DNA from: Bacteroidales bacterium
GTDB lineage: Bacteria; Bacteroidota; Bacteroidia; Bacteroidales; UBA932
DNA: 64,000 nt
Direction of reading: 5' to 3'
NCBI GenBank assembly: GCA_012744435.1
Contig: JAAYCA010000060.1
Location: 4,067-68,066, forward strand
Shown: one piece after another, positions 1 through 64,000 of the stretch
How positions within the stretch are numbered: the stretch's first letter is position 1
Layout of the letters: the number at the start of each line of letters is the position of its first letter
The notes under the pieces: model-generated
Database searches by the model: none
What the model was told of the DNA's origin: nothing
The model's input: only the letters and a program-made list of their open reading frames with translations
Program-made: the position numbers and the translations under genes

Positions 1-218
1 GCCGCGAGCTGGTTCGCCGGCTGCACCGGCCGCTCGTGAGCACGTCAGCCAACATCTCCGGCGAACCCACACCCGCCACTTTTGCGGAGATTCCGGAAGA
101 AATCAAGGCCGCCGTGGATTATGTCGTCCCGAAACCCTTCGGGAACGGCGCCACGGGCCGCTCTTCGCAGATAATCAAGCTCGGTCTGGACGGCGAGGTG
201 GAGATCCTCAGGCCGTAA
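1..218 (+). CDS. L-threonylcarbamoyladenylate synthase (TsaC/YrdC/Sua5 family), C-terminal fragment; 5' end lies outside the window
   Basis: The frame is open from the window edge. The product reads ..RPLVSTSANISGEPTPATFAEIPEEIK.., which is the YrdC-type TSAN.SG.P core. Stop TAA at 216-218. Confidence 0.7.
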   Translation, partial: RELVRRLHRPLVSTSANISGEPTPATFAEIPEEIKAAVDYVVPKPFGNGATGRSSQIIKLGLDGEVEILRP

Positions 219-1071
219 AAAGATACATGGCCGTGGCGGCGACGACCGCAGCGGTCTCGGTGCGCAGCCGGCTCTCTCCGAGCGACACCGGGATCCACCC
301 GGCACCCCGCGCCAGCGCCGCCTCCTCCGGACTGAAATCCCCCTCCGGCCCGATCAGGATGATAATCGGCCTCTCTTCCCCCGGCAGGCAGCTGTTGCCG
401 CAAACCTTCGCTTCGCTCATCCCTCCCACTGACTCCGTCAGCGGGCCCCTCCCATTTACGAGGCCATGGGTGGCCACGGGTTTGCCGGCAGCACTGCCTG
501 CCGGTTGGGAAGAGCCGTCCGGAATCTCCAGCTGGGATAGGGCAGCAGAAATCAAGGTCCGTTCGACATCGTCGAAGCAGTAACAAATGAGTTTCAGGGC
601 ATCGGCAGGAGCGGATGCGATGAAGTCGCGGACGCTCTGCGGCTCGGCGATCTGCGGGATGGCGGCCTTGAGCGACTGTTTGGCGGCGGAGAGAGCGATG
701 CGGCGCAGGCGGTCCGTCTTGAGAACCCTGCGCTCCGAGCGTTCGCCGATCACCGGCGCGATCACGTCCACGCCGATCTCCGTCGCTTTCTCCACGAACC
801 ATTCGTAGCGGTCGATGTTCTTGGTCGGGCAGACCGCCATCGTAAGCTGATAGGGATGCGCTCCGAAACCGGGCTCCTCCTGTATGATGCGCAACTCCGC
901 GCCCCGGGCGTCGGCCAGTTCCAGCACACAGCGGCAGAGCGTCCCGTGTCCGTCGATCACGGACACCTCATCGCCTGCACGGTGCCGCAGCACGCGGACG
1001 AGATGCGCGGACTCCTCCGGGTCCAGCCGGACCCGTCCGTCGCGGATATCTTCGGAATAAAACAGTTCCAT
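208..1071 (-). CDS. rsmE: 16S rRNA (uracil1498-N3)-methyltransferase RsmE, carrying an in-frame repeat insertion
   Basis: 287 aa. The N-terminus MELFYSEDI..RLDPEESAHLVRVLR and the C-terminal LIGPEGDFSPEE...ESRLRTETAA are typical RsmE/SPOUT blocks. An extra low-complexity segment is encoded by 381-504. Confidence 0.85.
   Translation of the reverse strand: MELFYSEDIRDGRVRLDPEESAHLVRVLRHRAGDEVSVIDGHGTLCRCVLELADARGAELRIIQEEPGFGAHPYQLTMAVCPTKNIDRYEWFVEKATEIGVDVIAPVIGERSERRVLKTDRLRRIALSAAKQSLKAAIPQIAEPQSVRDFIASAPADALKLICYCFDDVERTLISAALSQLEIPDGSSQPAGSAAGKPVATHGLVNGRGPLTESVGGMSEAKVCGNSCLPGEERPIIILIGPEGDFSPEEAALARGAGWIPVSLGESRLRTETAAVVAATAMYLFTA
381..504. repeat. MITE-like palindromic element, copy A, in frame inside rsmE
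   Basis: The terminal arms 381-406 (ccggcaggcagctgttgccgcaaacc) and 479-504 (ggtttgccggcagcactgcctgccgg) are inverted repeats. The core is nearly identical to the reverse complement of the core of 14281-14415. Confidence 0.7.
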
Positions 1072-1074
1072 AGA

Positions 1075-2448
1075 CTATTTGAACAGCGCCTTGACCAGCG
1101 CCGGCACATCGGCGACCTTGACGATGCGGATGCCATCCGGCTTCAGGTCCAGTTTGGAGAACGAGGACACGAAAATCCGCTTGAAACCCAGCCGGGCGGC
1201 CTCCTGCACGCGGCGTTCGACCTGCCCGACAGGGCGGATCTCACCGCTGAGGCCCACTTCGCCGGCGAAGCAGACATCCGGCGGGATGGCGAAATCGAAA
1301 TTCGACGACAGCACGGCGCAGATGACCGCAAGGTCCACCGCCGGGTCGTTCACTTTCAGCCCCCCGGCCATGTTGAGAAACACATCTTTTGCGCTGAGGT
1401 GGAAGCCGGCGCGCTTCTCCAGCACGGCCAGCAGCATGTTGAGCCGGCGGGCGTCGAAACCCGTGGCGCTGCGCTGCGCCGTGCCGTACACGGCCGAACT
1501 CACCAGCGCCTGCACCTCGAAGAGCATCGGGCGCGTGCCGTCCAGCGTCGCCGCGATGGCCGTGCCGCTGAGTCCCTGCTCATGCATGGGAATCAGCAGT
1601 TCCGAAGGGTTCGCCACTTCCCGCAGACCGGTTCCCGTCATTTCGAAGACAGCCAGTTCGGAGGTGGAACCGAAGCGGTTCTTGATGCTCCGCAGGATGC
1701 GGTAGGAGCCGCGGTTCTCGCCCTCGAACTGCAGGACCACGTCCACGATGTGTTCGAGAATCTTCGGGCCGGCGATGAAGCCGTCCTTGGTGATATGACC
1801 GATCAGGATCACCGGCACGCCGCTTTCTTTGGCGAAGCGCAGCAGTGCGGAGGCGACTTCCCGCACCTGGCTCACCGAACCCGGGGCGGACTCCACCGAA
1901 TCGCTGTACATGGTCTGCACGGAATCCACGATCATCAGGTCGGGCCGCCGGGCGTCCGCCTCGGCAATCACGGCGTCGATCAGCGTCTCGCAGAAGATCG
2001 AGCAATGGGAATCGTCGCCGCCCAGGCGCCGGGCGCGCATGCCCACCTGCCGGGCGCTCTCCTCACCGGTGACATACAGCGTCTGTAAATCTTTGCAGCA
2101 CAGCGGGATCTGCAGACTCAAGGTGGACTTGCCTATGCCCGGCTCGCCGCCGATCAGCACCAGCGAGCCCGGCACCATGCCGCCGCCCAGAATGCGGTCC
2201 ACCTCGGCCATGCCGAGGGAAATCCGGGCCTCCTGCGAATCGTCGATCTCGCGCAGCGCCTGCGGACGGCGCTCGGAACGCACCGCTCCGCCGCTGCGCC
2301 CACCACCCGCCGCCGAACCCTTTTTCGACTCCGAGGGAGCCTCCACCAGGGTGTTCCATTCGCCGCATGCAGGGCAGCGCCCCATCCACTTGGGACTCTC
2401 GTTGCCGCACGAGGTGCAATAAAAAACGGTCTTCGCCTTTGTCGCCAT
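1075..2448 (-). CDS. radA: DNA repair protein RadA/Sms
   Basis: 457 aa. It has an N-terminal C4 zinc finger (YCTSCGNESPKWMGRCPACGEWNT), a Walker A motif GGEPGIGKST, and a Lon-like C-terminal domain. Confidence 0.95.
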   Translation of the reverse strand: MATKAKTVFYCTSCGNESPKWMGRCPACGEWNTLVEAPSESKKGSAAGGGRSGGAVRSERRPQALREIDDSQEARISLGMAEVDRILGGGMVPGSLVLIGGEPGIGKSTLSLQIPLCCKDLQTLYVTGEESARQVGMRARRLGGDDSHCSIFCETLIDAVIAEADARRPDLMIVDSVQTMYSDSVESAPGSVSQVREVASALLRFAKESGVPVILIGHITKDGFIAGPKILEHIVDVVLQFEGENRGSYRILRSIKNRFGSTSELAVFEMTGTGLREVANPSELLIPMHEQGLSGTAIAATLDGTRPMLFEVQALVSSAVYGTAQRSATGFDARRLNMLLAVLEKRAGFHLSAKDVFLNMAGGLKVNDPAVDLAVICAVLSSNFDFAIPPDVCFAGEVGLSGEIRPVGQVERRVQEAARLGFKRIFVSSFSKLDLKPDGIRIVKVADVPALVKALFK

Positions 2449-2480
2449 AGCGACACAAAAATACGAAAAAAGAATTACGC

Positions 2481-2840
2481 CTACAACGTCTCCCGCTTCC
2501 TGGTCACAGAGACCACGCCCAGTGCAATGGCGAGGCAGGCGATGGCGCCGAAAAGGATTTCTTTCTTGTCCTGCAACGCTTCAAGCGCTTTCGTAAGGGC
2601 CGTGCCGTCCGTTGCCGGCTGGGCGGGATGCAACAGTACCAGCAGCGTGATCAGGCATCCGAGCGCGAGGCCCGCCGCCAGCGCGACGATCAGCGCGATC
2701 CGCCCGCGGCGGCGCACGCCGTCCACTTCCTTCTTGATGCCCTCCACGGCGTTCAGCCGGGCGTTTGTCTCGATCAGGAACTGCCCTTCGGCCGGTGTCT
2801 CCGGCGCATTTTCACGCAGGAATTGTTCTATGTCTTTCAT
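2481..2840 (-). CDS. Putative anti-sigma/membrane protein coupled to the ECF sigma factor
   Basis: 119 aa starting MKDIEQFL. Its ATG overlaps the sigma-factor stop codon (ATGA). It has two hydrophobic segments (IALIVALAAGLALGCLITLLVLL and ILFGAIACLAIALGVVSV). The longer 265-aa track ORF is an antisense/overlap artefact. Confidence 0.55.
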   Translation of the reverse strand: MKDIEQFLRENAPETPAEGQFLIETNARLNAVEGIKKEVDGVRRRGRIALIVALAAGLALGCLITLLVLLHPAQPATDGTALTKALEALQDKKEILFGAIACLAIALGVVSVTRKRETL

Positions 2841-3313
2841 AAGCGGATGTGCTGTTTGAGGTGGTCTCTGCCCACCGAGAGATGATATTTGACCGTCCCA
2901 GCCGGGATCTGCATGATGGAAGCGATCTCTTTGACCGGCAGGTCTTCGAAATAATGCAGGACGATGGCGGTCCGCTCCTTTTCCGGGATCCGCGTCAGCG
3001 CCCGCCGCAATTCTTCGTGTCGAAAAGAGGCATCCGAGGCGGCTTCGCCGGCTACGTGCAGGGCCTCCGGGGAATCCAGCGACGCCGCCGGCACCGGCAC
3101 GCGCCGCAGGTTGTCGATGAAACAGTTGTAGGCGATCCGGAAAACCCAGGCCTTGAAATTCCCGACGAAGCGGTCCGAACTCACGTAGGCACGCACCAGC
3201 GCCTCCTGCGCCAGGTCGTCGGCCAGAGCGGCGTCCCCGCACAGCGATGCCAGGAACCGCCGCAGCCGTCCCTGACACGCCCTCACTTCGGAAATGAACC
3301 GCTCCCGGGTCAT
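2837..3313 (-). CDS. RNA polymerase ECF-type sigma-70 family factor
   Basis: 158 aa. Region 2 (DLAQEALVRAY..FKAWVFRIAYNCFIDNLRR) and region 4 HTH (LPVKEIASIMQIPAGTVKYHLSVGR) are both recognisable. Confidence 0.9.
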   Translation of the reverse strand: MTRERFISEVRACQGRLRRFLASLCGDAALADDLAQEALVRAYVSSDRFVGNFKAWVFRIAYNCFIDNLRRVPVPAASLDSPEALHVAGEAASDASFRHEELRRALTRIPEKERTAIVLHYFEDLPVKEIASIMQIPAGTVKYHLSVGRDHLKQHIRL

Positions 3314-3325
3314 CCTTTACCGATT

Positions 3326-3745
3326 CTACTCAAGCTCTTTTTCCTCGGCCTCGATCTCCTTGGCCATCATCTTCTTTCCTACAAAATAAGAGACGAAGAG
3401 TCCGATGCCTACCGCCAGCATCGCACCGGCCGCGTAAGGAAGGAATGCATCGAATCCGTAGTCGTCTCCTACTTTGAACAGCATAACGAGCAGGAAGGCC
3501 ACGCCCATTAGGCTGGTGATGCAGGCGCCGTTGAGTTTGTCCAGAAGATCCTGCTTGATCGAGGCTTTCTTCTTTTTGCCCTTGAAGATCTCGGGATCGA
3601 TGCTCTGGCCGTTTTCTATGGCTTTCAGCATGATTTCCGCTTTGCGGTTGGTCTCATTCTGCCGCACGCGGCCGATAAGCCAGACAATCAGGACGGGAAG
3701 GACGACGCAGATAGCGATCGGAACCAGGATTTCTACAAAATACAT
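3326..3745 (-). CDS. Small membrane protein, first gene of the ECF sigma operon
   Basis: 139 aa. It has an N-terminal TM segment, a charged middle region (KGKKKKASIKQ), two C-terminal TM segments and an acidic tail. It lies 12 nt upstream of the sigma gene on the same strand. Confidence 0.6.
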   Translation of the reverse strand: MYFVEILVPIAICVVLPVLIVWLIGRVRQNETNRKAEIMLKAIENGQSIDPEIFKGKKKKASIKQDLLDKLNGACITSLMGVAFLLVMLFKVGDDYGFDAFLPYAAGAMLAVGIGLFVSYFVGKKMMAKEIEAEEKELE

Positions 3746-3800
3746 AATAGTTTATTGTTTAATCGTTCAACTTTTTCCCCTCTTTCCGGGGCGGTTTCAT

Positions 3801-3838
3801 AGCTATAACGCAAAACCGGTCCGAAAGGTTGGGAAAAA
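3801..3838 (-). promoter_or_regulatory. ECF-type promoter candidate (AAC-N17-CGT) upstream of the ECF sigma operon
   Basis: The minus strand reads TTTTTCCCAACCTTTCGGaccggtTTTGCGTTATAGC, about 55 nt upstream of the ATG at 3745. The same 13+12 nt motif with an identical 6-nt gap occurs at 13861-13898. Confidence 0.5.
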
Positions 3839-3848
3839 TTGAAAAAAA

Positions 3849-5816
3849 TTAAAGCCGCAATACGGCGCCGAGTTTCAACCATAGGCCGGGCTGGGGGATG
3901 TTCCCATGGTCGAAGTAGCTGACGTTCAGCAGATTGTCCGCCTCCAACCAGACAGACCACCTGTCCTCGTCCCAGGACATCCTGCCGTCCACGAGGCTAT
4001 AGGGCCTGTAGGGAACGATGTTCCCCGTACCTTTTCCCTCAAGATACTCCTCGTAACTCCCCACCCGGTCGTGCCATCTGTAGGAAAGCTGGACGGAAAG
4101 CCGCTCCAGGAACTTCAGGTCAGCCTGGATAACCATCTTGTTGCGCAGATACTCGAGGGAGTAATAAGACTGGATGCCCGGCTCGGCCTTCTTGTCCTGA
4201 GAGACATGGGCATAGCTGACGGAAACGCTCTTGACGGGAAATTCCGCCCGGTTCAGCAGCACGGCCGGCTCGAAGCGGGCCGTGATCTCGCCGCCCAGCG
4301 ACTTGATCCGGGCATGGTTGACCGACTGCCAGGGAGCGTCTGCAACCGTGACGTCGCGGATCCAGTCGATGAGATCGCGCCCGTCCAGACGGTACACGCT
4401 GCCCACGATCCGGACTCCGGGAGAAAGAAACTTCAATCCGGCCTCCACGGACTGCATCTTCTCGGCCTTGAGGTTTTTGTCCGCCCGGTATCCTCCCACC
4501 GAATAATAGAGCTCCGTAAAAGAAGGCATCCGCCGGGAGCTGTTGTATGAGGCATACAGTTTCAGTTTCGGCGTGAGCTGGAAACTGGCGTCCGCGCCCG
4601 GATAAAGCCGGAATCCCTCGTCGTTGCCGGTATTGCGGGAAAGACTGGCGCCCCCGGAAAAGGAAAATCGCGAAAGAGTAACGTTGTGCTCCAGGAAGAA
4701 ACTCATATCCGTGCGGTTCAAGCCGCATTTGTACGATGCGTCGTGACCCCGGGCCTGCAGATCCCGGCCCAGCGGCTCTCCGAGATTGGTGCTGACGAGG
4801 CCTTCATTCCGGATTTCCGCCCCGAAGGCCGTCCGCCCCAGGACCGTCTCCATCCAGGCATCCAGGTTCAGGCCGAGGACATTTGTCCTGTGGTAGTTGA
4901 AGGGATAGCGGTCCGGCTGCGAGCGGAACAGCTCGAAGCGGTCCTCCCCATGGTTCCAGTACAGTTTCGGACGAAAATGCAGGAACCCCTGCGACTCGCC
5001 CTGGACGGCCAGGAAGGTCTTGACGGTATGCTCGAACTGGTCGTCGAACTTCGGAGAATAAAAAGTCCCCGAGCCAAAATCTTTGACGGACGTCCCCGCA
5101 TGCCAGCTGAGCCGGAAGTCCCGCAGATCCGCATCTCCCCGGTAGAATGCCTTGAACGCCTTGAAATCCATGTTGAGACTTCCGGCACGGTTGCGCGTGT
5201 AGCCGTCGCTCCGGGAATAACTCGCCGACAGGGCGTTCTGTATCTTCCGGCCGGCCTGCCGCACACTGAGCGAGCCGGAGGCAAGGCCGAACGATCCGCC
5301 CTCCATTCGCAGCTCCACGCCATTCCGCGCGGATTTCCGGGTGACGATATTGATGGCTCCGAGCAGGGAAGAAGTGCCGTAGGTGCGGGCCGCGGGCCCT
5401 TCGAGGATCTCGATGCGCTCGATCTCGGAGACGGGCACGGGAAAATCCGCGGAATTATGCCCCGTCTGCGGGTCCGAGATGCTTATTCCGTCCAGCAGGA
5501 CGGCGATCTGCTCGCAGGTCCCGCCCCGCAGGCTGATGTCGGTCTGGACCCCCTCGGGTCCCCGCTGCCGGACATCCACGCCCACGGCGAATTTAAGGAG
5601 ATCGTTGATGTTCGAAGCCGGAATCGAAGAAATGGCCAGACTGTCCAGCACGGTCACCATCCTTGCACTTTGGCCCAGGAAGGCGGGAAGCCTGGTCGCA
5701 GTGACGACAATGCCTTCGAGCTGTTCGAGAGCGGAGACTTCCTGTGCCCGGCAGATGCCCGGGACCGTCAGGAATGAGAGGATGAACAATAGTTTAAAAC
5801 GCCCCGCACCCATCAT
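3849..5816 (-). CDS. TonB-dependent receptor (plug + 22-strand barrel)
   Basis: 655 aa. It has a signal peptide, a plug region (VVTATR..DSLAISSIPASNINDLLKF..GVDVRQRG) and a C-terminal aromatic-rich barrel ending ..GAVLRL. Confidence 0.9.
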   Translation of the reverse strand: MMGAGRFKLLFILSFLTVPGICRAQEVSALEQLEGIVVTATRLPAFLGQSARMVTVLDSLAISSIPASNINDLLKFAVGVDVRQRGPEGVQTDISLRGGTCEQIAVLLDGISISDPQTGHNSADFPVPVSEIERIEILEGPAARTYGTSSLLGAINIVTRKSARNGVELRMEGGSFGLASGSLSVRQAGRKIQNALSASYSRSDGYTRNRAGSLNMDFKAFKAFYRGDADLRDFRLSWHAGTSVKDFGSGTFYSPKFDDQFEHTVKTFLAVQGESQGFLHFRPKLYWNHGEDRFELFRSQPDRYPFNYHRTNVLGLNLDAWMETVLGRTAFGAEIRNEGLVSTNLGEPLGRDLQARGHDASYKCGLNRTDMSFFLEHNVTLSRFSFSGGASLSRNTGNDEGFRLYPGADASFQLTPKLKLYASYNSSRRMPSFTELYYSVGGYRADKNLKAEKMQSVEAGLKFLSPGVRIVGSVYRLDGRDLIDWIRDVTVADAPWQSVNHARIKSLGGEITARFEPAVLLNRAEFPVKSVSVSYAHVSQDKKAEPGIQSYYSLEYLRNKMVIQADLKFLERLSVQLSYRWHDRVGSYEEYLEGKGTGNIVPYRPYSLVDGRMSWDEDRWSVWLEADNLLNVSYFDHGNIPQPGLWLKLGAVLRL

Positions 5817-6316
5817 ACGTGTCCCTCGCGCTTCAACTCAAACACCTCCATGTCCTTGACCTCGCCGTCCTCGACCTTGAAACGGAGGGCGGTGCGTACG
5901 ACATGCCAGCCCTGCAGGCCGGCGGCGCCGGGATTGATATAAAGCATATTGTACCGGTGATCCTGCATGACCTTGAGGATGTGGGAATGCCCGCAGATGA
6001 ACACGTCCGGCCGGTAGCGGTCGATCAGGGCCGCGGCGCGCAGGTCATAATGCCCCGGAGAGCCGCCGATGTGGGTCATCAGGACCTTCAGGCCCTGGAC
6101 CTCCAGATACTGGTGCATCGGGTATTCCCGGCGGATGTCCTGCCCGTCGCAGTTGCCGCATACGCCGACGAGCGGCTTGAACGCCGCGATGCTGTCGGCA
6201 AAGGACAGGCCCCCGCCGAAGTCGCCGGCATGCCAGATCACGTCCACCGGTTCCAGGAATTGCCGGAAACCCTCGGAAAAGACACCGTGCGTGTCGGACA
6301 GCAGCCCTACATACAT
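5813..6316 (-). CDS. Metallophosphoesterase, YfcE/MJ0936 family
   Basis: 167 aa with the motifs MYVGLLSDTHG, WHAGDF, GNCD and ICGHSH. Its stop overlaps the TBDR start by 4 nt. Confidence 0.85.
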   Translation of the reverse strand: MYVGLLSDTHGVFSEGFRQFLEPVDVIWHAGDFGGGLSFADSIAAFKPLVGVCGNCDGQDIRREYPMHQYLEVQGLKVLMTHIGGSPGHYDLRAAALIDRYRPDVFICGHSHILKVMQDHRYNMLYINPGAAGLQGWHVVRTALRFKVEDGEVKDMEVFELKREGHV

Positions 6317-7326
6317 AGTTTCTTCTCCCAGGCCCAGGCTGCCTTCAGCGTGTCTGCGATGCTGCGTTCCGCCTTCCAGCCCAGCTCCTGCTCCGCAAGG
6401 GTCGGATCCGCCCAGATGGCCACTACGTCGCCCGGACGGCGCGGGGCGAATTTCCAGTTGAGCTTCACATCGTTGACCTGCTCGAAGGTGTTGATCAGCT
6501 CCAGCACGGACAGCGGCCGGCCGGTGCCGACATTGAATACCTCATACGACTCCTTCATCCGAGCGTCGCACATCCGGCCGACGGCACAGACGTGCGCCTT
6601 CGCCAGGTCCACGATGTCGATGAAATCGCGCAGGCACGTCCCGTCCGGGGTCGGATAGTCATTGCCGAACACCGACAGGCACGCACGCTTGCCAACCGCC
6701 GTCTGGGTGATGAAGGGCACGAGGTTGTTGGGCACACCGCGCGGCAGCTCGCCGATCAGTGCAGAAGGGTGTGCGCCGATGGGATTGAAATAGCGCAGCG
6801 CGATGCCGCGCATGCCGGGATAGGCGCGTACGCTGTCGCGCAGGATGTCCTCGCACACCGTCTTCGTATTGCCGTAGGGCGATTCCGCCGGCTGACGCGG
6901 GCTCCGCTCCGTCACAGGAAGATCGTCCGTCTGTCCATAGACCGTCGCCGACGAGGAGAAAAGCACATTGCAACCACCCTTCGCACGCGCCGCATCCAGG
7001 ATATTGACAAAAGAAACAAGATTGTTGCGATAGTACTTCAGCGGCTCCGAAACGGACTCGCCCACCGCCTTGAAGGCGGCGAAATGAATCACGGCATCGA
7101 TGGGATATTTTCCGAAAAGCGCATCGACGGCACCCTTGTCGCAGAAATCCATCCGGACCAGCGGCATCTCCCGTCCGAGGATGGCACAGACGCCCTTGTA
7201 GTTGGTGTCGTCGCAGTTGGAGAAATTATCGGCGATGACGACGTCGTAGCCGGCCTGCGCCAGCTCCACGGTCACATGGCTGCCGATGAATCCGGCACCG
7301 CCGGACACAAGTACGGTTTTTTTCAT
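6307..7326 (-). CDS. galE: UDP-glucose 4-epimerase
   Basis: Starts MKKTVLVSGGAGFIGSH (Rossmann GxxGxxG). It has a YxxxK motif (SPYGNTK) and a typical GalE C-terminus. The start is placed at the second Met of the track ORF. Confidence 0.9.
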   Translation of the reverse strand: MKKTVLVSGGAGFIGSHVTVELAQAGYDVVIADNFSNCDDTNYKGVCAILGREMPLVRMDFCDKGAVDALFGKYPIDAVIHFAAFKAVGESVSEPLKYYRNNLVSFVNILDAARAKGGCNVLFSSSATVYGQTDDLPVTERSPRQPAESPYGNTKTVCEDILRDSVRAYPGMRGIALRYFNPIGAHPSALIGELPRGVPNNLVPFITQTAVGKRACLSVFGNDYPTPDGTCLRDFIDIVDLAKAHVCAVGRMCDARMKESYEVFNVGTGRPLSVLELINTFEQVNDVKLNWKFAPRRPGDVVAIWADPTLAEQELGWKAERSIADTLKAAWAWEKKLCM

Positions 7327-7805
7327 ATCGAGATTTGTTTCCATTCTTTATACGGATGCTTCGTCAGCGACGAATTGCAGTATCGGTGATCGTCGGAGAC
7401 CTCTGCGCCCAGCCAGGCGGGCCGCATGAAGGGCTCGTCCTCAGTCGAAAGCTCGATCTCCGCCACCGTCAGCCCCTCGTTGTCGCCATGGAATTCATCC
7501 ACCTCCCAGACATGGCCGTCCGCTGCCGGAACGAGGTGCCGGGTCTTGTCGATCACGCCCGGTTCGCAGAGGGTGAGCAGCTGCTCCGCCTCGGCGGCCG
7601 GGATTTCCTTCTCCCATTCGAAGCGCGACAGCCCCCGGGACGGTCCCTTGACGGTCAGATAGCCCCGGTCCCCGCGGATCCGGACGCGGACGGTGCGGCC
7701 GGGCGCCGTGTTCAGGAAGCCCTGCACAATACGGCTGGCGCCGGAAACCTCCCTGCGGAAGTCACCGGCGACCAGAAACTTTCTTTCAATTTCAAGGAAG
7801 GCCAT
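7323..7805 (-). CDS. CYTH domain protein (CyaB/ThTPase-like triphosphate tunnel metalloenzyme)
   Basis: Starts MAFLEIERKFLV (the EXEXK signature). VRVRIRG and TVAEIEL strands follow. Confidence 0.8.
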   Translation of the reverse strand: MAFLEIERKFLVAGDFRREVSGASRIVQGFLNTAPGRTVRVRIRGDRGYLTVKGPSRGLSRFEWEKEIPAAEAEQLLTLCEPGVIDKTRHLVPAADGHVWEVDEFHGDNEGLTVAEIELSTEDEPFMRPAWLGAEVSDDHRYCNSSLTKHPYKEWKQISI

Positions 7806-7844
7806 TCGCGTTCGTGCTGTCCTTCCGCAAAGATACACAAATAA

Positions 7845-9167
7845 TCAGAACTGCAGATCGCGCCCGCGGTAGAAATCCAGCAATTTGGTCTGGTAGAGAC
7901 ACTGGAAACGGGCCTGGATGTGTTCGGACTCGGCCCGCAGCCAGTTGTTGCGGGCATCGTTGTATTCCGCGACGCCGGCCTTGCCGACGCGGTACTTCTC
8001 CTCTGTCAGCTCGTAGTGCAGCCGGGCGCTCTCCGCCGATTCGCGGCTGCCCGCAAAGCGGCCCTGCGAGGCCACGGCGTTGTAGTAGGCCTGCTGGATC
8101 TCCTTGTAGAGCGATTTCTTGACGTTTTCGAGCTGGATCTGCTGGCCCTTGTAGCTGAGCTCCGCGTTACGGACGTTGTTGCGCGTGTTGAAGCGCGTGA
8201 AGATGGGCACGTTCATCGACAGTCCGATATACTGGCTGAAATTGTTCTTCAGCTGCTCCCCGAAGCTCTGGGAATCAAACTTCGAGTTGGTGTAGTAGTT
8301 GGAGCCGAGACCGCCGCTGAGCGAGATGGAAGGCAGGTACGCACCCTTGGCGCGGGTGATCGCCAGCTCCGCATAATCCACGTTGAGTTTTGCCGCCTCC
8401 ACGGACGGCTTCACCTCGACGGCCTCGGCATAGATGGCCTCCGGACGCATCAGCAGGGTCTGCGAAGGATCCCCGACCTCCGGCGTGACGATGGAGAAGC
8501 CCTCCGGGGAAGGAAGTTCCAGCAGCTGCGTGAGATCCAGCAGGGCGATGTTGAGGTTGCCTTCCGCCTGGATCTCGCTCTGGCGGCTCTGAGCCAGGGT
8601 CGCCTGCTGCGCCGCCACTTCCGCGGCGCTCACCTTGCCGGCATCGAGCCGTTCCCGGATCTGCTCCAGCAGTTCCTCGTCATGGGAGGACTGTTCGCGG
8701 GCGACGCGCAGCAGCTCCTGGTTGTACAGGATCTGCACAAACGCCTGGGCCACGGCCACGCGGATATCGTCGCGCGCCTTCTCCAGATCGGCCGTCGCCG
8801 CGGCCAGGTTCAGCTTGCCGAGCTTGATGCCGTTGGCAATGTCGAAGCCCTGGAAGACCGGCATTTCACCGCCGAGGCTGAAGGAGGTGGACGTCGTATT
8901 CGAATTGGAATACGTATTGTCCGCCGTGAGGCCGCGCCCGAAGGAGAGGTTCTCCGAAGCGGAAGCGCTCAGGGCCGGCAGTCGGCGGTTCTGGGCGGAG
9001 TTCAGCTCCACCTCTCGCTGCTCCACGGCGAGCGCGCTCTGCTGCACGGTCAGGTTGTGCTCCAGCGCATAATCGATGCAGTCCTGGAGACTCCAGGGGC
9101 CGTTCTGCGCCTGGACGGAGACGCCGCAAAGCAACGCGGCGCCAAGAATCATGATGCTACGCTTCAT
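7845..9167 (-). CDS. TolC-family outer membrane efflux protein (efflux operon 1)
   Basis: 440 aa with a signal peptide and two repeated helix/strand halves rich in A/Q/L. Its start overlaps the stop of the adaptor gene. Confidence 0.9.
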   Translation of the reverse strand: MKRSIMILGAALLCGVSVQAQNGPWSLQDCIDYALEHNLTVQQSALAVEQREVELNSAQNRRLPALSASASENLSFGRGLTADNTYSNSNTTSTSFSLGGEMPVFQGFDIANGIKLGKLNLAAATADLEKARDDIRVAVAQAFVQILYNQELLRVAREQSSHDEELLEQIRERLDAGKVSAAEVAAQQATLAQSRQSEIQAEGNLNIALLDLTQLLELPSPEGFSIVTPEVGDPSQTLLMRPEAIYAEAVEVKPSVEAAKLNVDYAELAITRAKGAYLPSISLSGGLGSNYYTNSKFDSQSFGEQLKNNFSQYIGLSMNVPIFTRFNTRNNVRNAELSYKGQQIQLENVKKSLYKEIQQAYYNAVASQGRFAGSRESAESARLHYELTEEKYRVGKAGVAEYNDARNNWLRAESEHIQARFQCLYQTKLLDFYRGRDLQF

Positions 9168-10266
9168 CTTCCTCGTCGGTTTTGATGATCTGGGGACCGC
9201 GGAGCTTGTCGCCCTGCGTCAGCCCGCTCTTGATCTGGATATTGATGCCGTCGCTCAGCCCGGTCTCCACCTGCACGCGTTCGTAGCCGCCGGCAGCATT
9301 CCTGCGATACACGAAGGTGTCGTCACCGTCGAACTCCAGCGCACTCTCCGGGATCGAGAGCACCTGTTCGAGCGTCTCCAGCACGATCTCCGCATTGGCG
9401 CTGTAGCCGGAACGGATCACATGGTCGGCATTGACCTTCAGGGCCGCCTTGATCTCGAACTGCTTGGCGCCGTTGTTCTCGACCGCCTTCGGCGAAATGT
9501 ACTCCAGGGCCGCCTCGGAATGGTAGTCGGGCAGCGCGCCGATGCTGATCTGCATCGGCATGCCCTCCACGAGCGAACCCACTTCGGTCTCGTCGATGTT
9601 GCCGTCGAAGATCAGGTCGGACATGTTGGCGACGGTCGCCACCGTGGTGCCGTCGTTCATCGTGTTGGCCTGGATCACGGAGTTGCCCACCTTGACGGGA
9701 ATGTCGAGGATCAGGCCCGTGATCGTGGACCGCACGAGGGTCGAGCTGCCGGTGGTGTTGCGCGACGACACGCCGTCCCGGATGACCTCCAGGGACTCCT
9801 GCGCGGCCGCATGTTCCTCCTGGGCCTGGTTGTAGGCCTGGAGCACCTGGTCGTATTCCTCGTCGCTGACGAGCTTCTTGTCATAGAGGGCTTTCTCGCG
9901 CTCGTAGTTGGTCCGGGCCTGCTTGAGGTTGATCTCGGAGAGACGCACGCGGGACTGGGCGGAACTCAGGGAGTTCATGTCGGGAATCACGCGGAGCTTG
10001 GCGATCACCTCGCCTTCCTTGACCTGCTGGCCGGCCTCCTTGTAGAGCTCGGCGATGATGCCGTTGATCTGCGGCTTGACGTTCACCTCGTTGCGGGGCT
10101 CGATCTTGCCCGTGACCACGGTGGTGCGGCTGATGTCGGACAGGGTGGCCACCAGCTCCTGGTATTCGATCTTGTCCGGACGGGAATTCTTGTACAGGAA
10201 CACGAAGGTCCCGATAAAGATCACCGCAATCAGCGCGAAAAGGATGTACTTGAAGAATCGTTTCAT
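9157..10266 (-). CDS. Efflux periplasmic adaptor (HlyD/MacA family)
   Basis: 369 aa with an N-terminal TM anchor, a lipoyl-like segment (KEGEVIAKL), a coiled coil and a beta-barrel C-terminus. Confidence 0.9.
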   Translation of the reverse strand: MKRFFKYILFALIAVIFIGTFVFLYKNSRPDKIEYQELVATLSDISRTTVVTGKIEPRNEVNVKPQINGIIAELYKEAGQQVKEGEVIAKLRVIPDMNSLSSAQSRVRLSEINLKQARTNYEREKALYDKKLVSDEEYDQVLQAYNQAQEEHAAAQESLEVIRDGVSSRNTTGSSTLVRSTITGLILDIPVKVGNSVIQANTMNDGTTVATVANMSDLIFDGNIDETEVGSLVEGMPMQISIGALPDYHSEAALEYISPKAVENNGAKQFEIKAALKVNADHVIRSGYSANAEIVLETLEQVLSIPESALEFDGDDTFVYRRNAAGGYERVQVETGLSDGINIQIKSGLTQGDKLRGPQIIKTDEEDEA

Positions 10267-10284
10267 ATTGTTTGCTTTTACTTA

Positions 10285-11532
10285 TTATTCATCTCTCATG
10301 GCGTCCACGGGCTTGATGGCCATGGCGCGGGAAGCCGGGGCCAGGCCCGCGACCACGCCCAGCGCGGTCAGCAGCAGGGCGGCTGTCACGGCGAGCCAGA
10401 AACCGATCTGGAAGCTCGCCGGAGGATTGTCTCCGACCGTATTCACGATCGTCTCCGTCAGGCGCAGCAGCTGCACCGAGAAGACGATGCCGAAGGATCC
10501 GGCCACCAGGGTCAGGGCGATGCTCTCGAAAATGATCTGCGAGAGGATGTCGCGGGGAGTGGCGCCGATGGCGCGGCGGATGCCGATCTCGGTGGTGCGC
10601 TCCCGCACCGTGACCATCATGATATTGCTCACGCCGATGACACCTGCAAGGATCGTCCCCAGGCCGATCAGCAGGATCAGGAAGTTCACGCCCCGGAAGA
10701 GATTGTCCACCAGGGAGAAGAGCTGCTCGGTGTTGATGATCACGAGGGCTTGCTTGTCCGACGGGTCGAAAAGGTGCTGCCGGGCGAGGATCTGCCGTAT
10801 GCGCGGCTCCTGGTCCGACATCCTCACGCCCGACTTGCCGGTCACGCATACCAGGTCCACGACCGAACCGCGGTTGTAGATCTTCTGGGCCACCGGAAGC
10901 GGCACGCTCACGGTCTGGTCGGCGCGGCCGTTGATGCTGATGTTGCCGCTGCTGTAATCCACGCCCACGATCTGATAGAAGACGGGGCCCACCTGGATGA
11001 ATTCCCCGCAGGGATCGCCCCCGTCGGGGAACAGTTCCTTGTAGATGCGCCGGCCGATCACGCAGACCTTCCGCTCCTGCAAGATGTCGGTCTCATTGAG
11101 GTAGCGGCCGTATTTGATCCGGGGTTCCTCGATCTTGCCATAATCCGCCTGGATGCCCTTGACGCTGCCGCTGGCGGTGTTGGAGCCGCGAACGATCTGT
11201 CCGCCCCAGGAGGCGATGACCGGCGTGACGGTCTCCAGATCCGGCATCATCTGCCGCAGACGTTCGACGTCGGTGTAGGTAAGGTTCCAGTAGCGGCCTT
11301 CCTTGAAGCCTTTCCACGGTTCGCTGGTCTGCGAGGAGACCATGATGCAGGTGTTCGTCGCGAAACCCTCGAAGTTGGAGGTAATCATCTGCTTGAGCCC
11401 CTCTCCGCCGCCCATCATGAAGAGCAGCATGAACACGCCCCAGAACACGCCGAAGCCGGTGAGCAGGCTCCTGCTCTTGTTGCGGACCAGCGAATCCGCA
11501 ATCTCCCGGAAACTGTCTATATCGAGTCTCAT
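10285..11532 (-). CDS. ABC transporter permease, MacB/FtsX type (permease 2)
   Basis: 415 aa from MRLDIDSFREIADSLVRNKSRSLLTGFGVFWGVFML. The ATG overlaps the stop of the upstream permease (ATGA). A C-terminal FtsX motif is present (RERTTEIGIRRAIGATPRDIL). The 574-aa track ORF over-extends the N-terminus. Confidence 0.85.
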   Translation of the reverse strand: MRLDIDSFREIADSLVRNKSRSLLTGFGVFWGVFMLLFMMGGGEGLKQMITSNFEGFATNTCIMVSSQTSEPWKGFKEGRYWNLTYTDVERLRQMMPDLETVTPVIASWGGQIVRGSNTASGSVKGIQADYGKIEEPRIKYGRYLNETDILQERKVCVIGRRIYKELFPDGGDPCGEFIQVGPVFYQIVGVDYSSGNISINGRADQTVSVPLPVAQKIYNRGSVVDLVCVTGKSGVRMSDQEPRIRQILARQHLFDPSDKQALVIINTEQLFSLVDNLFRGVNFLILLIGLGTILAGVIGVSNIMMVTVRERTTEIGIRRAIGATPRDILSQIIFESIALTLVAGSFGIVFSVQLLRLTETIVNTVGDNPPASFQIGFWLAVTAALLLTALGVVAGLAPASRAMAIKPVDAMRDE

Positions 11533-12854
11533 TCTGCGCGGAGGGCTTCTATGGGTCTGACTTGAGCCGCCTTGCGGGCCGGGAACAAACCGGCCAGCGT
11601 GCCGGCGATGATGAGCACGAGCGTGGCTTCGACCGCCACGTCCAGTCCGACGGTGGGATTGACGAACATCGCGACCTGCGTGTCCATGATCGATACGGAG
11701 GATTGCCCCACCGTTTTGTCCAGGACCTGGCAGGCAATCATGCCGAGCAGCATCCCCACGTAGCCGAAGAAGGCCGTGATCGTGACGCTCTCCGCGAGGA
11801 TCAGTTTCATCACGCTCCAGGGATTGGCGCCGATCGCCTTGCGGATGCCGAATTCGTGCGTGCGCTCCTTGACGGTGATGAGCATGATGTTGGACACGCC
11901 CACGATGCCGCCGAGCAGGGTGAACAGGCCGATGACCCAGAGGGCCGTGCTGAGGATGTTGCGACCCTTGTTCATCTGGAGGTTCTGCATGAAGCGGTTC
12001 CAGATCCACACGGCGCGCGTGTCATCCGGTGCGGCGCGGTGCCGCAGGTTCACCGCCGTGCGGTACTGCTCCTCGAAGGCTTCATTCTCCTTCTCGGAAT
12101 TGAGACCATGGAAGGTGAAGGTGATGTCGTCCACGGTGCGCCCCTTCGCATAGATGGTCCGGATCGTCGTGTAGGGAGCATAGACGGTGTTGCTGTTGGT
12201 CGCGTCATTGGATTTGGCGATGCCGACCACCCGGTAGGAAATGCTGCCGATCTTGATATACTTACCGACCAGGTCCTGCACGTGGACCTTCTTGCCGGAG
12301 TTGGCATCCAGCTTCACGCCCGGGAAACGGGCGCCTGTGTCCCGGATATCATTCCCGAGCAGCGTCTCGGCCTGGTCCTGCGGCAGGACCACCACCTTGC
12401 GCCGGTCACGGATGTCCTTCTCGTTGAGGAAACGGCCGTAGAGGATCTCGATCTTGTCCATCTGCTGACGGGCGGGGAAATTCCCTTCGATGCTGCCGGA
12501 GAAGTATTTCCTGCCATAGCTGACCGTCTCGCTCGTGCTGACCGAGGAAATCACCTGGTCCACGTGGGCGGAGAAAAGATCGCTGCCCGTCAGGGCCACG
12601 TCACGGTCGTCCAGCTCGATGGCCCGGCCTTCCTCGAGGCCGTCGTAAGGCTTGGAGGTCCTGCCGCCGCCGACCTGCATCACATTGGTGGAGATGCCTT
12701 CTCCACCGATCAGGAAAGCGTTCATCAGGCCATTGCCCGCGCCCAAAAGGACGATGAGCATGAAGATGCCCCACGACACCGCAAAGCCGGTGAGGCAGGT
12801 GCGGAGCTTGTTGCGCCGGATGCTTTCCCAGATTTCAGTGAAGACGTCTCTCAT
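11529..12854 (-). CDS. ABC transporter permease, MacB/FtsX type (permease 1)
   Basis: 441 aa starting MRDVFTEIWESIRRNKLRTCLTGFAVSWGIFML. It has a periplasmic domain followed by an FtsX block (KERTHEFGIRKAIGANPWSVM). Confidence 0.9.
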   Translation of the reverse strand: MRDVFTEIWESIRRNKLRTCLTGFAVSWGIFMLIVLLGAGNGLMNAFLIGGEGISTNVMQVGGGRTSKPYDGLEEGRAIELDDRDVALTGSDLFSAHVDQVISSVSTSETVSYGRKYFSGSIEGNFPARQQMDKIEILYGRFLNEKDIRDRRKVVVLPQDQAETLLGNDIRDTGARFPGVKLDANSGKKVHVQDLVGKYIKIGSISYRVVGIAKSNDATNSNTVYAPYTTIRTIYAKGRTVDDITFTFHGLNSEKENEAFEEQYRTAVNLRHRAAPDDTRAVWIWNRFMQNLQMNKGRNILSTALWVIGLFTLLGGIVGVSNIMLITVKERTHEFGIRKAIGANPWSVMKLILAESVTITAFFGYVGMLLGMIACQVLDKTVGQSSVSIMDTQVAMFVNPTVGLDVAVEATLVLIIAGTLAGLFPARKAAQVRPIEALRAE

Positions 12855-13573
12855 TTCATGACGGTGCTGGTGCCGAACGCCGAAGCCCGGTGTTCGCGGT
12901 TCTCTTCGATCTGTCCGATGAGACCATCCTTGATATGGATGATCTTGTTGGTCGCATTGGCGACGCCGCTTTCATGGGTCACGACGATGATCGTCATGCC
13001 GTCCTCGCGGTTGAGCTGCTGGAGCAGCTCCATGATCTCGACCGAGGTCTTCGAGTCCAGCGCACCCGTCGGCTCGTCCGCCAGGACGATCTGCGGCCGG
13101 GTGATCAGCGCCCGGGCGATGGCCACCCGCTGCTTCTGGCCGCCCGACATCTCGTTCGGATAGTGCTTCGCCCAGTCGGCGAGCCCGAGCCGGTCGAGGT
13201 AATCCATCGCCATCTGGTGGCGCTTCCTGCGCGCGACTCCCTGATAGAAAAGGGGCAGTTCCACGTTCTCGACGGCCGTCTTGAAGCCGATGAGGTTGTA
13301 GGACTGGAAGATGAAGCCGATCATGCGGTTGCGGTAGTCGGCGGCCTGTTTCTCGGTAAGGTTCTTGATCAGCCGCCCGTCGATGCGGTACTCGCCGGTG
13401 TCGTAGTTGTCCAGGATGCCCAGGATATTGAGCAGCGTGGACTTTCCGGAACCGGAAGCTCCCATGATGGAGACGAATTCGCCCCGGTCGATTTCGAGGT
13501 TGATTCCCTTCAGCACGTGCAGGGGCTGGCCGTTGTTGTATGTCTTGTTGACGTCTTGGAGTTCGATGAGCAT
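12851..13573 (-). CDS. ABC transporter ATP-binding protein (MacB/LolD-like ATPase)
   Basis: Contains Walker A GASGSGKST, the signature MSGGQKQRVAIARA and Walker B IVLADEPT. The start is taken at MLIELQDVNKTY (13573). Confidence 0.9.
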   Translation of the reverse strand: MLIELQDVNKTYNNGQPLHVLKGINLEIDRGEFVSIMGASGSGKSTLLNILGILDNYDTGEYRIDGRLIKNLTEKQAADYRNRMIGFIFQSYNLIGFKTAVENVELPLFYQGVARRKRHQMAMDYLDRLGLADWAKHYPNEMSGGQKQRVAIARALITRPQIVLADEPTGALDSKTSVEIMELLQQLNREDGMTIIVVTHESGVANATNKIIHIKDGLIGQIEENREHRASAFGTSTVMK

Positions 13574-13600
13574 ATAGTGTCCTATTGAACTATTACACTG

Positions 13601-13640
13601 CAAAGGTACATATCTTTTTTATATCTGCAAGTTTTTTTGC
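13601..13640 (-). promoter_or_regulatory. Bacteroidota sigmaA-type promoter candidate for efflux operon 1
   Basis: The minus strand has TAccTTTG (+ strand caaaggta at 13601-13608) about 28 nt upstream of the ATG. A TTG lies about 19 nt further upstream. Confidence 0.4.
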
Positions 13641-13700
13641 AAAAATCTTTCCCACTCCCCCACGAGGCCACCGGGTTGCCTGCGGCACTGCCTGTCGAGC
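13640..13700. repeat. Decayed, internally deleted copy of the palindromic element (copy C)
   Basis: The + strand tcccact..cccc.acgaggcca..ccgggttgcctgcggcactgcctg matches blocks of copy A (tcccact, acgaggcca, cgggtttgccggcagcactgcctg) in the same order. The left arm is not recognisable. Confidence 0.4.
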
Positions 13701-13860
13701 AACAAAGGTAATACAATTTTATTGTTTTACAATAATTAAATACTGATTTTTGAAAATAATTTATCCTTTGTCAAAGCCCACCTCCAGCATCCTCGCGTTA
13801 TCTTCCTGCCACACAACCTACTACAAGACGCACGGGGACCGCTTCTGTTAATCGCTGCAA

Positions 13861-13898
13861 TGCTATAACGCAAACGCTCCCCGAAAGGTTGGAAAAAA
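13861..13898 (-). promoter_or_regulatory. Second ECF-type promoter motif, upstream of efflux operon 1
   Basis: The minus strand reads TTTTTTCCAACCTTTCGGggagcgTTTGCGTTATAGC. Apart from the 6-nt gap and one base in the 5' T-run it matches 3801-3838. It lies immediately downstream of a terminator hairpin and about 290 nt upstream of the ATPase ATG. Confidence 0.45.
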
Positions 13899-13928
13899 CA
13901 AAAAAGACAGCACCTTTCAGCACTGTCT
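13893..13928 (-). terminator. Intrinsic terminator after the small membrane protein gene
   Basis: The minus-strand RNA is gacagugc-ugaaag-gugcuguc (8 bp including 2 G-U pairs), followed by UUUUUGUUUUUU. Confidence 0.55.
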
Positions 13929-13951
13929 ATTTGTACGGGGGGATGTGTTTC

Positions 13952-14128
13952 CTAAATCTTGTGGCGGATCAGGAAATAGTACACCAGGAATCCGACCCAG
14001 CTGAATGCCACGACGGCAATCGAGAGGAGGACCTTGAAGAGGGGTTCGATTTTGTTGTGCTTGAAGATGTCGAGCACGCACCATACGGCAGCGACGATGC
14101 CAAGGATGTAAACAAGGGTTCCGATCAT
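13952..14128 (-). CDS. 58-aa membrane protein, PLD-nuclease-N-terminal-like (PLDc_N) family; absent from the ORF track because it is shorter than 60 aa
   Basis: My own translation gives MIGTLVYILGIVAAVWCVLDIFKHNKIEPLFKVLLSIAVVAFSWVGFLVYYFLIRHKI. It has two TM helices and the ..WC.LD.. and ..W..P.GF..Y motifs typical of this small-protein family. A terminator follows. Confidence 0.6.
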   Translation of the reverse strand: MIGTLVYILGIVAAVWCVLDIFKHNKIEPLFKVLLSIAVVAFSWVGFLVYYFLIRHKI

Positions 14129-14140
14129 AATAGTATTGAA

Positions 14141-14887
14141 TTAAAGGTTTGGTTTTCTTGAGAACTCACAGCCGCACCAGGTCTGGTTGTAGAACCCCTG
14201 CTCCCGGATCACCTCGTTCCTCCGCTCCTGCAGCCCGCCTTTCCGCCAGTTCTGTGGCCAAAAGAGTACTGCCGTGGTCACTGCCCGGGGGCTGGTATTC
14301 AAGTCGGAAAAACCGTGGCCGCCCGTGGCCTCGTGAACGGGGGGGACCCGCTGCGAAGCAGTGGGGGGGATGAGCGAAGCGAAGTTTTGCCGACCTGCAA
14401 TACCAGCCCCGGCAGAAAAGCAGCCGGACGTTTCAGGAGGCAGTTCGCCGCTCCTGCTGCAGGCGATCTCCCCGGCGGCATTGACCTGGTCGAGATCCTT
14501 CCAGCGGGAAGAGGCGAGGGTGGTGGCGAGGACCGGAAGGCCGCGGGCCGCGGCATATCGGGCGGCGCGGCCGAGCCGGAAACGGAAACAGGCCGCGCAG
14601 CGGCCGCCGCGCTCGGGCTCGTCCTCCAGTCCGCGGACCGCATCCAGCCAGGCGTCGTGGTCGTATTCGTCTGCCACGAGCTCGACGCCCATCACCCCGG
14701 CATAGCGCCGCAGCTCCGCCAGGCGCAGGTCATACTCCGCGCGCGGAGTGATATTGGAATTGCTGAAGAACACCACCGGCCGGATCCCATTGTCCCGCAG
14801 GCATTCCAGGATGGCCCCGGAACATGGCGCGCAGCAGGCGTGGAGCAAGATTTCCCGGGCCCCGCCCGGTGTTTCGACCTTCAGCAT
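14141..14887 (-). CDS. queH: Epoxyqueuosine reductase QueH (DUF208), carrying an in-frame repeat insertion
   Basis: 248 aa with LLHACCAPCSG near the N-terminus, RCAACFRFRL, and a C-terminal FYNQTWCGCEFS (the conserved Cys-rich QueH blocks). An extra segment is encoded by 14281-14415. Confidence 0.85.
   Translation of the reverse strand: MLKVETPGGAREILLHACCAPCSGAILECLRDNGIRPVVFFSNSNITPRAEYDLRLAELRRYAGVMGVELVADEYDHDAWLDAVRGLEDEPERGGRCAACFRFRLGRAARYAAARGLPVLATTLASSRWKDLDQVNAAGEIACSRSGELPPETSGCFSAGAGIAGRQNFASLIPPTASQRVPPVHEATGGHGFSDLNTSPRAVTTAVLFWPQNWRKGGLQERRNEVIREQGFYNQTWCGCEFSRKPNL
14281..14415. repeat. MITE-like palindromic element, copy B, in frame inside queH
   Basis: 135 bp (45 codons). 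The arms 14281-14313 (ctgcccgggggctggtattcaagtcggaaaaac) and 14384-14415 (gttttgccgacctgcaataccagccccggcag) are inverted repeats. The core ccgtggccgcccgtggcctcgtgaacgggggggacccgctgcgaagcagtgggggggatgagcgaagcgaag matches the reverse complement of copy A. Confidence 0.7.
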
Positions 14888-14890
14888 GGA

Positions 14891-15835
14891 TTATTCGATG
14901 GAATTGATGTCGATCAGGTTGTTGAGGATGGCATATACCGTCAGGCCGGGCACCGTCTTGATCCCCGTCTTGCGGGTGATGTTCTTGCGGTGCGTGATCA
15001 CCGTGTTGATCGAGATGTTGTGCTTGTCTGCGATTTCTTTGTTGAGCAGCCCCTGCGCCACGCTCACGAGGATTTCCTTCTCCCGTCCGGTCAGCTCCTG
15101 GCGCTCCGGAGCCGGCTCGTCCTGCACGCGGGGACGCTCCCGGTAGCGCTGCGGATTCTCGAGCAGCCGCACCATCGGCACCAGGATGTTGTCCTCGATA
15201 TAGGTATGGCAGCGCAAGTCTTCCTGCAGCACGAAAGCATGCAGCAGCAGCTCCACCCGCACCCGCCTGTCGCACACCGGCGGGAGGGACTTCATCACCA
15301 GATTCTTGAAATCGTTCAGCTTCTCGTCGATGTTGGAATGGTTTTCCTCGAAACGGTCGATGCTGAAACCGCTGCGCCTCCGCCCGATGATCAGGTCCTG
15401 CACATAGGGGATGACCTCCTGCTCCTCGAAACCGAAATGGTTCTCCAATTCTACTTTATAGCCCCGGAAGAACTCCCAGACCACTTTCTTCTGCGGCGGC
15501 GAACAAGGCCCCAGCAACTGGCAGACCGCCGACTCCATCTCCACCATGGCCCGGTTCAGATAATAATCGTGCGAATGATGGAGGTAGCGCAGGATATCCC
15601 CCACGTGGCTGCGGCGCAGCTGCTCCATCGTCGGTTTGAAATCCGGGTAGGTGTACACCTCGCACAGCAGGATCACCGTATCGGGGTCCAGCCCGCAGCT
15701 GCCGCACAGCTCCCCCACCGTCTTCTCGCCGAAATTGATGTCGATTCCCAGACGCGACAGCACGCCGAGCAAACGGTAGTTGGACTCGACGAGATCCGCC
15801 ACTTTCATGTCGCTGGTAAACTGGCTCATATGCAT
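14891..15835 (-). CDS. Transcriptional regulator: ScdA-N/hemerythrin-like (RIC-type di-iron) sensor domain fused to a LuxR/FixJ-type HTH
   Basis: 314 aa. The N-terminus KVADLVESNYRLLGVLSRLGIDINFGEKTVGELC resembles ScdA_N/DUF542. His/Glu-rich helices follow (LRYLHHSHDYY, ENHFGFEEQEVIPYV, EENHSNIDEKL). The C-terminus LTGREKEILVSVAQGLLNKEIADKHNISINTVITHRKNI is a LuxR HTH. Confidence 0.8.
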   Translation of the reverse strand: MHMSQFTSDMKVADLVESNYRLLGVLSRLGIDINFGEKTVGELCGSCGLDPDTVILLCEVYTYPDFKPTMEQLRRSHVGDILRYLHHSHDYYLNRAMVEMESAVCQLLGPCSPPQKKVVWEFFRGYKVELENHFGFEEQEVIPYVQDLIIGRRRSGFSIDRFEENHSNIDEKLNDFKNLVMKSLPPVCDRRVRVELLLHAFVLQEDLRCHTYIEDNILVPMVRLLENPQRYRERPRVQDEPAPERQELTGREKEILVSVAQGLLNKEIADKHNISINTVITHRKNITRKTGIKTVPGLTVYAILNNLIDINSIE

Positions 15836-15900
15836 ACAAAAATAACAAAAATTTTGCGTTTGTCAGAATTATCCCTATTTTTGCAGTCCCAAACCCATAT

Positions 15901-15984
15901 GCGGCAGTGGTGAAATGGTAGACACGCTACTTTGAGGGGGTAGTGGGCGTTTGGCCTGTGTGAGTTCGAGTCTCACCTGCCGCA
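15901..15984 (+). tRNA. tRNA-Leu (anticodon GAG), type II with long variable arm
   Basis: Folded by hand. Acceptor GCGGCAG/CTGCCGC, D arm GTG..CAC, anticodon stem CTACT/GGTAG with loop TTGAGGG (GAG), long variable arm, T arm GTGAG-TTCGAGT-CTCAC, discriminator A. A TAttTTTG -7 box lies about 20 nt upstream. Confidence 0.9.
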
Positions 15985-15990
15985 CCGGAA

Positions 15991-16017
15991 ACAGTCTCTT
16001 CGGAGACTGTTTTTTTA
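15991..16017 (+). terminator. Intrinsic terminator after tRNA-Leu
   Basis: Perfect 8-bp stem acagtctc-ttcg-gagactgt, followed by T7. Confidence 0.7.
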
Positions 16018-16031
16018 TGCCCTGTACCCGG

Positions 16032-16211
16032 CTATTTCCCTTTGCAGTACGGGCAGCCGGAGGCGCTGGAACAGCCCGTGCAGGCCGAAGGGTCCCTGCC
16101 GGCGGAGCCGCAGCTGCAGCCGCCGGAACGGGCGGCGCGGCGCCACGTGCGGATCGCAAGCACCAGGCATGCGGCCACCAGAAGCAGAACGATGAGGGAC
16201 GGAAGATTCAT
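16032..16211 (-). CDS. FeoB-associated Cys-rich small membrane protein; absent from the ORF track because it is shorter than 60 aa
   Basis: My own translation gives MNLPSLIVLLLVAACLVLAIRTWRRAARSGGCSCGSAGRDPSACTGCSSASGCPYCKGK (59 aa). It has one TM segment and a Cys-rich tail, and starts 11 nt after the feoB stop. Confidence 0.65.
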   Translation of the reverse strand: MNLPSLIVLLLVAACLVLAIRTWRRAARSGGCSCGSAGRDPSACTGCSSASGCPYCKGK

Positions 16212-16221
16212 GGCTCGTCGA

Positions 16222-18570
16222 TCACGGAAGGAACATCCCGGCCACCCAGTAACTCAAAAGCGCGCACAGCCAGGCCACAACGCATTGGAATATCACGACC
16301 GCAATGGACCACTTGCCGCCAAGTTCGCGCTTGACGGCGGCAATGGCGGCCACGCAGGGCGTATAGAGCAGGCAGAACGCCAGCATCGGAATCGCTGTAA
16401 GCGTCGTCATCGTGGCGGTCACATTCAGCACTTCCAGGGTCGCGACCACACTCTCTTTGGCGAGGAATCCCGTCACCAGCGCCGTCACGATGCGCCAGTC
16501 GCCCAACCCGAGCGGGCGGAACAGGGGAGAGAGCACCCCGGCGACGGAAGCCAGCATGCTGTCCTCGGGATCCGACAGGCGCAGGCGCCAGTCAAAACTC
16601 TGCAGCACCCAGATCACGATCGAGGCCACGAAGATCACGGTGAAAGCCCGCTGCAGGAAGTCCTTGGTCTTGTCCCAGAGCAGGCGTCCCACGTTCCTGG
16701 CGCCGGGCATGCGGTAATTCGGCAGCTCCATCACGAAAGGAGCGGCGCCGCCCTTGCGGGGAAGCTGTTTCGCGACCAGCGCGATCAACACGCCGACCAG
16801 GATGGACGACAGATACAGGATCACCAGCACCAGACCGCCGTGGCCCGGGAAGAAAGCGTTGGTAAAAAAGGCGTAGATCGGAATCTTCGCCGAACAGCTC
16901 ATATACGGGGTCAACAGGATCGTCATCTTGCGGTCCCGCGCGGAAGGCAGGGTGCGCGTAGCCATCACCGCCGGCACACTGCAGCCGAAACCGATCAGCA
17001 GCGGCACGATGCTCCGGCCGCTCAGGCCGATCTTGCGCAGCAGCTTGTCGGTGACAAACGCCACACGCGCCATGTAACCGCTGTCCTCCAGCATGGACAG
17101 GAAGAAGAACAGGAGGAGGATGATCGGCACGAAACTGACCACCGTTCCCACGCCGCCGAACACACCGTCCACGACGAGCGAGCGCACGGCGGGAGTAACG
17201 CTCCAGCGCGCCATCCCGGCGTCCGCCACGCCCGCCAGCCACTGGATTCCCCGGTCCAGCAGATCCTGCAACGGCGCACCGAGCACGTCGATCGACAGCC
17301 AGATCACCAGGGAGATTACGACGGCGAAAATCGGGATCGCCGTCCAGCGGCCCGTCAGGATCCGGTCCAGCTTGCGGCTGCGGCGGTATTCCTTGCTCTC
17401 CTGCGGCTTCACGACGGTCTGGGCCGTGACCCGGCGGATAAAGGAAAAACGCATGTCGGCCATGGCCGCATTGCGGTCCATGCCGCGCTCCTGCTCCATT
17501 TGCACGATGATGTGCTCGAGCATCTCCTTCTCATTGGGCTGCAAGCCCAGCTCCCGCTCCACCGCGACGTCGCCCTCGACAAGACGGCTCGCCGCGAAAC
17601 GCAGCGGAAGCCCCGCACGCTCGGCATGGTCCTCGATCAGGTGCATTACCCCATGCAGGCAGCGGTGCACCGCTCCCCCGTGGTCGTTCTTGTCGCAGAA
17701 GTCCTGGCGCGCCGGCTTCTCCTGGTAGCGGGCCACATGGACCGCATGGTCCACCAGCTCGTCCACCCCTTCGTTCTTCATGGCGGAAATGGGCACCACC
17801 GGCAGGCCGAGGATGCGTTCCATCTCGTTGACACGGATGGAGCCGCCGTTCCCGCGGACCTCGTCCATCATATTGAGAGCCAGCACCATCGGAATATCCA
17901 GCTCCATCAGCTGCATGGTCAGATACAGGTTGCGCTCGATATTGCCGGCATCCACGATGTTGATAATGCCGTGGGGATGCTCCCGCAGGATGAAGTTGCG
18001 GGAGACGATCTCCTCGGAAGTGTAGGGCGAAAGGGAATAAATGCCCGGCAGGTCGGTCACGCTGGTATTGGCGTGGTCGCGGATCCTGCCGTCCTTGCGG
18101 TCCACCGTGACCCCGGGGAAATTGCCCACATGCTGGTTGGCGCCGGTCAGCTGGTTGAAGAGCGTCGTCTTGCCGCAATTCTGGTTGCCCGCAAGGGCGA
18201 AGGAAAGCACCGTGCCTTCCGGCAGGGGATGTTCCCGTGATCTGTCGTGGTATTTCCCTTCCTCGCCATAGCCCGGGTGGGCAACGGCTTCCACCGGATT
18301 GACCGAAGGGTCATCAACGATATAGGGCTGGGTTCCGGACAGGTCCGCCACCGGCTCGACGGTGATCTGCGCCGCATCCGCGAGGCGGAGCGTAAGGGAA
18401 TAACCGCTGACGAGCAACTCCATCGGATCGCCCAGCGGCGCATACTTGACGAGTCTCACCGGAGCCCCCGGAATAAGGCCCATGTCCAGAAAATGCTGCC
18501 GCAGGGCGCTTTCGCCGCCGACAGCCTGGATGACGGCGCTGCCGCCTACAGGTAGTTCTCGAAGAGTCAT
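16222..18570 (-). CDS. feoB: Ferrous iron transporter, FeoA-FeoB fusion
   Basis: Starts MTLRELPVGGSAVIQAV..LGDPMELLVSGYSLTLR (FeoA SH3-like domain). The G-domain (LAGNQNCGKTTLFNQLTG) and a polytopic permease follow. The upstream part of the 855-aa track ORF is not coding-like. Confidence 0.9.
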   Translation of the reverse strand: MTLRELPVGGSAVIQAVGGESALRQHFLDMGLIPGAPVRLVKYAPLGDPMELLVSGYSLTLRLADAAQITVEPVADLSGTQPYIVDDPSVNPVEAVAHPGYGEEGKYHDRSREHPLPEGTVLSFALAGNQNCGKTTLFNQLTGANQHVGNFPGVTVDRKDGRIRDHANTSVTDLPGIYSLSPYTSEEIVSRNFILREHPHGIINIVDAGNIERNLYLTMQLMELDIPMVLALNMMDEVRGNGGSIRVNEMERILGLPVVPISAMKNEGVDELVDHAVHVARYQEKPARQDFCDKNDHGGAVHRCLHGVMHLIEDHAERAGLPLRFAASRLVEGDVAVERELGLQPNEKEMLEHIIVQMEQERGMDRNAAMADMRFSFIRRVTAQTVVKPQESKEYRRSRKLDRILTGRWTAIPIFAVVISLVIWLSIDVLGAPLQDLLDRGIQWLAGVADAGMARWSVTPAVRSLVVDGVFGGVGTVVSFVPIILLLFFFLSMLEDSGYMARVAFVTDKLLRKIGLSGRSIVPLLIGFGCSVPAVMATRTLPSARDRKMTILLTPYMSCSAKIPIYAFFTNAFFPGHGGLVLVILYLSSILVGVLIALVAKQLPRKGGAAPFVMELPNYRMPGARNVGRLLWDKTKDFLQRAFTVIFVASIVIWVLQSFDWRLRLSDPEDSMLASVAGVLSPLFRPLGLGDWRIVTALVTGFLAKESVVATLEVLNVTATMTTLTAIPMLAFCLLYTPCVAAIAAVKRELGGKWSIAVVIFQCVVAWLCALLSYWVAGMFLP

Positions 18571-18700
18571 CGTGTTCTGCTGACAACTTGCAAAGTTCGC
18601 TCGCGCGCGGAAAACATGCAATACCCATTTATGGGGATTATCCCGGCCGAAACGGCGTCCGGCCGGGCGACAGTCGCAAGTTTTTGCTATCTTTGCGCTG

Positions 18701-19651
18701 ATGGAAACGCCGCTGGTCAGCATCGTCATCGTGTGCATGAACCGATTGGACAACCTGTATCCCTGTCTGGAAGGGGTGCGGGCGCACACGGGCGTCCCGT
18801 ACGAGTGCTTCGTGGTGGCCTACCGTTTCTCTCCGGAGAATCTCGCACGGGCGCAGGCCAATTTCCCCTGGGTCAGCTGGATTGTCAGCGACGGGATCCG
18901 CGGCTTCGCGGAGAACAACAATCTCGCCCTCCGGCAGGCACGCGGACGCTATTGTTTCGTGCTCAACGACGACACGGAGATCCGCCAAGACGTGATCGGG
19001 GCGCTGGTCGCGGACATGGAACGGCTTCCGCAGGATACGGCCATCGTCAGCCCGCGGCTGCTCAATGCAGACGGCTCTCTCCAGCTTTGCGGCCGCCCGC
19101 CTTATCCGGCGCGCTACTATGTGCTGCAGCAGTGGCACCTGTACAAGGAGCCCATCGACGACACGGTGGGCAAAACGCCCCTCTTCGGAGAGCTGTTCCG
19201 CACGTCGAACATCACCGGCGCGGCTTTTCTGATCAAGACCGCGGTGTTCCGGGAGCTGGGCTGGTTTGACGAGACCTATTACTTCACCCCCGAGGACATC
19301 GCCCTCTCGACGCTGGCGCGGAAGAGAGGATACGGCGTGTACGTGGACCGGGCCGTGAGCCTGACACACAAGTGGCGCACCACCGCCACGCGCATCTCCC
19401 CGGCCATCCGCCCGGCGGCCGTGCGCGGGTCGCTGATCTTTTTCAGCGGCGGGAGCCGCCTGAAATATTTCCTGCTGGCCCTGCCCGTCTGGCTGGCGGA
19501 GAGCGCCAAACGCGCCAAGGCCGCCTGCCGGCTGCGCCGCGATCCCTCGGAGGCAAACCGCATCGCCTGGGAGACTTTCCGCAACATCTCGCGGAGCATC
19601 TTCACCCGGCAGAGCCCCAAACAACTCTTCATGAAGTATTTCCATGGCTGA
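18701..19651 (+). CDS. Glycosyltransferase family 2
   Basis: 316 aa with VSIVIVCMNRLDNL, FAENNNLA and VLNDDTEI (a DxD-like motif). A TAtcTTTG -7 box lies just upstream. Confidence 0.85.
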   Translation: METPLVSIVIVCMNRLDNLYPCLEGVRAHTGVPYECFVVAYRFSPENLARAQANFPWVSWIVSDGIRGFAENNNLALRQARGRYCFVLNDDTEIRQDVIGALVADMERLPQDTAIVSPRLLNADGSLQLCGRPPYPARYYVLQQWHLYKEPIDDTVGKTPLFGELFRTSNITGAAFLIKTAVFRELGWFDETYYFTPEDIALSTLARKRGYGVYVDRAVSLTHKWRTTATRISPAIRPAAVRGSLIFFSGGSRLKYFLLALPVWLAESAKRAKAACRLRRDPSEANRIAWETFRNISRSIFTRQSPKQLFMKYFHG

Positions 19652-20519
19652 TGTACTCGTCGTGATCGTCACCTACAATGCCTTGAAGTGGGTCGGCAAG
19701 TGTCTGCGGAGCGTGGAGCGGTCCACGTATCCGGCCGACGTGGTGCTGATCGACAACGGCTCCACCGACGGCACCCTCCCGCTCGTCCGGACGGACTTTC
19801 CGCAGGTGCGCATCATCGAGACGGGAGAGAATCTGGGTTTCGGGGCCGCCAACAACATCGGTCTGCGCATGGCCCTGGACGAAGGATATAGATTTGCCTA
19901 CCTGCTCAACCAGGACGCCTGGCTGGAGAAAGACACGCTGGAGCGGCTGATCGCCGCGCACAAGGAAGAATTGGGCGTGCTGAGCCCCATGCAGCTGGAT
20001 GCGCGCGGCCGGCGCGACAAGCGCTTCGACCGCAAATGCGGCAAATACATCGATGCCGCCCTGGGCGGCTACCACAAGGAAACGCTGGTCGTGGAGGTGC
20101 CTTTCGTGATGGCGGCGCACTGGCTGCTGAGCCGCAAGGCCATCGAGACCGTCGGCGGGTTCTCGCCGGCGTTCCGGCAATACGGAGAGGATGACAACTG
20201 GCTCCACCGCCTGCACTTCCACAAGCTGCTGTGCGGTGTGGTCCCGGCGGCGAAGGCGGTCCATGACCGCGCCGGCCGCCGCCCCGGCCGCGAAAAAAAG
20301 ATGGCGCTGAAATGCATCTCTACGGTGGTGAAGCTCAGCGACCCGAACCGTCCCTGGCGCTGGATGCGCATCCGCGAAGTGCTGGAGCTGGTCGGGATGG
20401 GCATCAAGAACTTCTCGGCCATCCCGTGGCGTTACATCCGGGAGCTGCGGGAACGCTTCCCGGAACTGAAAGAGTACCGCGAGGCGTCGATGCGGAAAGG
20501 CGCCTTCCTGCCGGAATAA
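19644..20519 (+). CDS. Glycosyltransferase family 2 (rhamnosyltransferase-like)
   Basis: 291 aa with VVIVTYNALKWVGKCL, LIDNGSTDGT, GFGAANNIG and LLNQDAW. It overlaps the previous GT gene by 8 nt. Confidence 0.85.
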   Translation: MADVLVVIVTYNALKWVGKCLRSVERSTYPADVVLIDNGSTDGTLPLVRTDFPQVRIIETGENLGFGAANNIGLRMALDEGYRFAYLLNQDAWLEKDTLERLIAAHKEELGVLSPMQLDARGRRDKRFDRKCGKYIDAALGGYHKETLVVEVPFVMAAHWLLSRKAIETVGGFSPAFRQYGEDDNWLHRLHFHKLLCGVVPAAKAVHDRAGRRPGREKKMALKCISTVVKLSDPNRPWRWMRIREVLELVGMGIKNFSAIPWRYIRELRERFPELKEYREASMRKGAFLPE

Positions 20520-20552
20520 TTTTCCCGGACAGGGGCCTCTTCACAGGAAGAA

Positions 20553-21017
20553 TCAGAGCAGGCCTTCGGGGAGGTCCAGGTCGAGGGTCCGGGTCTCCGG
20601 ATCGGCGGAGAGAATCAGGTCGGGATGCAAGGGGACAAGGGTCTCGCCGACATACAGGCAGAGATTGCCGGGAATGGGCTCCATGCCGGTCACTTCTCCG
20701 ACGCATTCGCCCCGGTTGAGCAGGGTCCAGCCCGTGAAGTCCGTCTCCTCTTCCTCTTCCCACTCGCCTTCGATATAAAGCGCGCGGCCGACCACTTCCT
20801 CGGCATCTTCCAGCGTTACGATATCATTCAGATGGATGATGGCTTTCGTGCCGCCCCGCTGTCGGATATCCTGGATAAAGAAGGGAACCGGCAGTCCATC
20901 GAATTCGATGAACACCGGTTCCTGCAGATCGATCTGGTCGACCTCGATGTCGTACACCCCGATCAGGAGGCCGCCATCGGTGCCGTTGGATTTGAGGATC
21001 TTGGCAATCTGGAGCAT
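20553..21017 (-). CDS. rimM: 16S rRNA processing protein RimM
   Basis: 154 aa. It lies directly downstream of rpsP (conserved gene order). A PRC-barrel-like C-terminus is present (GWTLLNRGECVGEVTGMEPIPGN.L). Confidence 0.85.
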   Translation of the reverse strand: MLQIAKILKSNGTDGGLLIGVYDIEVDQIDLQEPVFIEFDGLPVPFFIQDIRQRGGTKAIIHLNDIVTLEDAEEVVGRALYIEGEWEEEEETDFTGWTLLNRGECVGEVTGMEPIPGNLCLYVGETLVPLHPDLILSADPETRTLDLDLPEGLL

Positions 21018-21023
21018 CAGATG

Positions 21024-21599
21024 CTACTCGGCGGGAGCCTCGGCAGCCTCGGCGGCAGCGGGAGCCTCCTCGGCGGGAGCTTCGGCGGCAGCAGCCTCGG
21101 CAGCGGCTTCGGCAGCCTCGGCGGCCTTCTGGGCAGCCAGTTCGGCAGCCTTCTTGGCAAGCGCCTCGGCGCGGGCCTCGTTGACCTTGGCCTCCTCGGC
21201 CTTCGCAGCCTTGCGGGCCTCGATGTCTGCGGCCTTGATGCCGGACTTCTTGGCCTCGATCTTGGCATCGCGCTGGGCCTTCCAGTCATTCCACTTCTTG
21301 TCGGCCGCTTCCTGGGTCAGAGCCCCCTTGGCGATACCGCCGTCCAGGTGGTGGCGCAGCATCACACCCTCATAGGAGAGAATGCGGCGTGCGGTGAGGG
21401 TCGGCTCGGCACCCACTTTCAGCCAGGCGAGGGCGCGCTCGGCATTGAGCACGATCGTAGCCGGGTTGGTGTTGGGGTTGTAGGAGCCCAGTTGCTCGAT
21501 GAAACGACCATCGCGCGGAGAGCGCGAATCCGCCACTACAATGTGGAAGAATGCGAAATTCTTCTTACCGTGGCGCTGTAAACGAATCTTAACAGCCAT
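21024..21599 (-). CDS. rpsP: 30S ribosomal protein S16 with an Ala/Glu/Lys-rich C-terminal extension
   Basis: Starts [42 protein letters not shown] long low-complexity tail follows. A TAtcTTTG -7 box lies at about 21655-21662 (minus strand). Confidence 0.95.
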
Positions 21600-21673
21600 T
21601 GTGAATCTGTTGAAAAAATTAAACTTAACTCATTCCTACCCGAGGAATGGACGGCAAAGATAGGTCAATTTTT

Positions 21674-22354
21674 TTACTTATGCAACAAGTATTTGAAACC
21701 CGGATGGTTGCGGGTGTTCCGGCCGTCCAGCAGGCGGTCGTCCCACGCGACGCCGCAGCGCTGAAGGCACCAGCGCAGCGACAACTGGTCGCGGCGGCTC
21801 AGGTGCAGCACGCGGTCCCACCACAGTTCGTCCAGGGCCACGATCCCGGGATCCGGATGCTGCCGGAAAAGCAAGTTGCTCTCCATCAGTCCGGCGTGCC
21901 GCCGAAGACCATGGAAGAACAAGAATGCCCACACGCGCAGCAGCCCGGAAGCCGTCAGGTATTTCATGTCGTAGCACTTGCGCGCCTCGGCATAGCTGCA
22001 ATCCCGGTCGGGGTGCGGCACGCCGCTGAACTTCGCTCCCGCTGCAACCCGGGCCTGGACCGCCTGGTAGAGCGAGCCGTCCAGCATGGCGATGTTGCCG
22101 TCGATCCACACGCTGCCGCCGTAGTCCGGCAGCAGGACGTGGGGATGCGTCTTGGCCCAGCGGGCGTCCATCGTCGCATCGCCCAGGGTCCGGGGCAGTT
22201 CGCGGATCTCCCACGCCCCGTCGCGTGCGCTGGTCTTCTCTCCCTTCCCGACGAAGCAGATGAAGTCGAAACCGGCCTGCAGGACGACAGGCTGCTTCAG
22301 CTCGTCGTAGCCGCCGACGATGCAGGTATAAATCGCTATTTTCCCCGTATTCAT
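21674..22354 (-). CDS. DUF616/TOD1-like glycosyltransferase-domain protein
   Basis: 226 aa with IAIYTCIVGGYDELKQP, DARWAKTHPHVLLPDY..VWIDGNI and DQLSL. Its start overlaps the stop of the flippase-fusion gene. Confidence 0.7.
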   Translation of the reverse strand: MNTGKIAIYTCIVGGYDELKQPVVLQAGFDFICFVGKGEKTSARDGAWEIRELPRTLGDATMDARWAKTHPHVLLPDYGGSVWIDGNIAMLDGSLYQAVQARVAAGAKFSGVPHPDRDCSYAEARKCYDMKYLTASGLLRVWAFLFFHGLRRHAGLMESNLLFRQHPDPGIVALDELWWDRVLHLSRRDQLSLRWCLQRCGVAWDDRLLDGRNTRNHPGFKYLLHK

Positions 22355-24699
22355 GGACGCGCTGTCTTGAAGTATTCTCCCAGCCGGAGATCCGCCTCGT
22401 CGGGCTCAAAAGGAACGAAACCGCCCCAGTGATAGAAGGTGTATTCGCCGAAGAGAATGCGGCCGTCCGGCATCTCGTAGAAGTCGATGCGCACCTGCGG
22501 GAAATCCCCGGCAAGCGCCTCCGCCAGACGGAGCATCTCCCCGAAATGCGCCGGTCTTGCGGGCGGAACGGCAGCGTTGGGATGTCCGTTGCGGATGTCC
22601 AGGTGATTCCAGGACAGGTCGAAGAAGTCGAAACAGGTCTCCTGGCCGGGGACGTTGCGGCCGGTCGCCACGAAGAGGAATTCCGGCTTGCCGCTGAAAC
22701 AGAAGATCTTGTAGTCGACGAGGTCCGCGCCCAGATATTCCTCGGCGATGATGCGCGGCGGAACGCCCTTGTAGGCCCATTCGCGGTCGCGGCGCCAGTG
22801 CTCGCGATGCAGGGCGGCGGACAGCTTCGCGCAGGCGGTATCCCGGTCGAACGAGGTCTTGTCAGCACAGATTGCGATGCTTCCGCTGTCGTGCGTGCAT
22901 TTCAGCACGAACTGTCGCGGCAGGGCGTCCCAGTCGATTTGCGACACCTCGTTCCACACGCCCAGGGTACGCACCACGTGTTCTTCTCCGATCCTTGCAG
23001 CCACGTAAGGCTTCACCTCCGCCTTATCCACCAGCGTGTGATAGAGCGGATTGCGGTCGCGCAATTTCTGCCACTGGAGCTTCTCCGTGAAATACACCGG
23101 CCCCGACACGGACAGCGGCCGGTCGTAAACGGCGCGGTATTTCGCTTTCAGGAACAGGCGGTCCGGCAGGAAGCGCCCGGTCTTGCGGAGCACGAAATCC
23201 CGTTCTCCGGCCGTCAGCAGATAACGCCAGGTGTACACGGCCATGGAGACCCAGCCCAGCACCGTGCCGAAAAGCAGGCGCCAGCCGGGAGCCCAGCCGA
23301 AACCGCGGGCGAAGAGGCAGAACATCATCGAGAAGCAGCTCGTCATCACCAGCAGCGCCAGCAGGCGGAGATACGGCCGCAGGGGGAAGTCCGTCTGGCG
23401 GTGCACCAGGATGAGCCGCTCCACAAATACGGCCGAATAGACCATGATGAAGATGTAATAGGCCCAGGCGGGACCGGCGCCCAGCCGGAAAGCGAGCCAG
23501 GTCAGCGGCAGACCCAGATAGGAGGTCAGACCGGTGATCAGGTAATACCGCCTGACGCGACCGGTGGCCTGCACCAGGGTCAGCAGCGAGTTGCCGGACA
23601 GATCGACGAACAGGCTGGCTATGGCCAGGCGGATGAAGGTCGCCGCATGGGGCGGCACCTTGTCGGGACCCAGCCACAGGTCCAGCAGCAGCTCCGTCTC
23701 GCCCAGCACGGGGATGGCACAGGCCAGGACCACGAGCCAGGCATACTTGGTGCCCTTGCGCACCAATTCGAAACAATATTCTTTGTCCCCGCCCGCCCAG
23801 GCTTTGGTGATCTGTGGATTGAGGGCGGTCAGGAAATTGGAGACGAACTGCTTGACGGTGTTCTCCACCTGCAGGGTCACGCCCCGGGCGGCGTTCACCG
23901 CCACGCCGAAGAAAAGGTTGACCACCTGTCCGGCACCCTGCGTGTTGAGTACATAGCCGCTGGATCCGAAGAAGCTCCAGCCGGCAAAGGCCGTCATCTC
24001 GCGCGTCAGCGCACGGTCGAACACCAGGCCGCCGCGGGTCTCCGCGAAACAGCGCCGGCAATAGAGACCGTAGGCCGTCCGCACCAGCAGCGCCACGCCC
24101 AGCATCAGGACGGCATAGCTGATCAGCTTGTCCCAGGGAGAGACATACAGCAGCAGCGCCACGCCCAGCTTGAGCGCCGCCTCGCCGAGACTGATCACGG
24201 CAAAGGCCGACATGCGCTCATGGGCGATGATGGCGGCGTTGTAGGGAACGGAAAGCAGCGTGACCACCAGGATCCCCAGGGAACACTGAAGCACCCAGCG
24301 GGCCGCTTCCAGACGCCCTTCCGGGATCACGAGACGGTGGTTCAGCCACCACATGCCGGCCGTCTCCACGAGCAGCACCAGCAGCAGTGAAAGACCCATC
24401 TGGATGAGCACGCCGGTGGAAAAGATGCGCCTGAGGCGCCCGGGGTCTCCCTGCCCCAGGCCCACGGCCAGGTAGCGGCTGATCGCCGCGGAAATCGCGG
24501 TCGTGATGAACGTGAAGACCGTCACCACCCCGCCCACGACGTTGTACACGCCATAATCCTCCACGCCCAGGGTCCGGAGCACCACACGCGAGGTGAACAG
24601 CCCGATGAGCAGCAGCATGAACATGCGGAAATACAGCATGAGCGTATTGCGCGCCAGCCGCCTGCTGTTCTCGGATAACTGTCCTGCCGGAGGAGTCAT
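22351..24699 (-). CDS. Fusion protein: Wzx-type polysaccharide flippase (N-terminal, about 480 aa, multi-TM) + TupA-like ATP-grasp amidoligase (C-terminal, about 290 aa)
   Basis: 782 aa in a single uninterrupted frame. The N-terminus NTLMLYFRMFMLLLIGLFTSRVVLRTLGVEDYGVYNVVGGVV is typical of MOP/Wzx proteins. The C-terminus YFTEKLQWQKLRDRNPLYHTLVDKAEVKPYV...FVLKCTHDSGS...DYKIFCFSGKPEF...RIDFYE..GRILFGEYTF matches TupA-like ATP-grasp blocks. Confidence 0.8.
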   Translation of the reverse strand: MTPPAGQLSENSRRLARNTLMLYFRMFMLLLIGLFTSRVVLRTLGVEDYGVYNVVGGVVTVFTFITTAISAAISRYLAVGLGQGDPGRLRRIFSTGVLIQMGLSLLLVLLVETAGMWWLNHRLVIPEGRLEAARWVLQCSLGILVVTLLSVPYNAAIIAHERMSAFAVISLGEAALKLGVALLLYVSPWDKLISYAVLMLGVALLVRTAYGLYCRRCFAETRGGLVFDRALTREMTAFAGWSFFGSSGYVLNTQGAGQVVNLFFGVAVNAARGVTLQVENTVKQFVSNFLTALNPQITKAWAGGDKEYCFELVRKGTKYAWLVVLACAIPVLGETELLLDLWLGPDKVPPHAATFIRLAIASLFVDLSGNSLLTLVQATGRVRRYYLITGLTSYLGLPLTWLAFRLGAGPAWAYYIFIMVYSAVFVERLILVHRQTDFPLRPYLRLLALLVMTSCFSMMFCLFARGFGWAPGWRLLFGTVLGWVSMAVYTWRYLLTAGERDFVLRKTGRFLPDRLFLKAKYRAVYDRPLSVSGPVYFTEKLQWQKLRDRNPLYHTLVDKAEVKPYVAARIGEEHVVRTLGVWNEVSQIDWDALPRQFVLKCTHDSGSIAICADKTSFDRDTACAKLSAALHREHWRRDREWAYKGVPPRIIAEEYLGADLVDYKIFCFSGKPEFLFVATGRNVPGQETCFDFFDLSWNHLDIRNGHPNAAVPPARPAHFGEMLRLAEALAGDFPQVRIDFYEMPDGRILFGEYTFYHWGGFVPFEPDEADLRLGEYFKTARP

Positions 24700-24711
24700 G
24701 ACGGGAAAGGT

Positions 24712-25467
24712 TTATTTGCGGAACAGTCCGAACACGGCGGAGCCGGAGCCGGACATCGAGGCATACACGGCGCCGTCGGCATAGAAACGCTTCTTGAGCG
24801 CCTCCACCTCCGGATGAATGGAAAAGACGGACGGCTCAAAGTCGTTGTACAGCACGTCCGGCCACATCTCCGCCGGATAGCGGAGCGCCTCGCGCAGCGA
24901 CGGGAGGGCGACGCGTTCGCGCGGGACAACCCGCGAATAGGCTTCGCTCGTGCTCACGCGCACTCCTTCCGGCACCTCCACCCGGATCTCGAACGCCGAC
25001 AGGTCGAGGTCGTAGTCCGTCAGGACATCCCCGCGGCCGGTGCCGAACATCGGGCGGTTGTAGATGAACACCGGACAGTCGGAGCCCAGGCAGGCGGCAT
25101 AATCCGCCAGCTGCCAGTCCTCCAGGCCCAGGTGGAACATCTCGGTCAGCGTCATCAGGGTGAATGCGGCATCGGCCGAACCGCTGCCCAGTCCGGCGCC
25201 CACGGCACTGCGTTTGGTCAGGCGGATCTCCACCGGAGGCAGGTCGAAATCGGCCTTGAGCAACTGGTAGGCCCGCACGCAAAGGTCGTCGTCCCAGGTC
25301 ACGTTGTCCGAACCGACGAAACGGAAAGCCCCGGCCGGAACGATCTCCAGCACATCCGACATTCCGAAATACGGGACGAACAGGGTCTCGATATCGTGGT
25401 AGCCGTCGGGCCGCTTGCGCAGCACGCTCAGGCCCAGGTTGATCTTGACGTTAGGATAGACCAGCAT
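24712..25467 (-). CDS. ispE: 4-diphosphocytidyl-2-C-methyl-D-erythritol kinase
   Basis: 251 aa with KINLGLSVLRKRPDGYHDIETLF and the GHMP motif GAGLGSGSADAA. Confidence 0.9.
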   Translation of the reverse strand: MLVYPNVKINLGLSVLRKRPDGYHDIETLFVPYFGMSDVLEIVPAGAFRFVGSDNVTWDDDLCVRAYQLLKADFDLPPVEIRLTKRSAVGAGLGSGSADAAFTLMTLTEMFHLGLEDWQLADYAACLGSDCPVFIYNRPMFGTGRGDVLTDYDLDLSAFEIRVEVPEGVRVSTSEAYSRVVPRERVALPSLREALRYPAEMWPDVLYNDFEPSVFSIHPEVEALKKRFYADGAVYASMSGSGSAVFGLFRK

Positions 25468-26047
25468 GGATTTCTTCGATTAGCTCCTCCGGCAGGCGGC
25501 TGAGCACCGGAGCGAGGAAGGCGATCATCTGGAGACGCCGGGCCTCCGCCTCGGGGATGCCTCGGGAGCGCAGGTAAAACAGTTCGTCCGGGTTGAGATA
25601 GCCGGCCGTGGCGCCGTGCGAGCACTGCACGTCATCCGCATAGATTTCCAGCTGGGGGCGGGACTCCACCCGCGCGGATTCACTCAGCAGCAGGGTATGG
25701 TTCTCTTGATAGGCCTGCGTCTTCTGGGCGTCGCGGGCCACATAGATCAGGCCGTCGAAGGCGACGGAAGCCGTCCCGCCGACGATGCCCTTGAAGAGCT
25801 GGCGGGAGTGGCAGCCGGGCGCGGCGTGGCGCACCAGCACCCGCAGGTCCACCCGCTCATCGGCGGCACAGACGTACACGCCGGAAAGGTCCAGCGAAGC
25901 GCCGGGACCGTTCAGGTCCACTTCCAGGACCTCTCTCCCGCTCAGTCCCGGAGGAATGACCAGGGTCATCGAGAGCTCCTCCCCGGCTTCCAGCCGGAGA
26001 TACTGCGGCGCACTGTCGCGTCCGAGGACATAGACCCGTCTATCCAT
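25451..26047 (-). CDS. sufD: SufD-like Fe-S assembly protein, short form
   Basis: Has the SufBD C-terminal core (QLFKGIV.G.ASVAFDGLIYV..DAQKT.AYQENHTLLLS..ARV.S.PQLEIYADDVQCSHGAT.G.L..DELFYL.SRGI). It is only about 200 aa. The start is taken at MDRRVYV (26047), which overlaps the sufC stop. Confidence 0.75.
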   Translation of the reverse strand: MDRRVYVLGRDSAPQYLRLEAGEELSMTLVIPPGLSGREVLEVDLNGPGASLDLSGVYVCAADERVDLRVLVRHAAPGCHSRQLFKGIVGGTASVAFDGLIYVARDAQKTQAYQENHTLLLSESARVESRPQLEIYADDVQCSHGATAGYLNPDELFYLRSRGIPEAEARRLQMIAFLAPVLSRLPEELIEEIHAGLS

Positions 26048-26795
26048 CGATGCTCTCGTATCCTTCTTTTTCAATCAGGTCCACCAGTTCGCGTCCGCCT
26101 GTCCGGACGATACGGCCGTCCTTGAGGATGTGGACCACGTCCGGGACGATGTATTCCAGCAGGCGCTGGTAGTGGGTGATCACGATGGCGGCCGTCTGCG
26201 GCGTACGGAGGCGGTTCACACCCTCCGCCACGATCCGCAGCGCATCCACGTCGAGTCCGGAATCCGTCTCGTCCAGGATGCTGAGCGTGGGCTCCAGCAT
26301 GGCCATCTGGAAGATTTCGTTGCGCTTTTTCTCGCCGCCGGAGAAGCCGACGTTGACTTCCCGCCGGGCGAATTCACCTTTCATCTTCAGCATGCCCATC
26401 TTTTCCTTGAGCAGCTTCAGGAACTCCGCCGGCGAAAGCTCCGGCTGTCCCAGCGCCTTGCGCCGGGCGCCCACGGCCGCTTTCATGAAATTGGTGATGC
26501 TTACCCCGGGGATCTCCACCGGGTACTGGAAGCTCATGAACAATCCGGCCCAGGAGCGCTCCTCCGGGCTGAGCGTCAGCAGGTCGCGCCCGTCGAAGGT
26601 CACGCTGCCTTCGGTCACGGTGAAGGTCGGGCGGCCCGACAGGACGCCGCCGAGCGTACTCTTGCCGGCCCCGTTCGGGCCCATCACGGCATGCACCTCG
26701 CCGCGGCGGACCTGCAGGTCCACCCCCTTGAGGATCTGCTTGTCCTCCACGCCGGCGTGGAGGTTCCGGATATCCAGTAAGACGTCGTTATTCAT
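26040..26795 (-). CDS. sufC: Fe-S cluster assembly ATPase SufC
   Basis: Starts [13 protein letters not shown]. It has Walker A GPNGAGKST, the signature FSGGEKKRNEI and Walker B ILDETDSGLD. Confidence 0.95.
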   Translation of the reverse strand: MNNDVLLDIRNLHAGVEDKQILKGVDLQVRRGEVHAVMGPNGAGKSTLGGVLSGRPTFTVTEGSVTFDGRDLLTLSPEERSWAGLFMSFQYPVEIPGVSITNFMKAAVGARRKALGQPELSPAEFLKLLKEKMGMLKMKGEFARREVNVGFSGGEKKRNEIFQMAMLEPTLSILDETDSGLDVDALRIVAEGVNRLRTPQTAAIVITHYQRLLEYIVPDVVHILKDGRIVRTGGRELVDLIEKEGYESIDG

Positions 26796-27389
26796 TCTTG
26801 TTGTAAAGTTTTTTCCAGGAAATGAGGGACCAGATGCCGTTCGCCAGATACAAGGCGCTGACAATCGGCATCAGGTATAGGCCGGAGCTGATATACAGGG
26901 CGATGTTGGCGGCGTTGACCACCAGCCATACGATCCAGCACTCCCAGCACTTGCGGGCGCTCAAGTACTGCGCCAGCAGGGTGAGCATCAGCAGGTAGGA
27001 GTCCAGCCAGGGGGCCGGATCCGCCTGGAAGACATTCGGCCACTTGACAGGCAGCCAGTCCAGGCACATCGCCCACGAGGCGCCCAGCACGCCGACGGTC
27101 AGCAGGATTCCCGGCCACTGCCCTTTCGTGATGTGGCCGACTTTGAGACGGGTCGCGTCGGAGGCGCTGCGTTCTTCCTCCCGCGGGTGCGTCCAGCGCC
27201 AGTGGCCGAAGGCGTTGATCGCGAACGACACCGGCTGGAGCAGCATCGCGCTGTACAGATGCTGCCGCCAGAAGAGGATGAACAGGAAAACGTTGTAGAC
27301 GTAACCCACCCAGAAATTGTATTTGGAATTCCGTCCTGCAAGGAATACGCAGGACAAGCCCAGAACGGCTGATATGATCTCTACCCAAC

Positions 27390-27393
<4 letters not shown>
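26788..27393 (-). CDS. pnuC: Nicotinamide riboside transporter PnuC
   Basis: 201 aa, about 7 TM segments, with [23 protein letters not shown] and [18 protein letters not shown], which are characteristic PnuC blocks. Its start overlaps the sufB stop (ATGA) and its stop overlaps the sufC start. Confidence 0.85.
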
Positions 27394-28838
<1,445 letters not shown>

Positions 28839-28883
28839 TGAATGGACAAAGATAAGGTTTTTGTTGTATCTTCGCGAATAAAA

Positions 28884-30362
28884 ATGACCCCCGCGACAAA
28901 ATATTTGATTGTCATCTGCGCGTATCTGGGCGCTGTGATCGGCGTCAGCTGGATCCTCTCCCGCCGCTCGCACGGGAGCGCCGATTTCTTTCGCGGCGGT
29001 CGCAAATCCCCCTGGTGGGTCGTGGCCGTCGCGATGGTCAGCACCTCCATCTCCGGAATCACCTTCGTGTCCGTGCCCGGGATGGTGGCCGCCTCGCAGT
29101 GGGCCTACCTGCAGATGGCCGTGGGCTTCGTCGCCGGCTATGCCGTGATCGCCTACGTGCTGCTGCCCCTCTATTACAGATTGAACCTCACCAGCCTCTA
29201 CAGCTATCTGGACGGCCGTTTCGGGCATTGGAGCCACCGCGCCGGGGCGGGTTTCTTCCTGCTCTCCAAGATCCTTATCTGCGGCGTGCGCATGTATCTC
29301 ACGGCCATTGTGCTGCAGCTGATCGTCTTCGAGCCCCTGGGCATCCCCTTCTGGGTCAACGTGGCCGCCACGATGCTCTGCGTGTGGCTCTATACCTTCC
29401 GCGGCGGAGTGCGCACCCTGGTGTGGACCGACATGATCCAGACCGTGGCGCTGATCACCACGGTGGTGCTCTGTCTCGTGCAGATCGGTCGGGTGATGGG
29501 TCTGGACTTCGGGGCGATGTACGGCAGCATCCGGGACAGCGGCATGGCGCGCATCTGGTTCTTCGACGACTGGCGCGAACCGCGCCTGTTCTGGAAGCAG
29601 TTCGCCGCCGGCATGCTGACCACCGTCGCCATGACGGGCCTGGACCAGGATATGATGCAGAAAAACCTCTCCTGCAAGACCTTGCGCCAGAGCCAGCGCA
29701 ACATGATGAGCTATGGGGCCGCCTTCATCCCGGTCAACCTGCTCTTCCTCGCCCTCGGCGTGCTGCTGTATCAGTTTGCCGCTTCCCGCGGCCTTTCCGT
29801 GGCCAAGCCGGACGACCTCTTCCCCACCATCGCCTGCGGCACGGACGCCGCCGGACAGGCCTTCATGCCGCCCGTCGTCGGGCTGCTGTTCGCCCTCGGC
29901 CTTACCGCTTCGGCCTTCAGCAGCTCCGGCTCCGCCCTCACCGCGCTCACCACCACCTTCACCGTGGATTTCCTGCACGCGGACACGCGGCAGGACGAGA
30001 CCGGACTGCGCCGCACCCGCCGCCTCGTGCATGCCGGGGCCGCCGTTGTGCTCGGACTGGTGATCCTGGGTTTCCGCGCCATCCGCGACGGGAGCGTGAT
30101 CGATGCGATCTACACCGTCGCCGGCTACACCTACGGCCCGCTGCTGGGCCTGTTTTTCTTCGGCATCCTGACCAAGCGGCGCGTGCGCGACGGCTGGGTA
30201 CCCTTCATCTGCGCGCTCTCACCGGTCCTCTGCTTCATCCTCGCACAGCACAGCGCCGCCTGGTTCGGCGGCTACCGGATCGGCTTTGAACTGCTGCTCT
30301 ACAATGCCATGATCACCTGGCTGGGCCTGTGGCTGAGCAGCCTGCGATTGCACAATTCATAA
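28884..30362 (+). CDS. Sodium:solute symporter family transporter
   Basis: About 492 aa from [23 protein letters not shown]. It has [32 protein letters not shown] and 12-13 TM segments. Confidence 0.8.
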
Positions 30363-30373
30363 TCATTATACCG

Positions 30374-32037
30374 ATGAACAAAAAATCCCTCTTCCCTTGT
30401 CTTGCGGCAGCCTGCCTGTTGAGCACCGCCGCACCCACCGACGCCTGCACCAATCTCATCGTCGGCAAAGCCGCCTCCGTGGACGGTTCCGTCATCTGTA
30501 CCTACAACTGCGACGGCTTCGGCTTCGCCTCGCCGCTCAGTTACTCCGCGCCCGGCCGTCACGCCGCCGGAGAGATGATCGCCCTACGCGGCTATGGCCC
30601 CGACGCCCAGCCGCGCCTGATCGCCCAGGCCCCTTATACCTACGCCGTGGCGGGCCTGATGAACGAAAACCAGGTGAGCATCGTCGAGACCACCTGGGAC
30701 GGCAGGGAAGAGCTGCGCAACCCCGAGGGCTGGCTCGATTATTTCACCCTGATGGATCTCACGTTGCAGCGCAGCGCCACCGCCCGCGAAGCCATCGCCG
30801 TCATGCACTCGCTCGTGCAGGAATACGGCTACGGCAGCACCGGCGAGTCTTTCGCCATCTGCGACAAGGACGAAGCCTGGATCATGGAGATGATCGGCAA
30901 GGGCCCGGGACGCAAAGGAGCCGTCTGGGTGGCCATGCGCGTGCCTGACGACGCCATCTGCGCCTATGCCAACGCCAGCCGCATCCGGCAGTTCCCGCAG
31001 GCCCGCAAGGCGGACAAGAAGCTCGGCTTCTGCGTCGTCGAGGGCGAATGCATGTATTCCGCGGACGTGATCTCCTTTGCCCGTGAGATGGGCTATTACA
31101 ACGGCACCGACGCCGACTTCAGTTTCCGCGAGGCTTACGGTCCGCTGGACTGGAGCGCCATCCGCTACTGCGAGGCGCGCGTCTGGAGCTTCTTCCGCCA
31201 CCACTTCGATACCGACGTCATCGACAGCTACCTGCCTTTCCTGAACGGCCAGCTGGATGTATGTGACCACCTTCCGCTCTGGATCACGCCCAAGGAGAAA
31301 GTGTCCGTGCGCGATATCATGAATGACATGCGCGACCACTACGAGGGCACGGCCCTGGACATGACGGCCGACGTGAGCGCCGGCCCGTGGGCGTCCCCCT
31401 ACCGCAACCAGCCGGTCAACTTCGAGAGCAGCGACGGCACCCCCATGTTCCGCGAGCGGCCCATCGGCTGCCAGCAGAGCGGCATGACGATGGTCTGCCA
31501 GATGCGCTCCTGGCTGCCCGACGCCGTGGGCGGGGTCACTTATTTCAACATGGATGAGCCTCCATGGTCGCCTATGTGCCCGTGTATTGCGGCATCAACC
31601 GCGTTCCCGAGCCCTTCCGCCGGGAGAACAACAACATCCGCGAGTTCAGCACCGAGAGCGCCTTCTGGATGTGCAACTTCGTCGCCAACATGGTCTATCC
31701 GCGCTACAGCGCCATGATCGGCGACCTGCGCGAGGCCCAGCAGGAACTGGAAGATTACTACGCCGCGGACCAGAAAGAGGTCGAGGAGCGCGCCGCCGCC
31801 ATGACGCCCGGCGAGCGGGCCGACTATCTCACGGGCAAGACCATCGCCTACACCGACAAGATGATGCAGCGCTGGGACAAACTCGCCCGCCTGCTGATCG
31901 TCAAGCACAACGACCAGATCATGCAGCCCAGCGAGAATGGCGTGGTCGTGTCCAGCCGCCGGACCTCCCCCGCCTACGCACCGGCCTTCATCGACGCGGT
32001 GAAAGAACAGACGGGCAGCCGCTACGTCAGGAAATAG
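30374..32037 (+). pseudogene. C69-family dipeptidase, interrupted by a 1-nt frameshift near 31555-31562
   Basis: It has a signal peptide followed by the Cys nucleophile (APTDACTNLIVGKAAS). The family sequence continues in another frame from 31564 (MVAYVPVYCGINRVPEPF...). The two track ORFs 30329-31717 and 31564-32037 overlap. A restored length of about 554 aa is typical for C69. Confidence 0.75.
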
Positions 32038-32116
32038 ATCCCGGAGCGAAGCCGAATGGAAAGAAGGAGCCGGTCCCCCAGGGCCGGCTCCTTCTGTTCA
32101 TTATTCAACCAATCGC

Positions 32117-33913
32117 TTATTTCCAGTTAGAATACTGGGCAGAAGCATCGGTCCAGCCGGCGTTCTGCTTCAGCACACCGTTGGACAGGGTCACTTCCGA
32201 GCTCGGGATCGGGCGGAAGCCCCAGGTGGCTTCGTAGCGGGCCTCGTAGCCGGCACCCTGATCCTTCATCACAATCCAGGCACCACCGGCATTGCGGATG
32301 GGCTGGTTCAGCTGGGTCTTAAGGGCGGCCAGGGTGTAGGCTTTGCCGTAGCGGCGCATGTCGTTCCAGCGGATGCCCTCGAAGGCGAGCTCATGCTTGC
32401 GCTCCATCCGGATGGCGTCCACGCTGTAAGCCTTGTCGGCCAGGCCGACACGCTCGCGGACCATATTCATGCCGCTCTTGCCGCCGGGAAGCGCCTTGCC
32501 TTCCGTCAGCTCGGAGTGCATCAGGAGCACGTCGGCGAAACGGATAATCTGGACATTCTGCGGAGAGTGGCCACGGCCCAGGTCGGAACCGGCTCCGCCG
32601 TACTCGGGAATGGAAGAGAACTCATAGTAGAAGCTCCCGTCCACCATCGCGCCCCAGGCCTGGTATTTCTTCTGCCAGAACCCGCTCTCCTCCATCTGGT
32701 TGTCATTGCCCCAGGAGTACTTGGAAGGATCGGCCATCTCCTCGTCAACGCTGTAGATGGAAGCCGCCTTGCGGAGGTCTCCGGGCTCTTCGATCTCCCA
32801 TTGCTCCCAGACATACGGATTCACGGTCGCCATGCCGTAACCGCGGCTGAACGGGAAAGCGTTGACCTCATATTTGCTGCGCTTGCGCACGCCCAGATAC
32901 TGGTCGAACTTATTCCGGTTTCGACTGGACTCTGCCACGTTGGAGTAACAGATGCTGAACATCTCCTCGGGGTTTACATCGTCGGTGATCCAGGTGCCTT
33001 CGACACTCTGGGCATAGACGTAGTCCGCCTTGGTCGCGCTGTTCATGTACGGCCACATGAGGCGGAAGTCCGCCACCAGCTTGTGGCCGCTGTTCGCGAT
33101 GCAGTCCTCCAGGGCGGTCACCACCTCATCCTTGCTGACGGTCTGGCCCGAGAGTTCGTTGGTCTCCAGGTCCACCAACGGAAGGGTGGTGATGGTCGTA
33201 CCGTTCTTGTCACTGTAGAAACCCGTGTAGAAAAGGTAAACGCGCGCCAGCAGGGCTTCGGCATCCCACTTGGTGGCGTGACGAAGGCCCGATACGCACT
33301 CGTTCCACTTCTTGGCAGGCATAATGGCGATGGCCTGCTTCAGGCCGGCGGTGATGGTGCCGTAGATCTCCTCGATCGTGCCGGGAGCCGGATAGGCGGC
33401 CGCGTCGGACACCGAGTTGGGGGCGGAGGTTACCAGCGGAATCTCGCCGAACTGCTGGGTCAGGTCGAACAGGAAGAAGGAACGCATGAAGTAGGCCTCA
33501 CCCAGGAGCTGGTTGCGGAGCTCTTCGTCCTCCACCTTGTCCAGGTTGGCGATGGCCAGGTTGGCGCGTGTGATGCCGGAATAATACGGAGTCCAGTAAT
33601 CCAGCTGGGCGTTCGGCTCGAAATAGAGCAGGTGGTCGTAAGCCTGAATCTCATAATCATCCTGTCCGCCGCCACCGAAGCACTCGTCAGCCATAGTCAG
33701 GTTGGCGATAAAGGAATGGGCACTAGGCGAATAAGATGCCTGGTTCAACGCGGAATAGATACCCGTTACCAGCTGGAGAGCATCTTGTTCGGAAGCGGGA
33801 TAGTTACTGGTGTTGCTCTCAGTATAGCTCACGGTGTCCAGGAATTGCTCGCAACCGGCGAAAACCATGGAAGCCAGGGCAATAGCAGATAAGTATATGA
33901 TAATCTTTTTCAT
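32117..33913 (-). CDS. SusD/RagB-family nutrient-binding outer membrane lipoprotein
   Basis: 598 aa with a lipoprotein signal (FAGCEQF) and TPR-like SusD blocks (YFMRSFFLFDLTQQFGEIPL, RFADVLLMHSE, ERKHELAFEGIRWNDMRRYG). It lies immediately downstream of susC. Confidence 0.9.
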   Translation of the reverse strand: MKKIIIYLSAIALASMVFAGCEQFLDTVSYTESNTSNYPASEQDALQLVTGIYSALNQASYSPSAHSFIANLTMADECFGGGGQDDYEIQAYDHLLYFEPNAQLDYWTPYYSGITRANLAIANLDKVEDEELRNQLLGEAYFMRSFFLFDLTQQFGEIPLVTSAPNSVSDAAAYPAPGTIEEIYGTITAGLKQAIAIMPAKKWNECVSGLRHATKWDAEALLARVYLFYTGFYSDKNGTTITTLPLVDLETNELSGQTVSKDEVVTALEDCIANSGHKLVADFRLMWPYMNSATKADYVYAQSVEGTWITDDVNPEEMFSICYSNVAESSRNRNKFDQYLGVRKRSKYEVNAFPFSRGYGMATVNPYVWEQWEIEEPGDLRKAASIYSVDEEMADPSKYSWGNDNQMEESGFWQKKYQAWGAMVDGSFYYEFSSIPEYGGAGSDLGRGHSPQNVQIIRFADVLLMHSELTEGKALPGGKSGMNMVRERVGLADKAYSVDAIRMERKHELAFEGIRWNDMRRYGKAYTLAALKTQLNQPIRNAGGAWIVMKDQGAGYEARYEATWGFRPIPSSEVTLSNGVLKQNAGWTDASAQYSNWK

Positions 33914-33919
33914 AACATA

Positions 33920-36900
33920 CTAGAATTGAATGTTGACACCAACGAGGAAAGAACGTGCGCTGGGATAGTAACCCAGATCGATACCGGACACCCAGTCTTC
34001 GTCGAAGCCATAACCGATCTCAGGATCCATGCCGGAGTACTTGGTGATGGTCAGGAGGTTCTGGGCGGAGACATAGAGGCGGGCCTTGCTGATGAAGCCG
34101 CCGCGCAACAGCCGGCTGAAGTCGTAGCCGAGGGTCACGTTGGAAATCTTGAAAAAGTCGGCGTTCTCGATGTAGATATCGGAGATGTTGGACCAGTTGC
34201 GGTCGGCGCAGGTAGTCCACAGCGGGAGCCGGTTGGACGTGCCGGGACCGCTCCAGCAGTTCAGCAGGTCGCGGGTGTAGCTGTCCGTCGGACGGTCGAA
34301 GAAGGAACGGTAGGACTTGGCGATCTGCTGGCCGAAGTTGCCGTAGCCGGTGATGTTCAGGTCGAAGCCCTTCCAGGCGAACCAGAGATTGAGGCCGGCG
34401 GTGAAGTCCGGATGGGGATCGCCGATCATCGTGCGGTCGTCGTCGGTGATCTGTCCGTCGCCGTTGACGTCCACGAAGATCAGGTCGCCGGGCTTGGCGT
34501 CATCGTATTTGGCCTTGGCGGCGTTGACCTCGGACTCGTTCTGGAAGACGCCGGCGGTCTTGTAGCCGTAGAAGTAGCCGATCGGGTAGCCGACTTGAGC
34601 GCGGTACATCTCGGAAGTACCCTGGCTCAGCACGTCGTCCTTGCCATGGATGATGCCTTCGGAGTTGGCAAGCCGGGTGACCTCGTTCTTGTTGAACGAA
34701 CCGTTCAGGTTGATGCCATAGGTGAACTCGCCCGTGTGCTTGCCGTAGTCGATGGAGAACTCGATACCGGAGTTGCGCACGTCACCGCCGTTTACGTATG
34801 GAGCACTGAAGCCGTACACCGTCGCGATGGGGGCGTCCACCAGCCAGTTCTTGGTGTTCTTGATGTAGGCGTCGACCGTGAGGCCGAGGGCGGAGTTGAA
34901 GAAGCGGGCGTCAAGACCGACGTTGGTCTGCTCGGAGGTCTCCCAGCTCACGTCCGGATTGGCCAGCGTGCCGGGGACGGCGCCGGTGGACATGGATGCC
35001 TTGTTGCCGAAGTAGTAGCCGGCGCTGCTGGACATCTTGATCGTGGACAGGTACTGGAAGTTGGAGATGCTGGCGTTACCGTTCTGGCCCCAGCTGGCGC
35101 GCAGCTTCAGGAAGCTCAGCCAGTCGGAACTGCCCGCCAGGAACGGCTCGTTGGAGAGGGTCCAGCCGGCGGAGACCGACGGGAAGATGCCCCAGCGGTG
35201 ACCGCGGGCGAAGTTGGAGGAACCGTCAGCGCGGACCGTCGCGGAGAACAGGTAGGTGTCCTTGTAGCTGTAGTTGACACGGCCGAAGAAGGAAGCCAGG
35301 GCACCTGCCGTGGACGGGGAGCCGGAAGCGGAGATCTGGCCAAGGATGGCCGGCTTGGTATTGGACAGCCAGGCCCGATCGAAGTCGTTGGGGAAGATGC
35401 TGTTCCACGCACTGGCGGACAGGCTTTCACCCATGCCCCATTTCTCGATGGACTGACCCAGCACGGTGTCGAACACGTGGTCGTTGTTGATGTCGAAATG
35501 GTAGGAAAGCGTATTCTCCCAAGTAATGCGGTGGCCCAGCCTGAGGCTTTGGGAAACCACGTCGTTGTCGTTGTACTGGGAAGTGTTCAGATGATAGATC
35601 ATCTTGTAGCTGCGGTTCGAGCTGCCGGACAGGCGGTAGCCGAACTGGCTCTTGAACCGGAGGTTCTTGATCGGCTGGAGCTCGGCATACACGCTTGCAT
35701 GCAGCGAGTAGAACTTCTCGAGGTTGCGGCCGCGGTTGAAGTAGTCCACGCCGATCGGGTGCTTGGCGTCATTGAAGAAGGTCCAGCCTTCGCGGTCGCG
35801 GACCGCCTCGTCGTAGAAGCCGAGGACGTTGCCCTTGCCGTCCGTCTCGTACACCGGGAGGAGCGGGTTGGCGCCGATCGCATCGTGCAGGGAGCTGTCG
35901 TAGATGTCGCCTTCAGCGATGCCGCTGTTCTGGCCGAAGCTGAAGTTGAGGGTCTCGCCCACCTTGAGGATCTCCAGGTTGTTGCGTTTCATGACCACGT
36001 TGTCCGAGTTCATGCGGAAGGTGTAGCGGCGGTACTTCGCATTCATCGGCTCGATCTTGTTCCAGCCCAGGATACCGTCCTGTCCGGTGTAGGACAGACC
36101 CATCGAGAACTTGTGGTCGGCGGTGCCGCCGGCGACGTTCACGGAATGGTTCTGGGTCATCGCGCCCTTGTTGTACATCTCCTCCACCCAGTTCGTGCCG
36201 TTCCAGGAACCGTTCATGATGGACTGGTACAGGCTGGCGGGAAGTTTGGCGGAGAAGTCGACGGGATCCAGGCCCGAGTTCGTGCGGGCGAGGTTGTACA
36301 TCTGCATGTACTCCTTGGCATTGACCATGTCGGGCATCTTGGCGATGTACTGACCGCCGTAAAAGCCGTCGTAGGAGACGATCACGCGGCCTTCCTTACC
36401 CTGCTTCGTGGTCACGAGCACGACACCGTTCGCGGCACGGGCGCCGTAGATGGCGGCCGAGGCTGCGTCCTTGAGGATATCGACAGACTCGATATCGTTG
36501 GGGTTCAGCGCGTTGATGTCGCCGCCGGCCACGCCGTCGATGACGTACAGCGGCTCAGAATCACCGATGGTGCCGATACCGCGGATGTTCACTTTGTAGC
36601 CGCGGCCCGGCTGGCCGGAATTCTGGGTGATGGACACGCCCGGGCTCTGGCTCTGGAGGGCGCCGAGCGCGGAGGCCGTGTTGAGTTTGGCGAGTTCGTC
36701 GCCTTTCACCTGGATCGTGGATCCGGTGAGGAGTTTCTTCTGTTGGACACCGTAACCGATGACAACCGCCTCGGAAAGCTGGTCCAGATCAGGATACAGG
36801 GTCACGTTGACGGTGCTGCGTCCCTCGACGGCGATCTCCGCCGCGATGTAGCCGAGGCTCTCCACGGAGAGGACTCCGTTCGCGGGAGATTCGACCGAGA

Positions 36901-37081
36901 ACTTGCCGTCGGCGTCGGAGGTCGTCCAGGCGCCAGTACCCTTCACGACAACCGATGCGAAGGGGACAGGGTCCCCGCTGGCACCGTCGGTAATCGTTCC
37001 TTTGACCGTCAGGTTCTGGGCGCTGGCGCTCAACGCGACAAATCCCGACAGCAGGAAAAGGAAAAGTTTGTAGGCTTTCAT
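33920..37081 (-). CDS. SusC/RagA-family TonB-linked outer membrane transporter
   Basis: 1053 aa with a signal peptide, a carboxypeptidase-regulatory-like domain (LTVKGTITDG.SGDPVPFASVVVKGT), a plug (DILKDAASAAIYGARAANGVVLVTTKQG) and a barrel ending ..VGVNIQF. Confidence 0.95.
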   Translation of the reverse strand: MKAYKLFLFLLSGFVALSASAQNLTVKGTITDGASGDPVPFASVVVKGTGAWTTSDADGKFSVESPANGVLSVESLGYIAAEIAVEGRSTVNVTLYPDLDQLSEAVVIGYGVQQKKLLTGSTIQVKGDELAKLNTASALGALQSQSPGVSITQNSGQPGRGYKVNIRGIGTIGDSEPLYVIDGVAGGDINALNPNDIESVDILKDAASAAIYGARAANGVVLVTTKQGKEGRVIVSYDGFYGGQYIAKMPDMVNAKEYMQMYNLARTNSGLDPVDFSAKLPASLYQSIMNGSWNGTNWVEEMYNKGAMTQNHSVNVAGGTADHKFSMGLSYTGQDGILGWNKIEPMNAKYRRYTFRMNSDNVVMKRNNLEILKVGETLNFSFGQNSGIAEGDIYDSSLHDAIGANPLLPVYETDGKGNVLGFYDEAVRDREGWTFFNDAKHPIGVDYFNRGRNLEKFYSLHASVYAELQPIKNLRFKSQFGYRLSGSSNRSYKMIYHLNTSQYNDNDVVSQSLRLGHRITWENTLSYHFDINNDHVFDTVLGQSIEKWGMGESLSASAWNSIFPNDFDRAWLSNTKPAILGQISASGSPSTAGALASFFGRVNYSYKDTYLFSATVRADGSSNFARGHRWGIFPSVSAGWTLSNEPFLAGSSDWLSFLKLRASWGQNGNASISNFQYLSTIKMSSSAGYYFGNKASMSTGAVPGTLANPDVSWETSEQTNVGLDARFFNSALGLTVDAYIKNTKNWLVDAPIATVYGFSAPYVNGGDVRNSGIEFSIDYGKHTGEFTYGINLNGSFNKNEVTRLANSEGIIHGKDDVLSQGTSEMYRAQVGYPIGYFYGYKTAGVFQNESEVNAAKAKYDDAKPGDLIFVDVNGDGQITDDDRTMIGDPHPDFTAGLNLWFAWKGFDLNITGYGNFGQQIAKSYRSFFDRPTDSYTRDLLNCWSGPGTSNRLPLWTTCADRNWSNISDIYIENADFFKISNVTLGYDFSRLLRGGFISKARLYVSAQNLLTITKYSGMDPEIGYGFDEDWVSGIDLGYYPSARSFLVGVNIQF

Positions 37082-37131
37082 AAGGTTATTATTGATTGAA
37101 TTTTAAAAGTGTGTTCCGTGGTCTTACGATA

Positions 37132-37196
37132 CAAAAATACCCTGCTTCACCGATTTAATGAAGCCACTTTTGCGTATTTCAATACCCATTTTACGT
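37132..37196 (-). promoter_or_regulatory. Promoter (-7 box TAttTTTG) plus direct-repeat operator, site S1, upstream of susC
   Basis: The + strand has TTTGCGT at 37169-37175 and TTTACGT at 37190-37196 (21-bp spacing), flanking ATTTCAATAC. The -7 box complement caaaaata lies at 37132-37139, 29 nt from the operator. Confidence 0.6.
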
Positions 37197-37203
37197 CCCA
37201 TGA

Positions 37204-38376
37204 TCACTTCATCAGGCGACGGACGATCTGACCGATTTCCTCATTCTCATGCACCCCCGCAAACGCTTCGGCACCAGGGCCGTAGGCATACACGGGGACG
37301 AGGATGCCGTTGTGTCCCTTGGTGGAGAAATGGACCTTGACCGTGCGCTCCTGCAGGCTGCCGTCGAGGAGCGTCAGGCCGCCGGTGGCATGGTCCGCCG
37401 TGACGATGACCAGGGTGTGTCCGTCCTGCTCGGCCCACTTGAGGACCTTGCCGACGGTGCGGTCGAAGTCGAACAGCTCCTCGGCCATGTAGCCGACCTT
37501 CTGGCGATGGCCCCAGTCGTCGATGCTCGAGCCTTCGATCATCAGGAAGAAGCCCTTCTTGTTGTCCAGCAGTTCGATGGCCTTCATAGCGCTGTCTTCG
37601 AGCACGGGGCCGCGGTCCAGCGCGGGATCCATCTCGAGCGGGGCGAAGAGGCCGAGCACGCGGCCTTCCTTCACCCTGTTCAGATCCTCGCGGGTGTCCA
37701 CGAAGGTGTAGCCGCGGTCCACCATCTCCTGCACCAGGTCGCGGCCGTCGTTGCGTCCCTGCCAGAACTGCCGGCCGCCGCCGCAGAGGAAGTCCACCCC
37801 GCTGTCGACGTACTGCGCGGCATTGATCTCCTCCTCGTCGCGGTCCAGGGAGTGTCCCACGAAGTCGAGCGGCGTCGCATCGTTGATGCGGCAGGTCACC
37901 GTCACGCCGGTCTTCATGCCCTTGCGCTGCGCGTCATGCAGCAGGCTGGGGACCGGATTGCCGTCGGGATCCACGCCCATATAATAGTATTTGGTCTTGA
38001 CACCCGTCGCCAGGGCGGAACCGCCAGCGCAGGAATCCGTGATCAGCCGGTCCACGGCATAGGTGCGGGAGAAACCCGTGTAGGGCATCTGCTCCATGTT
38101 GAGGCTGCCGCCGTTGAGCACCCAGCCGCAGCTGACCTGCTCCACGCCCATGCCGTCGCCGATCATGAAGATGACGTTCTTGATCTTCTTGCTTCTGGGC
38201 TGCCGCACGGTCACGGTCTGGTACGGCTCGACGACCGTGTACTGGTCGTCCTCTCGGAAGGAGTCGTTGGCATACTTGGACCGGTTGCGGGAGATGTCCA
38301 GCTCTTCAGCGCTTTGCGCAAAGGCACCTGCGGCGCAGCCCAGGGCCAGGAAAAGGATGAGGGTCGCTCTTCTCAT
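37204..38376 (-). CDS. Alkaline phosphatase (PhoA family), secreted
   Basis: 390 aa with a signal peptide, MIGDGMG, the active-site block DSCAGGSALATG, and IEGSSIDDWGH...TADHATGG. Confidence 0.9.
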   Translation of the reverse strand: MRRATLILFLALGCAAGAFAQSAEELDISRNRSKYANDSFREDDQYTVVEPYQTVTVRQPRSKKIKNVIFMIGDGMGVEQVSCGWVLNGGSLNMEQMPYTGFSRTYAVDRLITDSCAGGSALATGVKTKYYYMGVDPDGNPVPSLLHDAQRKGMKTGVTVTCRINDATPLDFVGHSLDRDEEEINAAQYVDSGVDFLCGGGRQFWQGRNDGRDLVQEMVDRGYTFVDTREDLNRVKEGRVLGLFAPLEMDPALDRGPVLEDSAMKAIELLDNKKGFFLMIEGSSIDDWGHRQKVGYMAEELFDFDRTVGKVLKWAEQDGHTLVIVTADHATGGLTLLDGSLQERTVKVHFSTKGHNGILVPVYAYGPGAEAFAGVHENEEIGQIVRRLMK

Positions 38377-38385
38377 AGGGGATTG

Positions 38386-40872
38386 TCAATCAAGTTTGAA
38401 ATGGATGTCCCGCACGTCCGCGCGGCAGCTGACCGTCTTGGTCTGGCCGGGCAGCAGCGGGAAGAAATTGTCGCTCCAGAAGGCCGGCGCCACGAGCTCG
38501 CCCGCGGCGTCCAGGGCCTGGAGAATGTTCATATAGGCGATGACGGAGGACTTGTTGGTCAAAGTCACGGCCCACTGGCCGTCCCCGCGCTCCTCCACGC
38601 TCATCTGCACGTCCGCCGGCTCCTGACCGAAGGCGAAGCGCAGGTCGGCATAGCGGCTGACCGGGGTGATGTACCAGTTGGTCCGGTCCCATACGTATTC
38701 ATTGTCCTTCGCCGGCAGGCAGTAGAAGTTGTCGGCGACGACGGTGCCGTCGGCGGCCGTCAGCGACAGCGCCACGAAATGCGGACGGCCGTCGAAGCGG
38801 CGCAGGTCGAAAACCGGCAAGCTCGTGCGGTAGCCCAGGCGCACATCCTTGCTGTCCCCGCCCAGCAGGCGGGACTGCTCGTCATACACCAGGTAATTGG
38901 CCTTGAGGGTGACCGGCTCCGGACTTTCGCTGACCGCATAGACCTTGCGGTCGGCGTAGTTGAACATGAGCTGAAGCGGCTCGCAAGCCTTCTTCGTGCC
39001 ATAGTAGCCGGCCGTCGGCACTCCGTACCAGTCGTAGAGCTGCCAGTACAGTGACGGCCAGGCGGAATTCAGCATCCACTGGACGATGCCCGTGCTGCGG
39101 GGCATCCGGACGCGGAACGCCTCGAACATGCCGCGGGTGCCGTCGTAGTCCACGGCGTGGGCCTTGCGGACGAAGTCTTCGAAGCCAATCGCCGCTCCAT
39201 AATGTCCCTCTATCACGGCATTCAGCACCTTCGTCGCATTCATGGCGGAAGTGGATGCAGTACAGTGGTAGTCCCAGGCTTCGGACAGCGGCCAGAGGGC
39301 GTCCTCCGGAATCATCCGGCGCAGGGACCCCGCCTGCGGCAGGTTGGCGCCGATGCCCGTTTCGGTGTTGAATCCGAAAGCACCGCCGGCCTGCGTGTCG
39401 CGGTACCAGTAGTCCGCGCCCACCCACTCGTAGGGGCCTTCCATCTTGGTGCCCGACCAGCCGGTGATGCCGCTCTCCATATTCTTGGCGGAGCAGACGT
39501 ACGGGCGGTATTCCTGGGCATTGTAGATCTCCATATAACGCTGCTCCAGGCCCGGGTTCGGGATGCGGTCGCTGCCGGTCAGCCATCCGATCAGGGAAGC
39601 GTGGTTGTGCAGGCGGACCACCTGGTCGCGGAAATACGCGACCGCAAGGTCCTCCGTCTCCGGAGTGTTGATGCACCCATAGCTGTCGGTCTCCGGGAGA
39701 CCGCAATAATTCTCCCATTCCCACTGGCAGCTCCAGCCCACGAGGGAGAGCACCCCGAGGCGGTCGCACAAGTCATAGACCGTATCGTCCTTGCCCCAGA
39801 TGTTCTCGAAACGGATACAGTTGAGGTTCATGTCCTTGACATATTCCACCTGCCTCCGGAGACTTTCCTGGGTGTCCCGCAGGAAGATGTCGTCGGTCCA
39901 ACCGGCGCCCTTCAGCAGGATGTCGCGGCCGTTAAGTTTGAACTGGCGGTAGTTATCCGCCGTCAGGCTGCTGGTGATCTGGCGGACGCCGAATTCCACC
40001 TCCCTGCGGTCGGAGAGCACACCGGCCACCTCCGCCCGGGCCTCCAGGCTGTACAGCTCCGGGGTGCCAAGGTCGTAGCTCCACCACACACGGGGATCCG
40101 TCAGGTGCAGCAGGGGCAGTTCGGCCGGGGTCAGGCAGAGCGTCTTCGTCTGTCCGGCCTCCAGCGAGAAGGGGACGGCGGCCTGTCCGGCATCCTGCAG
40201 GTCCAGGTGCAGCGTCCCTTCCACGGGACGCGCCTCGTGGTTGCGCAGGGTCACGCGGACTTCGAGGTCCGCCTGGGCGAGCGTCTGCACGTCCAGGTCG
40301 GGGATCACGAACACGTCCTCGATGCTCACGGCGCCGGTCGCATGCAGCGTGACCGGTCGGACGATACCCATACTCTCGTCCAGCGGACGGGGATTCCAGT
40401 CCACGAAACCGATGTTGAGGTCGCCGCTCTGCGCACGGCGCAGGCGGACCTCCAGGGTGTTGCGGCTCCGCAACAGCGGAGCGACTTCATACGCGCGGCG
40501 GCGGAAGACGCCGAAGGTGGTGTCGGACGAGGCAATCTGCGTGCCGTTCAGGAAGATGTCGGCATAGTAGCCGAGGCCGTCGAAACAGAGCTCATAATGC
40601 TGTCCGGGGGCGGCCTTCGCCGAGAAAGCGGTGCGGTAGGTCCAGGTATCGTCGAAAATGGCCTTGTCCGCCGCGGCATAGGCGAGGCCTTCCAGAAGGC
40701 CATCTCCGAAGAAACCGGCATCATACAAAGCGCCGGCCACCGTCGAAGGAACCGTCGCATTCCACTGCTCCGCGCCGCCTGCGCGGGAGAGTTGCCAGCC
40801 CTTGTCCAGGACCAGACTGTCGCCACAGGAGATCGGCGCGGGTCGCGTGCAGGCAAACGCCGCTGCGACCAA
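38386..40872 (-). CDS. Glycoside hydrolase family 2 (beta-mannosidase / exo-beta-glucosaminidase-like); the start region is probably frameshifted in an A7 run
   Basis: 828 aa with GH2 sugar-binding, Ig-like and TIM-barrel regions (NLNCIRFENIWGKDD..., GWSCQWEWE). The track start at 40872 is a TTG and the product has no signal peptide. See the finding for the ATG at 40901. Confidence 0.85.
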   Translation of the reverse strand: MVAAAFACTRPAPISCGDSLVLDKGWQLSRAGGAEQWNATVPSTVAGALYDAGFFGDGLLEGLAYAAADKAIFDDTWTYRTAFSAKAAPGQHYELCFDGLGYYADIFLNGTQIASSDTTFGVFRRRAYEVAPLLRSRNTLEVRLRRAQSGDLNIGFVDWNPRPLDESMGIVRPVTLHATGAVSIEDVFVIPDLDVQTLAQADLEVRVTLRNHEARPVEGTLHLDLQDAGQAAVPFSLEAGQTKTLCLTPAELPLLHLTDPRVWWSYDLGTPELYSLEARAEVAGVLSDRREVEFGVRQITSSLTADNYRQFKLNGRDILLKGAGWTDDIFLRDTQESLRRQVEYVKDMNLNCIRFENIWGKDDTVYDLCDRLGVLSLVGWSCQWEWENYCGLPETDSYGCINTPETEDLAVAYFRDQVVRLHNHASLIGWLTGSDRIPNPGLEQRYMEIYNAQEYRPYVCSAKNMESGITGWSGTKMEGPYEWVGADYWYRDTQAGGAFGFNTETGIGANLPQAGSLRRMIPEDALWPLSEAWDYHCTASTSAMNATKVLNAVIEGHYGAAIGFEDFVRKAHAVDYDGTRGMFEAFRVRMPRSTGIVQWMLNSAWPSLYWQLYDWYGVPTAGYYGTKKACEPLQLMFNYADRKVYAVSESPEPVTLKANYLVYDEQSRLLGGDSKDVRLGYRTSLPVFDLRRFDGRPHFVALSLTAADGTVVADNFYCLPAKDNEYVWDRTNWYITPVSRYADLRFAFGQEPADVQMSVEERGDGQWAVTLTNKSSVIAYMNILQALDAAGELVAPAFWSDNFFPLLPGQTKTVSCRADVRDIHFKLD

Positions 40873-40906
40873 CAGGATAAAAAATATGCAGTTTTTTTCA
40901 TATCGG

Positions 40907-41737
40907 TCAAATCAAGGATGCGCCGATGACGGGGATGTCATCGCCGGTACAAACATCGATCTTCAACCGCTCCAGGCTCTTACGATAGGGGAAATCCCGC
41001 TTCAGGCGGGCTTCCATGGACTGCTGGAAAAGCGGATAATTGTAAGCGACTCCGCCACCGAGCGAGATGTGGCTGGGGTCGTAGGCAAACATGACCGTGC
41101 AAAGCAGGTCGCCCAAGCGCTTGCCCAGGTCCGTGAAAAGGGCAAGGGCACGGGGGTCTCCGTCGCGCGCGGCCAGCGAGGCCGACAGGCTGTCCCAGCC
41201 AGTCCCGGCAAAGAACTGCTTGCTACAATAGCTCTCGAGTGTCGTACCGCGATACGGGAGACTCCCGAGTTCCCCCGCTCCGCAATTTGCCCCCATGAAG
41301 AGCCGTCCCCGGTCAACGATGCCCATGCCCACCCCGGTGCCCAAGGTGATGACGACAAGCACTTCAGGCTTCGCGTCGTCCGGGTATCCATGGTACACCC
41401 CCATGGCATAGCAGTTCGCATCGTTGTTGACGGCGACAGGCAGGTGGAAACGTTCCTCCAGATATTCCTTGAGCGGCACCTCCGTCCAGGAAGGGATATT
41501 GACGGTATCATAGACAATCCCACGCTTAACATCGACGACAGACGGCACTCCGATACCAATCTTTTCCGTATCCGGGGTCAGCATGGATGAAATCTGATCC
41601 GACAAGGCGTCCAGGGTCTGTTGCAGATTTGCTTCATAAGGGAACCACGGTGTGCTGACACGCCGCACAAGTTGTCCGTCCCGGACCTGACCGAGGGCCA
41701 GATTGGTCCCGCCGACATCGATTCCTAGTGTCACCAT
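40907..41737 (-). CDS. ROK-family sugar kinase (glucokinase / N-acetylglucosamine kinase-like)
   Basis: Starts MVTLGIDVGGTNLALG. It has NDANCYAMG and GTGVGMGIV blocks. The start is placed at the internal Met of the track ORF. Confidence 0.85.
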   Translation of the reverse strand: MVTLGIDVGGTNLALGQVRDGQLVRRVSTPWFPYEANLQQTLDALSDQISSMLTPDTEKIGIGVPSVVDVKRGIVYDTVNIPSWTEVPLKEYLEERFHLPVAVNNDANCYAMGVYHGYPDDAKPEVLVVITLGTGVGMGIVDRGRLFMGANCGAGELGSLPYRGTTLESYCSKQFFAGTGWDSLSASLAARDGDPRALALFTDLGKRLGDLLCTVMFAYDPSHISLGGGVAYNYPLFQQSMEARLKRDFPYRKSLERLKIDVCTGDDIPVIGASLI

Positions 41738-41753
41738 GTGATTGTGTTTTTTG

Positions 41754-41817
41754 CAAAAGTATGGATAAGATTGATACTGTAAATACAAATTTGCGTATTT
41801 CAATACACAATTTGCGT
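41754..41817 (-). promoter_or_regulatory. Promoter (-7 box TActTTTG) plus direct-repeat operator, site S2, in the ROK/GH20 divergent region
   Basis: TTTGCGT occurs at 41790-41796 and 41811-41817 (21-bp spacing), flanking ATTTCAATAC. The -7 complement caaaagta lies at 41754-41761, 28 nt from the operator. Confidence 0.6.
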
Positions 41818-41832
41818 CATTATATTTCGGGG

Positions 41833-43953
41833 ATGCGGTTTTTTTTACATCTTTGCGTCAGGAGACAAAAACCACTGATTGTGAACACGAAACGTTATTT
41901 GACCTTTTTCATCGCGTGCGCGTTTTGCACTGCATGCACCCAACCTTGCGTCATCAACTGGACCGAGGGGGAAACGGATCCCGGGAGCGGACGCGCCATC
42001 CACACCCTGACCATCGAGAACCCGCCCGCCGGTACGGACTGGACCATCTGGTTCAGCCAGTTCCGCACCCCGGTTACCATGGCGCCGGACGCCCCCGGCT
42101 CCATCGACCACATCAGTGGCACGCTCTACCGCGTGGTGCCCGGCAGGCACAGGGGCAAGACCATGACGTTGCGCTATGAGGCACGGCCCCTTGTGAACCA
42201 GTGCCGCGCCCCGGAAGGCTTCCACCTCCAGTGCCGGGGCAGCGAACCTGTGGCCGTGGAGGCCACATACAACTTCCTTCCCGCCACGAACGTCCACAGC
42301 TTCGATTACCAGCCTGTACAGACCAATCCCTACGATATGATTCCGCGCCTGAAACGGGTCCAGCCCCGTCGGGGCGAGACCGACCCTTCCGAAGAACCGA
42401 CGGTGCGGTTCGTCAAAGGACAGGCCCCGGGCTGGTATCGCCTCACCCTGGACGGCAGCCTTCACATCGAGGCGGCCGACGAAGACGGCGCCTATTATGC
42501 CAGCGTCACCCTGGACAACATCCGGCGCAGCGCCAAGGGTGCCCCGGTGGGAAACGCCACCGTAACGGACTGGCCGGACCTGCCTTATCGCGGACTGATG
42601 CTTGACGTGAGCCGTAATTTCACGAAGAAGGACGACCTCCTCCGCCTGCTGGACATTGCCGCGCATTACAAAGTGAATTTCCTGCACCTGCACTTCGGAG
42701 ATGACGAAGGCTGGCGCATTCAGATCGACGCTTTGCCGGAGCTGACCGAATATGGTGCCTACCGCTGCCTTCCCGAGCTGCAGACGGACGGCACTATCCT
42801 GGAGCCCAACGGCCTGCAGCCCACCTACTGCATCGCCTCTAACCGCGACTCGGAATCCCCGGGCAGCGGATACTATACCCACGAAGATTTCGTAGAAATC
42901 CTGCGTTATGCCTGGGTACGCCACATCCGAATTGTACCAGAGTTCGACACCCCCGGCCATGCCCGGGCGGAAGTCAAGTCCATGGAAGTCCGGGCAGCGC
43001 GCACCGGCGACATCAACTGCCTGCTCTCCGAACCGGAGGACACGTCAGAATACGAGTCCGTGCAGGACTACACCGACAACGTGATCAACGTAGCGCTGCC
43101 GTCCACTTACACCTTCTTCGAGACGGTCTTCGACGCGCTCATCGCGATGTACAGGGAAGCAGGCGTGCCGCTGGAAGCCATCCATGTCGGCGGCGACGAA
43201 GTGCCGGAAGGTGCCTGGACTGGCTCCCCGGCCTGCCGCGCGCTCATGGAGGCCCATGGCAAGACCGACATCGGCTGGCTCAAGGACTACTTCACCAACC
43301 GCTTGCTGGACATCGCGGAGGCGCGCGGAATCAAACTCGCCGGCTGGCAGGACGTCGCCCAGGAGCTCGAGCCCGCCACGCTGGAGCGCCTCAAGCGCAA
43401 CCTCGCCTTCACCAACCTCTGGACCGTCTCCGATGGACGAGATGTGCTTCCCTACCAATTCGCCAACGACGGCATCCCCGTCATCATCTCCAGCGCCCCC
43501 AACTGCTACATGGACTTCGCCTACAATTCCGGCAAGCTCGAGCGCGGACACTCCTGGGGCGGCTTCGTGGACGAACGCCGCAGTTTCAGCCTGCAACCCT
43601 ACGACATGTATCGCTCCGTCCGCTGGGACGACGACGGGAAGATCGTCGACCTGAGCCGTTCCGGCGAAGGGAAACCCGTTCTCAAGCCCGCCGCCCGCCG
43701 GCTCATCCTCGGCGTCGAAGGACACCTCTGGGCGGAGACCCTGCGCTGCTTCGATCACGTAACCTACTACCTTTTCCCGAAGGCGCTGGGGCTCTTCGAG
43801 CGTGGCTGGAACGCCACACCGGTCTGGGCGGGCACCACCGCTGCGGACGATCCGGCCTTTACGGCCGATTTTGACCGCTTCTTCAGCATCATCGTCGATC
43901 ACGAATATCCCTACTACGAGTCCCAGGGCATTTCTTACCACCGCCACCAGTAA
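41833..43953 (+). CDS. Beta-N-acetylhexosaminidase, GH20
   Basis: Has GH20 catalytic blocks (PYRGLMLDVSRNF, NFLHLHFGDDEGWRIQI, PEFDTPGHA, IHVGGDEV). The start is uncertain: ATG at 41833, or GTG at 41881 giving the lipoprotein-like peptide (M)NTKRYLTFFIACAFCTAC. Confidence 0.85.
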   Translation: MRFFLHLCVRRQKPLIVNTKRYLTFFIACAFCTACTQPCVINWTEGETDPGSGRAIHTLTIENPPAGTDWTIWFSQFRTPVTMAPDAPGSIDHISGTLYRVVPGRHRGKTMTLRYEARPLVNQCRAPEGFHLQCRGSEPVAVEATYNFLPATNVHSFDYQPVQTNPYDMIPRLKRVQPRRGETDPSEEPTVRFVKGQAPGWYRLTLDGSLHIEAADEDGAYYASVTLDNIRRSAKGAPVGNATVTDWPDLPYRGLMLDVSRNFTKKDDLLRLLDIAAHYKVNFLHLHFGDDEGWRIQIDALPELTEYGAYRCLPELQTDGTILEPNGLQPTYCIASNRDSESPGSGYYTHEDFVEILRYAWVRHIRIVPEFDTPGHARAEVKSMEVRAARTGDINCLLSEPEDTSEYESVQDYTDNVINVALPSTYTFFETVFDALIAMYREAGVPLEAIHVGGDEVPEGAWTGSPACRALMEAHGKTDIGWLKDYFTNRLLDIAEARGIKLAGWQDVAQELEPATLERLKRNLAFTNLWTVSDGRDVLPYQFANDGIPVIISSAPNCYMDFAYNSGKLERGHSWGGFVDERRSFSLQPYDMYRSVRWDDDGKIVDLSRSGEGKPVLKPAARRLILGVEGHLWAETLRCFDHVTYYLFPKALGLFERGWNATPVWAGTTAADDPAFTADFDRFFSIIVDHEYPYYESQGISYHRHQ

Positions 43954-43963
43954 CGACCTGCTT

Positions 43964-45130
43964 ATGCTCAGATTGCTGTTTATCTCCGACTTCACCGAGT
44001 CCTATCCCAGTAAGCTGCTCAAAGGGATCGTACACTACTCCCGACAAAAGGAACAATGGGCCGTGTGCCGCATGCCTCCAGCTTACAAACAGCGCATCGG
44101 CATCCCCGGTGTGGTCCGGTGGGCGAAAGACTGGGGCGCGGACGCCGTCATCGGACAGTTCGAGGAGACGGACGACGTGCGCCTCTTCGAAAAGAACGGC
44201 ATCGTCGTCGTGGCCCAGGACTTCAAGAAGCGATTCACCACCATCCCCAACATCACCGCCGACTACATCGGCACGGGCCGGATGGCCGCCCGCTTTTTCA
44301 TCGATCACGGCTTCCGAAACTACGGTTTTTTCGGTTTCAACAACGTCTGCTGGTCCGACGAGCGCTGCGAGGGTTTCCGCCGCGAGGTAGAAGCCGCCGG
44401 CTTCGGCGATTCCTTCTACGCCTACAACCTCCAGGACATCGACCATTTGTGGTACTACGAGCGCGACCGCATGCGAAAATGGCTCTATTCTCTCCCCAAA
44501 CCCATTGCCATCATGGCCTGCGATGACAACCAAGGCAACAACTTGATCGAAGCGTGCCACACCATGGGGATCAAGATTCCCGCGGAAATCTCCGTCATGG
44601 GCGTGGACAACGACGAGTTGCTGTGCACCCTGGGAAGCACCACCCTGTCCAGCATCTTCGTCGATATTGAAGAAGGCGGCTGGAAGACAGCGGAGCTGAT
44701 CGAGCGGCGCATCGACAACCCGCACGCCCCGCTCGAAGATGTCGTCCTGCGGCCGGTCAAGATCGTGAACCGCATCTCCACGGCCGCCTTCGCCACCACC
44801 GATGTCCAGATCCAGAAAGCGGTGCAGTTCATCCACCAGAATTACCAGAAGAAAATCTCCGTCAAGGACGTCATGAGGGAAGTGGCCCTGTCCCGCCGTC
44901 TGCTCGAGCGGCGATTCAAGACCGTGACCGGGCAGACCCTCTACCAATACATCGCCGACCTGAAGATCAAACGATTCGCGGAATTGCTCCTCGACACGGA
45001 CGAGCAGGTGGTGGGTATCGCCCTGTCGCTGGGCGAGAACGACACCAAGAGCATCTCCCGCCGTTTCAAGCAAATCTATGGCTACTCGCCCAACGAATGG
45101 CGGGCGAAACAACACAATAAGCAATCATGA
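43964..45130 (+). CDS. XylR-like regulator: periplasmic-binding-protein-type sugar-binding domain + AraC-family HTH
   Basis: 388 aa from MLRLLFISDF. It has a LacI/PBP1-like core (AIMACDDNQGNNLIEAC...ISVMGVDNDEL) and a C-terminal AraC double HTH (IHQNY.KKISVKDVMREVALSRRLLERRFK...GYSPNEWR). Confidence 0.85.
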   Translation: MLRLLFISDFTESYPSKLLKGIVHYSRQKEQWAVCRMPPAYKQRIGIPGVVRWAKDWGADAVIGQFEETDDVRLFEKNGIVVVAQDFKKRFTTIPNITADYIGTGRMAARFFIDHGFRNYGFFGFNNVCWSDERCEGFRREVEAAGFGDSFYAYNLQDIDHLWYYERDRMRKWLYSLPKPIAIMACDDNQGNNLIEACHTMGIKIPAEISVMGVDNDELLCTLGSTTLSSIFVDIEEGGWKTAELIERRIDNPHAPLEDVVLRPVKIVNRISTAAFATTDVQIQKAVQFIHQNYQKKISVKDVMREVALSRRLLERRFKTVTGQTLYQYIADLKIKRFAELLLDTDEQVVGIALSLGENDTKSISRRFKQIYGYSPNEWRAKQHNKQS

Positions 45131-47058
45131 CACGACACCTCTTCATCCTGCCGGCCCTCGCCATCCTCTTCGCCACCTGCCTGAACGCCGGCGCACAGCA
45201 GTACGACATCCTTCAGCAACTAAAGGAGCACCCTGAATACCTCGACGGCACGGACCACCTCTGCCCAACCGGTCCCATCGCCCAGACACGCGCTCCGCGC
45301 GGCTACAAGCCCTTCTACATCAGCCACTACGGACGGCACGGCGCCCGCTATGCCTGGCAGAGCGACATGTACGAACGGCTGAACGACGTCTTCTCTGCGG
45401 CCGCACAGCAGGGCAACCTCACCGCTCTGGGTGCTTCTTTCAAGGAACGTTTCGACGGGCTGTATCCGTCGGTCCGCTACCGCGTGGGCGATCTCTCGCA
45501 CAAAGGCTGGCAACAACAGCAGGAGCTCGCCTCCCGGATGTACGATACATTTCCGAAGGTTTTTCGGAAGGGTGCGAAGGTCCGTTCCTGGACCTCGACC
45601 TCCACGCGCTGCATCATGACGATGTCCGCCTTCTGCCTCGGGCTGAAGGCGAAAGATCCGAAACTGGACATTTTCGAGAACTTCGGCGTCAGTTTCCTGC
45701 CGGCCATCCTACCGCTCGACAGCAAGAATCCCTTCCGGGAAGAGTCCTTCCAGACCACGCCATTGCGCTTCAGTGAGACCTGGGAGCAGTATATCGAGCG
45801 CACGGTGGACTACCGCGCCATCCTGTCGCGGCTCTTCAAGGACCGGGACAAGGCCCTTCCGGCTGCGGAACAGTGGGATTTCGTTTCCTACCTGTACTTC
45901 TTTGCAGCGGGCATGCGCAGCCTGGACACGGATCTCGTCTTCACAGACATCTTTACCCCGGAAGAGCGCATCGCCCTCTGGAAGATCGACGATTTCCAGT
46001 TCTATGCCCAAGCCTGGCCCACGCACCTGGGTTACCGGCCCATCGTCAAGGATTTCATCGCAAAGGCCGACGAGCGCATCGCCACGGGCGAGAAGGGCGC
46101 CGACCTGCGTTTCGGCCACGACTACACCTTCCTGCCGCTGCTGATGACCCTCGGCGTGAATGGTTTCGACCGCGACATCACCGACCCCGACGAGATTCCG
46201 GTCTGGTGCCAGTTGCACGAGGTGCCGATGGGTGCCAACCTCCACTTCGTCTTCTATCGCCGCCCGCGCAGCTCCAGAATCCTTTTCAAAGTCCTCCTCA
46301 ACGGCAAGGAAGCCCGGCTCCCGCTCAAGACGGACATCTGGCCCTACTATGACTGGGATGCATTCAAGCAACAGGCAAGTCTCCCGGAAATGGGAGAGTA
46401 CACCACTGTCCGGACAGCCGTTCCGGAGGTCTCCGGCCTGTGCCTGAATCCGGGCGGGGATGGCCTTCTGGCCACCTCGGACGAGAAAGGCGTGTACCAT
46501 GTCAGCTGGACCGGCGAGACGGGCGAATTCTACACCGAAGAAAGCATGGACTGCGAAGGCGTCACCATCGATCCCGCCACGGGAGACGTCTATTATGTCG
46601 TCGAGGGCAAACAGGAACTCCGCCGGCTGCGCGCCCCGGAATACAACGAGCCGGAACTCCTGACGGTGATCTCAGAAGCGGGCTTTGGCACCAACAGCGG
46701 CCTTGAGGCCGTCACCTGGTTGGGCGACGGCACCCTGCTGATCGGCAACCAGGCAGACCCGACCCTGCTGATCCGCTATTCCCTCACCGAAGGCATCCTC
46801 GCCCGTACGGAAATCACGGAAGGCATCAAGGACATCTCCGACCTGTGCTACGACCCGGTACGAAATGCGCTCTGGATTGCCGACAGCGAGCAGCGGACCT
46901 TCCATCTCTGCACCTTGAAAGGCAGGGTGCTGGCCACATATCCGGTGCCGTTCATCGACAACGGGGAAGGCCTGTACGTGGATCGCGACCACCAGTGCAT
47001 CTGGATAGGAGACGACACCACGTCCATGCTCTACAAGTTTTCTTTCAAGAACCTATAG
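45127..47058 (+). CDS. Secreted fusion: histidine (acid) phosphatase branch-2 domain + SdiA-regulated/phytase-like beta-propeller domain
   Basis: 643 aa with a signal peptide and an RHG motif (ISHYGRHGARY) plus a downstream HD (RFGHDYT). The C-terminal part, about 220 aa, has repeated blades (EVSGLCLNP.., CEGVTIDPATGDVYYV, GLEAVTWLGDGTLLI, ISDLCYDPVRNALWIAD, GEGLYVD..IWIGDD). Confidence 0.75.
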   Translation: MTRHLFILPALAILFATCLNAGAQQYDILQQLKEHPEYLDGTDHLCPTGPIAQTRAPRGYKPFYISHYGRHGARYAWQSDMYERLNDVFSAAAQQGNLTALGASFKERFDGLYPSVRYRVGDLSHKGWQQQQELASRMYDTFPKVFRKGAKVRSWTSTSTRCIMTMSAFCLGLKAKDPKLDIFENFGVSFLPAILPLDSKNPFREESFQTTPLRFSETWEQYIERTVDYRAILSRLFKDRDKALPAAEQWDFVSYLYFFAAGMRSLDTDLVFTDIFTPEERIALWKIDDFQFYAQAWPTHLGYRPIVKDFIAKADERIATGEKGADLRFGHDYTFLPLLMTLGVNGFDRDITDPDEIPVWCQLHEVPMGANLHFVFYRRPRSSRILFKVLLNGKEARLPLKTDIWPYYDWDAFKQQASLPEMGEYTTVRTAVPEVSGLCLNPGGDGLLATSDEKGVYHVSWTGETGEFYTEESMDCEGVTIDPATGDVYYVVEGKQELRRLRAPEYNEPELLTVISEAGFGTNSGLEAVTWLGDGTLLIGNQADPTLLIRYSLTEGILARTEITEGIKDISDLCYDPVRNALWIADSEQRTFHLCTLKGRVLATYPVPFIDNGEGLYVDRDHQCIWIGDDTTSMLYKFSFKNL

Positions 47059-47850
47059 CCCACTTTCCGCGGCCTCGACGGCCTTGAAATAGCGGTAGCT
47101 GCTCACCTTCACCTCTCCGATGGCGGCTTCGTCGCAGACGATGATGCCATCGGGGTGGTTCTGCAAGGCGCTCACGGTGTTGTAGTGGGACATCGGTCCT
47201 TCGATGGCGCCGGCCAGGGCACGGGCCTTCTTCGACCCGAAGGCGAGGATCATCACCTCGCGCGAATCCATCACCGTGGCCACGCCCACGGACATCGCAC
47301 GGGCAGGCACGGCAGCCGGATCTCCTCCGAAGAAACGGGAATTGACCTCGCGGGTGTCCTGCGTAAGTGTCACCACGCGGGTACGGGACGAAAGCGGGGA
47401 GAATGGTTCGTTGAAGGCAATGTGGCCATCCTCGCCGATCCCGCCCATGAACAGGTCGATCCCGCCGGCCTTTTCAATAGCCCGCTCATATTCGGCACAT
47501 TCAGCCTCGGGATCGGCAGCGTTGCCGTCCAGGATATGGATATGATCCTCAGGGATATCAATGTGGTCGAAAAAGTTCCTGTGCATGAAGGCGTGATAGC
47601 TTTCGGGATGCTCCTCGGGCAGGCCAACGTACTCGTCCATGTTGAATGTAATCACATTTTTGAAGGACAATCCGCCCGACTTGACCATGCGGACGAGCTC
47701 GGCGTACGTGGCAAGCGGGGTGGAGCCGGTAGGCAGGCCCAGCACGAAGGGCTTGCGCGTCTGCGCGGCTTTCTCCCGAATCCGGGCGGCGATGTGACGG
47801 GCCGCCCACAGACCGCCTTCCGCGGCATTTTCGCGAATGATGACTTTCAT
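47053..47850 (-). CDS. nagB: Glucosamine-6-phosphate deaminase
   Basis: 265 aa with GLPTGSTP, FNMDEYVGL and GIGEDGHIAFNEP. Confidence 0.95.
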   Translation of the reverse strand: MKVIIRENAAEGGLWAARHIAARIREKAAQTRKPFVLGLPTGSTPLATYAELVRMVKSGGLSFKNVITFNMDEYVGLPEEHPESYHAFMHRNFFDHIDIPEDHIHILDGNAADPEAECAEYERAIEKAGGIDLFMGGIGEDGHIAFNEPFSPLSSRTRVVTLTQDTREVNSRFFGGDPAAVPARAMSVGVATVMDSREVMILAFGSKKARALAGAIEGPMSHYNTVSALQNHPDGIIVCDEAAIGEVKVSSYRYFKAVEAAESGL

Positions 47851-47854
47851 GGTA

Positions 47855-49780
47855 TCAGCATAGTTTTAAAAAGACTTCAATGGCCTGGTATTCCGCCATG
47901 CCGAGCTGGTCGTAGAGGCGGGCGGTGTTCTGCGTACGCTCCTCCGCCCGCTGCCAGAACTCGCGGGAATCCTCTCCCGGGAAGGGAACGATGTCTTTCT
48001 GCGAGAGGTGGCGGAAGATGGCGTGGCGCTTTTTGATGACCTCCTCCGGACTCAGCGGGACGGCCATGTCCACACGGCCCAGCTCCCACTCCATCCAGGC
48101 GCCGCGATAAAGCCAGATGTGGGTCTGCGCCAGCCAGTCCCGGCCTTCGGCGCGCAGCTGCTCCACCGCCTCCAGGGCGGCTTCCGTGCACACGCGGTGC
48201 GTACCGTGCGGATCCGCCAGATCGCCCGCCATGAAGATCATATGTGGCTTAAGCCGGCAAACCAGCTCCTTGATGATGTCCACGTCTGCCTGCGTCCGCG
48301 GCATCTTCTTGATGCCCCCGGATTCATAGAAAGGGAGATTGAGGAAATGGACGTTGGTGCTGTCGTTCAGCCCGAAGGAGCGGACGGCAGCACGGGCTTC
48401 GCTGCGGCGGATGGCTGCCTTGAGGGAAAGCATCTTACGCGGCTCGGGCTCGCCCGGCACCTTGGCATCCACCAGCGCCTTGACTTCGGCGTAGCGATCG
48501 TCCATCCCCAACTGGGCGGCGGCGTCCATGTGCTGAAGCACCACGTCATCATGGACGGCCACGTCGCCAGAGGTCTGGTAGGCCACATGTACATCATGGC
48601 CTTGAGAGACCAGACGGATGAATGTACCGCCCATCGAGATCACGTCGTCGTCGGGATGCGGGGAGAAGATCAGCACTGTCTTCGGGAACGGGCTGGCCGG
48701 GACCGGCCGGGTGCTGTCATCCGCGTTCGGCTTGCCGCCAGGCCATCCGGTAATGGTGTGCTGGAGGTCGTTGAACACGTCGATATTGACCTTGTCAAAG
48801 GGGCCGTAGGACTCCAGCAGTTCGCCGAGGTTATTCTCCAGATAATCCTGCTCTCTGAGTTTGAGGATCGGCTTGCCGACGGTCTGGCAAAGCCACACCA
48901 CGGCCTTGCGGACGAGTTTCGGCTTCCAGTCGCAAGGGCCGACGAGCCAGGGCGCCACCACGCGGGTGAGCAGACTCCCTGCCGTCGCATCCACAAAGAA
49001 GTGGATGTGGTCGTGACGCTGCAGGAGCGACGCCGGACAGGCCGTCGTCATCTCGCCCTCGGCGATGGCTTTCACCGCCTGCGCCTTGTCCTCGCCCCAG
49101 GCCATCAGCACGATGCGGCCGGCAGTGAGCATCGTTCCGATACCCATTGTGATGGCCGTCTGAGGCGTGACGGCGATATCATTGCCGAAATGGCGCGCCT
49201 GGCGCTTGCGCGAGCCGTACGACAGGCGCACGGTGCGGGTACGTGTCTTTTCATTGCTGCCGGCTTCGTTGAAGCCCACCTGCCCCTCTTCGCCGATGCC
49301 GATCACCAGAAGATCCAGGCCACGGGCGATTTTGTCGAAAGCCGCACAATAGGCGGAGACCTCCGCCTGCGGTACGGTCCCGTCAGGGATGTGGATGTTC
49401 TCCTTCAAGATATCAACCTTGTCCAGCAGCGCCTCATGAAGGCGGTGATTGCGGCTTTGCAACTCATCGGACGATGACGGATAGTATTCATCGATGGAGA
49501 CGATCTCCACGCCACGGAAAGAGACCTCCCCTGTCTCGTAGCGGTGCGCCAGTTCGGCATAGAGCGACACCGGCGTGGTGCCGGTCGTAAGTCCCAGGCG
49601 GAACAGCCGTCCCTTGCAAGCCTTGATGGACGCGACGATGAGATCGGCCACGGCACAAGAAGCCGGGACGGATTCCGGATAGATCTCCGTCCATATTTTC
49701 TCGTAATTATGAAGAATGCCTCCCGGAATATTCTCTTCGATCAGTCCCCCTTCGCAGGGTAAAGTAAAGTGCTTGTCCAT
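47855..49780 (-). CDS. NagB-like sugar-phosphate isomerase/deaminase domain fused to an LmbE/PIG-L de-N-acetylase domain
   Basis: About 641 aa from MDKHFTLP. The N-terminal half has GLTTGTTP, SIDEYY and GIGEEGQVGFNE. The C-terminal half has VLIFSPHPDDDVISMGG...HDVHVAYQTSG, typical of LmbE. Confidence 0.8.
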   Translation of the reverse strand: MDKHFTLPCEGGLIEENIPGGILHNYEKIWTEIYPESVPASCAVADLIVASIKACKGRLFRLGLTTGTTPVSLYAELAHRYETGEVSFRGVEIVSIDEYYPSSSDELQSRNHRLHEALLDKVDILKENIHIPDGTVPQAEVSAYCAAFDKIARGLDLLVIGIGEEGQVGFNEAGSNEKTRTRTVRLSYGSRKRQARHFGNDIAVTPQTAITMGIGTMLTAGRIVLMAWGEDKAQAVKAIAEGEMTTACPASLLQRHDHIHFFVDATAGSLLTRVVAPWLVGPCDWKPKLVRKAVVWLCQTVGKPILKLREQDYLENNLGELLESYGPFDKVNIDVFNDLQHTITGWPGGKPNADDSTRPVPASPFPKTVLIFSPHPDDDVISMGGTFIRLVSQGHDVHVAYQTSGDVAVHDDVVLQHMDAAAQLGMDDRYAEVKALVDAKVPGEPEPRKMLSLKAAIRRSEARAAVRSFGLNDSTNVHFLNLPFYESGGIKKMPRTQADVDIIKELVCRLKPHMIFMAGDLADPHGTHRVCTEAALEAVEQLRAEGRDWLAQTHIWLYRGAWMEWELGRVDMAVPLSPEEVIKKRHAIFRHLSQKDIVPFPGEDSREFWQRAEERTQNTARLYDQLGMAEYQAIEVFLKLC

Positions 49781-49808
49781 TTGCAAACCCAATTTCTTGT
49801 CGTCTTTG

Positions 49809-49872
49809 CAAAAATAGCTTATTCCAGGGACTCCTCTAACGGAAAATGCGTATTTCGATACGCTGTTTGCGT
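49809..49872 (-). promoter_or_regulatory. Promoter (-7 box TAttTTTG) plus direct-repeat operator, site S3, upstream of the nagB-LmbE/nagB pair
   Basis: AATGCGT at 49845-49851 and TTTGCGT at 49866-49872 (21-bp spacing) flank ATTTCGATAC. The -7 complement caaaaata lies at 49809-49816, 28 nt from the operator. Confidence 0.6.
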
Positions 49873-49879
49873 ATTCCGC

Positions 49880-50482
49880 TCAGAGTTCGTCGGAGAACTC
49901 CTCCGCCGGGACCCGCACCGCATGGGTGGGTCCCGGCTGTGCGTCAGCCACGCCCACCGGGAAGAGGCAGACAATTTCGTAACCCGCAGTCTCGGGAAAA
50001 TCGGCCTTGATCCTGGCAGGATCGAAGGATCCTACCCAGACATTGCCCAGTCCCAGGGCGGAGGCCTCGAGCATGATGTGCGTGCCTACGATGGCGGCAT
50101 CGATCTCCGCGCCGTTCTTGTCGTCGTACTTCCGCACCCAGGCGGCGTCTGCCTTGGCGCCCACCATGAACACGGCCGGGGCGCCGTAGGTATAGTCCGT
50201 GGCGCCTTTCAGCTTGGCGAGGCCTTCGGGGCTCTTGACCACCCACACGTGGACGGGCTGCCTGTTGGCGGCCGTCGGGGCCAGTCTCGCGGCCTCCAGG
50301 ATCTCGTCGATCTGGCCCTGCGTCAGGGGATTGGGCTTGAAAGCCCGGCAGGAATACCGCTCCCGGACCAGCGCCTTGAACGCGCTCTCCTTGCCGGCAA
50401 CCCGCTCCGGGACGTCCGAGAAGGCCGCACGGCGGGATATGTGCGTCAAGTCGGAGACCTTTTTCAGGAATTTAGACTTCAT
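49880..50482 (-). CDS. Nitroreductase-family protein
   Basis: 200 aa with RYSCRAF....L....I.EILEAARLAPTAANRQP and a C-terminal GLG.VWVG block. Confidence 0.85.
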   Translation of the reverse strand: MKSKFLKKVSDLTHISRRAAFSDVPERVAGKESAFKALVRERYSCRAFKPNPLTQGQIDEILEAARLAPTAANRQPVHVWVVKSPEGLAKLKGATDYTYGAPAVFMVGAKADAAWVRKYDDKNGAEIDAAIVGTHIMLEASALGLGNVWVGSFDPARIKADFPETAGYEIVCLFPVGVADAQPGPTHAVRVPAEEFSDEL

Positions 50483-50502
50483 GGCTATTAAGTTTTCATG
50501 TG

Positions 50503-51549
50503 TTATTCGTTCTCCGGGATCTCGATGAAACGACCCTCGTCGCTGCTGCGCTGTGCGGCAAACACGGCCCGCATGGCCGGCAGGACGCTCCGCGCCGCCA
50601 TCTCGCCCGGTTCACGGGTAATCAGGGCGCGAAGGAACGCGTCGGCCACACCCGAGGCCGTCTGGTTGTCGTTGGTCTGGATGCGCTCGGCCTCCAGGTC
50701 GCGGCGGTTCCCGTCCCGGCCGATCCACTGCAGGGGACGCTGCGGATCGTCATAGATACGGAGGATCCCTTCGGTGCCGTAAATGATCGTGGAGTTGTCT
50801 TCCTCCCCGTAGTAGGTCCAGCTGGCGGTCATCGTGCCCAGGAGGCCCCCCTCCATCCGGAAGAGGCACAGCGCGTTGTCCTCCACCCCGATCGGGGCAC
50901 CGTCCGGGCCCGTCTTGTCGAGGGTGGAAAGCAGTGCGGACACGCCCGTGACGCGTTTTCCGAGCAGATACTGGATCAGGTCCGTCTTGTGGATGCCCAG
51001 ATCCGCCATGACGCCCATGGCCGCCTTGTCCCGGCTGAAAAACCAGGTGTCCTTGCCCGGACGGATGCTCCAGGTCTCCGGTCCGGCATGTCCGAAGGTC
51101 GTACGGAAGGTCAGGACGCGCCCGATCGCTCCGTCCGCAATCAGTTTCCGCGCTTCGCGGTGGGCCTGGGCGAGCCGCTGGTTCTGCGCGATCAGCAGCA
51201 GGCGCTTTTGCCTTTCCGCCGTCTCCACCATCGCCTCGCAATCGGCGAGGGTGGTGGCCATCGGCTTCTCGCAAAGCACGTCCTTGCCCGCCTGCAGCGC
51301 CTGGATGGTGACCTCTGCATGCACCTTGTTGGCAAGACTGATCACCACGGCGTCCACGTCCGGATCGGCGAGCATCTGCGGGATGTCGTCATAGACCTTG
51401 CCGCCGTAACGGGCGGCCATCTGCTCCGCACGCATCCGCGTGGGATTGTAATATCCGACCAGCACCGCATCCGGGTTGCCGGCCAGTTCGGGGATGTGGC
51501 GGATCTGCGCGATCTTGCCGCATCCGATGATTCCGATTCCTTTCTTCAT
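50503..51549 (-). CDS. Gfo/Idh/MocA-family oxidoreductase
   Basis: 348 aa with an N-terminal Rossmann motif IGIIGCGKIAQ.RHIPEL and the EKP motif (VLCEKPMA). Confidence 0.9.
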   Translation of the reverse strand: MKKGIGIIGCGKIAQIRHIPELAGNPDAVLVGYYNPTRMRAEQMAARYGGKVYDDIPQMLADPDVDAVVISLANKVHAEVTIQALQAGKDVLCEKPMATTLADCEAMVETAERQKRLLLIAQNQRLAQAHREARKLIADGAIGRVLTFRTTFGHAGPETWSIRPGKDTWFFSRDKAAMGVMADLGIHKTDLIQYLLGKRVTGVSALLSTLDKTGPDGAPIGVEDNALCLFRMEGGLLGTMTASWTYYGEEDNSTIIYGTEGILRIYDDPQRPLQWIGRDGNRRDLEAERIQTNDNQTASGVADAFLRALITREPGEMAARSVLPAMRAVFAAQRSSDEGRFIEIPENE

Positions 51550-51553
51550 GGCG

Positions 51554-52482
51554 CTACCTCAATCCCAGTTTACGAAGGTATTCCATGCTGCGCGCGGGGC
51601 CCTCAAAGCGATCTGCCGCACCCGCCACGGGCTCGTCCTGCTCGACGCAGAGCCAGCGTGCGCCGCCTTCCGCAGACGCCCGGATCACGGCAAGCATATC
51701 CATGCAGCCATCCCCCAGCGGGCGGAATTCAAACTTGCCGGAAGACGCCCCGGCAGCCTGCGACGGCTCCTGTCCGATCAGGGCGTAGGGGTCGCCGTCC
51801 AGTTCTCCCTCCACGGCATAGTCCTTCAGATGGACGACCGGGATGTAGCCGGAGAATTCCAGAAGGCGCTGCGCCGGATTGAAGCCGGCATAGTCCGCCC
51901 AGCAGACATCCAGCTCCATCTGCAGCTGTTTCCTGTCGGTGGCGGAGAAGATGTAGTCGTGTCCGACCGTGCCGTCCGGCAGCTTCGCGAACTCGAAGTC
52001 ATGGTTGTGGTAAAGCAGCTGGAAGCCGGCATCGCGCACCTTGGTGCCAATTTCCCCAATCCGGGCCACCGTCTGCCGGAACTGGTCCGGATCCACGCCC
52101 GGCCGGCTGGCCGCATCCATGTACGGGAACACGATGTACTGCACCCCGAGCACGGTATTGTCTGCGATCACCCGGTCCAGGTCGTTCATCATTTCCGCAA
52201 AGGGGACATGATTGGAGAAAGGGATCAGCCCCAACTCCGTACAGATCGCCTTGACCTCCAGGGGGTCCGGCCATAATACTCGCCGTAGAACTCGACCCCG
52301 TCGAAGCCCAGGTCACGCACCCGCTTCAGCGTGCCGTAAAAATCTTTTTCCAGGTCCGTGCGGACGCTATAGAGCTGCAGGCCGACCGGAAGCTTCCGGA
52401 GCCCGTCCACCGGGTGCTCGCCGCATCCGGACAAAAGCATAGCTGCCATACAGATAAGAGAGATGATCCGTTTCATATTCAC
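51554..52482 (-). pseudogene. Secreted sugar-phosphate isomerase/epimerase (xylose-isomerase-like TIM barrel), interrupted by a frameshift in a G5 run
   Basis: The N-terminal ORF (52225-52482) has a lipoprotein signal LLSGC followed by LQLYSVR..LGFDGVEFYG. The C-terminal ORF (51554-52234) continues the family (NHDFEF, VHLKD). One extra C/G at 52261-52265 restores ..GRTPLEVKAICTELGLIPFSNH.. in a single frame. Confidence 0.75.
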
Positions 52483-52579
52483 AAATATAAAAAATCTTCC
52501 GAAGAATTATTCCATAAACGGCACTGCCAGACCGGACCGGCCTGGCAGATGCATCCGAGCGTGTCGTTCGGGCCAACGT

Positions 52580-53920
52580 TTACCTTGCCAGGACAGGCAG
52601 TCCGGGATGGCCACCGGGAGAAACGGCGCGGACAGCGAAATAATAGTTGTCCTTGCTCAGCGGGCAACTGAACTCCAGCGGAGCGCCGGAAGGAACGATG
52701 CCGGAGGCACCCGTGGGAAGGGATGGCATCCATTCAGACCGGTCCGTCTCCCGGCACAGCACCTGGTAGGAGACATCCTGCCCGGAGACCGGCTCCCAGG
52801 TGATCACGGTATGGTTGTCCAATTCCCCCGCATTGGCCAGCAGGACGTTTCCGGGCCTGTCCGGGGCCATCGCCAGATTCATCACCGCCGCCAGATTGAC
52901 CCGGATGTTCCGGACCAGGTAGGGGAAGTCGACATAGTCTGCCACGTCGCCATAGGCGGTTCCGTTTTCCGTCCGGACATCCTGGTGGGTACGCTCATAG
53001 TCCTCGCAGTATTCACACACACGGACGGCGGTATAGCCTTCCCGCAGGAAAGAGGAATGGTCTCCGCCGCGCCTGTAACGGTCCGTACGGTAATTGAGGA
53101 CGATTTCCTGCTCCGGGACATAGATGGCGGCCATCTCCTTGATGTAGCGTGCCAGCTGCCGGGAGTCGCTGTCCTCGCCATTGCGGCTCTCCGAGAACAC
53201 CCGGAGCTTGTGATCCTCGACGAGTTCCGTTCCGCTGGCCCGTACGTTGCCGATCATATCATTGTTGAGGACTGCCATGACCGGCCAGTTCTCCCTGCGG
53301 GCCAGGGCGGCAAAGTGGCGGGAGCCATCCAACCCCTGCTCTTCGCCGGAGACGAACAGACACTTGACCGTCTGCTCCAGCGGTATTTGCGACAGGATAC
53401 GAACCGCCTCCAGCAGGCACGCCAGGCCGCTGCTGTCGTCATCGGCCCCGGGGGCGAACTTCGTGGAATCCATGACGTCGAGAACCCGCGTATCGATATG
53501 CGCCATCAGCAGGATTTCCCGTTCGGCCCGGGTGCCGGGGAGGGTGACCATCAGCTCGGGCACTTCCGTGACACGGTCATAGCGGCCGCCGTTCTCGCCG
53601 ACGGTGTAGGAAATGCGTTCCACCAGCGGTTGCGGACGGTCCGGAGCGGCATTCCGCGCCCAACGTTCACAACGGCCGGCCAGATAATCCACGGCTGCGC
53701 CGATACCTTTCTGCGGGTCGGTCTGCGAGCTCAGGGTATGCCGCGTATGGAATGTGACGAGTTCGTCGATATACGTGCGGACGCTGTCGATATCGACCCC
53801 GGCCACCGCGGCGGAAATGACGGGATCGGCCCCGGCCGAAGCCGTTTCCGGTTCATGGCAGGAAGCCAGAATCGCGGCGGCCAGCGCCATTAAGGAAAAA
53901 ATGGGGAGAGATCTTTTCAT
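52580..53920 (-). CDS. M28-family metallopeptidase with a C-terminal FN3-like domain
   Basis: Starts MKRSLPIFSLMALAAAILASC (lipoprotein signal). It has LLMAHIDT, GADDDSSG, SGEEQGL and a C-terminal ITWEPVSG...YYFAVRAV segment. Confidence 0.8.
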   Translation of the reverse strand: MKRSLPIFSLMALAAAILASCHEPETASAGADPVISAAVAGVDIDSVRTYIDELVTFHTRHTLSSQTDPQKGIGAAVDYLAGRCERWARNAAPDRPQPLVERISYTVGENGGRYDRVTEVPELMVTLPGTRAEREILLMAHIDTRVLDVMDSTKFAPGADDDSSGLACLLEAVRILSQIPLEQTVKCLFVSGEEQGLDGSRHFAALARRENWPVMAVLNNDMIGNVRASGTELVEDHKLRVFSESRNGEDSDSRQLARYIKEMAAIYVPEQEIVLNYRTDRYRRGGDHSSFLREGYTAVRVCEYCEDYERTHQDVRTENGTAYGDVADYVDFPYLVRNIRVNLAAVMNLAMAPDRPGNVLLANAGELDNHTVITWEPVSGQDVSYQVLCRETDRSEWMPSLPTGASGIVPSGAPLEFSCPLSKDNYYFAVRAVSPGGHPGLPVLAR

Positions 53921-54042
53921 AAATGAGGATGCTACGGGACACAAATATATGTATTATTTTCCTACATCTAGGGAAATGTACGCCCACCGGCACGGGGCTT
54001 GCCCTTGCCGGATGACAAAAATAATGTAACTTTGGATATCCT

Positions 54043-55392
54043 ATGGCGGCGAAGAAAGGTAAAATACTGGTCGTGGACGACAATGCGGGCATCCGCAGCG
54101 CGCTGAAGATCCTGCTTCCGATGTACTTCGAGGAAGTGGAGGCAATTCCCTCGCCGGCCACGCTCGTGAGTACGCTGGAGCGTTTCCGCCCGGACGTGGT
54201 ATTGCTGGATATGAATTTCAACACCAGCATCAACACCGGCAACGAGGGCCTTTACTGGACCGGGGAAATCAAGCAGATGGCTCCGGAGGTGGAGGTGGTG
54301 CTCTTCACCGCCTATGCCGATATCGCCCTCGCCGTTGAAGGAATGAAGCGCGGGGCCTTCGACTTCATCGTGAAGCCCTGGGACAACGAGAAGCTCGCCG
54401 CTACGCTCACCGCAGCGAGGGACAAGGCCCGCAAGGCCCTGAAGAGGGATACATCCTCGAAGGAGGAACCCCGGCCGGAGTCCCTGTTCTGGGGCACCAG
54501 CCCCGCCATGACGGCCATCCGAAAGACCTTCGACAAGATCGCTCCCACGGACGCCACCGTTCTCATCACCGGCGAGAACGGGACCGGCAAGGATGTCCTC
54601 GCCCGGGAGATCCATGGCCGCAGTCTCCGCAGCGAAAAGCCGATGGTGGCCGTGGACGCCGGCGCCATCACCGAGACCCTGTTTGAGAGCGAACTCTTCG
54701 GCCATGTCAAAGGCGCCTTCACCGATGCCTATGCCGACCACGCCGGCAAGTTCGAGCAGGCCGACGGCGGGACGCTATTCCTGGATGAGATCGGCAACAT
54801 CCCGCTCCACCTGCAGGCCAAACTCCTGCGCGCCATCCAGAGCCGCAGCATCATCCGCGTGGGCGGAACGGAGCCCCGTCCAGTGGACATCCGCCTCATC
54901 TGTGCCACCAATATGGACCTCGAGGCCCTGGTGCGCGAAGGGCGTTTCCGCGAGGATCTCTATTACCGGATCAATACCGTCCATATCGCCCTGCCGCCGC
55001 TGCGGGAGAGGCTGGAGGACATCGGCCCGCTGGCGGAGATGTTCCTGAAGAACTTCGCCGACAAGTACCATCGTCCGCTCGAGGGGCTGGACGCATCTGC
55101 CCGGGAGGCCTTGGCAGCCCACCGCTGGAGCGGCAATATCCGTGAGCTGCAGAACAGCATCGAGAAGGCGGTGATTCTGTCGGAGGGGAAGACCCTCACG
55201 GCACGGGACCTGCAATTGGAACAGACTCATAAGCCTTCGGGCACCACCTTCCGCGAAGTCAGCGATGCGGAAGAGGAACGGCTGGTGAAGGACGCGGTGG
55301 AACGCACCGGAGGAAACATCTCGGCGGCCGCCAAGATGCTGGGCGTCAGCCGTCCAACCCTATACGCGAAGCTTAAGAAATACGGCCTGTGA
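54043..55392 (+). CDS. Sigma54-dependent response regulator (NtrC family: REC + AAA+ + Fis-type HTH)
   Basis: 449 aa with the REC domain (ILVVDDN..DVVLLDMNF), Walker A GENGTGKD, the GAFTDA loop, ESELFGH, and a C-terminal HTH (GNISAAAKMLGVSRPTLYAKLKKYGL). Confidence 0.92.
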   Translation: MAAKKGKILVVDDNAGIRSALKILLPMYFEEVEAIPSPATLVSTLERFRPDVVLLDMNFNTSINTGNEGLYWTGEIKQMAPEVEVVLFTAYADIALAVEGMKRGAFDFIVKPWDNEKLAATLTAARDKARKALKRDTSSKEEPRPESLFWGTSPAMTAIRKTFDKIAPTDATVLITGENGTGKDVLAREIHGRSLRSEKPMVAVDAGAITETLFESELFGHVKGAFTDAYADHAGKFEQADGGTLFLDEIGNIPLHLQAKLLRAIQSRSIIRVGGTEPRPVDIRLICATNMDLEALVREGRFREDLYYRINTVHIALPPLRERLEDIGPLAEMFLKNFADKYHRPLEGLDASAREALAAHRWSGNIRELQNSIEKAVILSEGKTLTARDLQLEQTHKPSGTTFREVSDAEEERLVKDAVERTGGNISAAAKMLGVSRPTLYAKLKKYGL

Positions 55393-56270
55393 CCTTCACC
55401 GTCTGGCATATCATCGGAGCGTGTGTCATCGTCGCGGTTGCCGTGGCGGTAATTGCCGTTATCCGGACCCGTCAGAAGGACATCAAGAAGGTTGCCTATA
55501 TGATGGACGCCCTGGAGGACGGCGAGTTGAACTTCCGCTTCCAGGACAGGAACAAGTTCAACCGGACACTGAACCGCATCCGCACCATCTTCGAGCGCCA
55601 GCGCCAGCAGCACGAGCAGGACTCCTGGACCAAGCTCATCCGCGTGCTCACCCATGAGATCATGAACACGGTCTCGCCCATCGCTTCACTGTCCGACGCC
55701 CTAGCGAAGTCTGTCGATGAAGACGGTCACAGTGAGCTGGACGTCAAGGCCGGTCTGGAGACCATCTCCGACAGCTCCAAGAACCTGATTGAATTTGTGC
55801 AAACGTACCGACAACTTTCCGGTGTGGCCAAGCCGGTCCGCAAAGCACTTGCATTGCAGGAACTTATGGACAGCGTCATCGGCCTGAACAGCGAGTTCAT
55901 CACGAGCTCCGGCGCCGACTGCACCTTCACCCCGGCGGAGCCGGATCTCATGATCTTTGCTGACGAAGGGCAGATCTCCCAGATCCTGATCAAACTCATC
56001 AAAAACGCCCTGCAGGCCCAAGCGAAGCATATCGACATCTCCGCCCGGATGGGAAAGGAGGAGGATGTCATCATCGAGCTAGCCAACGACGGCGAGCCCA
56101 TTCCGGTCTCCGCCCAAGAGCAGATATTCATTCCCTTCTATACCACCAAGAAGGAAGGCTCCGGCATCGGCCTGAGTATCTCCCGCCAGATCATGCGCAA
56201 TCACAACGGCAGCATCGAGCTCCTCTGCAGTGATGACCGGAAGACCGTTTTTGAGCTGAGATTCCGGTAG
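55389..56270 (+). CDS. Histidine kinase with a single N-terminal TM segment and no extracytoplasmic sensor domain
   Basis: 293 aa. The GTG start overlaps the response-regulator stop. It has one TM segment (WHIIGACVIVAVAVAVIAVI), an H-box (LIRVLTHEIMNTVSPI) and HATPase N/G boxes (LIKNALQA, GSGIGLSISRQIM). Confidence 0.85.
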   Translation: MTFTVWHIIGACVIVAVAVAVIAVIRTRQKDIKKVAYMMDALEDGELNFRFQDRNKFNRTLNRIRTIFERQRQQHEQDSWTKLIRVLTHEIMNTVSPIASLSDALAKSVDEDGHSELDVKAGLETISDSSKNLIEFVQTYRQLSGVAKPVRKALALQELMDSVIGLNSEFITSSGADCTFTPAEPDLMIFADEGQISQILIKLIKNALQAQAKHIDISARMGKEEDVIIELANDGEPIPVSAQEQIFIPFYTTKKEGSGIGLSISRQIMRNHNGSIELLCSDDRKTVFELRFR

Positions 56271-56276
56271 ATAATC

Positions 56277-56324
56277 TGTAAAGTGTAAAGCCGAAAGTGT
56301 AAAGTGTGTTGTAAACTTTACACT
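56277..56324. promoter_or_regulatory. Candidate enhancer (UAS) for the NtrC-type activator: repeated AGTGTAAAG units
   Basis: TGTAAAG occurs at 56277, 56284 and 56298. AGTGTAAAG lies at 56282-56290 and 56296-56304, and its inverted copy CTTTACACT at 56316-56324. The centre is about 80 bp upstream of the -24 element. Confidence 0.5.
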
Positions 56325-56378
56325 ATTTTTGTTTTCGGTAAAACTGTCCTAAACTGATAATCAAGTATTTATATTGTT

Positions 56379-56394
56379 TGGCACGGTGAGTGCT
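56379..56394 (+). promoter_or_regulatory. Sigma54 (-24/-12) promoter for efflux operon 2
   Basis: TGGCACGgtgagTGCt compares with the consensus TGGCACG-N4-TTGCW. It ends 28 nt before the ATG at 56422. Confidence 0.7.
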
Positions 56395-56421
56395 CCGTGG
56401 CATTCCGATTAAACAATAAAC

Positions 56422-57759
56422 ATGGTTATCAATTCTTTATCTAAAATTTCAGTTGTGCTGCTGGGACTCGCTGTGACGGCGAGTGCCAGTGGCCAGACTG
56501 CTTCGATGAGCTTGAAAGATTGCATGATATATGCGATCTCCAATTCCACGAAGGTCCGTATCCAGCAGGCGGCCATCGGCGATGCACAGATCGACAGGCG
56601 CGACGCCGCCCTGGCGCTGTTCACCCCTCAGATCAATGCGCAGACCTATGCCTACTACAACTTCGGCCGCAGCATCGACCCGCAGACGAACACGTATTTC
56701 AATACGACCTCCTTCCACAACAACTACGGCGTGAGCGCCGGTCTCGACCTCTTTGACGGTTTCAAGGCAGTAAACAACTACCGCATCTCCAAGACCGGGA
56801 TGCAGATTGCCGCTTCGCAGGAAGAGCAGGTGGAAGCCGATATCTGCCTGGCGGTGATGGAAGCCTACTACAACGTGGTCTATTACAAGCGCCTCTCCGA
56901 TGTCTATGGGGAGCAGGCGGCCGTTGCGGAGCAGGCCCTCGCCAAAGCCAGGAGACAGGAGGAACTGGGCCAGAAGGGCCATGCCGACGTTGTCCAGATG
57001 GAAGCCGACCTGGCCGACCGCCAATATGACCTCACGAACACATACAACATGTACGAGAGCCAGAGGATGACCCTCGCAGACCTGATGTTCTGGCCGGTGG
57101 ACGAGGAACTGGTCATCGATACCTCGATGCCCCTCTGGCAGGTGGAGCCTGTCTCCACAGAGGCCGTGGTTGACTTCGCCCTCGAGCATAATCCGACAGT
57201 CCAGATCGCCTCCATGCAGCAACTCAACGCCCGGCGGGAACTCAATACCGCCAAGTGGCAGGTCCTTCCCACCGTGGGCCTCTACGCCGGCTGGAGCACG
57301 AGCTACTACACCTATCAGGGTTCTCAGACAGCGGTCTTCCAAGATCAGTTCAAGAACAACAGCGGTGAATATGTCCAACTTTCCATCTCCATTCCAATCT
57401 GGAACCGTCTGGGCAAGTCCTCCCGGATTGCGAAGAAGCGCCATGCCTACGAGAAGGCAACGGCCGAACTGGACCAGAAGCGCCGCGATGTGGAGAGCGA
57501 AGTCCGGCGGGCCGTCCAGGACCGCGACGGCAGCGCCACCGCCTGGCAGCAGGCCCGGCGCAAGGCCGAAGTCCAGGCCGAGGCTTACCAACTGAACCTC
57601 AAGAAACTCGAGCAGGGGCTCATCTCCCCGCTGGAGTTCCAGACGGCCAATAACAATTATCTCAAGGCGCAGGCCGACGAGATGAACAGCCTGTTCAAGT
57701 ACCTCATCAAGCAGGCCGTGGTGAAATATTACAATGGGATCGATTATATAGAACAGTAA
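56422..57759 (+). CDS. TolC-family outer membrane efflux protein (efflux operon 2)
   Basis: 445 aa with a signal peptide (LLGLAVTASASGQ) and duplicated coiled-coil/barrel halves. Confidence 0.9.
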   Translation: MVINSLSKISVVLLGLAVTASASGQTASMSLKDCMIYAISNSTKVRIQQAAIGDAQIDRRDAALALFTPQINAQTYAYYNFGRSIDPQTNTYFNTTSFHNNYGVSAGLDLFDGFKAVNNYRISKTGMQIAASQEEQVEADICLAVMEAYYNVVYYKRLSDVYGEQAAVAEQALAKARRQEELGQKGHADVVQMEADLADRQYDLTNTYNMYESQRMTLADLMFWPVDEELVIDTSMPLWQVEPVSTEAVVDFALEHNPTVQIASMQQLNARRELNTAKWQVLPTVGLYAGWSTSYYTYQGSQTAVFQDQFKNNSGEYVQLSISIPIWNRLGKSSRIAKKRHAYEKATAELDQKRRDVESEVRRAVQDRDGSATAWQQARRKAEVQAEAYQLNLKKLEQGLISPLEFQTANNNYLKAQADEMNSLFKYLIKQAVVKYYNGIDYIEQ

Positions 57760-57763
57760 CGAT

Positions 57764-59020
57764 ATGGACAAGATCATAGAAAAGAAGACAGGATGGCGCG
57801 TGGCGTTCACGAAGAAGGCTCTGCCCTGGTGGCTGGGAGCGCTGCTGGCGGTATTCATCATCTACCTGATCGCCCGCCCCAACGAGAAGACGCTGCGGGT
57901 GGACCGGGACAGCGTGACCGTCTCGAACGCCGAGCGGGGAGAGTTCAACGACTACATCCGCATCAGCGGCCGCGTGCAGCCGATGACGACAATCCAGCTC
58001 AGTCCGCAGGAGGGCGGCATCGTCCAGCAGATCCTCATCGAGGAAGGCTCCCGCGTGAAGGCCGGCGACCCCATCCTGGTCCTGTCGAACGACAACCTGG
58101 ACCTTTCCATATTGAATTCCGAGGCCGAACTGGCCGAGAAAGAGAACATCCTCCGGAACACCCAGATCCAGATGGAGCAGCAGAAACTGGACGTCCGCCA
58201 GAATGTGCTGGAGTACGGCACGCAGGTGGAGCGCCTGAAGCGAGCCTACGAGCAGCAGAAGGCGCTCTATGAGGACAAGCTCATCGCAAAGGAGGACTAC
58301 CTGAAGGCCGAGGAGGACTACAGGCTCGCCCAGCAGAAATACGAGCTCATCCGCGAGCGCTCCAAGCAGGACAGCCTTTACCGCGGCACGCAGATTGACC
58401 GGATGGAGGAGTCCCTGGAGAACATGCTCCTGAATATGTCGATGATCCGCCGCCGCAAGGACAACCTCATCGTCAAGGCCCCCATCGACGGGGAACTGGG
58501 CCTGCTGGACGTGGTCCTGGGTCAGAGCATCGCTTCCGGCACCAAGATCGGCCAGATCAATTCCGTGGGGACCTACAAGGTGGAAGCCCAGATCGATGAG
58601 CATTACATCGACCGCGTCGTGGATGGTCTCGAGGCCACCTTCGAGCGCCAGGGCGACACCTATTCGACCCTCATCCGCAAGGTCTATCCGGAAGTCCGCG
58701 ACGGCAAGTTCAAGGCTGATTTCAAGTTCGACGGCGAGCAGCCGGACAACATCCGCGCCGGCCAGACCTACTACCTGAACCTCCAACTGGGCCAGCCCGA
58801 AGAAGCCGTCATCATCCCCCGCGGCACCTTCTACCAGAAAACCGGCGGAAAATGGATCTACGTCGTTAACAAAGAGGGCAACAAGGCCGTCAAAAGAGAG
58901 ATACGCATCGGCCGCCAGAACCCGCAGTACTACGAAGTGCTGGAAGGCCTGGAGCCCGGCGAAAGGGTGATAACCTCCGGATATGATACATATGGTGATT
59001 CAGATGTATTGGTGTTTTAA
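57764..59020 (+). CDS. HlyD-family efflux periplasmic adaptor
   Basis: 418 aa with an N-terminal TM anchor, a lipoyl-like motif (VKAGDPILVL), a long coiled coil and a beta-barrel C-terminus. Confidence 0.9.
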   Translation: MDKIIEKKTGWRVAFTKKALPWWLGALLAVFIIYLIARPNEKTLRVDRDSVTVSNAERGEFNDYIRISGRVQPMTTIQLSPQEGGIVQQILIEEGSRVKAGDPILVLSNDNLDLSILNSEAELAEKENILRNTQIQMEQQKLDVRQNVLEYGTQVERLKRAYEQQKALYEDKLIAKEDYLKAEEDYRLAQQKYELIRERSKQDSLYRGTQIDRMEESLENMLLNMSMIRRRKDNLIVKAPIDGELGLLDVVLGQSIASGTKIGQINSVGTYKVEAQIDEHYIDRVVDGLEATFERQGDTYSTLIRKVYPEVRDGKFKADFKFDGEQPDNIRAGQTYYLNLQLGQPEEAVIIPRGTFYQKTGGKWIYVVNKEGNKAVKREIRIGRQNPQYYEVLEGLEPGERVITSGYDTYGDSDVLVF

Positions 59021-59023
59021 GTC

Positions 59024-61342
59024 ATGAAGAGTTTTTGGAACTTCCTTAAGAAGAACAAGTTATACGGGGCTATCAACCTGGTGGGCCTGACGGTATCGAT
59101 GGCCTTTGTCCTCCTGTTGGCGGTATATATACAGCGGCAGTTGTCCACGGATTCTTTCCAAGAGAATGCCGACAGGGTTTTTGTCATAGGCAATGACGAC
59201 AGGGTTACGATGGGCTATTGGCTGGACAAGCATCTGAAGAACAACTTCCCGGAAATTGAGAAGGGTTGCTGCGTGGCCAACGTGGCTTCGGCTGATGCTT
59301 TTACCATTGGAGGAGAGCTGGTATATGGCAGCACGATGGCTGCGGACAGCACCTTCTTTGAGATGTTCAGCTATGACCTGGTGGAAGGCAACAAGGCCGA
59401 CTGGCGTGTGTCCTGGGACCGCTGTATGGTGAGCCGGGAGTTCGCCAATGTCCATTTCGGGGATAAAGATCCGATTGGTCAGGTGGTTACATACAATAAT
59501 GGAAACTATCAGCTCACCGTTTGCGGTATCTATGAAGATTTCGGAAACTCCATCTTGAAAGCTCCGGATGTCCTGCTGCGGGGAGAGATAATGACAAAGA
59601 TCAATTCCGCGAATAATGAAGAAATGAGCAATGCTGGCAGTGGTATCTGCTTTGTGATGGCTTATCCGGGTGCCGACCTGCAGGCCAGGCAGAGCGACAT
59701 CCTGGATTGGTGTGAAGAGAATTTCTGGGTGTACAAAAGCCAGTACGACAAGGTCAGGATTATTCCGCTCAGGGATATGTATTTTCTCGAAGAAGGGACC
59801 CGGGACGGAACGGAGACTATCCAGTTTGGTAACCGCAGCTTCGTAAACCTGCTGCTGGCCATGTGCATCCTGCTCCTTGCGTTTGCCGTGCTGAACTATA
59901 TCAACATGACCACAGCCCTGACGGGCTTCCGGGCCAAGGAAATGGCCACCCGGCGCCTGGTTGGTGCAGATAAACGAAGCATCTTCTTCAAAGTGATTTC
60001 CGAGAGCACCTTCGTCTGCGGCATCTCGATGCTGCTGGCCATCTTGCTGGCCGAAGCGCTTTCTCCGCTTGCATCGCAGATCCTGAAGTACCAGGTTTCC
60101 ATCTTCAAGGCGGTTACGCCCGTCAATGTGCTGCTGGTGCTGGGCTTTATCGCCCTGCTGGGCGTCCTGTCCGGCATCGTCCCGGCCCTGCTGATCCAGC
60201 AGGCACAGCCCATCGAGATTGTGCGCGGCACGCTCCGGCTCAAGACCAAGACGGTCTATAGCAAAGTCATCATCATCGTGCAGAATGTGGTGGCAGTCGT
60301 GATGCTGGTAAGCGCCCTCACGATGGGCCTCCAGATCCGGCATATGATTTCGGCCGACCTGGGCTATAACACCAAGGACATCCTCGTGGTCGATAATGCC
60401 TTTGGCCAGACCGGGCAGATCCGGCCGCTGCTGGACCGCCTTCGTGCTGAGCCCTGTGTGGAAGAAGTGGGGCAAGGTGATGGTATTCCGCTGGGCGGAA
60501 CGAACAACTGGACGATGGAAATGCCTGACGGTCACTGGGTGTCCTTCCAACAAATCCAGGGCGATGACAAATACTTCGACATCCTTGGTCTGAAAGTGAA
60601 GCAGGACAACCATCAGCGTGCCTGGTGGCTCAATGAATACGCCTTCAAGCAGATTGGCATCGAGGAAACGGCGACGGAATTCCAATCGGCCAAAAATGGT
60701 ACGCGCCAGATTGGGGGCATCTATTACGATTTCAAGATCCGCCCTTTGGAGGAAGACCAAAGCGCGGCCATGATTTACAACCGCGGAGAGAATCCCGATG
60801 ACGATTATCCCTGGATACTGCTGGTGAAGACCACCGGCGACCAGACTGCCGCGAAAAAGCAGGTGGAAGCCGCCTGCAAGGAAGTCTTCCCGGACCGGCT
60901 TTTCGAAGCCCAGTATATCGAGGAAATGATCGAGGACGGCTTTGCCGATGAAAGCCGGGTGCTGAACATCGTGCTCATCTTCACGCTGTTGTCCATCCTC
61001 GTGAGCGCCTTGGGCCTTTTCGCCATGAGCTCCTACTACATGCAGCAGGAAATCCGCAGCGTGTCAGTGAAGAAAGTCTTCGGGGCCGATTATTCCGGCG
61101 TATTGAAGGAACTGGTGCTGTCATTCATGAAGATGGTGGGAATCGCCTTCGTCATAGGTGTGCCGATTGCCTGGTTCATCATGAGCCGCTGGCTCTCCGG
61201 CTACGGACACCGCATTGACCTCCACTGGTGGATATTTGCCCTCGCCGGACTGGCTGTCGCCTTTATTGCAGCAATAAGTGTGCTCTACCAGAGCATCAAG
61301 ACCGCCCGTACGAATCCGGCCGAGGCGTTGAAGAAAGAGTAG
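59024..61342 (+). CDS. ABC transporter permease, duplicated FtsX/MacB type
   Basis: 772 aa with two MacB-periplasmic-domain + FtsX modules (FRAKEMATRRLVGADKRSIF and QQEIRSVSVKKVFGADYSGV). Confidence 0.9.
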   Translation: MKSFWNFLKKNKLYGAINLVGLTVSMAFVLLLAVYIQRQLSTDSFQENADRVFVIGNDDRVTMGYWLDKHLKNNFPEIEKGCCVANVASADAFTIGGELVYGSTMAADSTFFEMFSYDLVEGNKADWRVSWDRCMVSREFANVHFGDKDPIGQVVTYNNGNYQLTVCGIYEDFGNSILKAPDVLLRGEIMTKINSANNEEMSNAGSGICFVMAYPGADLQARQSDILDWCEENFWVYKSQYDKVRIIPLRDMYFLEEGTRDGTETIQFGNRSFVNLLLAMCILLLAFAVLNYINMTTALTGFRAKEMATRRLVGADKRSIFFKVISESTFVCGISMLLAILLAEALSPLASQILKYQVSIFKAVTPVNVLLVLGFIALLGVLSGIVPALLIQQAQPIEIVRGTLRLKTKTVYSKVIIIVQNVVAVVMLVSALTMGLQIRHMISADLGYNTKDILVVDNAFGQTGQIRPLLDRLRAEPCVEEVGQGDGIPLGGTNNWTMEMPDGHWVSFQQIQGDDKYFDILGLKVKQDNHQRAWWLNEYAFKQIGIEETATEFQSAKNGTRQIGGIYYDFKIRPLEEDQSAAMIYNRGENPDDDYPWILLVKTTGDQTAAKKQVEAACKEVFPDRLFEAQYIEEMIEDGFADESRVLNIVLIFTLLSILVSALGLFAMSSYYMQQEIRSVSVKKVFGADYSGVLKELVLSFMKMVGIAFVIGVPIAWFIMSRWLSGYGHRIDLHWWIFALAGLAVAFIAAISVLYQSIKTARTNPAEALKKE

Positions 61343-61368
61343 AATAAATAATTTAAAGACAATACATT

Positions 61369-62049
<681 letters not shown>

Positions 62050-62051
62050 GT

Positions 62052-62138
62052 GTTCCCTCCGGTCCATCTTCTGGACCGGAGGGAACGAAAACAGGGGTAA
62101 AATGCTCCTTCCGGTCCATCCGTTGGACCGGAGGAAAC
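62052..62138 (+). repeat. Two tandem related hairpins in the intra-operon spacer
   Basis: Hairpin 1 is gttccctccggtcca-tcttc-tggaccggagggaac (62052-62086, a perfect 15-bp stem). Hairpin 2 is ..tccggtcca-tccgt-tggaccgga.. (about 62105-62138, a 9-bp perfect core plus an imperfect extension). They share the core TCCGGTCCA/TGGACCGGA. Confidence 0.6.
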
Positions 62139-62142
62139 ACAG

Positions 62143-64000
62143 ATGCAGATTATGAAGGTAAAAAATGATATTCTGATCAAGGTGCTGTCCCTGGGCGTGG
62201 GACTGGCGGTGGGCATCGTGCTCATTGCCAAGGTGTTCTTTGAGCTGAGTTACGACAGCTTCTACAAGGACATCGACCGGGTGTATACGATCAACACCTG
62301 GTATTCGCAGAACGGGGATGAGAACGACTATGGGCAGGTGAGCGGCGCCGTAGCCATGGGCTTCATGGAAGAGGTTCCGGGCGTCGAAGTGGGCACCAGG
62401 ACGACATTCGTCTTCAACGGCGACAACTACCTGGATGAGGACGGGAACAAGCTGAAAGCCACGCTCGTCTGCGCCGACACCTGCTTCTTCAAGGTTTTTG
62501 ACAGGCCGATCCTGGCCGGTGACCCGGTGAAGGCGCTCGGCAAATGGGGCAGCGTGATGGTGAGCCGGAGTCTCGCGGAAAAGCTGGGCGGTGTGCAGGA
62601 ATGCATCGGCAGGCAGATTTACAACGAGGACATGGCAGGTCTGAAACTCCCCATCGAGGGCGTTTTCGAGGACTTCCCGAAGAACGGTACGCTGGATTAT
62701 GACATCCTGCTGTCGATGGATACCTACGGAAAGCAGAGCACGGACAACTGGCTGGGTAACGACCGCTATAGGGGCTATGTGAGATTGATGCCAGGCGTAG
62801 ATCCAGGCACGCTTTCCGATGCCATCCGGAAGATGCAGGAGGTCCATCAGCCGGTGACGGAGTTTGAGGCCCAGGGGCTGCAGCTGACATATTTCCTGAA
62901 GCCTTTCTCCAAGATGCACACGTCCATCCCCGAGGTAAAGTCCCAGGTGATTCTGCTGTCCATCGTGGCGGCGCTGCTGATTCTCATCAGCTTGCTGAAC
63001 TACATTCTGATTGTCATTTCCTCGATGGTGAAGCGCTCCAAGGAAGTGGGCGTGCGGAAATGCTATGGCGCAGAAGGAAAGCATATCTACGGTATGCTGA
63101 CGAAGGAAGCGCTGCTACATATTTTGCTCTCGCTGGCCCTTGCAGCCGTTATCATTTTCGCCGGCCGGAGTTTCGTAGATAATCTACTGGGGGTTCCGTT
63201 CCGGACGCTGCTGGTGCCGCAGAGCATCCTCGCCATCGGCCTCGTTATCCTGTTCGTGCTTGGGATATCGATTGTCGTCCCTGCCGAATTGTACCAGCGG
63301 ATTCCGGTCGATGCCGCATTAAAGAACTATACGGAGAATTCCCGTCGATGGAAACTGGGGCTCCTGGGGGTTCAGGTACTCATCAATGTGTTCCTGGTGG
63401 TGATGATGCTCATCATCGGCCGGCAGTATCAGAAAGTGAATCACGGCGACTTGGGATACGATTATAACAACCTGTTCTATATCAGCTTGTTCGATGGGGA
63501 CAGGCAAGCCCAGGTCCGAGCCGTGGAGACGCTTCGGAGCCTTCCGGAAGTCTCCGGTGTCGCGGCCGCTTACAATCTGCCTTATCAAGGTTCCAACGGG
63601 GACAATATCTATCTTCCGAATGAAGAGCGGGAACTGTTCAATGTCGCCGACCAGTACGACTGCTCCGAAGGATTTTACGACCTGATGGGCATCAAGTTCC
63701 TGGATGGCCGCGCGCCGAAGGATACCACCGAGATGGCCGTGGACGAGAAATTCGTCGCCAGGATGGCCGATTTTGCCGATTGGTCCGACGGGGCCGTGGG
63801 CAAGCAGGTGTGCATCACCGGGCACGATCATCCCATTGTCCTCTCCAATGATATGGGCGTGACCCCTTATACCGTCTCCGGCGTATATAAAAGCTATCTG
63901 ATCGGCAATCTGACGCAGGTGGACCCGCGTCCCAGCGTCCTATTCCATGCCGAGATCGGATCCATGTCTTCCTTTATGCCGCACATCCTGTTCAAGGTAC
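62143..64000 (+). CDS. ABC transporter permease, duplicated FtsX/MacB type; 3' end lies outside the window
   Basis: The frame is open from the ATG at 62143 to the window edge. It is not in the track because no stop codon is reached. It reads MQIMKVKNDILIKVLSLGVGLAVGIVLIAKVFFELSYDSFYKD... and has an FtsX block (SSMVKRSKEVGVRKCYGAEGKHI). Confidence 0.8.
   Translation, partial: MQIMKVKNDILIKVLSLGVGLAVGIVLIAKVFFELSYDSFYKDIDRVYTINTWYSQNGDENDYGQVSGAVAMGFMEEVPGVEVGTRTTFVFNGDNYLDEDGNKLKATLVCADTCFFKVFDRPILAGDPVKALGKWGSVMVSRSLAEKLGGVQECIGRQIYNEDMAGLKLPIEGVFEDFPKNGTLDYDILLSMDTYGKQSTDNWLGNDRYRGYVRLMPGVDPGTLSDAIRKMQEVHQPVTEFEAQGLQLTYFLKPFSKMHTSIPEVKSQVILLSIVAALLILISLLNYILIVISSMVKRSKEVGVRKCYGAEGKHIYGMLTKEALLHILLSLALAAVIIFAGRSFVDNLLGVPFRTLLVPQSILAIGLVILFVLGISIVVPAELYQRIPVDAALKNYTENSRRWKLGLLGVQVLINVFLVVMMLIIGRQYQKVNHGDLGYDYNNLFYISLFDGDRQAQVRAVETLRSLPEVSGVAAAYNLPYQGSNGDNIYLPNEERELFNVADQYDCSEGFYDLMGIKFLDGRAPKDTTEMAVDEKFVARMADFADWSDGAVGKQVCITGHDHPIVLSNDMGVTPYTVSGVYKSYLIGNLTQVDPRPSVLFHAEIGSMSSFMPHILFKV

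Follow-up and report, generated by a model that had tools for sequence, protein, structure and literature searches.

The window, meaning the whole stretch of 64,000 nucleotides from whose first letter all coordinates below are counted, carries copies of a palindromic element inside two housekeeping genes and a decayed copy in intergenic DNA, which are listed here together with the evidence on which each feature was delimited.

208..1071, minus strand: rsmE open reading frame (16S rRNA m3U1498 methyltransferase), 287 aa, host of copy 1 (ORF list, Pfam, homologue names, PDB 3kw2)
373..514, plus strand: copy 1, full palindromic element (gapped arm alignment, fold, covariance model with 94.8 bits at 395-490)
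373..406, plus strand: 5' arm (P0) of copy 1 (arm alignments)
407..478, plus strand: conserved core of copy 1, TTCGCTTCGCTCATCCCTCCCACTG..CAGCGGGCCCCTCCCATTTACGAGGCCATGGGTGGCCACGG (alignment, pair counts, direct reading)
425-433/437-445 (P1), 451-455/466-470 (P3) and 462-466/471-475 (P2), plus strand: core helices of copy 1 (pair counts)
479..514, plus strand: 3' arm (P0) of copy 1 (arm alignments)
13640..13699, plus strand: copy 3, decayed and internally deleted, intergenic, downstream of an ABC-transporter ATPase gene (32 nt at 84%)
14141..14887, minus strand: queH open reading frame (epoxyqueuosine reductase), 248 aa, host of copy 2 (Pfam PF02677 in two stretches, PDB 9dco)
14281..14415, minus strand: copy 2, full element, in frame in queH (blastn/nhmmer, fold z = -4.9, covariance model with 97.5 bits at 14302-14395)
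14420..14449, minus strand: remnant of an older subfamily-2 element, directly upstream of copy 2 in gene sense (comparison with L006, L045, L001 and L012)

The product of the first gene contains Pfam PF04452 in two separate stretches plus PF20260, and its homologues are named RsmE. Its reading frame runs through the element without a stop codon, as the first-pass annotation had it, reading ...PAGSAAGKPVATHGLVNGRGPLTESVGGMSEAKVCGNSCLPGEERPIIILIGPEGDFS..., and the segment itself is conceptually translated as ...SSQPAGSAAGKPVATHGLVNGRGPLTESVGGMSEAKVCGNSCLPGEE.... The C-rich motif strand of copy 1 is the plus strand, so that this copy lies antisense to rsmE. Its inner arms (381-406 and 479-504, 26 nt each with 72 nt between them) were found where that annotation had placed them, with 20 of the 26 positions (77%) complementary and not 21; once gaps are allowed, the pairing widens to 373-406/479-514, and the complementarity thus survives careful alignment. 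Folding of the transcript-sense strand (minus, 375-510) gives -79.1 kcal/mol, when dinucleotide shuffles of the same segment reach -55.8 +/- 3.5 kcal/mol (z = -6.6; 0/200 as good). At the outer end of the 5' arm, CTCTTCCC repeats in inverted form the host codons GGGAAGAG (Gly-Glu-Glu, GEE), which lie on the opposite side.

Close RsmE orthologues are bimodal in length, with 234-252 aa in one group and 273-299 aa in the other. In orthologues that are empty and 85-87% identical, ...LQP runs straight into (A/E)ERPI.LIGPEG and the whole segment is missing, both arms of copy 1 being extra residues relative to them; the segment is therefore lineage-specific and lies just before the LIGPEG strand, where it had been proposed to lie. 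The closest solved RsmE structure, PDB 3kw2, aligns only to residues 2-170 and 235-281, and the linker between these parts has 19 residues in 3kw2 against 65 in the window protein; the insert replaces the linker. An AlphaFold model of this protein, run for a protruding loop, had a mean pLDDT of 50.6 and was too poor to read.

QueH shows the same arrangement: PDB 9dco aligns only to residues 13-140 and 207-243, and the insert stands in place of an 8-residue linker of 9dco. Here the motif strand is the minus strand, which makes copy 2 sense to queH, its arms (14384-14415 and 14281-14313) enclose a core at 14314-14383, and the segment is conceptually translated as ...SAGAGIAGRQNFASLIPPTASQRVPPVHEATGGHGFSDLNTSPRAV.... 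Copies 1 and 2 are 85% identical over 88 nt (blastn E = 8e-22; nhmmer E = 8e-14), at 14290-14424 and in opposite orientation; the recurrence that had been noticed within queH thus turns out to be a full palindrome, also in frame. The subfamily-2 remnant next to it consists of an arm, GGCGAACTGCCTCCTGAAAC, and half of a left hairpin, GTCCGGCTGC, translated as GELPPETSGC, and the string ELPPETSG recurs among QueH alleles. The same 20-mer adjoins the copy at locus L040, and a reading of L040 as an opposite-orientation queH allele proved wrong: it is a XerD-like gene and the shared 20-mer is the subfamily-2 remnant arm. In the named strain WCE2004, the predicted QueH insert peptide is KTVATHGLVNGGDPTVRLGGMSAEREVL. 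The decayed copy suspected at 13640-13700 is also real, keeping TCCCACT..CCCCC..ACGAGGCCAC together with a 3' arm of the rsmE-copy type, and WCE2004 has a full copy at the orthologous intergenic spot (syntenic, L070:6962-7058).

An exact 21-mer from the core was found at 58 loci, 57 of which lie in rumen Bacteroidales MAGs with at most 7 per MAG, and a covariance model gave 72 matches in 512 kb, including about 10 extra copies that had not been selected; the DNA flanking the loci holds one more copy in roughly every 45 kb. Each genome of these cattle-rumen Bacteroidales contains dozens of copies. Across the 58 loci the element is 107-225 bp long, members of the family usually measuring about 115-190 bp, and it is small, non-coding, multicopy and dispersed, so that these numerous nucleotide-level copies bear out the proposal of a dispersed repeat and not of an RsmE domain. 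An Rfam 15 search of the window returned only a tRNA, and in a search of 340-545, even at E < 10, the best score was at most 13 bits against cut-offs of 55-81, with no family; since Rfam was empty both at gathering and at E < 10, a known RNA or ribozyme was rejected, as was a hammerhead-like reading of GGGAUGAGCGAAGCGAAG, whose core positions do not fit. Phage, plasmid and viral collections contained no match to the element, and an origin from any of these sources was rejected accordingly. No earlier description of it was found in the literature or in Rfam, in agreement with the earlier remark that it was not recognised as a described family in Bacteroidota: it is a real, RPE-like palindromic element that is apparently new to description.

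In-frame copies occur in at least 20 Pfam-verified housekeeping genes, whose products include RsmE, QueH, TilS-like, TldD, TrmB, AroE/K, PrmC, YgiQ, HemW-like, DnaX, Fmt, RNase R, U32 peptidase, FolC-like, RecG and SpoU methylases. About half of the copies are intragenic, and intergenic copies occur as well. Genic copies are sense in 14 cases and antisense in 7, they are read in each of the three sense frames and in two of the antisense ones, and every Pfam-verified genic copy leaves the host frame open. One core accordingly yields different peptides (QNFASLIPPTA.., SSLRSSLPL.., LRFAHPS.., ..GMSEAKV and ..GRDERSEV). Since both orientations and several frames are used, conservation acts on the nucleotides and not on the peptide. 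Orthologues without the insert are known for rsmE, queH and the PMI/ung spacer. The core has 3.74 open frames on average, compared with 4.39 in shuffles, and on its antisense strand either half has one frame closed; the paucity of stops does not go beyond composition, and selection for stop-free core frames was rejected on these numbers.

Each copy is built from a conserved core of about 70 nt, made of small hairpins with CCCTCCC spacers between them and closed by self-complementary arms of 20-45 bp whose sequences differ from locus to locus. Nearly all arm positions carry at most 1 bit of information, while the centre is invariant. The pairing itself covaries: compensatory changes were seen in 12/12 arm pairs and in 6/7 pairs of P2 (92% paired), P3 is paired at 98%, the observed pairing scores were reached by 0/500 shuffles, and P2 and P3 may form a pseudoknot. 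For the motif strand, RNAalifold suggested further pairs, with G-U among them, between 18-24 and 54-59. Neither strand shows an excess of G-U among the arm mismatches (18 vs 32), and an assignment of the strand from G-T versus A-C mismatches was dropped for lack of a significant bias.

Positional conservation in the arms is weak (G at -20; CCCCGCAAAAC at the inner end), and a conserved outer TIR motif, CCGGCAGG, was rejected because its presence is weak and variable. One subfamily has a direct YCCGCTT motif on both arms, on the same strand; a universal direct CCGCTT flank, as a target or duplication, was likewise rejected, since only some 15 of 52 copies have it, as the trait of a subfamily. 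In one subfamily, inner arms of about 22 bp recur from locus to locus, including two loci of a single MAG, so that arms can travel with the core. L004 and L005, which come from the same MAG and share the same rare core variant, have unrelated, perfect arms of 31-32 bp. No arm matches were found in nearby DNA. Neither arm is present at the empty rsmE and PMI/ung sites, which led us to reject the idea that the arms are pre-existing target hairpins (terminator or REP loops). We also rejected, for the bulk of the arms, that the host supplied the sequence of one arm and that the other arose at insertion by copying it in inverted form, given that both RsmE arms are extra residues and that nearby DNA has no matches; only the outermost few to about 11 nt of the arms are host-derived.

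Comparison of orthologous sites revealed inversions in place, which were missing from the first-pass annotation. Between the queH allele of the window and that of L069, 164 of 255 positions are identical when aligned directly and 220 of 255 after inversion of a block that is bounded inside the outer arms, with collinear flanks. In the PMI/ung spacer, L010 and L075 have a flanking protein that is 97% identical and the same outer repeat, and the unit between is inverted. The queH and PMI/ung cases are the clearest in situ inversions. At rsmE, the window and L059 copies stand in opposite orientation with their arm asymmetries flipped as well, the ygiQ insertions of L013 and L024 are also oppositely oriented, and orthologues of prmC and of a SpoU methylase have both orientations at the same site. 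All these flips were observed between genomes. Other alleles show decay or growth: L068 is a stub and L067 a solo arm, and host-derived outer repeats are found in L026, L028 and the window. Different arms also occur at one site (hemW-like L020 vs L028; several queH alleles), which could reflect repeated insertion at a hot spot and not one old insertion, in which case some of the flips could be independent insertions.

We consider it likely that this is a palindromic selfish repeat family that has spread in rumen Bacteroidales chromosomes and is remodelled by template switching. The family, its dispersion, presence/absence polymorphism, in-frame position, covarying structure, inversions, stubs and host-derived outer repeats are direct observations. 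Survival inside genes would be accounted for by copies that are GC-rich, mostly stop-free, located in permissive surface linkers and of frame-keeping length, which would then be translated as a loop of about 40-60 residues; the RsmE insert, just before the LIGPEG strand, and the QueH insert are such permissive-linker cases, and the insert is probably translated. When replication switches template between the arms of an inverted repeat, the arms become uniform, spacers are inverted and the repeats grow (PMC8604942, PMC13100816, PMC8794818). If such switching and recombination are concentrated at the arms of the element, the arms would be kept near-perfect, the core could flip in place so that the loop is recoded and the downstream frame is kept, the palindrome could grow outward by inverted copying of host flank, and removal of the element would leave stubs or solo arms. 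The stubs, solo arms, inversions and outward growth into host codons are what replication template switching at inverted repeats is expected to leave behind, and we infer that flipping proceeds in this way rather than by an invertase. The core may act in cis, as a structure of single-stranded or cruciform DNA that a putative mobilising enzyme recognises. Neither a transposase nor a partner gene nor an autonomous relative turned up among the 58 loci and their 512 kb of flanks, so that mobility is deduced from the distribution alone. The origin of new arms counts against the favoured view, as those of L004 and L005 are unrelated to each other, and arms are missing from the empty sites and are not copied from nearby DNA.

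Two bolder readings, which we regard as unlikely, are that the element moves as single-stranded or cruciform DNA in a structure-directed way, the core being a recognition module whose closing stem would be made anew or exchanged wherever it inserts, or that copies flip frequently within populations as mobile "recoding cassettes". The former, if true, would amount to a so far undescribed form of transposition in bacteria, and the latter would provide dozens of housekeeping enzymes with two loop isoforms each.

It is rather improbable that the copies are programmed intragenic invertons, with arms as invertase sites and a core flipped reversibly to give two enzyme isoforms, the mobile element being the vehicle. 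Such a programme would fit the two orientations at all six sites described above, the flip between strains whose flanking protein is 97% identical, the downstream frame that an inversion preserves by construction, and the recoding intragenic invertons known in Bacteroides (PMC10028968). However, arms that differ by locus provide no common recombinase site, template switching at close inverted repeats can invert spacers with no invertase involved (PMC8604942), the protein database holds no flipped twin of the window alleles (the nearest flipped QueH belongs to a different lineage), and the hosts are housekeeping enzymes and not surface or regulatory genes.

We also find it quite doubtful that the element is a classic MITE, that is, an IS deletion derivative moved by cut-and-paste through a TIR-binding transposase with target-site duplication. 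The first-pass annotation had called it MITE-like, and the look is there: it is small, non-coding and dispersed, with inverted repeats on both sides, one subfamily has inner arms that are common to different loci, and the arms are weakly conserved by position. Yet arms that are least conserved around a centre that is most conserved are the reverse of a MITE. In the two loci for which filled and empty sites were compared, only an ambiguous palindromic CCGG could be duplicated (rsmE), or no clear direct repeat was seen and the flanks hold an inverted repeat (PMI/ung). Longer versions whose halves are separated by an ORF occur in 0/58 loci and nowhere in the 512 kb of flanks, and phage, plasmid and viral collections lack copies. 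Since no conserved TIRs, clear duplication or parent IS was found, "MITE-like" describes an appearance and not a demonstrated mechanism. That the core is instead the fold of a functional RNA (a processing or RNase III site, a regulatory hairpin or an excised intron-like segment) is very improbable in spite of covarying helices, a possible pseudoknot, the extra G-U-containing pairs and strongly stable folds in both genic copies, given the mixture of sense, antisense and intergenic copies, host frames whose openness would be needless if the segment were removed, arm mismatches not enriched for G-U, the empty Rfam searches and a Watson-Crick covariation that is equally expected of single-stranded DNA hairpins.

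Selfish palindromes inserted in frame have so far passed for an oddity of Rickettsia and a handful of other reduced genomes. The same phenomenon is met here in abundant, free-living, GC-rich gut anaerobes with dozens of copies per genome, where it affects core enzymes such as RsmE, QueH, DnaX, RecG, RNase R, TilS and Fmt. Its consequences include bimodal orthologue lengths and split profile matches, flipped alleles lose 10-15 points of identity, so that clustering and phylogeny are distorted, and copies can bring stop codons and give rise to rearrangements. As a natural experiment, the family bears on the tolerance of enzymes to loop insertion; it also connects a mobile repeat with recoding inversions, and its conserved centre with variable arms poses a concrete, testable question on movement. 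Experiments are possible, since the named strain WCE2004, whose assembly is GCA_900167895.1, carries copies.

Several known systems share part of this picture. Coxiella QMITE1, intragenic ERIC and Anabaena MITEs are likewise small, non-autonomous elements with inverted repeats that make in-frame fusions (PMC10969869, PMC5896051), but in such ORF-fusing MITEs the terminal repeats are conserved across the whole family, and target-site duplications and a recognisable parent IS are usually present; none of these was found here, most loci having unrelated arms. REP/REPIN (RAYT) and IS200/IS605-type systems resemble the element in DNA hairpin recognition, absence of target duplication and strand-specific motifs, a likeness that serves as a lead only, as no TnpA or RAYT gene was linked to the element. 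REPs are described in PMC3733652 as extragenic, with a conserved GTAG/CGTC head, conserved stems and a variable loop, whereas here the loop region is conserved, the stems vary and about half of the copies are intragenic, which sets the element apart from REPs and REPINs. The recoding invertons of Bacteroides (PMC10028968) are also intragenic segments flanked by inverted repeats whose inversion recodes and leaves the frame intact, and the present element, an intragenic inverted-repeat segment observed in both orientations, has that much in common with them; those invertons are single-locus, invertase-driven and flip within populations, in contrast to a multicopy mobile repeat in which no invertase is implicated. 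Quasipalindrome template-switch mutagenesis, as covered in PMC8604942, PMC13100816 and PMC8794818, shares the homogenisation of arms, the inversion of spacers and outward growth, also in coding sequence, and the coding palindromes of Nematomorpha mitochondria (PMC6649704) are likewise long, near-perfect inverted repeats tolerated in ORFs; however, template-switch cases are local mutations of ordinary sequence and do not explain a core common to dozens of loci.

The first-pass annotation had aptly compared the element with the RPEs of Rickettsia. None of the findings that it had named as contrary to its reading (amino-acid conservation in distant orthologues, a lack of further copies or a loss of complementarity) was made. 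RPEs are palindromes of about 100-150 bp, present in tens of copies per genome and in frame in unrelated housekeeping genes at fold-compatible positions, and they have no transposase of their own and are regarded as selfish DNA (Ogata et al. 2000 per PMC10969869). By that description, the element, at some 120-150 bp, resembles them in size, palindromic form, tens of copies, in-frame housekeeping sites and lack of its own transposase, and it belongs with them functionally as an in-frame palindrome in unrelated conserved genes that is absent from orthologues. Unlike RPEs, which inhabit a reduced intracellular alphaproteobacterium and conserve an encoded peptide, it is hosted by free-living, GC-rich rumen Bacteroidales, its nucleotides are read in at least five frames, and it combines variable arms and a conserved centre with documented in situ inversions.

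The palindromic element that the first-pass annotation had noticed in rsmE, together with its claimed copy in queH and a decayed third one, was recovered in the window as follows:

208..1071, minus strand: open reading frame of 287 aa, identified as RsmE by Pfam and free of stops across copy 1, as claimed
381-406/479-504: inverted arms of copy 1, 26 nt, 77% complementary, with 72 nt between them
13640-13699: third copy, intergenic and internally deleted
14281-14415: palindrome of copy 2, in frame in QueH (minus strand)
14420-14449: one arm and half of a hairpin, left from a subfamily-2 element, ahead of the queH copy

When gaps are allowed in the arm alignment, the pairing of copy 1, detected by a repeat search, reaches 373-406/479-514. 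The strand transcribed with rsmE folds into a single long hairpin of -79.1 kcal/mol, compared to -55.8 +/- 3.5 kcal/mol for dinucleotide shuffles (z = -6.6; 0/200 shuffles equally stable), and the methyltransferase domain of RsmE is broken into two stretches. Close homologues of RsmE fall into two length classes (234-252 and 273-299 aa), and the orthologue alignment that had been proposed showed that filled alleles, which carry the element, add AGSAAGKPVA...KVCGSSCLP, corresponding to the core and both arms, whereas empty alleles lack it and read ...LQP-(A/E)E-RPI.LIGPEG. In nucleotides, the sequence of a simple filled allele is CGCCCG/GCAGGCAG...CTGCCTGC/CGGCGGAG. Mapping on a structure, also proposed, placed the insert directly N-terminal of the LIGPEG strand, where the query has 65 residues and 3kw2, the solved RsmE nearest to it, has 19; an AlphaFold model based on 26 aligned sequences was too poor to be informative (mean pLDDT 50.6). 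One filled allele (P0018) has a further 19-residue insertion (KLACSPTLCTPFQGDISLRAG region) within the element (columns 201-222 of its alignment, A2), and three homologues (P0086, P0090 and P0080) carry other inserts, unrelated in appearance, at the same site.

The queH copy (85% over 88 nt, E = 8e-22) is in the opposite orientation to copy 1 on the forward strand and, because rsmE and queH are both minus-strand genes, also opposite with respect to the host gene; the reading frame passes through each copy. The QueH Pfam domain is likewise split, with 67 residues where the structure 9dco has 8, and QueH homologues show the pattern of RsmE at one loop, which is empty in proteins of 187-200 aa and otherwise holds sense, antisense or second-subfamily copies, remnants or combinations of these. 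The subfamily-2 remnant next to copy 2 indicates that this copy is nested in, or replaced, an older element. The sole Rfam match in the 64-kb window is a tRNA gene at 15901-15984 (51.5 bits).

That the repeat is dispersed was borne out when a core 21-mer was scanned against one genome per species (185,579 species): 58 loci carry it, of which 57 belong to rumen Bacteroidales MAGs (host animals: cattle, buffalo, goat, yak and deer). One of these MAGs bears the name Candidatus Cryptobacteroides, and a single MAG can have as many as seven loci. The remaining locus (L034, CAJOFW010000104.1) is in an Oscillospiraceae MAG, on a 9.7-kb contig that is probably mis-binned Bacteroidales and whose Ns begin inside the element. 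A covariance model trained on 33 copies recovered all of these and about 10 more diverged ones in ~450 kb of unselected flanks, a density of ~1 per 45 kb that implies dozens of copies per genome. In Bacteroidales bacterium WCE2004, whose name we read as that of a cultured rumen isolate, one copy lies in queH and another is intergenic and syntenic with the decayed copy of the window. The element had no match in Rfam or among phage records, plasmid records and viral contigs.

All copies share a core of ~70 nt, made of TTCGCTTCGCTCATCCCYCCCAC, a P1 hairpin, GGGYCCCYCCC, RTTYAC, a P2 hairpin (GTGGCC ACGGGC GGCCAC) and GG; P1 varies in length, with a homologous ~45-nt extension in several copies. 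In the second subfamily, the left module is swapped for a clean small hairpin (GTCCGGC-TGC-GCCGGAC) and the remainder is kept, so that copies are in general built of three small hairpins with C-rich spacers between them, all enclosed by a long closing stem. Counting pairs across the alignment revealed compensatory changes in 12/12 scored pairs of the arms, in 6/7 pairs of P2 (92% of cells paired; variants GTGTCC/GGACAC, AGCC/GGCT and ATGGCC/GGCCAT) and in 2/5 pairs of P3 (CCCRY with RYGGG; 98% paired), while 0/500 shuffles matched the observed scores and slid controls were only 35-46% paired. Since P2 and P3 overlap, they are either alternative folds or the two parts of a tight pseudoknot. In almost all copies the closing arms (20-45 bp) are self-complementary, but their sequence varies by locus, with low information per position. 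Arm mismatches showed no G-T versus A-C bias (18 vs 32) that would assign the fold to either strand; on the motif (C-rich) strand they are predominantly pyrimidine-pyrimidine, partly because one subfamily has a direct YCCGCTT motif in both arms.

Every copy also has CCCTCCC twice in its core (e.g. window 421-455), a T>C change being present in both tracts together in the 'C' subfamily, and the complementary strand thus carries four G-tracts (GGGAGGGG..GGGAGGG), the middle loop of which contains a hairpin; the region is a candidate G-quadruplex and i-motif. Elsewhere in the window (62050-62140), a tandem pair of 14-bp-stem hairpins (TCCCTCCGGTCCA-loop-TGGACCGGAGGGA) occupies the spacer following ORF 61369..62049; its stem is similar to the CCTCCGG motif in arms of the family, and it could be an arms-only stub, REP-like or a terminator pair.

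About half of the copies lie within long open frames. Hosts confirmed by Pfam are RsmE, QueH, a FAD-dependent protein, a PP-loop/TilS-like enzyme, AroE/AroK, TrmB, PrmC (two loci), YgiQ (two), a HemW-like radical-SAM enzyme, DnaX (two), Fmt, RNase R, a U32 peptidase, a FolC-type Mur ligase, RecG, SpoU methylases (two) and TldD, where the copy lies between domains 1 and 2. Among verified genic copies, the motif strand is sense in 14 and antisense in 7, and all three sense and two antisense frames are used, one core being read as QNFASLIPPTA..VPPVHEATGGHGF, SSLRSSLPLRSACGPLPF, LRFAHPSH, ..VATHGLVNGRGP..GGMSEAKV or ..GHPWPRKWEGP..GRDERSEV. This use of several frames in both orientations indicates that conservation acts on the nucleotides rather than on an encoded peptide. 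Stops are scarce mostly for reasons of composition (3.74 open frames per core against 4.39 in dinucleotide shuffles); full genic elements display a modest excess of open frames (3.48 vs 2.91, p = 0.003) that other elements lack, as expected if stop-bearing copies do not survive in genes.

Three genes contain a family-1 copy (the type of copies 1 and 2) and a subfamily-2 copy close by in opposite orientations (FAD-dependent protein, L001 3014-3253; DnaX, L045 2166-2451; TrmB, L012 3602-4258), indicating that insertions tend to gather in the same permissive linkers. A structured, G-rich repeat of another type (GGGGGTTTCGGGGG..CCCCCGTCCCC..GCAGGGGG) adjoins a family-1 copy in L024 (~640-780), L042 and L041 (~2330-2470), inside ygiQ and a U32 peptidase gene, and is followed by a second 3'-arm copy, the composite being in frame. 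In L035 (~1000-1110), the element has tandem units of the GTCATCCCGAGCG type next to it, read as CHPERSS repeats, and in L057 (~700-620) such units take the place of its right half; they may represent a further family of small hairpin repeats in Bacteroidota. L040 has a copy (1965-2300) within a XerD-like tyrosine recombinase gene, in the part that encodes the N terminus; a 1-nt frameshift ~50 nt downstream in that gene could mean a pseudogene or an assembly error.

Comparisons of orthologous sites revealed that the element inverts in place. In queH, the 255-nt segments from the window and from L069 are identical at 164/255 positions directly and at 220/255 once a block ending inside the outer arms is reverse-complemented, with collinear flanks that include the older remnant. 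In the spacer of convergent PMI-like/ung genes, L010 and L075 (PMI-like proteins 97% identical, same outer repeat) hold the same unit in opposite orientations; in rsmE, the L059 element is wholly flipped compared to the window, arm asymmetries included; and both orientations occur at one site in ygiQ (L013/L036/L043/L058 vs L024), prmC (L011 vs L044) and a SpoU methylase gene (L052 vs L050). Inversion never alters length, so that the downstream frame is kept and the new frame need only be stop-free. Elements also decay, the rsmE site retaining an 11-bp stem with a 3-nt loop in L068, one arm in L067 and little or nothing in L066 and L063. The palindrome can also grow outward, with conserved host codons recurring in inverted form as its outermost paired bases, as in L026 (CGGCCGCTCT/AGAGCGGCCG, the latter = ERP), L028 (GCACATTCGCT/AGCGAATGTGC, the former = AHSL) and the window (CTCTTCCC/GGGAAGAG). 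Between L075 and L076 (~2190-2250), which encode an identical PMI-like protein, synteny is lost exactly inside the right arm, with ung beyond the break in one contig and another gene in the other, a junction that suggests ectopic recombination between element copies. The abstracts of PMC8604942, PMC13100816 and PMC8794818 report that replication template switching between inverted-repeat arms homogenises arms, inverts the spacer and expands the repeat; such switching would explain in-place inversion, outward growth and near-perfect arms, and a dedicated enzyme would not be needed.

How the element reaches new sites is a separate matter. That the arms are copies of neighbouring DNA was ruled out by comparing them with nearby sequence, and that they are pre-existing target hairpins was ruled out because neither arm is present at empty rsmE and PMI/ung sites; when the PMI/ung site is empty, its two genes have a 20-nt overlap, and when it is filled, the element provides TAG stops to both. 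In one subfamily, ~22-bp inner arms are common to different loci (two in one MAG), so that arms can travel with the core, although the outer inverted repeat of 8-11 bp is particular to each of these loci. Within one MAG, L004 and L005 share the same rare core variant, yet have unrelated perfect arms of 31-32 bp. No clear target-site duplication, long autonomous form or linked enzyme gene was found among the loci and flanks compared. We infer, as the likeliest account, that the conserved core with its several hairpins would be a cis-acting site for a mobilising enzyme acting on single-stranded or cruciform DNA, and that the arms would turn over by outward growth and internal deletion between rounds of movement.

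Altogether, the initial observation was real and its interpretation is supported, including the analogy with Rickettsia palindromic elements (RPEs), since the element works like these and other ORF-fusing MITEs (PMC10969869). It differs from RPEs, which have a single conserved peptide, and reverses the pattern of MITEs, in which conserved terminal repeats flank a free middle and a target duplication is usually present; no clear duplication was seen here. It resembles REP/REPIN and IS200/IS605-type systems in its hairpin dependence, but its conservation pattern is reversed and no enzyme of that kind was found linked to it. Structurally it is a recoding intragenic inverton (PMC10028968), both orientations being seen here between genomes. 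Full-text literature searches found these known analogues and no description of this family, which we take to be new among the selfish palindromic elements that insert in frame; its centre is structured and conserved, its arms vary, and inversion in situ is documented. This anatomy raises a concrete mechanistic puzzle. In-frame palindromic elements had been described before, but none is known from this phylum or lifestyle, on this scale in core enzymes or coupled to recoding inversions.

Follow-up and report, generated by a model that had tools for sequence, protein, structure and literature searches.

The 135-nt insert in the queH gene of this Bacteroidales contig is one of two copies, within the window (i.e., the whole 64,000-nt stretch that was analyzed), of a dispersed repeat family. 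The copies share a 74-nt core that folds in one strand and is constrained at its resident loci. They reside between genes and, in frame, inside them, where they invert in place and are lost by deletion. On balance, we favor the interpretation that the family is a non-autonomous, hairpin-armed repeat that spread in Bacteroidales chromosomes and whose folded single-stranded core is the working part.

Two copies in the window and a family in Bacteroidales

The host gene queH (positions 14141 to 14887, minus strand; 248 aa) was identified from its ORF, Pfam, an alignment to PDB structures, and an AlphaFold model. Copy B, the whole element within this gene (14281 to 14415; covariance-model match at 14299 to 14398, 98.9 bits, E = 8.5e-24), has the plus strand as its folding strand, i.e., it is antisense to queH, and it amounts to a 45-codon in-frame insert. 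Such an insert between recognizable QueH blocks had been proposed in the first-pass annotation, and the ORF, Pfam, and PDB alignment agree on it. The reading frame is intact, and the insert enlarges a short loop. The Pfam QueH match is split into two stretches (residues 13 to 144 correspond to profile positions 1 to 132 of 175), and 66 residues of the window protein take the place of ~7 in the solved QueH structures 7lc5 and 9dco (query residue 140 is aligned with chain residue 130 and query residue 207 with chain residue 138). The extra sequence exceeds 45 codons and consists of copy B plus an adjoining truncated variant-2 element (14417 to 14445, plus strand; aligned with the variant-2 copies L010, L061, and L111). 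This remnant abuts copy B, corresponds to the 3' half of helix d and the 3' arm (see below), and encodes the ELPPETSGC stretch of QueH. Residues 148 to 202 had pLDDT values of <50 and no secondary structure in the AlphaFold model, and the insert region is predicted to be disordered. The alternative that QueH orthologues universally contain the segment failed on comparison of the orthologues, many of which are without it.

Copy A (373 to 514; covariance-model match at 393 to 493, 92.2 bits, E = 5.2e-22) folds on the minus strand, in the sense orientation of its host gene rsmE (16S rRNA U1498 methyltransferase; ORF at 208 to 1071, minus strand; NLZ20029.1 in the source), and its arms reach ~38 nt. 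The rsmE orthologues at loci L063 and L088 carry the Pfam domain Methyltrans_RNA. The plus-strand core of copy B (14313 to 14384) and the reverse complement of copy A are the same at 64 of 72 positions; given the eight differences, the conservation of the core is not intragenomic homogenization. The arms of the two copies are only ~60% alike. Since both host genes are on the minus strand and the cores are mutually reverse complementary, the element is oriented differently relative to its two hosts. The inserts are translated in the FASLIPPT frame in queH and in the GMSEAK frame in rsmE. The first pass had read these relationships correctly, i.e., the few differences between the cores, the opposite orientations, and two open frames with the translations as quoted.

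The 18-mer shared by the two copies occurs twice in the window versus 0.16 expected occurrences. A covariance model trained on 73 copies recovered both elements and gave no further match of >13.5 bits in the window. In a census by exact 18-mer, at least 116 loci were found among the matches listed; ~85 of these were real copies, a number that is biased toward copies with the exact 18-mer. The ~85 exact-core copies among these matches were all in Bacteroidales MAGs, and at least 39 Bacteroidales genomes were represented. The covariance model yielded 102 matches in 92 loci (E values, ~1e-22 to 1e-25), and the cultured isolate Bacteroidales bacterium WCE2004 (GCA_900167895.1) has two copies inside 20.7 kb, at approximately 68986 to 69087 and 72462 to 72564 of FUZR01000003.1. 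The reservation that only two copies might exist, with a similarity expected of GC-rich low-complexity sequence, is thus set aside by the many copies in the census.

No element copies were found on plasmids, in phages, or in IMG/VR, where the single 18-mer match was a chance occurrence in a Glu-rich ORF. Rfam 15 gave no match at the gathering score for the whole window and none at an E value of ≤10 for copy B, and a long variant of the element gave only noise against Rfam. A description of the element was not found in the literature, which was searched with sequence strings and, in full text, for palindromic or structured repeats of Bacteroidales. This repeat family of rumen and gut Bacteroidales has apparently not been described so far.

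Subfamilies, which the first-pass annotation had suggested, exist within the family (e.g., variant 2). Muribaculaceae paralogues in one genome have ~25-nt arms in common, at the ends of which the similarity stops, and the variant-2 arms are conserved at unrelated loci; thus, the arms are part of the copied unit. Arms are locus specific, with only the inner 5 to 10 nt recurring between loci. Neither target-site duplications nor conserved termini were seen at the paralogue ends, and conserved terminal inverted repeats, common to every copy and matched by a parent IS, were not found. Filled and empty pairs show short direct repeats, which are equally explicable by deletion. The genes scanned between two pairs of copies were ordinary, with no transposase or RAYT-like gene among them, and a partner enzyme encoded between the paired copies 4.25 kb apart (L047 and L028) was rejected on this ground. 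No attC-like cassette arrays were seen, and the copies are dispersed.

Fold of the core and pairing of the arms

The stretch of similarity noted in the first pass stands, and it proved to be more than a similar stretch: the 74-nt core, in one strand, adopts a fold in which P1 meets helices a, c, and d at a four-way junction and helix b forms a pseudoknot, and all of the helices and the pseudoknot are backed by compensatory changes. In copy B (plus strand), P1 consists of a 5' arm (14281 to 14313) and a 3' arm (14384 to 14415), both assigned on the basis of fold and covariation. The minimum-energy fold has ~29 pairs in this arm stem (-72.1 kcal/mol; z = -4.2), and none of 200 shuffles was as good. 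The outer part of the 5' arm (approximately 14288 to 14299; GGGGCTGGTATT) is a perfect inverted repeat. Helix a (14314 to 14333) has seven pairs, one of them U.U, between CGTGGCC and GGCCTCG and is closed by the 6-nt loop GCCCGT. Pseudoknot helix b (14322 to 14341) joins the loop segment CCCGT (14322 to 14326) to ACGGG (14337 to 14341). Helix c (14347 to 14365; CCCGCTGC-GAA-GCAGTGGG) varies in both sequence and length; this hairpin has a recurrent G.U and is closed by a c-GNA-g triloop. Helix d (14371 to 14383; TGAGC-GAA-GCGAA) is composed of U-A, tandem G.A, G-C, and C-G pairs and sits within the invariant 18-mer (14367 to 14384).

Across the 73 copies, pairing was 76% for P1, 89% for helix a, 78% for helix c, and 99.5% for the pseudoknot. 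Double changes were present in 28 of 35 pairs overall, including six of the seven pairs of helix a. One position of the pseudoknot is GC in 57 copies, AU in 14, and UA in 2, and another is UA in 56 and CG in 17; neither is unpaired in any copy. The recurrent G.U position of helix c is GU in 30 copies and AU in 24. G.A/A.G covariation is also present in the core. In variant 2, helix d is swapped for five different, fully complementary hairpins, and in the WCE2004 copies, it is lengthened by compensated insertions. Both-sided changes were found in 14 of the 15 arm pairs tested, and the covariation score was 0.431 versus 0.173 for shuffles (0 of 500 reached the observed value) and 0.10 to 0.15 for slid controls. 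These values bear out two earlier observations, namely, that the arms of copy B pair with each other yet are little like those of copy A and that arm pairing is kept despite sequence turnover.

The folding strand is defined by the wobble pairs (146 G.U versus 90 A.C) together with the recurrent G.U of helix c. L052, L069, and L099 carry optional extra domains, which are located at fixed points of the element, and most of the hairpin loops are c-GNA-g or c-GNNA-g. The core folds either as RNA or as single-stranded DNA (ssDNA). The pseudoknot, the conserved G.U, and the tandem G.A pairs lie on the RNA side; the c-GNA-g and c-GNNA-g loops, the non-negligible A.C count, and an orientation that is random with respect to genes and terminators lie on the ssDNA side. 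Hand mapping of the fold to hammerhead, HDV-like, twister, pistol, tRNA-like, and retron msr/msd structures failed on topology and because variant 2 has Watson-Crick pairs in place of the GAUGA..GAA string. This string belongs to a hairpin with tandem G.A pairs and is not a hammerhead core.

Residence in genes, constraint, and rearrangement

Most copies are intergenic, and continuous ORFs hold 18 of the 67 evaluable copies (about a quarter). A broken-gene test compared these 18 continuous ORFs with 0 convincing genes interrupted out of frame or by an in-frame stop; it was used instead of a claim of stop-frame avoidance, which was dropped as circular in that copies had been detected only in open ORFs. 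Pfam domains flanking the insert on either side confirmed the genic hosts. The copies were evenly divided between the two orientations relative to the host (16 versus 16), and five frames are used. Orientation relative to terminators was similarly unbiased (14 versus 15), and a 3'-UTR element upstream of terminators, hinted at by four Muribaculaceae copies, was rejected. Essential genes that host the element in the sense orientation include dnaX and tilS. RNA-modification enzymes account for 8 of 22 host families; the first pass had allowed that this might be coincidence, which does not look to be the case. Peptide searches for hosts (word indexed, 3 proteins; representative, 14 proteins, 2 of them false) provide examples rather than counts, and recurrent peptides (e.g., FASLIPPTASQRVPPVHEATGGHGF) occur in several proteins. 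One protein (P0136) is chimeric, and the contig ends at L085 and L058 have very long palindromes around the element.

The core was more conserved than the flank in 12 of 12 orthologous pairs (identity, 0.885 versus 0.762 for coding flanks), with arms at 0.775. The queH core was identical at 74 of 74 positions across lineages with flanks that are 80 to 91% identical, the flipped lineage included, and antisense copies were equally conserved. These comparisons show that the core nucleotide sequence is under purifying selection at resident loci in any orientation or frame, and resident cores are thus not inert junk. Purifying selection is unexpected for a purely selfish repeat and points to a host-level role or another retention mechanism. 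The first-pass proposal of selection for a long stem held with regard to the maintenance of pairing but not with regard to strong selection on the arms, which diverge like the flanks. Template-switch correction of the quasipalindrome could hold the arms paired without selection.

Resident elements can flip in place, decay to solo arms, and nest. The queH copies of the window and L117 have the same arms and inverted cores, as do the rsmE copies of the window and L063, and 3 of the 12 orthologous pairs, which had been detected agnostically, are flipped. Between lineages, both orientations occur at one site in queH, rsmE, tilS, and aroE-aroK, and both leave the ORF open. In-place inversion can explain the opposite orientations; the inverted arrangement described in the first pass is real, and two kinds of insertion are not needed for it. 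Flip breakpoints are in the locus-specific outer arms (that of L117 is inside the perfect inverted repeat) and show no shared recombinase recognition sequence. Exact flipped QueH and RsmE proteins, constructed in silico, were absent from the protein collection, and a metagenome junction scan returned only two contigs, both in the window orientation. The conspecific pair L127/L128 differs by a diverged allele and not by a clean flip. Core-only reinsertion into fixed landing-pad hairpins was rejected, given that, in the flips of rsmE and queH, arm asymmetries moved along with the core.

Empty alleles keep one element arm, i.e., they have decayed to solo arms. The sequences of these arms agree with the consensus of variant-2 arms from unrelated loci; therefore, the empty alleles are deletion derivatives, and arms copied from the target by inverted target duplication were rejected. 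An empty site that is unambiguously virgin was not recovered, and insertion events are thus inferred from paralogues and nesting.

Interpretation and comparison with known systems

In the interpretation that we favor, the family is a non-autonomous repeat with a working core, present in the chromosomes of the clade at roughly one copy per 60 kb. The copied unit is ~100 to 140 nt, with complementary 15- to 40-nt arms (P1) enclosing the 74-nt core. The fold, which would form in the single-stranded state (transcript or ssDNA), may be recognized by a putative trans-acting factor that is encoded away from the element and copies and/or retains it. New copies would land in intergenic DNA and genes alike. 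Survival within genes would be limited to permissive surface loops and stop-free frames, and such copies would be translated as a disordered 40- to 50-aa loop, the peptide being incidental. Either recombination or a template switch inside the outer arms would invert the unit in place, and arm mismatches would be compensated. Deletions remove the unit and leave solo arms, and elements nest in one another. Mobility via a folded single-stranded intermediate, the trans-acting partner, and arm upkeep by template switching are the steps that we infer. More tentatively, the core may be a new functional structured nucleic acid (RNA or ssDNA) that is kept by selection at dozens of loci per genome, housekeeping genes included. 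It might be catalytic or the handle of some machinery, and the preference for tRNA- and rRNA-modification genes might reflect a functional link; we regard this proposal as possible but doubtful.

It is unlikely, in our estimation, that the copies are genes or modules of a host-serving structured noncoding RNA, protein binding or catalytic, with P1 as a processing or stability element. The complex covarying fold, the pseudoknot, the conserved G.U, the tandem G.A pairs and G.A/A.G covariation, the optional domains at fixed points, the strand bias of the wobble pairs, and the purifying selection on resident copies are all consistent with such an RNA. However, the random orientation relative to host genes and terminators means that half of the copies would need antisense transcription, and antisense copies are conserved just as well. 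Sense copies within the essential genes dnaX and tilS, a loop repertoire atypical of RNA, and the lack of a relative in Rfam likewise argue against an RNA.

An improbable alternative is a neutral, decaying selfish palindrome (a plain MITE or RPE-like element) that is functionless after insertion, with copies similar through recent spread only. In-frame residence in many unrelated genes is shared with the Rickettsia palindromic elements (PMC10969869), and deletion remnants and partial copies are frequent, with no adjacent ORF. The core-versus-flank comparison already contradicts this reading: the core was more conserved than the coding flanks in all 12 vertically inherited pairs, and the queH core is identical at 9 to 20% flank divergence while the adjoining arms diverge. 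Covariation in four helices and the pseudoknot is also at odds with neutrality.

A programmed intragenic inverton, in which a dedicated invertase switches protein isoforms or expression (phase variation), is quite improbable. Intragenic invertons that keep the frame open in both orientations and recode the protein are known in Bacteroides (10.1101/2023.03.11.532203), and the segment analyzed here is similarly flanked by inverted repeats and found both ways, with the ORF open, at the four sites mentioned above. Nevertheless, the outer arms that contain the breakpoints are locus specific and have no common recognition sequence, no strain background with both orientations was found by protein look-up or in the two contigs of the junction scan, and the conspecifics L127 and L128 do not differ by a clean flip. 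In addition, copies are mostly intergenic, and the inserted peptides are predicted to be disordered loops.

Two further readings are very unlikely. The closing stem brings both junctions of the structured core together, and the hosts are conserved enzymes, as might suit an RNA-level mini-intron or self-excising element whose host proteins never hold the insert; one-half of the copies in genes, however, run antisense to the host, genes remain continuous rather than broken, and no Rfam group I or II intron similarity was found. The other, that selection keeps the inserted peptide as a protein-level module, could draw on the in-frame insertion and on the recurrence of peptides such as FASLIPPTASQRVPPVHEATGGHGF, but five frames are used by a mostly intergenic family, disorder is predicted for the region, and the reading is effectively refuted by the two unrelated peptides that an identical core yields in flipped alleles. 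Chance GC-rich similarity or an assembly artifact, at which the palindromic contig ends and chimeric P0136 might hint, is rejected in view of the E values and the recurrence in dozens of independent assemblies and an isolate genome.

The hairpin-armed repeat is best regarded as a new type, with a structured core, among repeats of the Rickettsia-palindromic-element/REPIN-like kind. If confirmed, it would show that selfish palindromes in protein genes, as known from Rickettsia, also occur in an abundant lineage of the gut and rumen, and the conserved, covarying pseudoknotted core, kept by selection, is a candidate for a new structured RNA or ssDNA motif. Flipping, solo-arm deletion, and nesting lead to a hypervariable mosaic QueH loop among strains that are otherwise ~99% identical. 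In practice, the element causes MAG misassemblies and chimeric gene calls (P0136), inflates apparent protein diversity, and can be mistaken for a programmed inverton. The cultured carrier WCE2004 makes it directly testable.

Several known systems share parts of this description. Integron attC sites are imperfect palindromes that conserve pairing over arm sequence and act as the folded ssDNA of one strand; they have a variable center, conserved R and L boxes, and cassette arrays near an integrase, whereas the present copies are dispersed and conserved at the center. Hammerhead, twister, pistol, hatchet, and HDV-like ribozymes similarly combine a compact, conserved pseudoknot or junction core with stems of free sequence, and a genome contains many copies of such small RNAs, in varied contexts. 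In contrast to those ribozymes, the present element has no Rfam match at an E value of ≤10. REP/REPIN hairpins, which are thought to be handled single stranded by a trans-acting, single-copy enzyme (RAYT), are likewise short, high-copy chromosomal hairpins that persist at orthologous positions. REPINs have conserved REP arms and a variable loop, i.e., the opposite of the variable arms and conserved center found here, and REPs are extragenic, whereas the present elements are also within ORFs.

MITEs (Correia, ERIC, BOX, and RUP, among others) are also small and non-autonomous, with inverted-repeat flanks and long hairpins, and in-frame fusions of bacterial MITEs to genes occasionally occur (PMC10969869); MITEs have conserved terminal inverted repeats matching a parent IS and make target-site duplications, neither of which was seen here. 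The Bacteroides intragenic invertons resemble the element as inverted-repeat-flanked segments within genes that are found in both orientations. Those invertons are single-locus switches in mixed populations, whereas the present family is dispersed, with breakpoints in nonconserved arms and flips only between lineages.

The Rickettsia palindromic elements reside in frame in unrelated housekeeping genes, where they are tolerated as a surface peptide, and also between genes (PMC10969869). The present element is like them a palindromic, multicopy repeat of 100 to 150 nt without its own ORF that inserts in frame. Homology to RPE-1 to RPE-10 is unlikely, judging from taxon and GC content. Each Rickettsia family is defined by a conserved sequence and encodes one conserved peptide, with frame and orientation fixed, whereas the present copies occur in five frames and in either orientation. 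Unlike them, the present family has a Bacteroidales host, locus-specific arms with only the center conserved, a covarying pseudoknotted junction, selection in situ, and documented in-place inversion.

The queH insert and its family

The window's queH (14141..14887, minus strand) is an ORF of 248 aa that Pfam QueH matches in two pieces, residues 13 to 144 corresponding to profile positions 1 to 132 of 175. Structure alignment with the solved QueH structures (7lc5 and 9dco) placed query residue 140 opposite chain residue 130 and query residue 207 opposite chain residue 138; thus, a loop of ~7 residues has grown to 66 in the window QueH. In the AlphaFold model, residues 148 to 202 had pLDDT values below 50 and no secondary structure. 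The 135-nt (45-codon) insert proposed in the first-pass annotation (copy B, 14281-14415) is real. Over its central 72 nt, 64 positions agree with the reverse complement of part of rsmE (208..1071, minus strand), the site of a second element copy (copy A, 373..514); this relationship, too, had been claimed. The arms of the two copies are only ~60% alike, yet each copy folds as a long stem around a structured center (z, -4.2 to -6.1; 0 shuffles equally good), again in line with that annotation. The 18-mer GGGATGAGCGAAGCGAAG, common to both copies, occurs exactly twice in the window versus 0.16 expected.

A scan for this 18-mer in one genome per species yielded at least 116 loci. The whole element was present in ~85 of the matches listed, all from rumen and gut Bacteroidales MAGs; the carriers among them included RUG and RGIG bins, Muribaculaceae, Prevotellaceae, Cryptobacteroides, and Cacconaster. 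Listed matches in other phyla lacked the rest of the core (the 72- to 74-nt center) and were discarded as chance. A covariance model trained on 73 distinct copies gave scores of 98.9 and 92.2 bits for the window copies and noise-level scores for all else in the window; it detected 102 copies in 92 loci in total, ~10 of them without the exact 18-mer. This census argues against the possibility, raised initially, that just two copies exist and resemble each other through GC-rich low complexity. The density was ~1 copy per 60 kb (index copies left out), and the cultured isolate Bacteroidales bacterium WCE2004 carries 2 copies within 20.7 kb. Plasmid and phage collections contained 0 copies; a lone IMG/VR match to the 18-mer was a chance match. 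Rfam gave no match at the gathering score or at an E value of ≤10, and a full-text literature search found no description of the element.

Elsewhere in the window, two adjacent plain hairpins (62048-62086 and 62100-62138) occupy an intergenic gap; one reads GTTCCCTCCGGTCC-ATCTTCT-GGACCGGAGGGAAC and its neighbor is 82% similar. In their stems they are similar to the CTCCGG..CCGGAG arm subfamily, but the core is absent. A 44-nt direct repeat (3802-3845 and 13862-13905; 80% identical; GCTATAACGCAAA..CCGAAAGGTTGG.AAAAA), located in two AT-rich intergenic regions, is possibly a regulatory or terminator-proximal motif that these have in common; one of the two regions lies immediately downstream of the queH cluster. 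Two long imperfect repeats, one inverted and one direct (13394-13497 versus 61445-61548 and 10555-10668 versus 11820-11933; 78% and 71%), probably stem from paralogous genes for ABC transporter ATPases and permeases rather than from mobile DNA. A tRNA gene (15901-15984, plus strand; Rfam, 51.5 bits) lies between feoB and the GerE/hemerythrin regulator upstream of queH. The order GerE regulator, queH, 58-aa ORF, flanked by feoB and macB/ABC transporter, is kept at the scanned loci L118, L121, L127 (WCE2004), and L128.

Fold of the element

We took the strand reading GAUGAGCGAAGCGAAG as the reference. From 5' to 3', it consists of the 5' arm, helix a, UGA, NNGGG, AGGGG, hairpin c, AGGGA, hairpin d, and the 3' arm. 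Helix a (CGUGGCC/GGCCACG) has a 6-nt loop (RCCCNN) that pairs with the NNGGG after UGA to form pseudoknot b, and hairpin c (CCC...GGG) is free in sequence and length. Across 73 copies, 76% of the cells in P1, the stem formed by the arms, were paired, and 14 of its 15 pairs changed on both sides; for helix a, these values were 89% and 6 of 7. Helix b was paired in 99.5% of cells, its two variable pairs occurring solely as GC/AU/UA and UA/CG and being unpaired in 0/73 copies. The value for helix c (78%) is lowered because one subfamily is out of register by one column; this helix is closed by a covarying G.A or A.G (GA, 53; AG, 7). The overall covariation score was 0.431, versus 0.173 for shuffled data (0/500 reached 0.431) and 0.10 to 0.15 with slid partners. 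The preserved arm pairing described in the first-pass annotation is supported.

Helix d lies within the invariant 18-mer (UGAGC-GAA-GCGAA, i.e., U-A, two sheared-type G.A, G-C, and C-G) and was recognized through variant 2 and the WCE2004 copies. Variant 2, a second version of the element, has helices a, b, and c as in the main family and replaces the 18-mer with a Watson-Crick hairpin (GUC...GAC): GUCGC-GAA-GCGAC, GUCCGGC-GCA-GCCGGAC, GUCCGAC-GCA-GUCGGAC, GUCC-GAA-GGAC, or GUCGCGCC-UU-GGCGCGAC. The WCE2004 queH copy (UGAGCGC-GGA-GCGCGAA) has two more complementary pairs, and the WCE2004 intergenic copy (UGAAGC-GAA-GCGGAA) has one extra base per side. Variant-2 copies were located at L010:3158-3256(+), L061:847-951(+), L111:4166-4261(+), L042:7459-7551(-), L083:3506-3598(-), and L050:2255-2355(-) and in L123 and L125. 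The core fold is a four-way junction with a pseudoknot. Long variants occur at L052:1321-1469, L069:4237-4391, L099:5347-5498, L079:3491-3632, and L047:5294-5437; the first four carry an extra domain of ~50 nt, placed after helix a and before the 3' strand of b, rather than the greatly enlarged hairpin c of L047. Rfam found nothing in the long L069 version.

Wobble pairs favor the reference strand, with 146 G.U versus 90 A.C overall, and at one helix c position, 30 copies have G.U and 24 have A-U; hence, one specific strand folds. This G.U bias is weaker than that of typical RNA families. Most loops of helices c and d are either c-GNA-g triloops (26/73 in helix c) or c-GNNA-g loops whose third position is a pyrimidine. 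Very stable DNA mini-hairpins, e.g., d(GCGAAGC), use this loop repertoire, unlike RNA with its GNRA and UNCG loops. The folded form could be either RNA or single-stranded DNA.

Arms are 15 to 38 nt long (occasionally >55 nt) and locus-unique, solely their inner 5 to 10 nt recurring within subfamilies. Paralogues in one Muribaculaceae genome have ~25-nt arms in common, with paired changes between them; outside the arms, similarity is wholly gone, and no target duplication was seen at their ends. Variant-2 arms are likewise conserved across unrelated genes. Because both groups retain their arms, the arms belong to the copied unit. The first-pass annotation had offered selection for a long stem or subfamilies to explain the pairing; subfamilies were borne out, and the arms, which diverge like flanks at orthologous sites (0.775 versus 0.762), are not the strongly selected part of the element. 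At L085:1-260 and L058:1-100, complementary arms of >55 nt reach the contig start; the palindromes may truly have grown there, or the contig ends may carry fold-back assembly artifacts.

Residence, loss, and inversion

Of 67 evaluable copies, 45 were intergenic and 18 lay in ORFs extending uninterrupted for ≥110 codons to either side; the few discontinuous cases with long ORFs on both sides, candidate broken genes, proved spurious on inspection. Hosts with Pfam domains on both sides of the insert were RecG, TilS, FolC, AroE-AroK, ATP synthase gamma, TldD, DnaX, PrmC, RsmA, TrmB, YgiQ, RsmE, an epimerase, a ferredoxin, and an FAD protein; peptide searches added TrmH/RlmB-like, RlmI-like, RsmB/F, and XerC/D-like proteins. 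Genic copies were evenly oriented (16 sense, 16 antisense) and used five reading frames, the sixth being undetectable by this method owing to the TGA inside the 18-mer. In-frame variant-2 copies encode recurrent peptides, e.g., ATLGIVRGGTASEAQRWGPKDVSGGELP or AGPLPS..GPLPLT.PRVARFPEA. Both window hosts are RNA-modification enzymes, as annotated. The suggested coincidence fits poorly with tRNA/rRNA modifiers being 8 of 22 host families (QueH, RsmE, TilS, RsmA, TrmB, TrmH/RlmB-like, RlmI-like, and RsmB/F; L016/L038, L063/L088, L074, L111, and proteins P0131-P0140), far above their genome share in this small, nonrandom sample. The bias seems to be a genuine enrichment; its possible causes include tolerance, modular linkers, and low expression. 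Protein P0136 (148 aa), a chimeric gene call joining a TrmH-like N terminus to a QueH C terminus at the element, is a repeat-induced misassembly in a metagenome.

We compared 120 QueH homologues (N-terminal part, 85 to 92% identical). Their loops contained main-family inserts (either orientation, two sense frames), variant-2 inserts (again in either orientation), partial copies, or short remnants. The segment is not universal among orthologues, many of which lack it. Two clean filled/empty pairs were examined at the DNA level (P0105 versus P0064, 97.3% identity, differing by 102 nt; P0017 versus P0028, 93.7%, 99 nt). Empty alleles keep exactly one arm, matching the variant-2 arm consensus, and are thus deletion derivatives. 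In the window, a variant-2 3' end (14417-14445, plus strand; encoding ELPPETSGC of QueH) adjoins copy B and is cut off by it, so this loop has received two insertions, one after the other or one inside the other. Other partial copies, nested or in tandem, in which the 5' half is tandemly or partially duplicated (L021:4896-6521, FolC) or lies directly upstream of a full copy (L030:~6740-6810), suggest recombination or insertion between elements.

The queH insert of L117 (P0005) keeps the window's outer arms, CTGCCGGGGCTGGTATT ... AATACCAGCCCCCGGG, with the inner arms and core reverse-complemented; the breakpoint lies within a 12- to 17-bp perfect outer repeat, and the loop peptide is ..AGIQVGRTVAARGLVNGGDPLRSSGGDERSEV..NTSPR versus ..AGIAGRQNFASLIPP..NTSPR in the window. 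The rsmE of L063 has the inner arms of copy A, asymmetries included, with the entire unit turned around with respect to the gene. Among 12 orthologous pairs detected by flank similarity alone, three were flipped (in tilS and aroE-aroK), and in-silico flipping left the window's queH and rsmE ORFs open. No case of both orientations within one strain background emerged from a flipped-protein look-up or a metagenome junction scan (2 contigs). Two WCE2004-species strains, 98 to 99% identical for 3 kb on each side, have oppositely oriented queH inserts. Hairpins c and d differ between L127 and L128/L129, ~35 nt of adjacent queH have diverged, and nearly all remaining differences lie elsewhere and are sparse; the pattern is that of a diverged allele, not of a clean flip. 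An intergenic copy 3.4 kb away is co-oriented, with one loop base different. Since crossovers fall in locus-specific arms, we infer that flips are caused by the inverted repeats (recombination or template switching), with no dedicated invertase.

Constraint on the core and comparison with known repeats

At orthologous sites, the core surpassed its mostly coding flanks in conservation in 12/12 pairs (mean, 0.885 versus 0.762). The 74-nt queH core was identical in all pairs of four lineages, the flipped one included (flanks, 80 to 91% identical), and again in a fifth contig. Intragenomic homogenization does not account for this, given the 8/72 differences between the window cores, nor does protein-level selection, given flipped alleles that encode unrelated peptides. 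At resident loci, purifying selection acts on the core, both on its nucleotide sequence and on its fold; we regard this constraint as the most important result. The main rival is an RNA family serving the host; conservation independent of orientation disfavors a simple RNA gene, although not decisively. That the element is mere junk is opposed, also not decisively, by the in-situ constraint. The fold of the element is presumably the handle for a putative trans-acting factor, which would act on a single-stranded form.

Tests of the features that define MITEs, REPINs, attC sites, known ribozymes, introns, and programmed invertons placed the element in none of these classes. Rickettsia palindromic elements colonize protein genes in frame (PMC10969869), as this element does, and REP/REPIN elements resemble it as persistent chromosomal hairpin repeats. 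In layout, it differs from both, with variable arms and a conserved, highly structured center. On the basis of these likenesses, this difference, and the failed tests, we place the element among the palindromic repeats, as a new and structured variant.

Follow-up and report, generated by a model that had tools for sequence, protein, structure and literature searches.

A locus of glucosamine and hexosamine genes in the Bacteroidales DNA analyzed here (the window, the whole stretch of 64,000 nucleotides) carries three copies of a repeated sequence, S1, S2, and S3, each upstream of a predicted transcription unit, and it also encodes a XylR-like regulator. We asked whether the three copies are operators, which protein would bind them, and what binding would do at the promoters beside them. 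The closest relatives of the window are rumen MAGs labeled Candidatus Cryptobacteroides or Bacteroidales, and the GC content is approximately 61%. The genes of the locus are the following.

32117 to 33913, minus strand: gene for a susD-family lipoprotein, co-transcribed with susC.
33920 to 37081, minus strand: gene for a SusC-type TonB-dependent transporter, the predicted target of S1.
37204 to 38376, minus strand: alkaline phosphatase gene, the last gene of the ROK operon (supported by synteny).
38386 to 40872, minus strand: gene for a GH2 exo-beta-D-glucosaminidase (CsxA-like; match to PDB 2VZS and a Pfam Ig_GlcNase domain).
40907 to 41737, minus strand: gene for a ROK-family sugar kinase of 276 aa without an HTH, the first gene of the predicted S2 target operon.
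41881 to 43953, plus strand: gene for a GH20 beta-hexosaminidase with a GTG start, the first gene of the divergent, regulator-bearing operon.
43964 to 45130, plus strand: gene for the XylR-like regulator of 388 aa (Pfam; match to PDB 4FE4).
45127 to 47058, plus strand: gene for a histidine phosphatase (branch 2) with a C-terminal part that resembles phytases (supported by synteny).
47053 to 47850, minus strand: nagB, glucosamine-6-phosphate deaminase (TIGR00502, 368 bits).
47855 to 49780, minus strand: nagB-II, with glucosamine-6-phosphate deaminase-like and PIG-L/LmbE domains, the predicted target of S3.

Gene annotation agrees with the targets that a preliminary description of this DNA had assigned to the sites, namely, susC-susD for S1, ROK-GH2-alkaline phosphatase for S2, and nagB-II/LmbE-nagB for S3. 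The start of the histidine phosphatase gene overlaps the stop codon of the regulator gene, and nagB starts 4 nt past the end of nagB-II. The true start of nagB-II is the ATG at 49780, and the resulting N terminus, MDKHFTLP, is common to orthologs. The position of the GH20 start codon is likewise kept in orthologs, and the N terminus of this enzyme is hydrophobic, contains a cysteine, and looks like that of a lipoprotein. The GH2 enzyme matched CsxA (PDB 2VZS) with an E value of 3.6e-113 and beta-mannosidases with an E value of 1e-28; the far stronger match to CsxA led us to reject a beta-mannosidase and, with it, an N-glycan locus.

The three sites, given here in a 32-nt motif frame, are as follows.

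37168 to 37199, plus strand: S1 (37168 to 37196 in the preliminary description), upstream of the minus-strand susC-susD genes; box A is TTTTGCGTATTT, and box B is CATTTTACG.
41789 to 41820, plus strand: S2 (previously 41789 to 41817), ATTTGCGTATTT-CAATACA-CAATTTGCGTCAT, between the divergent ROK operon (minus strand) and GH20-regulator-phosphatase operon (plus strand).
49844 to 49875, plus strand: S3 (previously 49844 to 49872), AAATGCGTATTT-CGATACG-CTGTTTGCGTATT, upstream of nagB-II/LmbE and nagB, both on the minus strand.

All three sequences quoted for these sites were found letter for letter at these positions, and the 15-mer TGCGTATTTCRATAC occurs in three exact copies in the window. Allowing up to 3 mismatches raised the number of matches to TGCGTATTTCRATAC to 8, when 1.17 were expected; a count of 8 was not seen in any of 100 shuffles. 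Two of the near matches (37174 and 41795) are S1 and S2 read on the opposite strand, two (8902 and 56691) fall inside sequence covered by long ORFs, and one remains at 53490; those at 8902, 53490, and 56691 scored low with the full matrix. We also scored the window with a 32-nt weight matrix built exclusively from sites in other genomes. This leave-window-out matrix returned exactly three sites in the 64-kb window, with S2 as the best copy (51.8 bits), followed by S1 (33.7 bits) and S3 (32.1 bits). The next best match in the window reached 9.1 bits, and the maximum over 200 random Markov-1 windows was 16.9 bits.

For the comparison across species, we used one genome per species and profiled the set with the regulator protein. 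A relative of the regulator was encoded in 118 of 155 candidate stretches, and the best 80 were kept (loci L001 to L080), ranging from 90% down to 44% identity. These loci were picked via the regulator, so its co-occurrence with the sites in this set is partly by design, and the metagenome scan described below is alone in being independent of it. An iterated 32-nt matrix, run on the 80 regulator-bearing loci and the window, gave 99 sites scoring at least 20 bits; they were located in the window and in 66 of the 80 loci (the best 80 of the 118 relatives). Sites orthologous to S1 were found at the susC promoters of L002, L004, L005, L006, L012, and others, sites orthologous to S2 in the equivalent place in more than 25 species, and sites orthologous to S3 at the nagB-II promoters of L002 to L006, L008, L011, and L012.

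What is conserved among the 99 sites is the direct repeat ATTTGCGTATTT-N5-C-N-CAATTTGCG, whose cores are spaced at 21 bp (consensus of box A, (A/T)TTTGCGTATTT; consensus of box B, CnCAATTTGCG(T/C)AA). In the logo, information is high at positions 1 to 12, (A/T)TTTGCGTATTT, and 20 to 31, CAATTTGCG(T/C)AA, there is an additional conserved C at position 18, and positions 13 to 17 and 19 carry approximately 0.4 bit or less; ATTTGCG at positions 1 to 7 is repeated at 22 to 28. A count made independently of any matrix in 1.49 Mb of related loci found 71 same-strand TTGCG pairs at 21 bp and single figures at most other spacings. The logo and the pair count therefore agree with the earlier claim of two direct half sites 21 bp apart. 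The "conserved ATTTCRATAC" that had been described between them holds in the window's lineage and close relatives but not family-wide, where just C18 and C20 are kept. Because 21 bp is two helical turns, two DNA-binding domains would share one face of the helix, and direct half sites approximately 21 bp apart on one helix face are a hallmark of AraC/XylS-family operators. Box B is itself close to a palindrome (TTGCGCAA), which makes the binding geometry uncertain. Smaller same-strand TTGCG excesses were seen at 15 bp (22 pairs) and 36 bp (11 pairs); the 15-bp peak may come from conserved coding sequence common to orthologous loci.

The same sequences can also be read as inverted repeats, GCGTAT-N4-ATACGC or TTGCGTATTT/AAATACGCAA, that a dimeric amino-sugar repressor of the NagC/ROK, GntR, or LacI type would occupy, blocking transcription until the amino sugar is present. 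Although S3 contains a perfect GCGTAT-TTCG-ATACGC, S1 and S2 near-perfect versions, and some orthologous sites (e.g., L008, L038, and L041) a 20-bp palindrome, the center of that palindrome is the stretch with little information over the 99 sites, and the inverted arrangement TTGCG..CGCAA at 15 bp was counted in 17 cases versus the 71 direct pairs at 21 bp. The identity of the first target gene, ROK, would also suit a repressor of this kind, but the 276-aa ROK protein has no DNA-binding domain, and no GntR, LacI, or HTH-ROK gene was present among the ORFs examined between 27390 and 56270 of the window. Furthermore, the sites lie upstream of the core promoter and not over the -7 box or the transcription start, so that a conserved inverted repeat overlapping the core promoter, as expected for a palindromic repressor operator, was not found among them. 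A palindromic operator for such a repressor is thus very unlikely. The GCGTAT-N4-ATACGC inverted repeat was set aside as incidental, its center being unconserved beyond close relatives, and the ROK protein was rejected as the regulator (276 aa, kinase only, no HTH).

Next to the direct repeats, each of the three promoters in the window has a box that matches the -7 element of the Bacteroidota promoter consensus (-7 TAnnTTTG and -33 TTTG, as summarized in PMC7366714).

37132 to 37139, minus strand: -7 box of the susC promoter, TATTTTTG (plus-strand complement, CAAAAATA).
41754 to 41761, minus strand: -7 box of the ROK-GH2-alkaline phosphatase promoter, TACTTTTG (complement, CAAAAGTA); the ROK ATG at 41737 is 16 nt downstream.
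49809 to 49816, minus strand: -7 box of the nagB-II promoter, TATTTTTG (complement, CAAAAATA).

The gaps between box and site measured 28 nt for S1, 27 nt for S2, and 27 nt for S3; the 28 to 29 nt reported previously is the identical distance counted from end to start. Including these three, a TAnnTTTG box was present at 91 of the 99 sites. Measured from the edge of box A, this box was 27 nt away in 70 cases, 28 nt away in 18, and 26 nt away in a single case; with 88 of the 99 sites at 27 or 28 nt, the earlier claim of a fixed -7 distance is upheld. The orientation of the motif with respect to the target gene was invariant at the 99 sites, the motif pointing away from its target, and the targets across species were the ROK operon, susC, nagB-II, alkaline phosphatase, and GH20. 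The 27 bases between site and -7 box showed no sequence conservation (site-frame positions -7 to -2 at approximately 0.3 bit or less), and the 99-site alignment contained no -33 TTTG/CAAA at the usual 19 to 21 nt from the -7 box.

The missing -33 TTTG fits an activator-dependent promoter. With the -7 box placed at -12 to -5, the site would cover about -40 to -71, which is the typical position of an AraC-family activator, and by this reckoning it abuts the normal place of the -33 TTTG. The sites thus have a fixed position and orientation abutting the -35/-33 region, as AraC/XylS-family operators do. What points to activation over repression is this position together with the missing -33 element. 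The comparative evidence is likewise what supports the predicted link, made previously for the window, between a site and each of the three transcription units.

These comparisons also bear on whether the three copies could simply derive from a recent duplication of a promoter cassette within the locus, with no factor recognizing them. Such an origin could account for the exact copies of TGCGTATTTCRATAC at all three places, which include the center that is unconserved in other species. However, the three promoter regions are unrelated in sequence beyond the boxes and the -7 box, and the boxes, their spacing, and the -7 distance have been kept in approximately 75 species in which the intervening sequence has diverged. 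We therefore consider a duplication of this kind extremely improbable and return to the reading of S1, S2, and S3 as operators.

S2 lies between divergent operons, and a second box was found on its other side.

41848 to 41855, plus strand: -7-like box (CAnnTTTG) of the GH20-regulator-phosphatase operon, CATCTTTG.

This box is 27 nt from the box-B edge of S2 and 25 nt before the GH20 GTG start. Among 28 S2-type divergent regions, a (C/T)AnnTTTG was present on the box-B side at 27 nt in 24 and at 26 to 28 nt in 27. Where the regulator gene itself is divergent (L015, L016, L018, L020, and L022), CAnnTTTG is 26 nt from the box-B edge. The length of this distal interval is kept and its sequence is not, suggesting that the same site also drives the regulator operon. 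S2 thus probably drives both the ROK operon and the GH20-regulator-phosphatase operon, and if it does, the regulator would be subject to positive autoregulation; the preliminary description had raised autoregulation via S2 as a possibility, which the fixed-distance box on the GH20/regulator side now makes more plausible. To our knowledge, an asymmetric direct repeat that serves two divergent promoters is unusual and has not been described for dimeric AraC-family regulators. MarA, SoxS, and Rob, whose sites work in either orientation depending on promoter distance, provide a precedent for an asymmetric AraC-family site that acts both ways. The sites described here differ in having two boxes and near-equal spacing on both sides; MarA, SoxS, and Rob are monomers when bound, and each recognizes one 20-bp box.

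We then considered the protein that would bind. The regulator has an AraC-type double-HTH DNA-binding domain, preceded by a sugar-binding domain of the LacI/GalR type (Peripla_BP_3); on the 442-aa ORF, Pfam placed Peripla_BP_3 at 164 to 327 and HTH_18/HTH_AraC at 344 to 435. It matched E. coli XylR (PDB 4FE4) over residues 9 to 381, with 373 aligned (E value = 2.8e-37, 131.7 bits). The protein previously called a XylR-like PBP+AraC regulator is therefore a full-length homolog of E. coli XylR, and it has the XylR-type architecture, a PBP-like fold and a C-terminal double HTH in one polypeptide. By eye, we saw no N-terminal signal peptide or membrane segment, and the protein is probably cytoplasmic. 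None of the 80 loci (the best 80 of 118 relatives) has xylose genes in the cluster; the conserved partners of the regulator are the ROK kinase, the CsxA-like GH2 exo-beta-glucosaminidase, phosphatases, GH20, and nagB. Since these partners are glucosamine-pathway genes, the regulator belongs to the XylR family by homology but is not a xylose regulator, with neither a xylose effector nor control of xylose genes indicated by its surroundings.

The cluster of regulator, ROK, GH2, and alkaline phosphatase genes, often joined by GH20, histidine phosphatase, susCD, and nagB, survives several rearrangements and reaches Bacteroides, Dysgonomonas, Parabacteroides, and Tannerellaceae. The ROK kinase gene adjoins the regulator or the site in most loci. 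The sites track the regulator-ROK-GH2-alkaline phosphatase cluster through these rearrangements down to approximately 45% regulator identity, and weaker variants with an ACG core were found at the expected place in L056, L065, L067, and L071 (47 to 52% regulator identity).

Independently of the regulator, we ran an exact search for TTTGCGTATTT-N7-CAATTTGCG in a metagenome collection. The motif was found on 69 contigs, on 59 of which it lay in the same gene cluster (regulator, ROK kinase, GH2 exo-beta-glucosaminidase, alkaline phosphatase, GH20, and susCD) with the -7 box at an equal offset. Six of the 69 contigs lacked cluster genes and were either short or GC rich and PVC-like. The PVC-like contigs among the six had LamG, PEP-CTERM, or arabinofuranosidase-like genes as targets, and the sequenced stretch of these 6 contigs contained no regulator gene. 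On three contigs with a GC-rich, PVC-like background and without the Bacteroidota -7 box (L092, L106, and L114), the site lay approximately 120 to 150 bp away from a gene for a XylR-like protein that has 32% identity with the regulator of the window; in L106 and L114, the downstream gene has a prepilin-type N-terminal methylation motif. Judged by these matches, the motif is not a common sequence, and it leads back to the regulator family even outside the phylum. Because several PVC-like targets carry the same motif, it may be shared by paralogous regulators.

The PVC-like contigs, with the motif before unrelated targets, are one reason to ask whether these might be true activator sites that are bound by another AraC-type protein encoded elsewhere, a hybrid two-component regulator or a paralog, with the locus regulator serving another role. 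Bacteroides hybrid two-component regulators are predicted to use direct repeats of approximately 21 bp (PMC3878776), but no hybrid two-component gene was present among the ORFs examined around the window locus. One MAG has two regulator paralogs (L025 and L042); across the set, however, the regulator gene adjoins the site or lies within a few kilobases of it in 66 of the 80 species (the best 80 of 118), and the linkage to the regulator recurs in most motif-first matches despite changed gene order. Moreover, on the PVC-like contigs themselves, the motif occurs beside the 32%-identical XylR-like gene in a different phylum-level background. Another binding factor is thus unlikely. We consider it quite likely that S1, S2, and S3 are operator sites of the XylR-like activator encoded at 43964 to 45130 and act at the promoters of the locus. 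The preliminary description had named the locus regulator as the likely binder, and the strong sites in the cluster of those 66 species, together with the return of the motif-first search to the cluster in 59 of 69 contigs, argue for the same protein.

The mechanism that we propose draws on the position and orientation data and on family precedent (E. coli XylR and the Bacteroides hybrid operators). The locus regulator would occupy both boxes, its two DNA-binding domains lying on the same side of the helix. In its sugar-bound form, it would recruit or stabilize RNA polymerase holoenzyme containing the primary Bacteroidota sigma factor at promoters with little strength by themselves, switching on susC-susD from S1, the genes for the ROK kinase, the GH2 exo-beta-glucosaminidase, and the alkaline phosphatase from S2, and nagB-II-nagB from S3. 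The same S2-bound complex would probably drive the divergent operon for GH20, the regulator, and the histidine phosphatase, closing the autoregulatory loop. The inducer is likely to be a compound that the pathway yields inside the cell; glucosamine, glucosamine-6-phosphate, and short oligomers of GlcN are examples.

In E. coli, XylR activates divergent operons in a xylose-dependent manner; it needs xylose for binding, and its operators, of approximately 37 bp, each have two direct repeats adjoining the -35 element (PMC3561964). The regulator of the window resembles it (PDB 4FE4/4FE7; Ni et al. 2013, PMC3561964) in protein architecture and end-to-end homology, its sites resemble the XylR IA/IF operators in having two direct repeats adjoining the upstream element of the promoter, and it too is predicted to be a sugar-dependent activator controlling divergent catabolic and transport operons. 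The two differ in several respects: identity is low (131.7 bits over 373 residues), the box cores are TTTGCG here versus an A-rich gaAa-a-a-AAT consensus for XylR, the gene context is glucosamine/hexosamine here versus xylose, and the promoters here follow the Bacteroidota pattern (a -7 box but no -35 element), unlike those of XylR. Furthermore, E. coli XylR relies on DNA looping and a pair of sites for its divergent operons, whereas a single site seems to be shared by the two promoters here.

The geometry is also that of better-known family members. AraC at araBAD I1-I2, RhaS/RhaR, and MelR act on direct half sites with a 21-bp period that reach the -35 region, and they activate in a ligand-dependent manner. 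The sites described here share with them the two direct-repeat half sites, the 21-bp period, and the reach into this region. The sensor has a LacI/GalR-type fold here and a cupin fold in AraC, RhaS/RhaR, and MelR type proteins, the sigma factor and promoter grammar differ, and we saw no sign of a distant looping site such as the O2 of AraC. Closest in phylum are the AraC-type hybrid two-component regulators of Bacteroides, predicted to act on direct repeats approximately 21 bp apart (Ravcheev et al. 2013, PMC3878776), which have in common with this system the class of DNA-binding domain, the repeat spacing, and the susC/susD loci. Those are fusions to a membrane sensor kinase, whereas the regulator of the window is soluble, is of the one-component type, and would respond to a sugar inside the cell. 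The regulator and its motif are absent from the 31 regulons of that study (PMC3878776). The Boba-seq paper, which covers ROK and hexokinase glucosamine kinases, reports no regulator for them, and we found no description of this regulator, motif, or regulon in the literature.

The regulon is thus new but of an ordinary, known kind; its operator grammar is standard for the AraC family, and it overturns nothing; what it adds is a further sugar and a further phylum to which the known AraC/XylR logic applies. Less ordinary are the single site at matching distances from two boxes, the CAnnTTTG variant on the distal side, and the recognition sequence kept in another phylum at approximately 30% protein identity. 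That one operator activates two divergent promoters and that, in addition, the TTTGCG-N15-TTTGCG code is ancient and portable between Bacteroidota and PVC is a tentative proposal, which we hold to be somewhat doubtful; the portable pairing of regulator and operator is suggested by the PVC recognition sequence in front of unrelated glycan genes. If this proposal is true, it would describe a bidirectional geometry, near mirror image, with 26 to 28 nt to each -7 box and a CAnnTTTG variant on the box-B side, and a TTTGCG-N15-TTTGCG sequence kept between Bacteroidota regulators and PVC XylR-like proteins approximately 30 to 32% identical to them.

For an uncultured rumen Bacteroidales, the analysis provides a testable regulon, with a motif, a regulator, four transcription units, and a likely class of inducer. 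It also ties a widespread, uncharacterized cluster (exo-beta-glucosaminidase, kinase, two phosphatases, GH20, nagB, and susCD) to one soluble sugar sensor. The rigid spacing from operator to -7 box in approximately 75 species informs the action of activators at Bacteroidota promoters, which is little understood, and the pair of regulator and operator could be used as a module for inducible gene expression in Bacteroidales.

The preliminary description had called this a local regulon. That holds for the three units of the window, but some relatives add a site before a GH18 gene and a second susCD pair, a regulon member that is absent from the 64-kb window. In 5 of the 59 cluster contigs from the motif-first search (L100, L116, L118, L124, and L128), a site lies directly past the susD ortholog. 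In L118, it precedes the GH18 gene and the second susCD pair, and in L100 and L116, a second susC-like gene is found there. Contig L103 has the correct promoter spacing, with its target past the contig end.

The recurrence of the two-box direct repeat, in which two TTTGCG-type cores lie 21 bp apart, was not confined to relatives of the window. An identical motif, TTTGCGTATTT-N7-CAATTTGCG, was found on three GC-rich metagenome contigs of non-Bacteroidota look, where a XylR-like gene, whose product shares only 32% identity with the window regulator (the XylR-like PBP+AraC protein encoded at 43964-45130), has its 3′ end approximately 120 to 150 bp away:

L106, 8427-8453: motif site, with the regulator gene at 7003-8310
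L114, 3843-3869: motif site
L092, 129-155: motif site

The gene downstream of the motif, seen in L106 and L114, carries a prepilin-type N-methylation motif, and on L106 the site is followed, at a similar distance, by a sigma-70-like promoter (TTGACG...TAATAT). The motif was also located ahead of LamG/PEP-CTERM and arabinofuranosidase-like genes on three further GC-rich contigs, and no regulator gene was found on the stretches of these contigs that were examined:

L115, 1644-1670: motif site
L121, 13130-13156: motif site
L123, 327-353: motif site

The presence of the motif in front of genes of these kinds suggests that several regulons in PVC-type bacteria use the same recognition sequence.

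Among loci chosen through an ortholog of the regulator, the site itself varied. At the most distant loci (Tannerellaceae, Parabacteroides, and L056, an unclassified Bacteroidales MAG; regulator identity, 47 to 52%), a weaker site was present at the expected position:

L067, 1576: weaker site
L065, 6348: weaker site
L071, 5206: weaker site
L056, 11177: weaker site

In L065 and L067, the cores read ACG (TTTTACGTA...ATACGTAAA) in place of GCG. Such weaker and ACG-core sites may represent an operator that is drifting along with its regulator. In the closest relative, L001 (regulator 90% identical), the nagB-II promoter (15345-15397, minus strand) contains three tandem boxes at 21-bp intervals, equivalent to two overlapping sites, against two boxes at the corresponding promoter in the window.

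Within the window, a third TTTGCGT occurs at 41851-41857, downstream of S2 (the copy of the site at 41789-41820) at a distance of 40 nt from box B. Its position does not fit the 21-bp period, and it shares bases with the −7-like box proposed for GH20 (CATCTTTG, then CGT); it is taken to be that putative promoter box and not a third half-site.

Five contigs from close relatives carry an additional motif copy directly downstream of susD, with susD identities of 84 to 87% in four of them (L116, L118, L124, and L128) and 55% in L100. In L118 (stretch 6091-7275, minus strand; motif site, 7341-7367), this copy precedes a GH18 gene and then a second susC/susD pair, and a second susC-like gene was seen in this region in L100 and L116. 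This GH18/second-susCD regulon member is not present in the window, where susD is followed by a C69 peptidase gene.

In dozens of species, two phosphatases are conserved alongside the regulator, the ROK kinase, and the exo-beta-glucosaminidase:

37204-38376: alkaline phosphatase
45127-47058: branch-2 histidine phosphatase, its C-terminal part phytase-like or a beta-propeller

Given this co-conservation with the glucosaminidase cluster, the natural substrate may not be plain chitosan but a glycan that contains GlcN and is phosphorylated.

Elsewhere in the window, the longest open reading frame of the SufB/SufD-type gene (27390-30032, minus strand) encodes 880 amino acids, with the SufBD domains covering just residues 542 to 850; it probably has an internal true start or includes a separate gene fused in the ORF listing.
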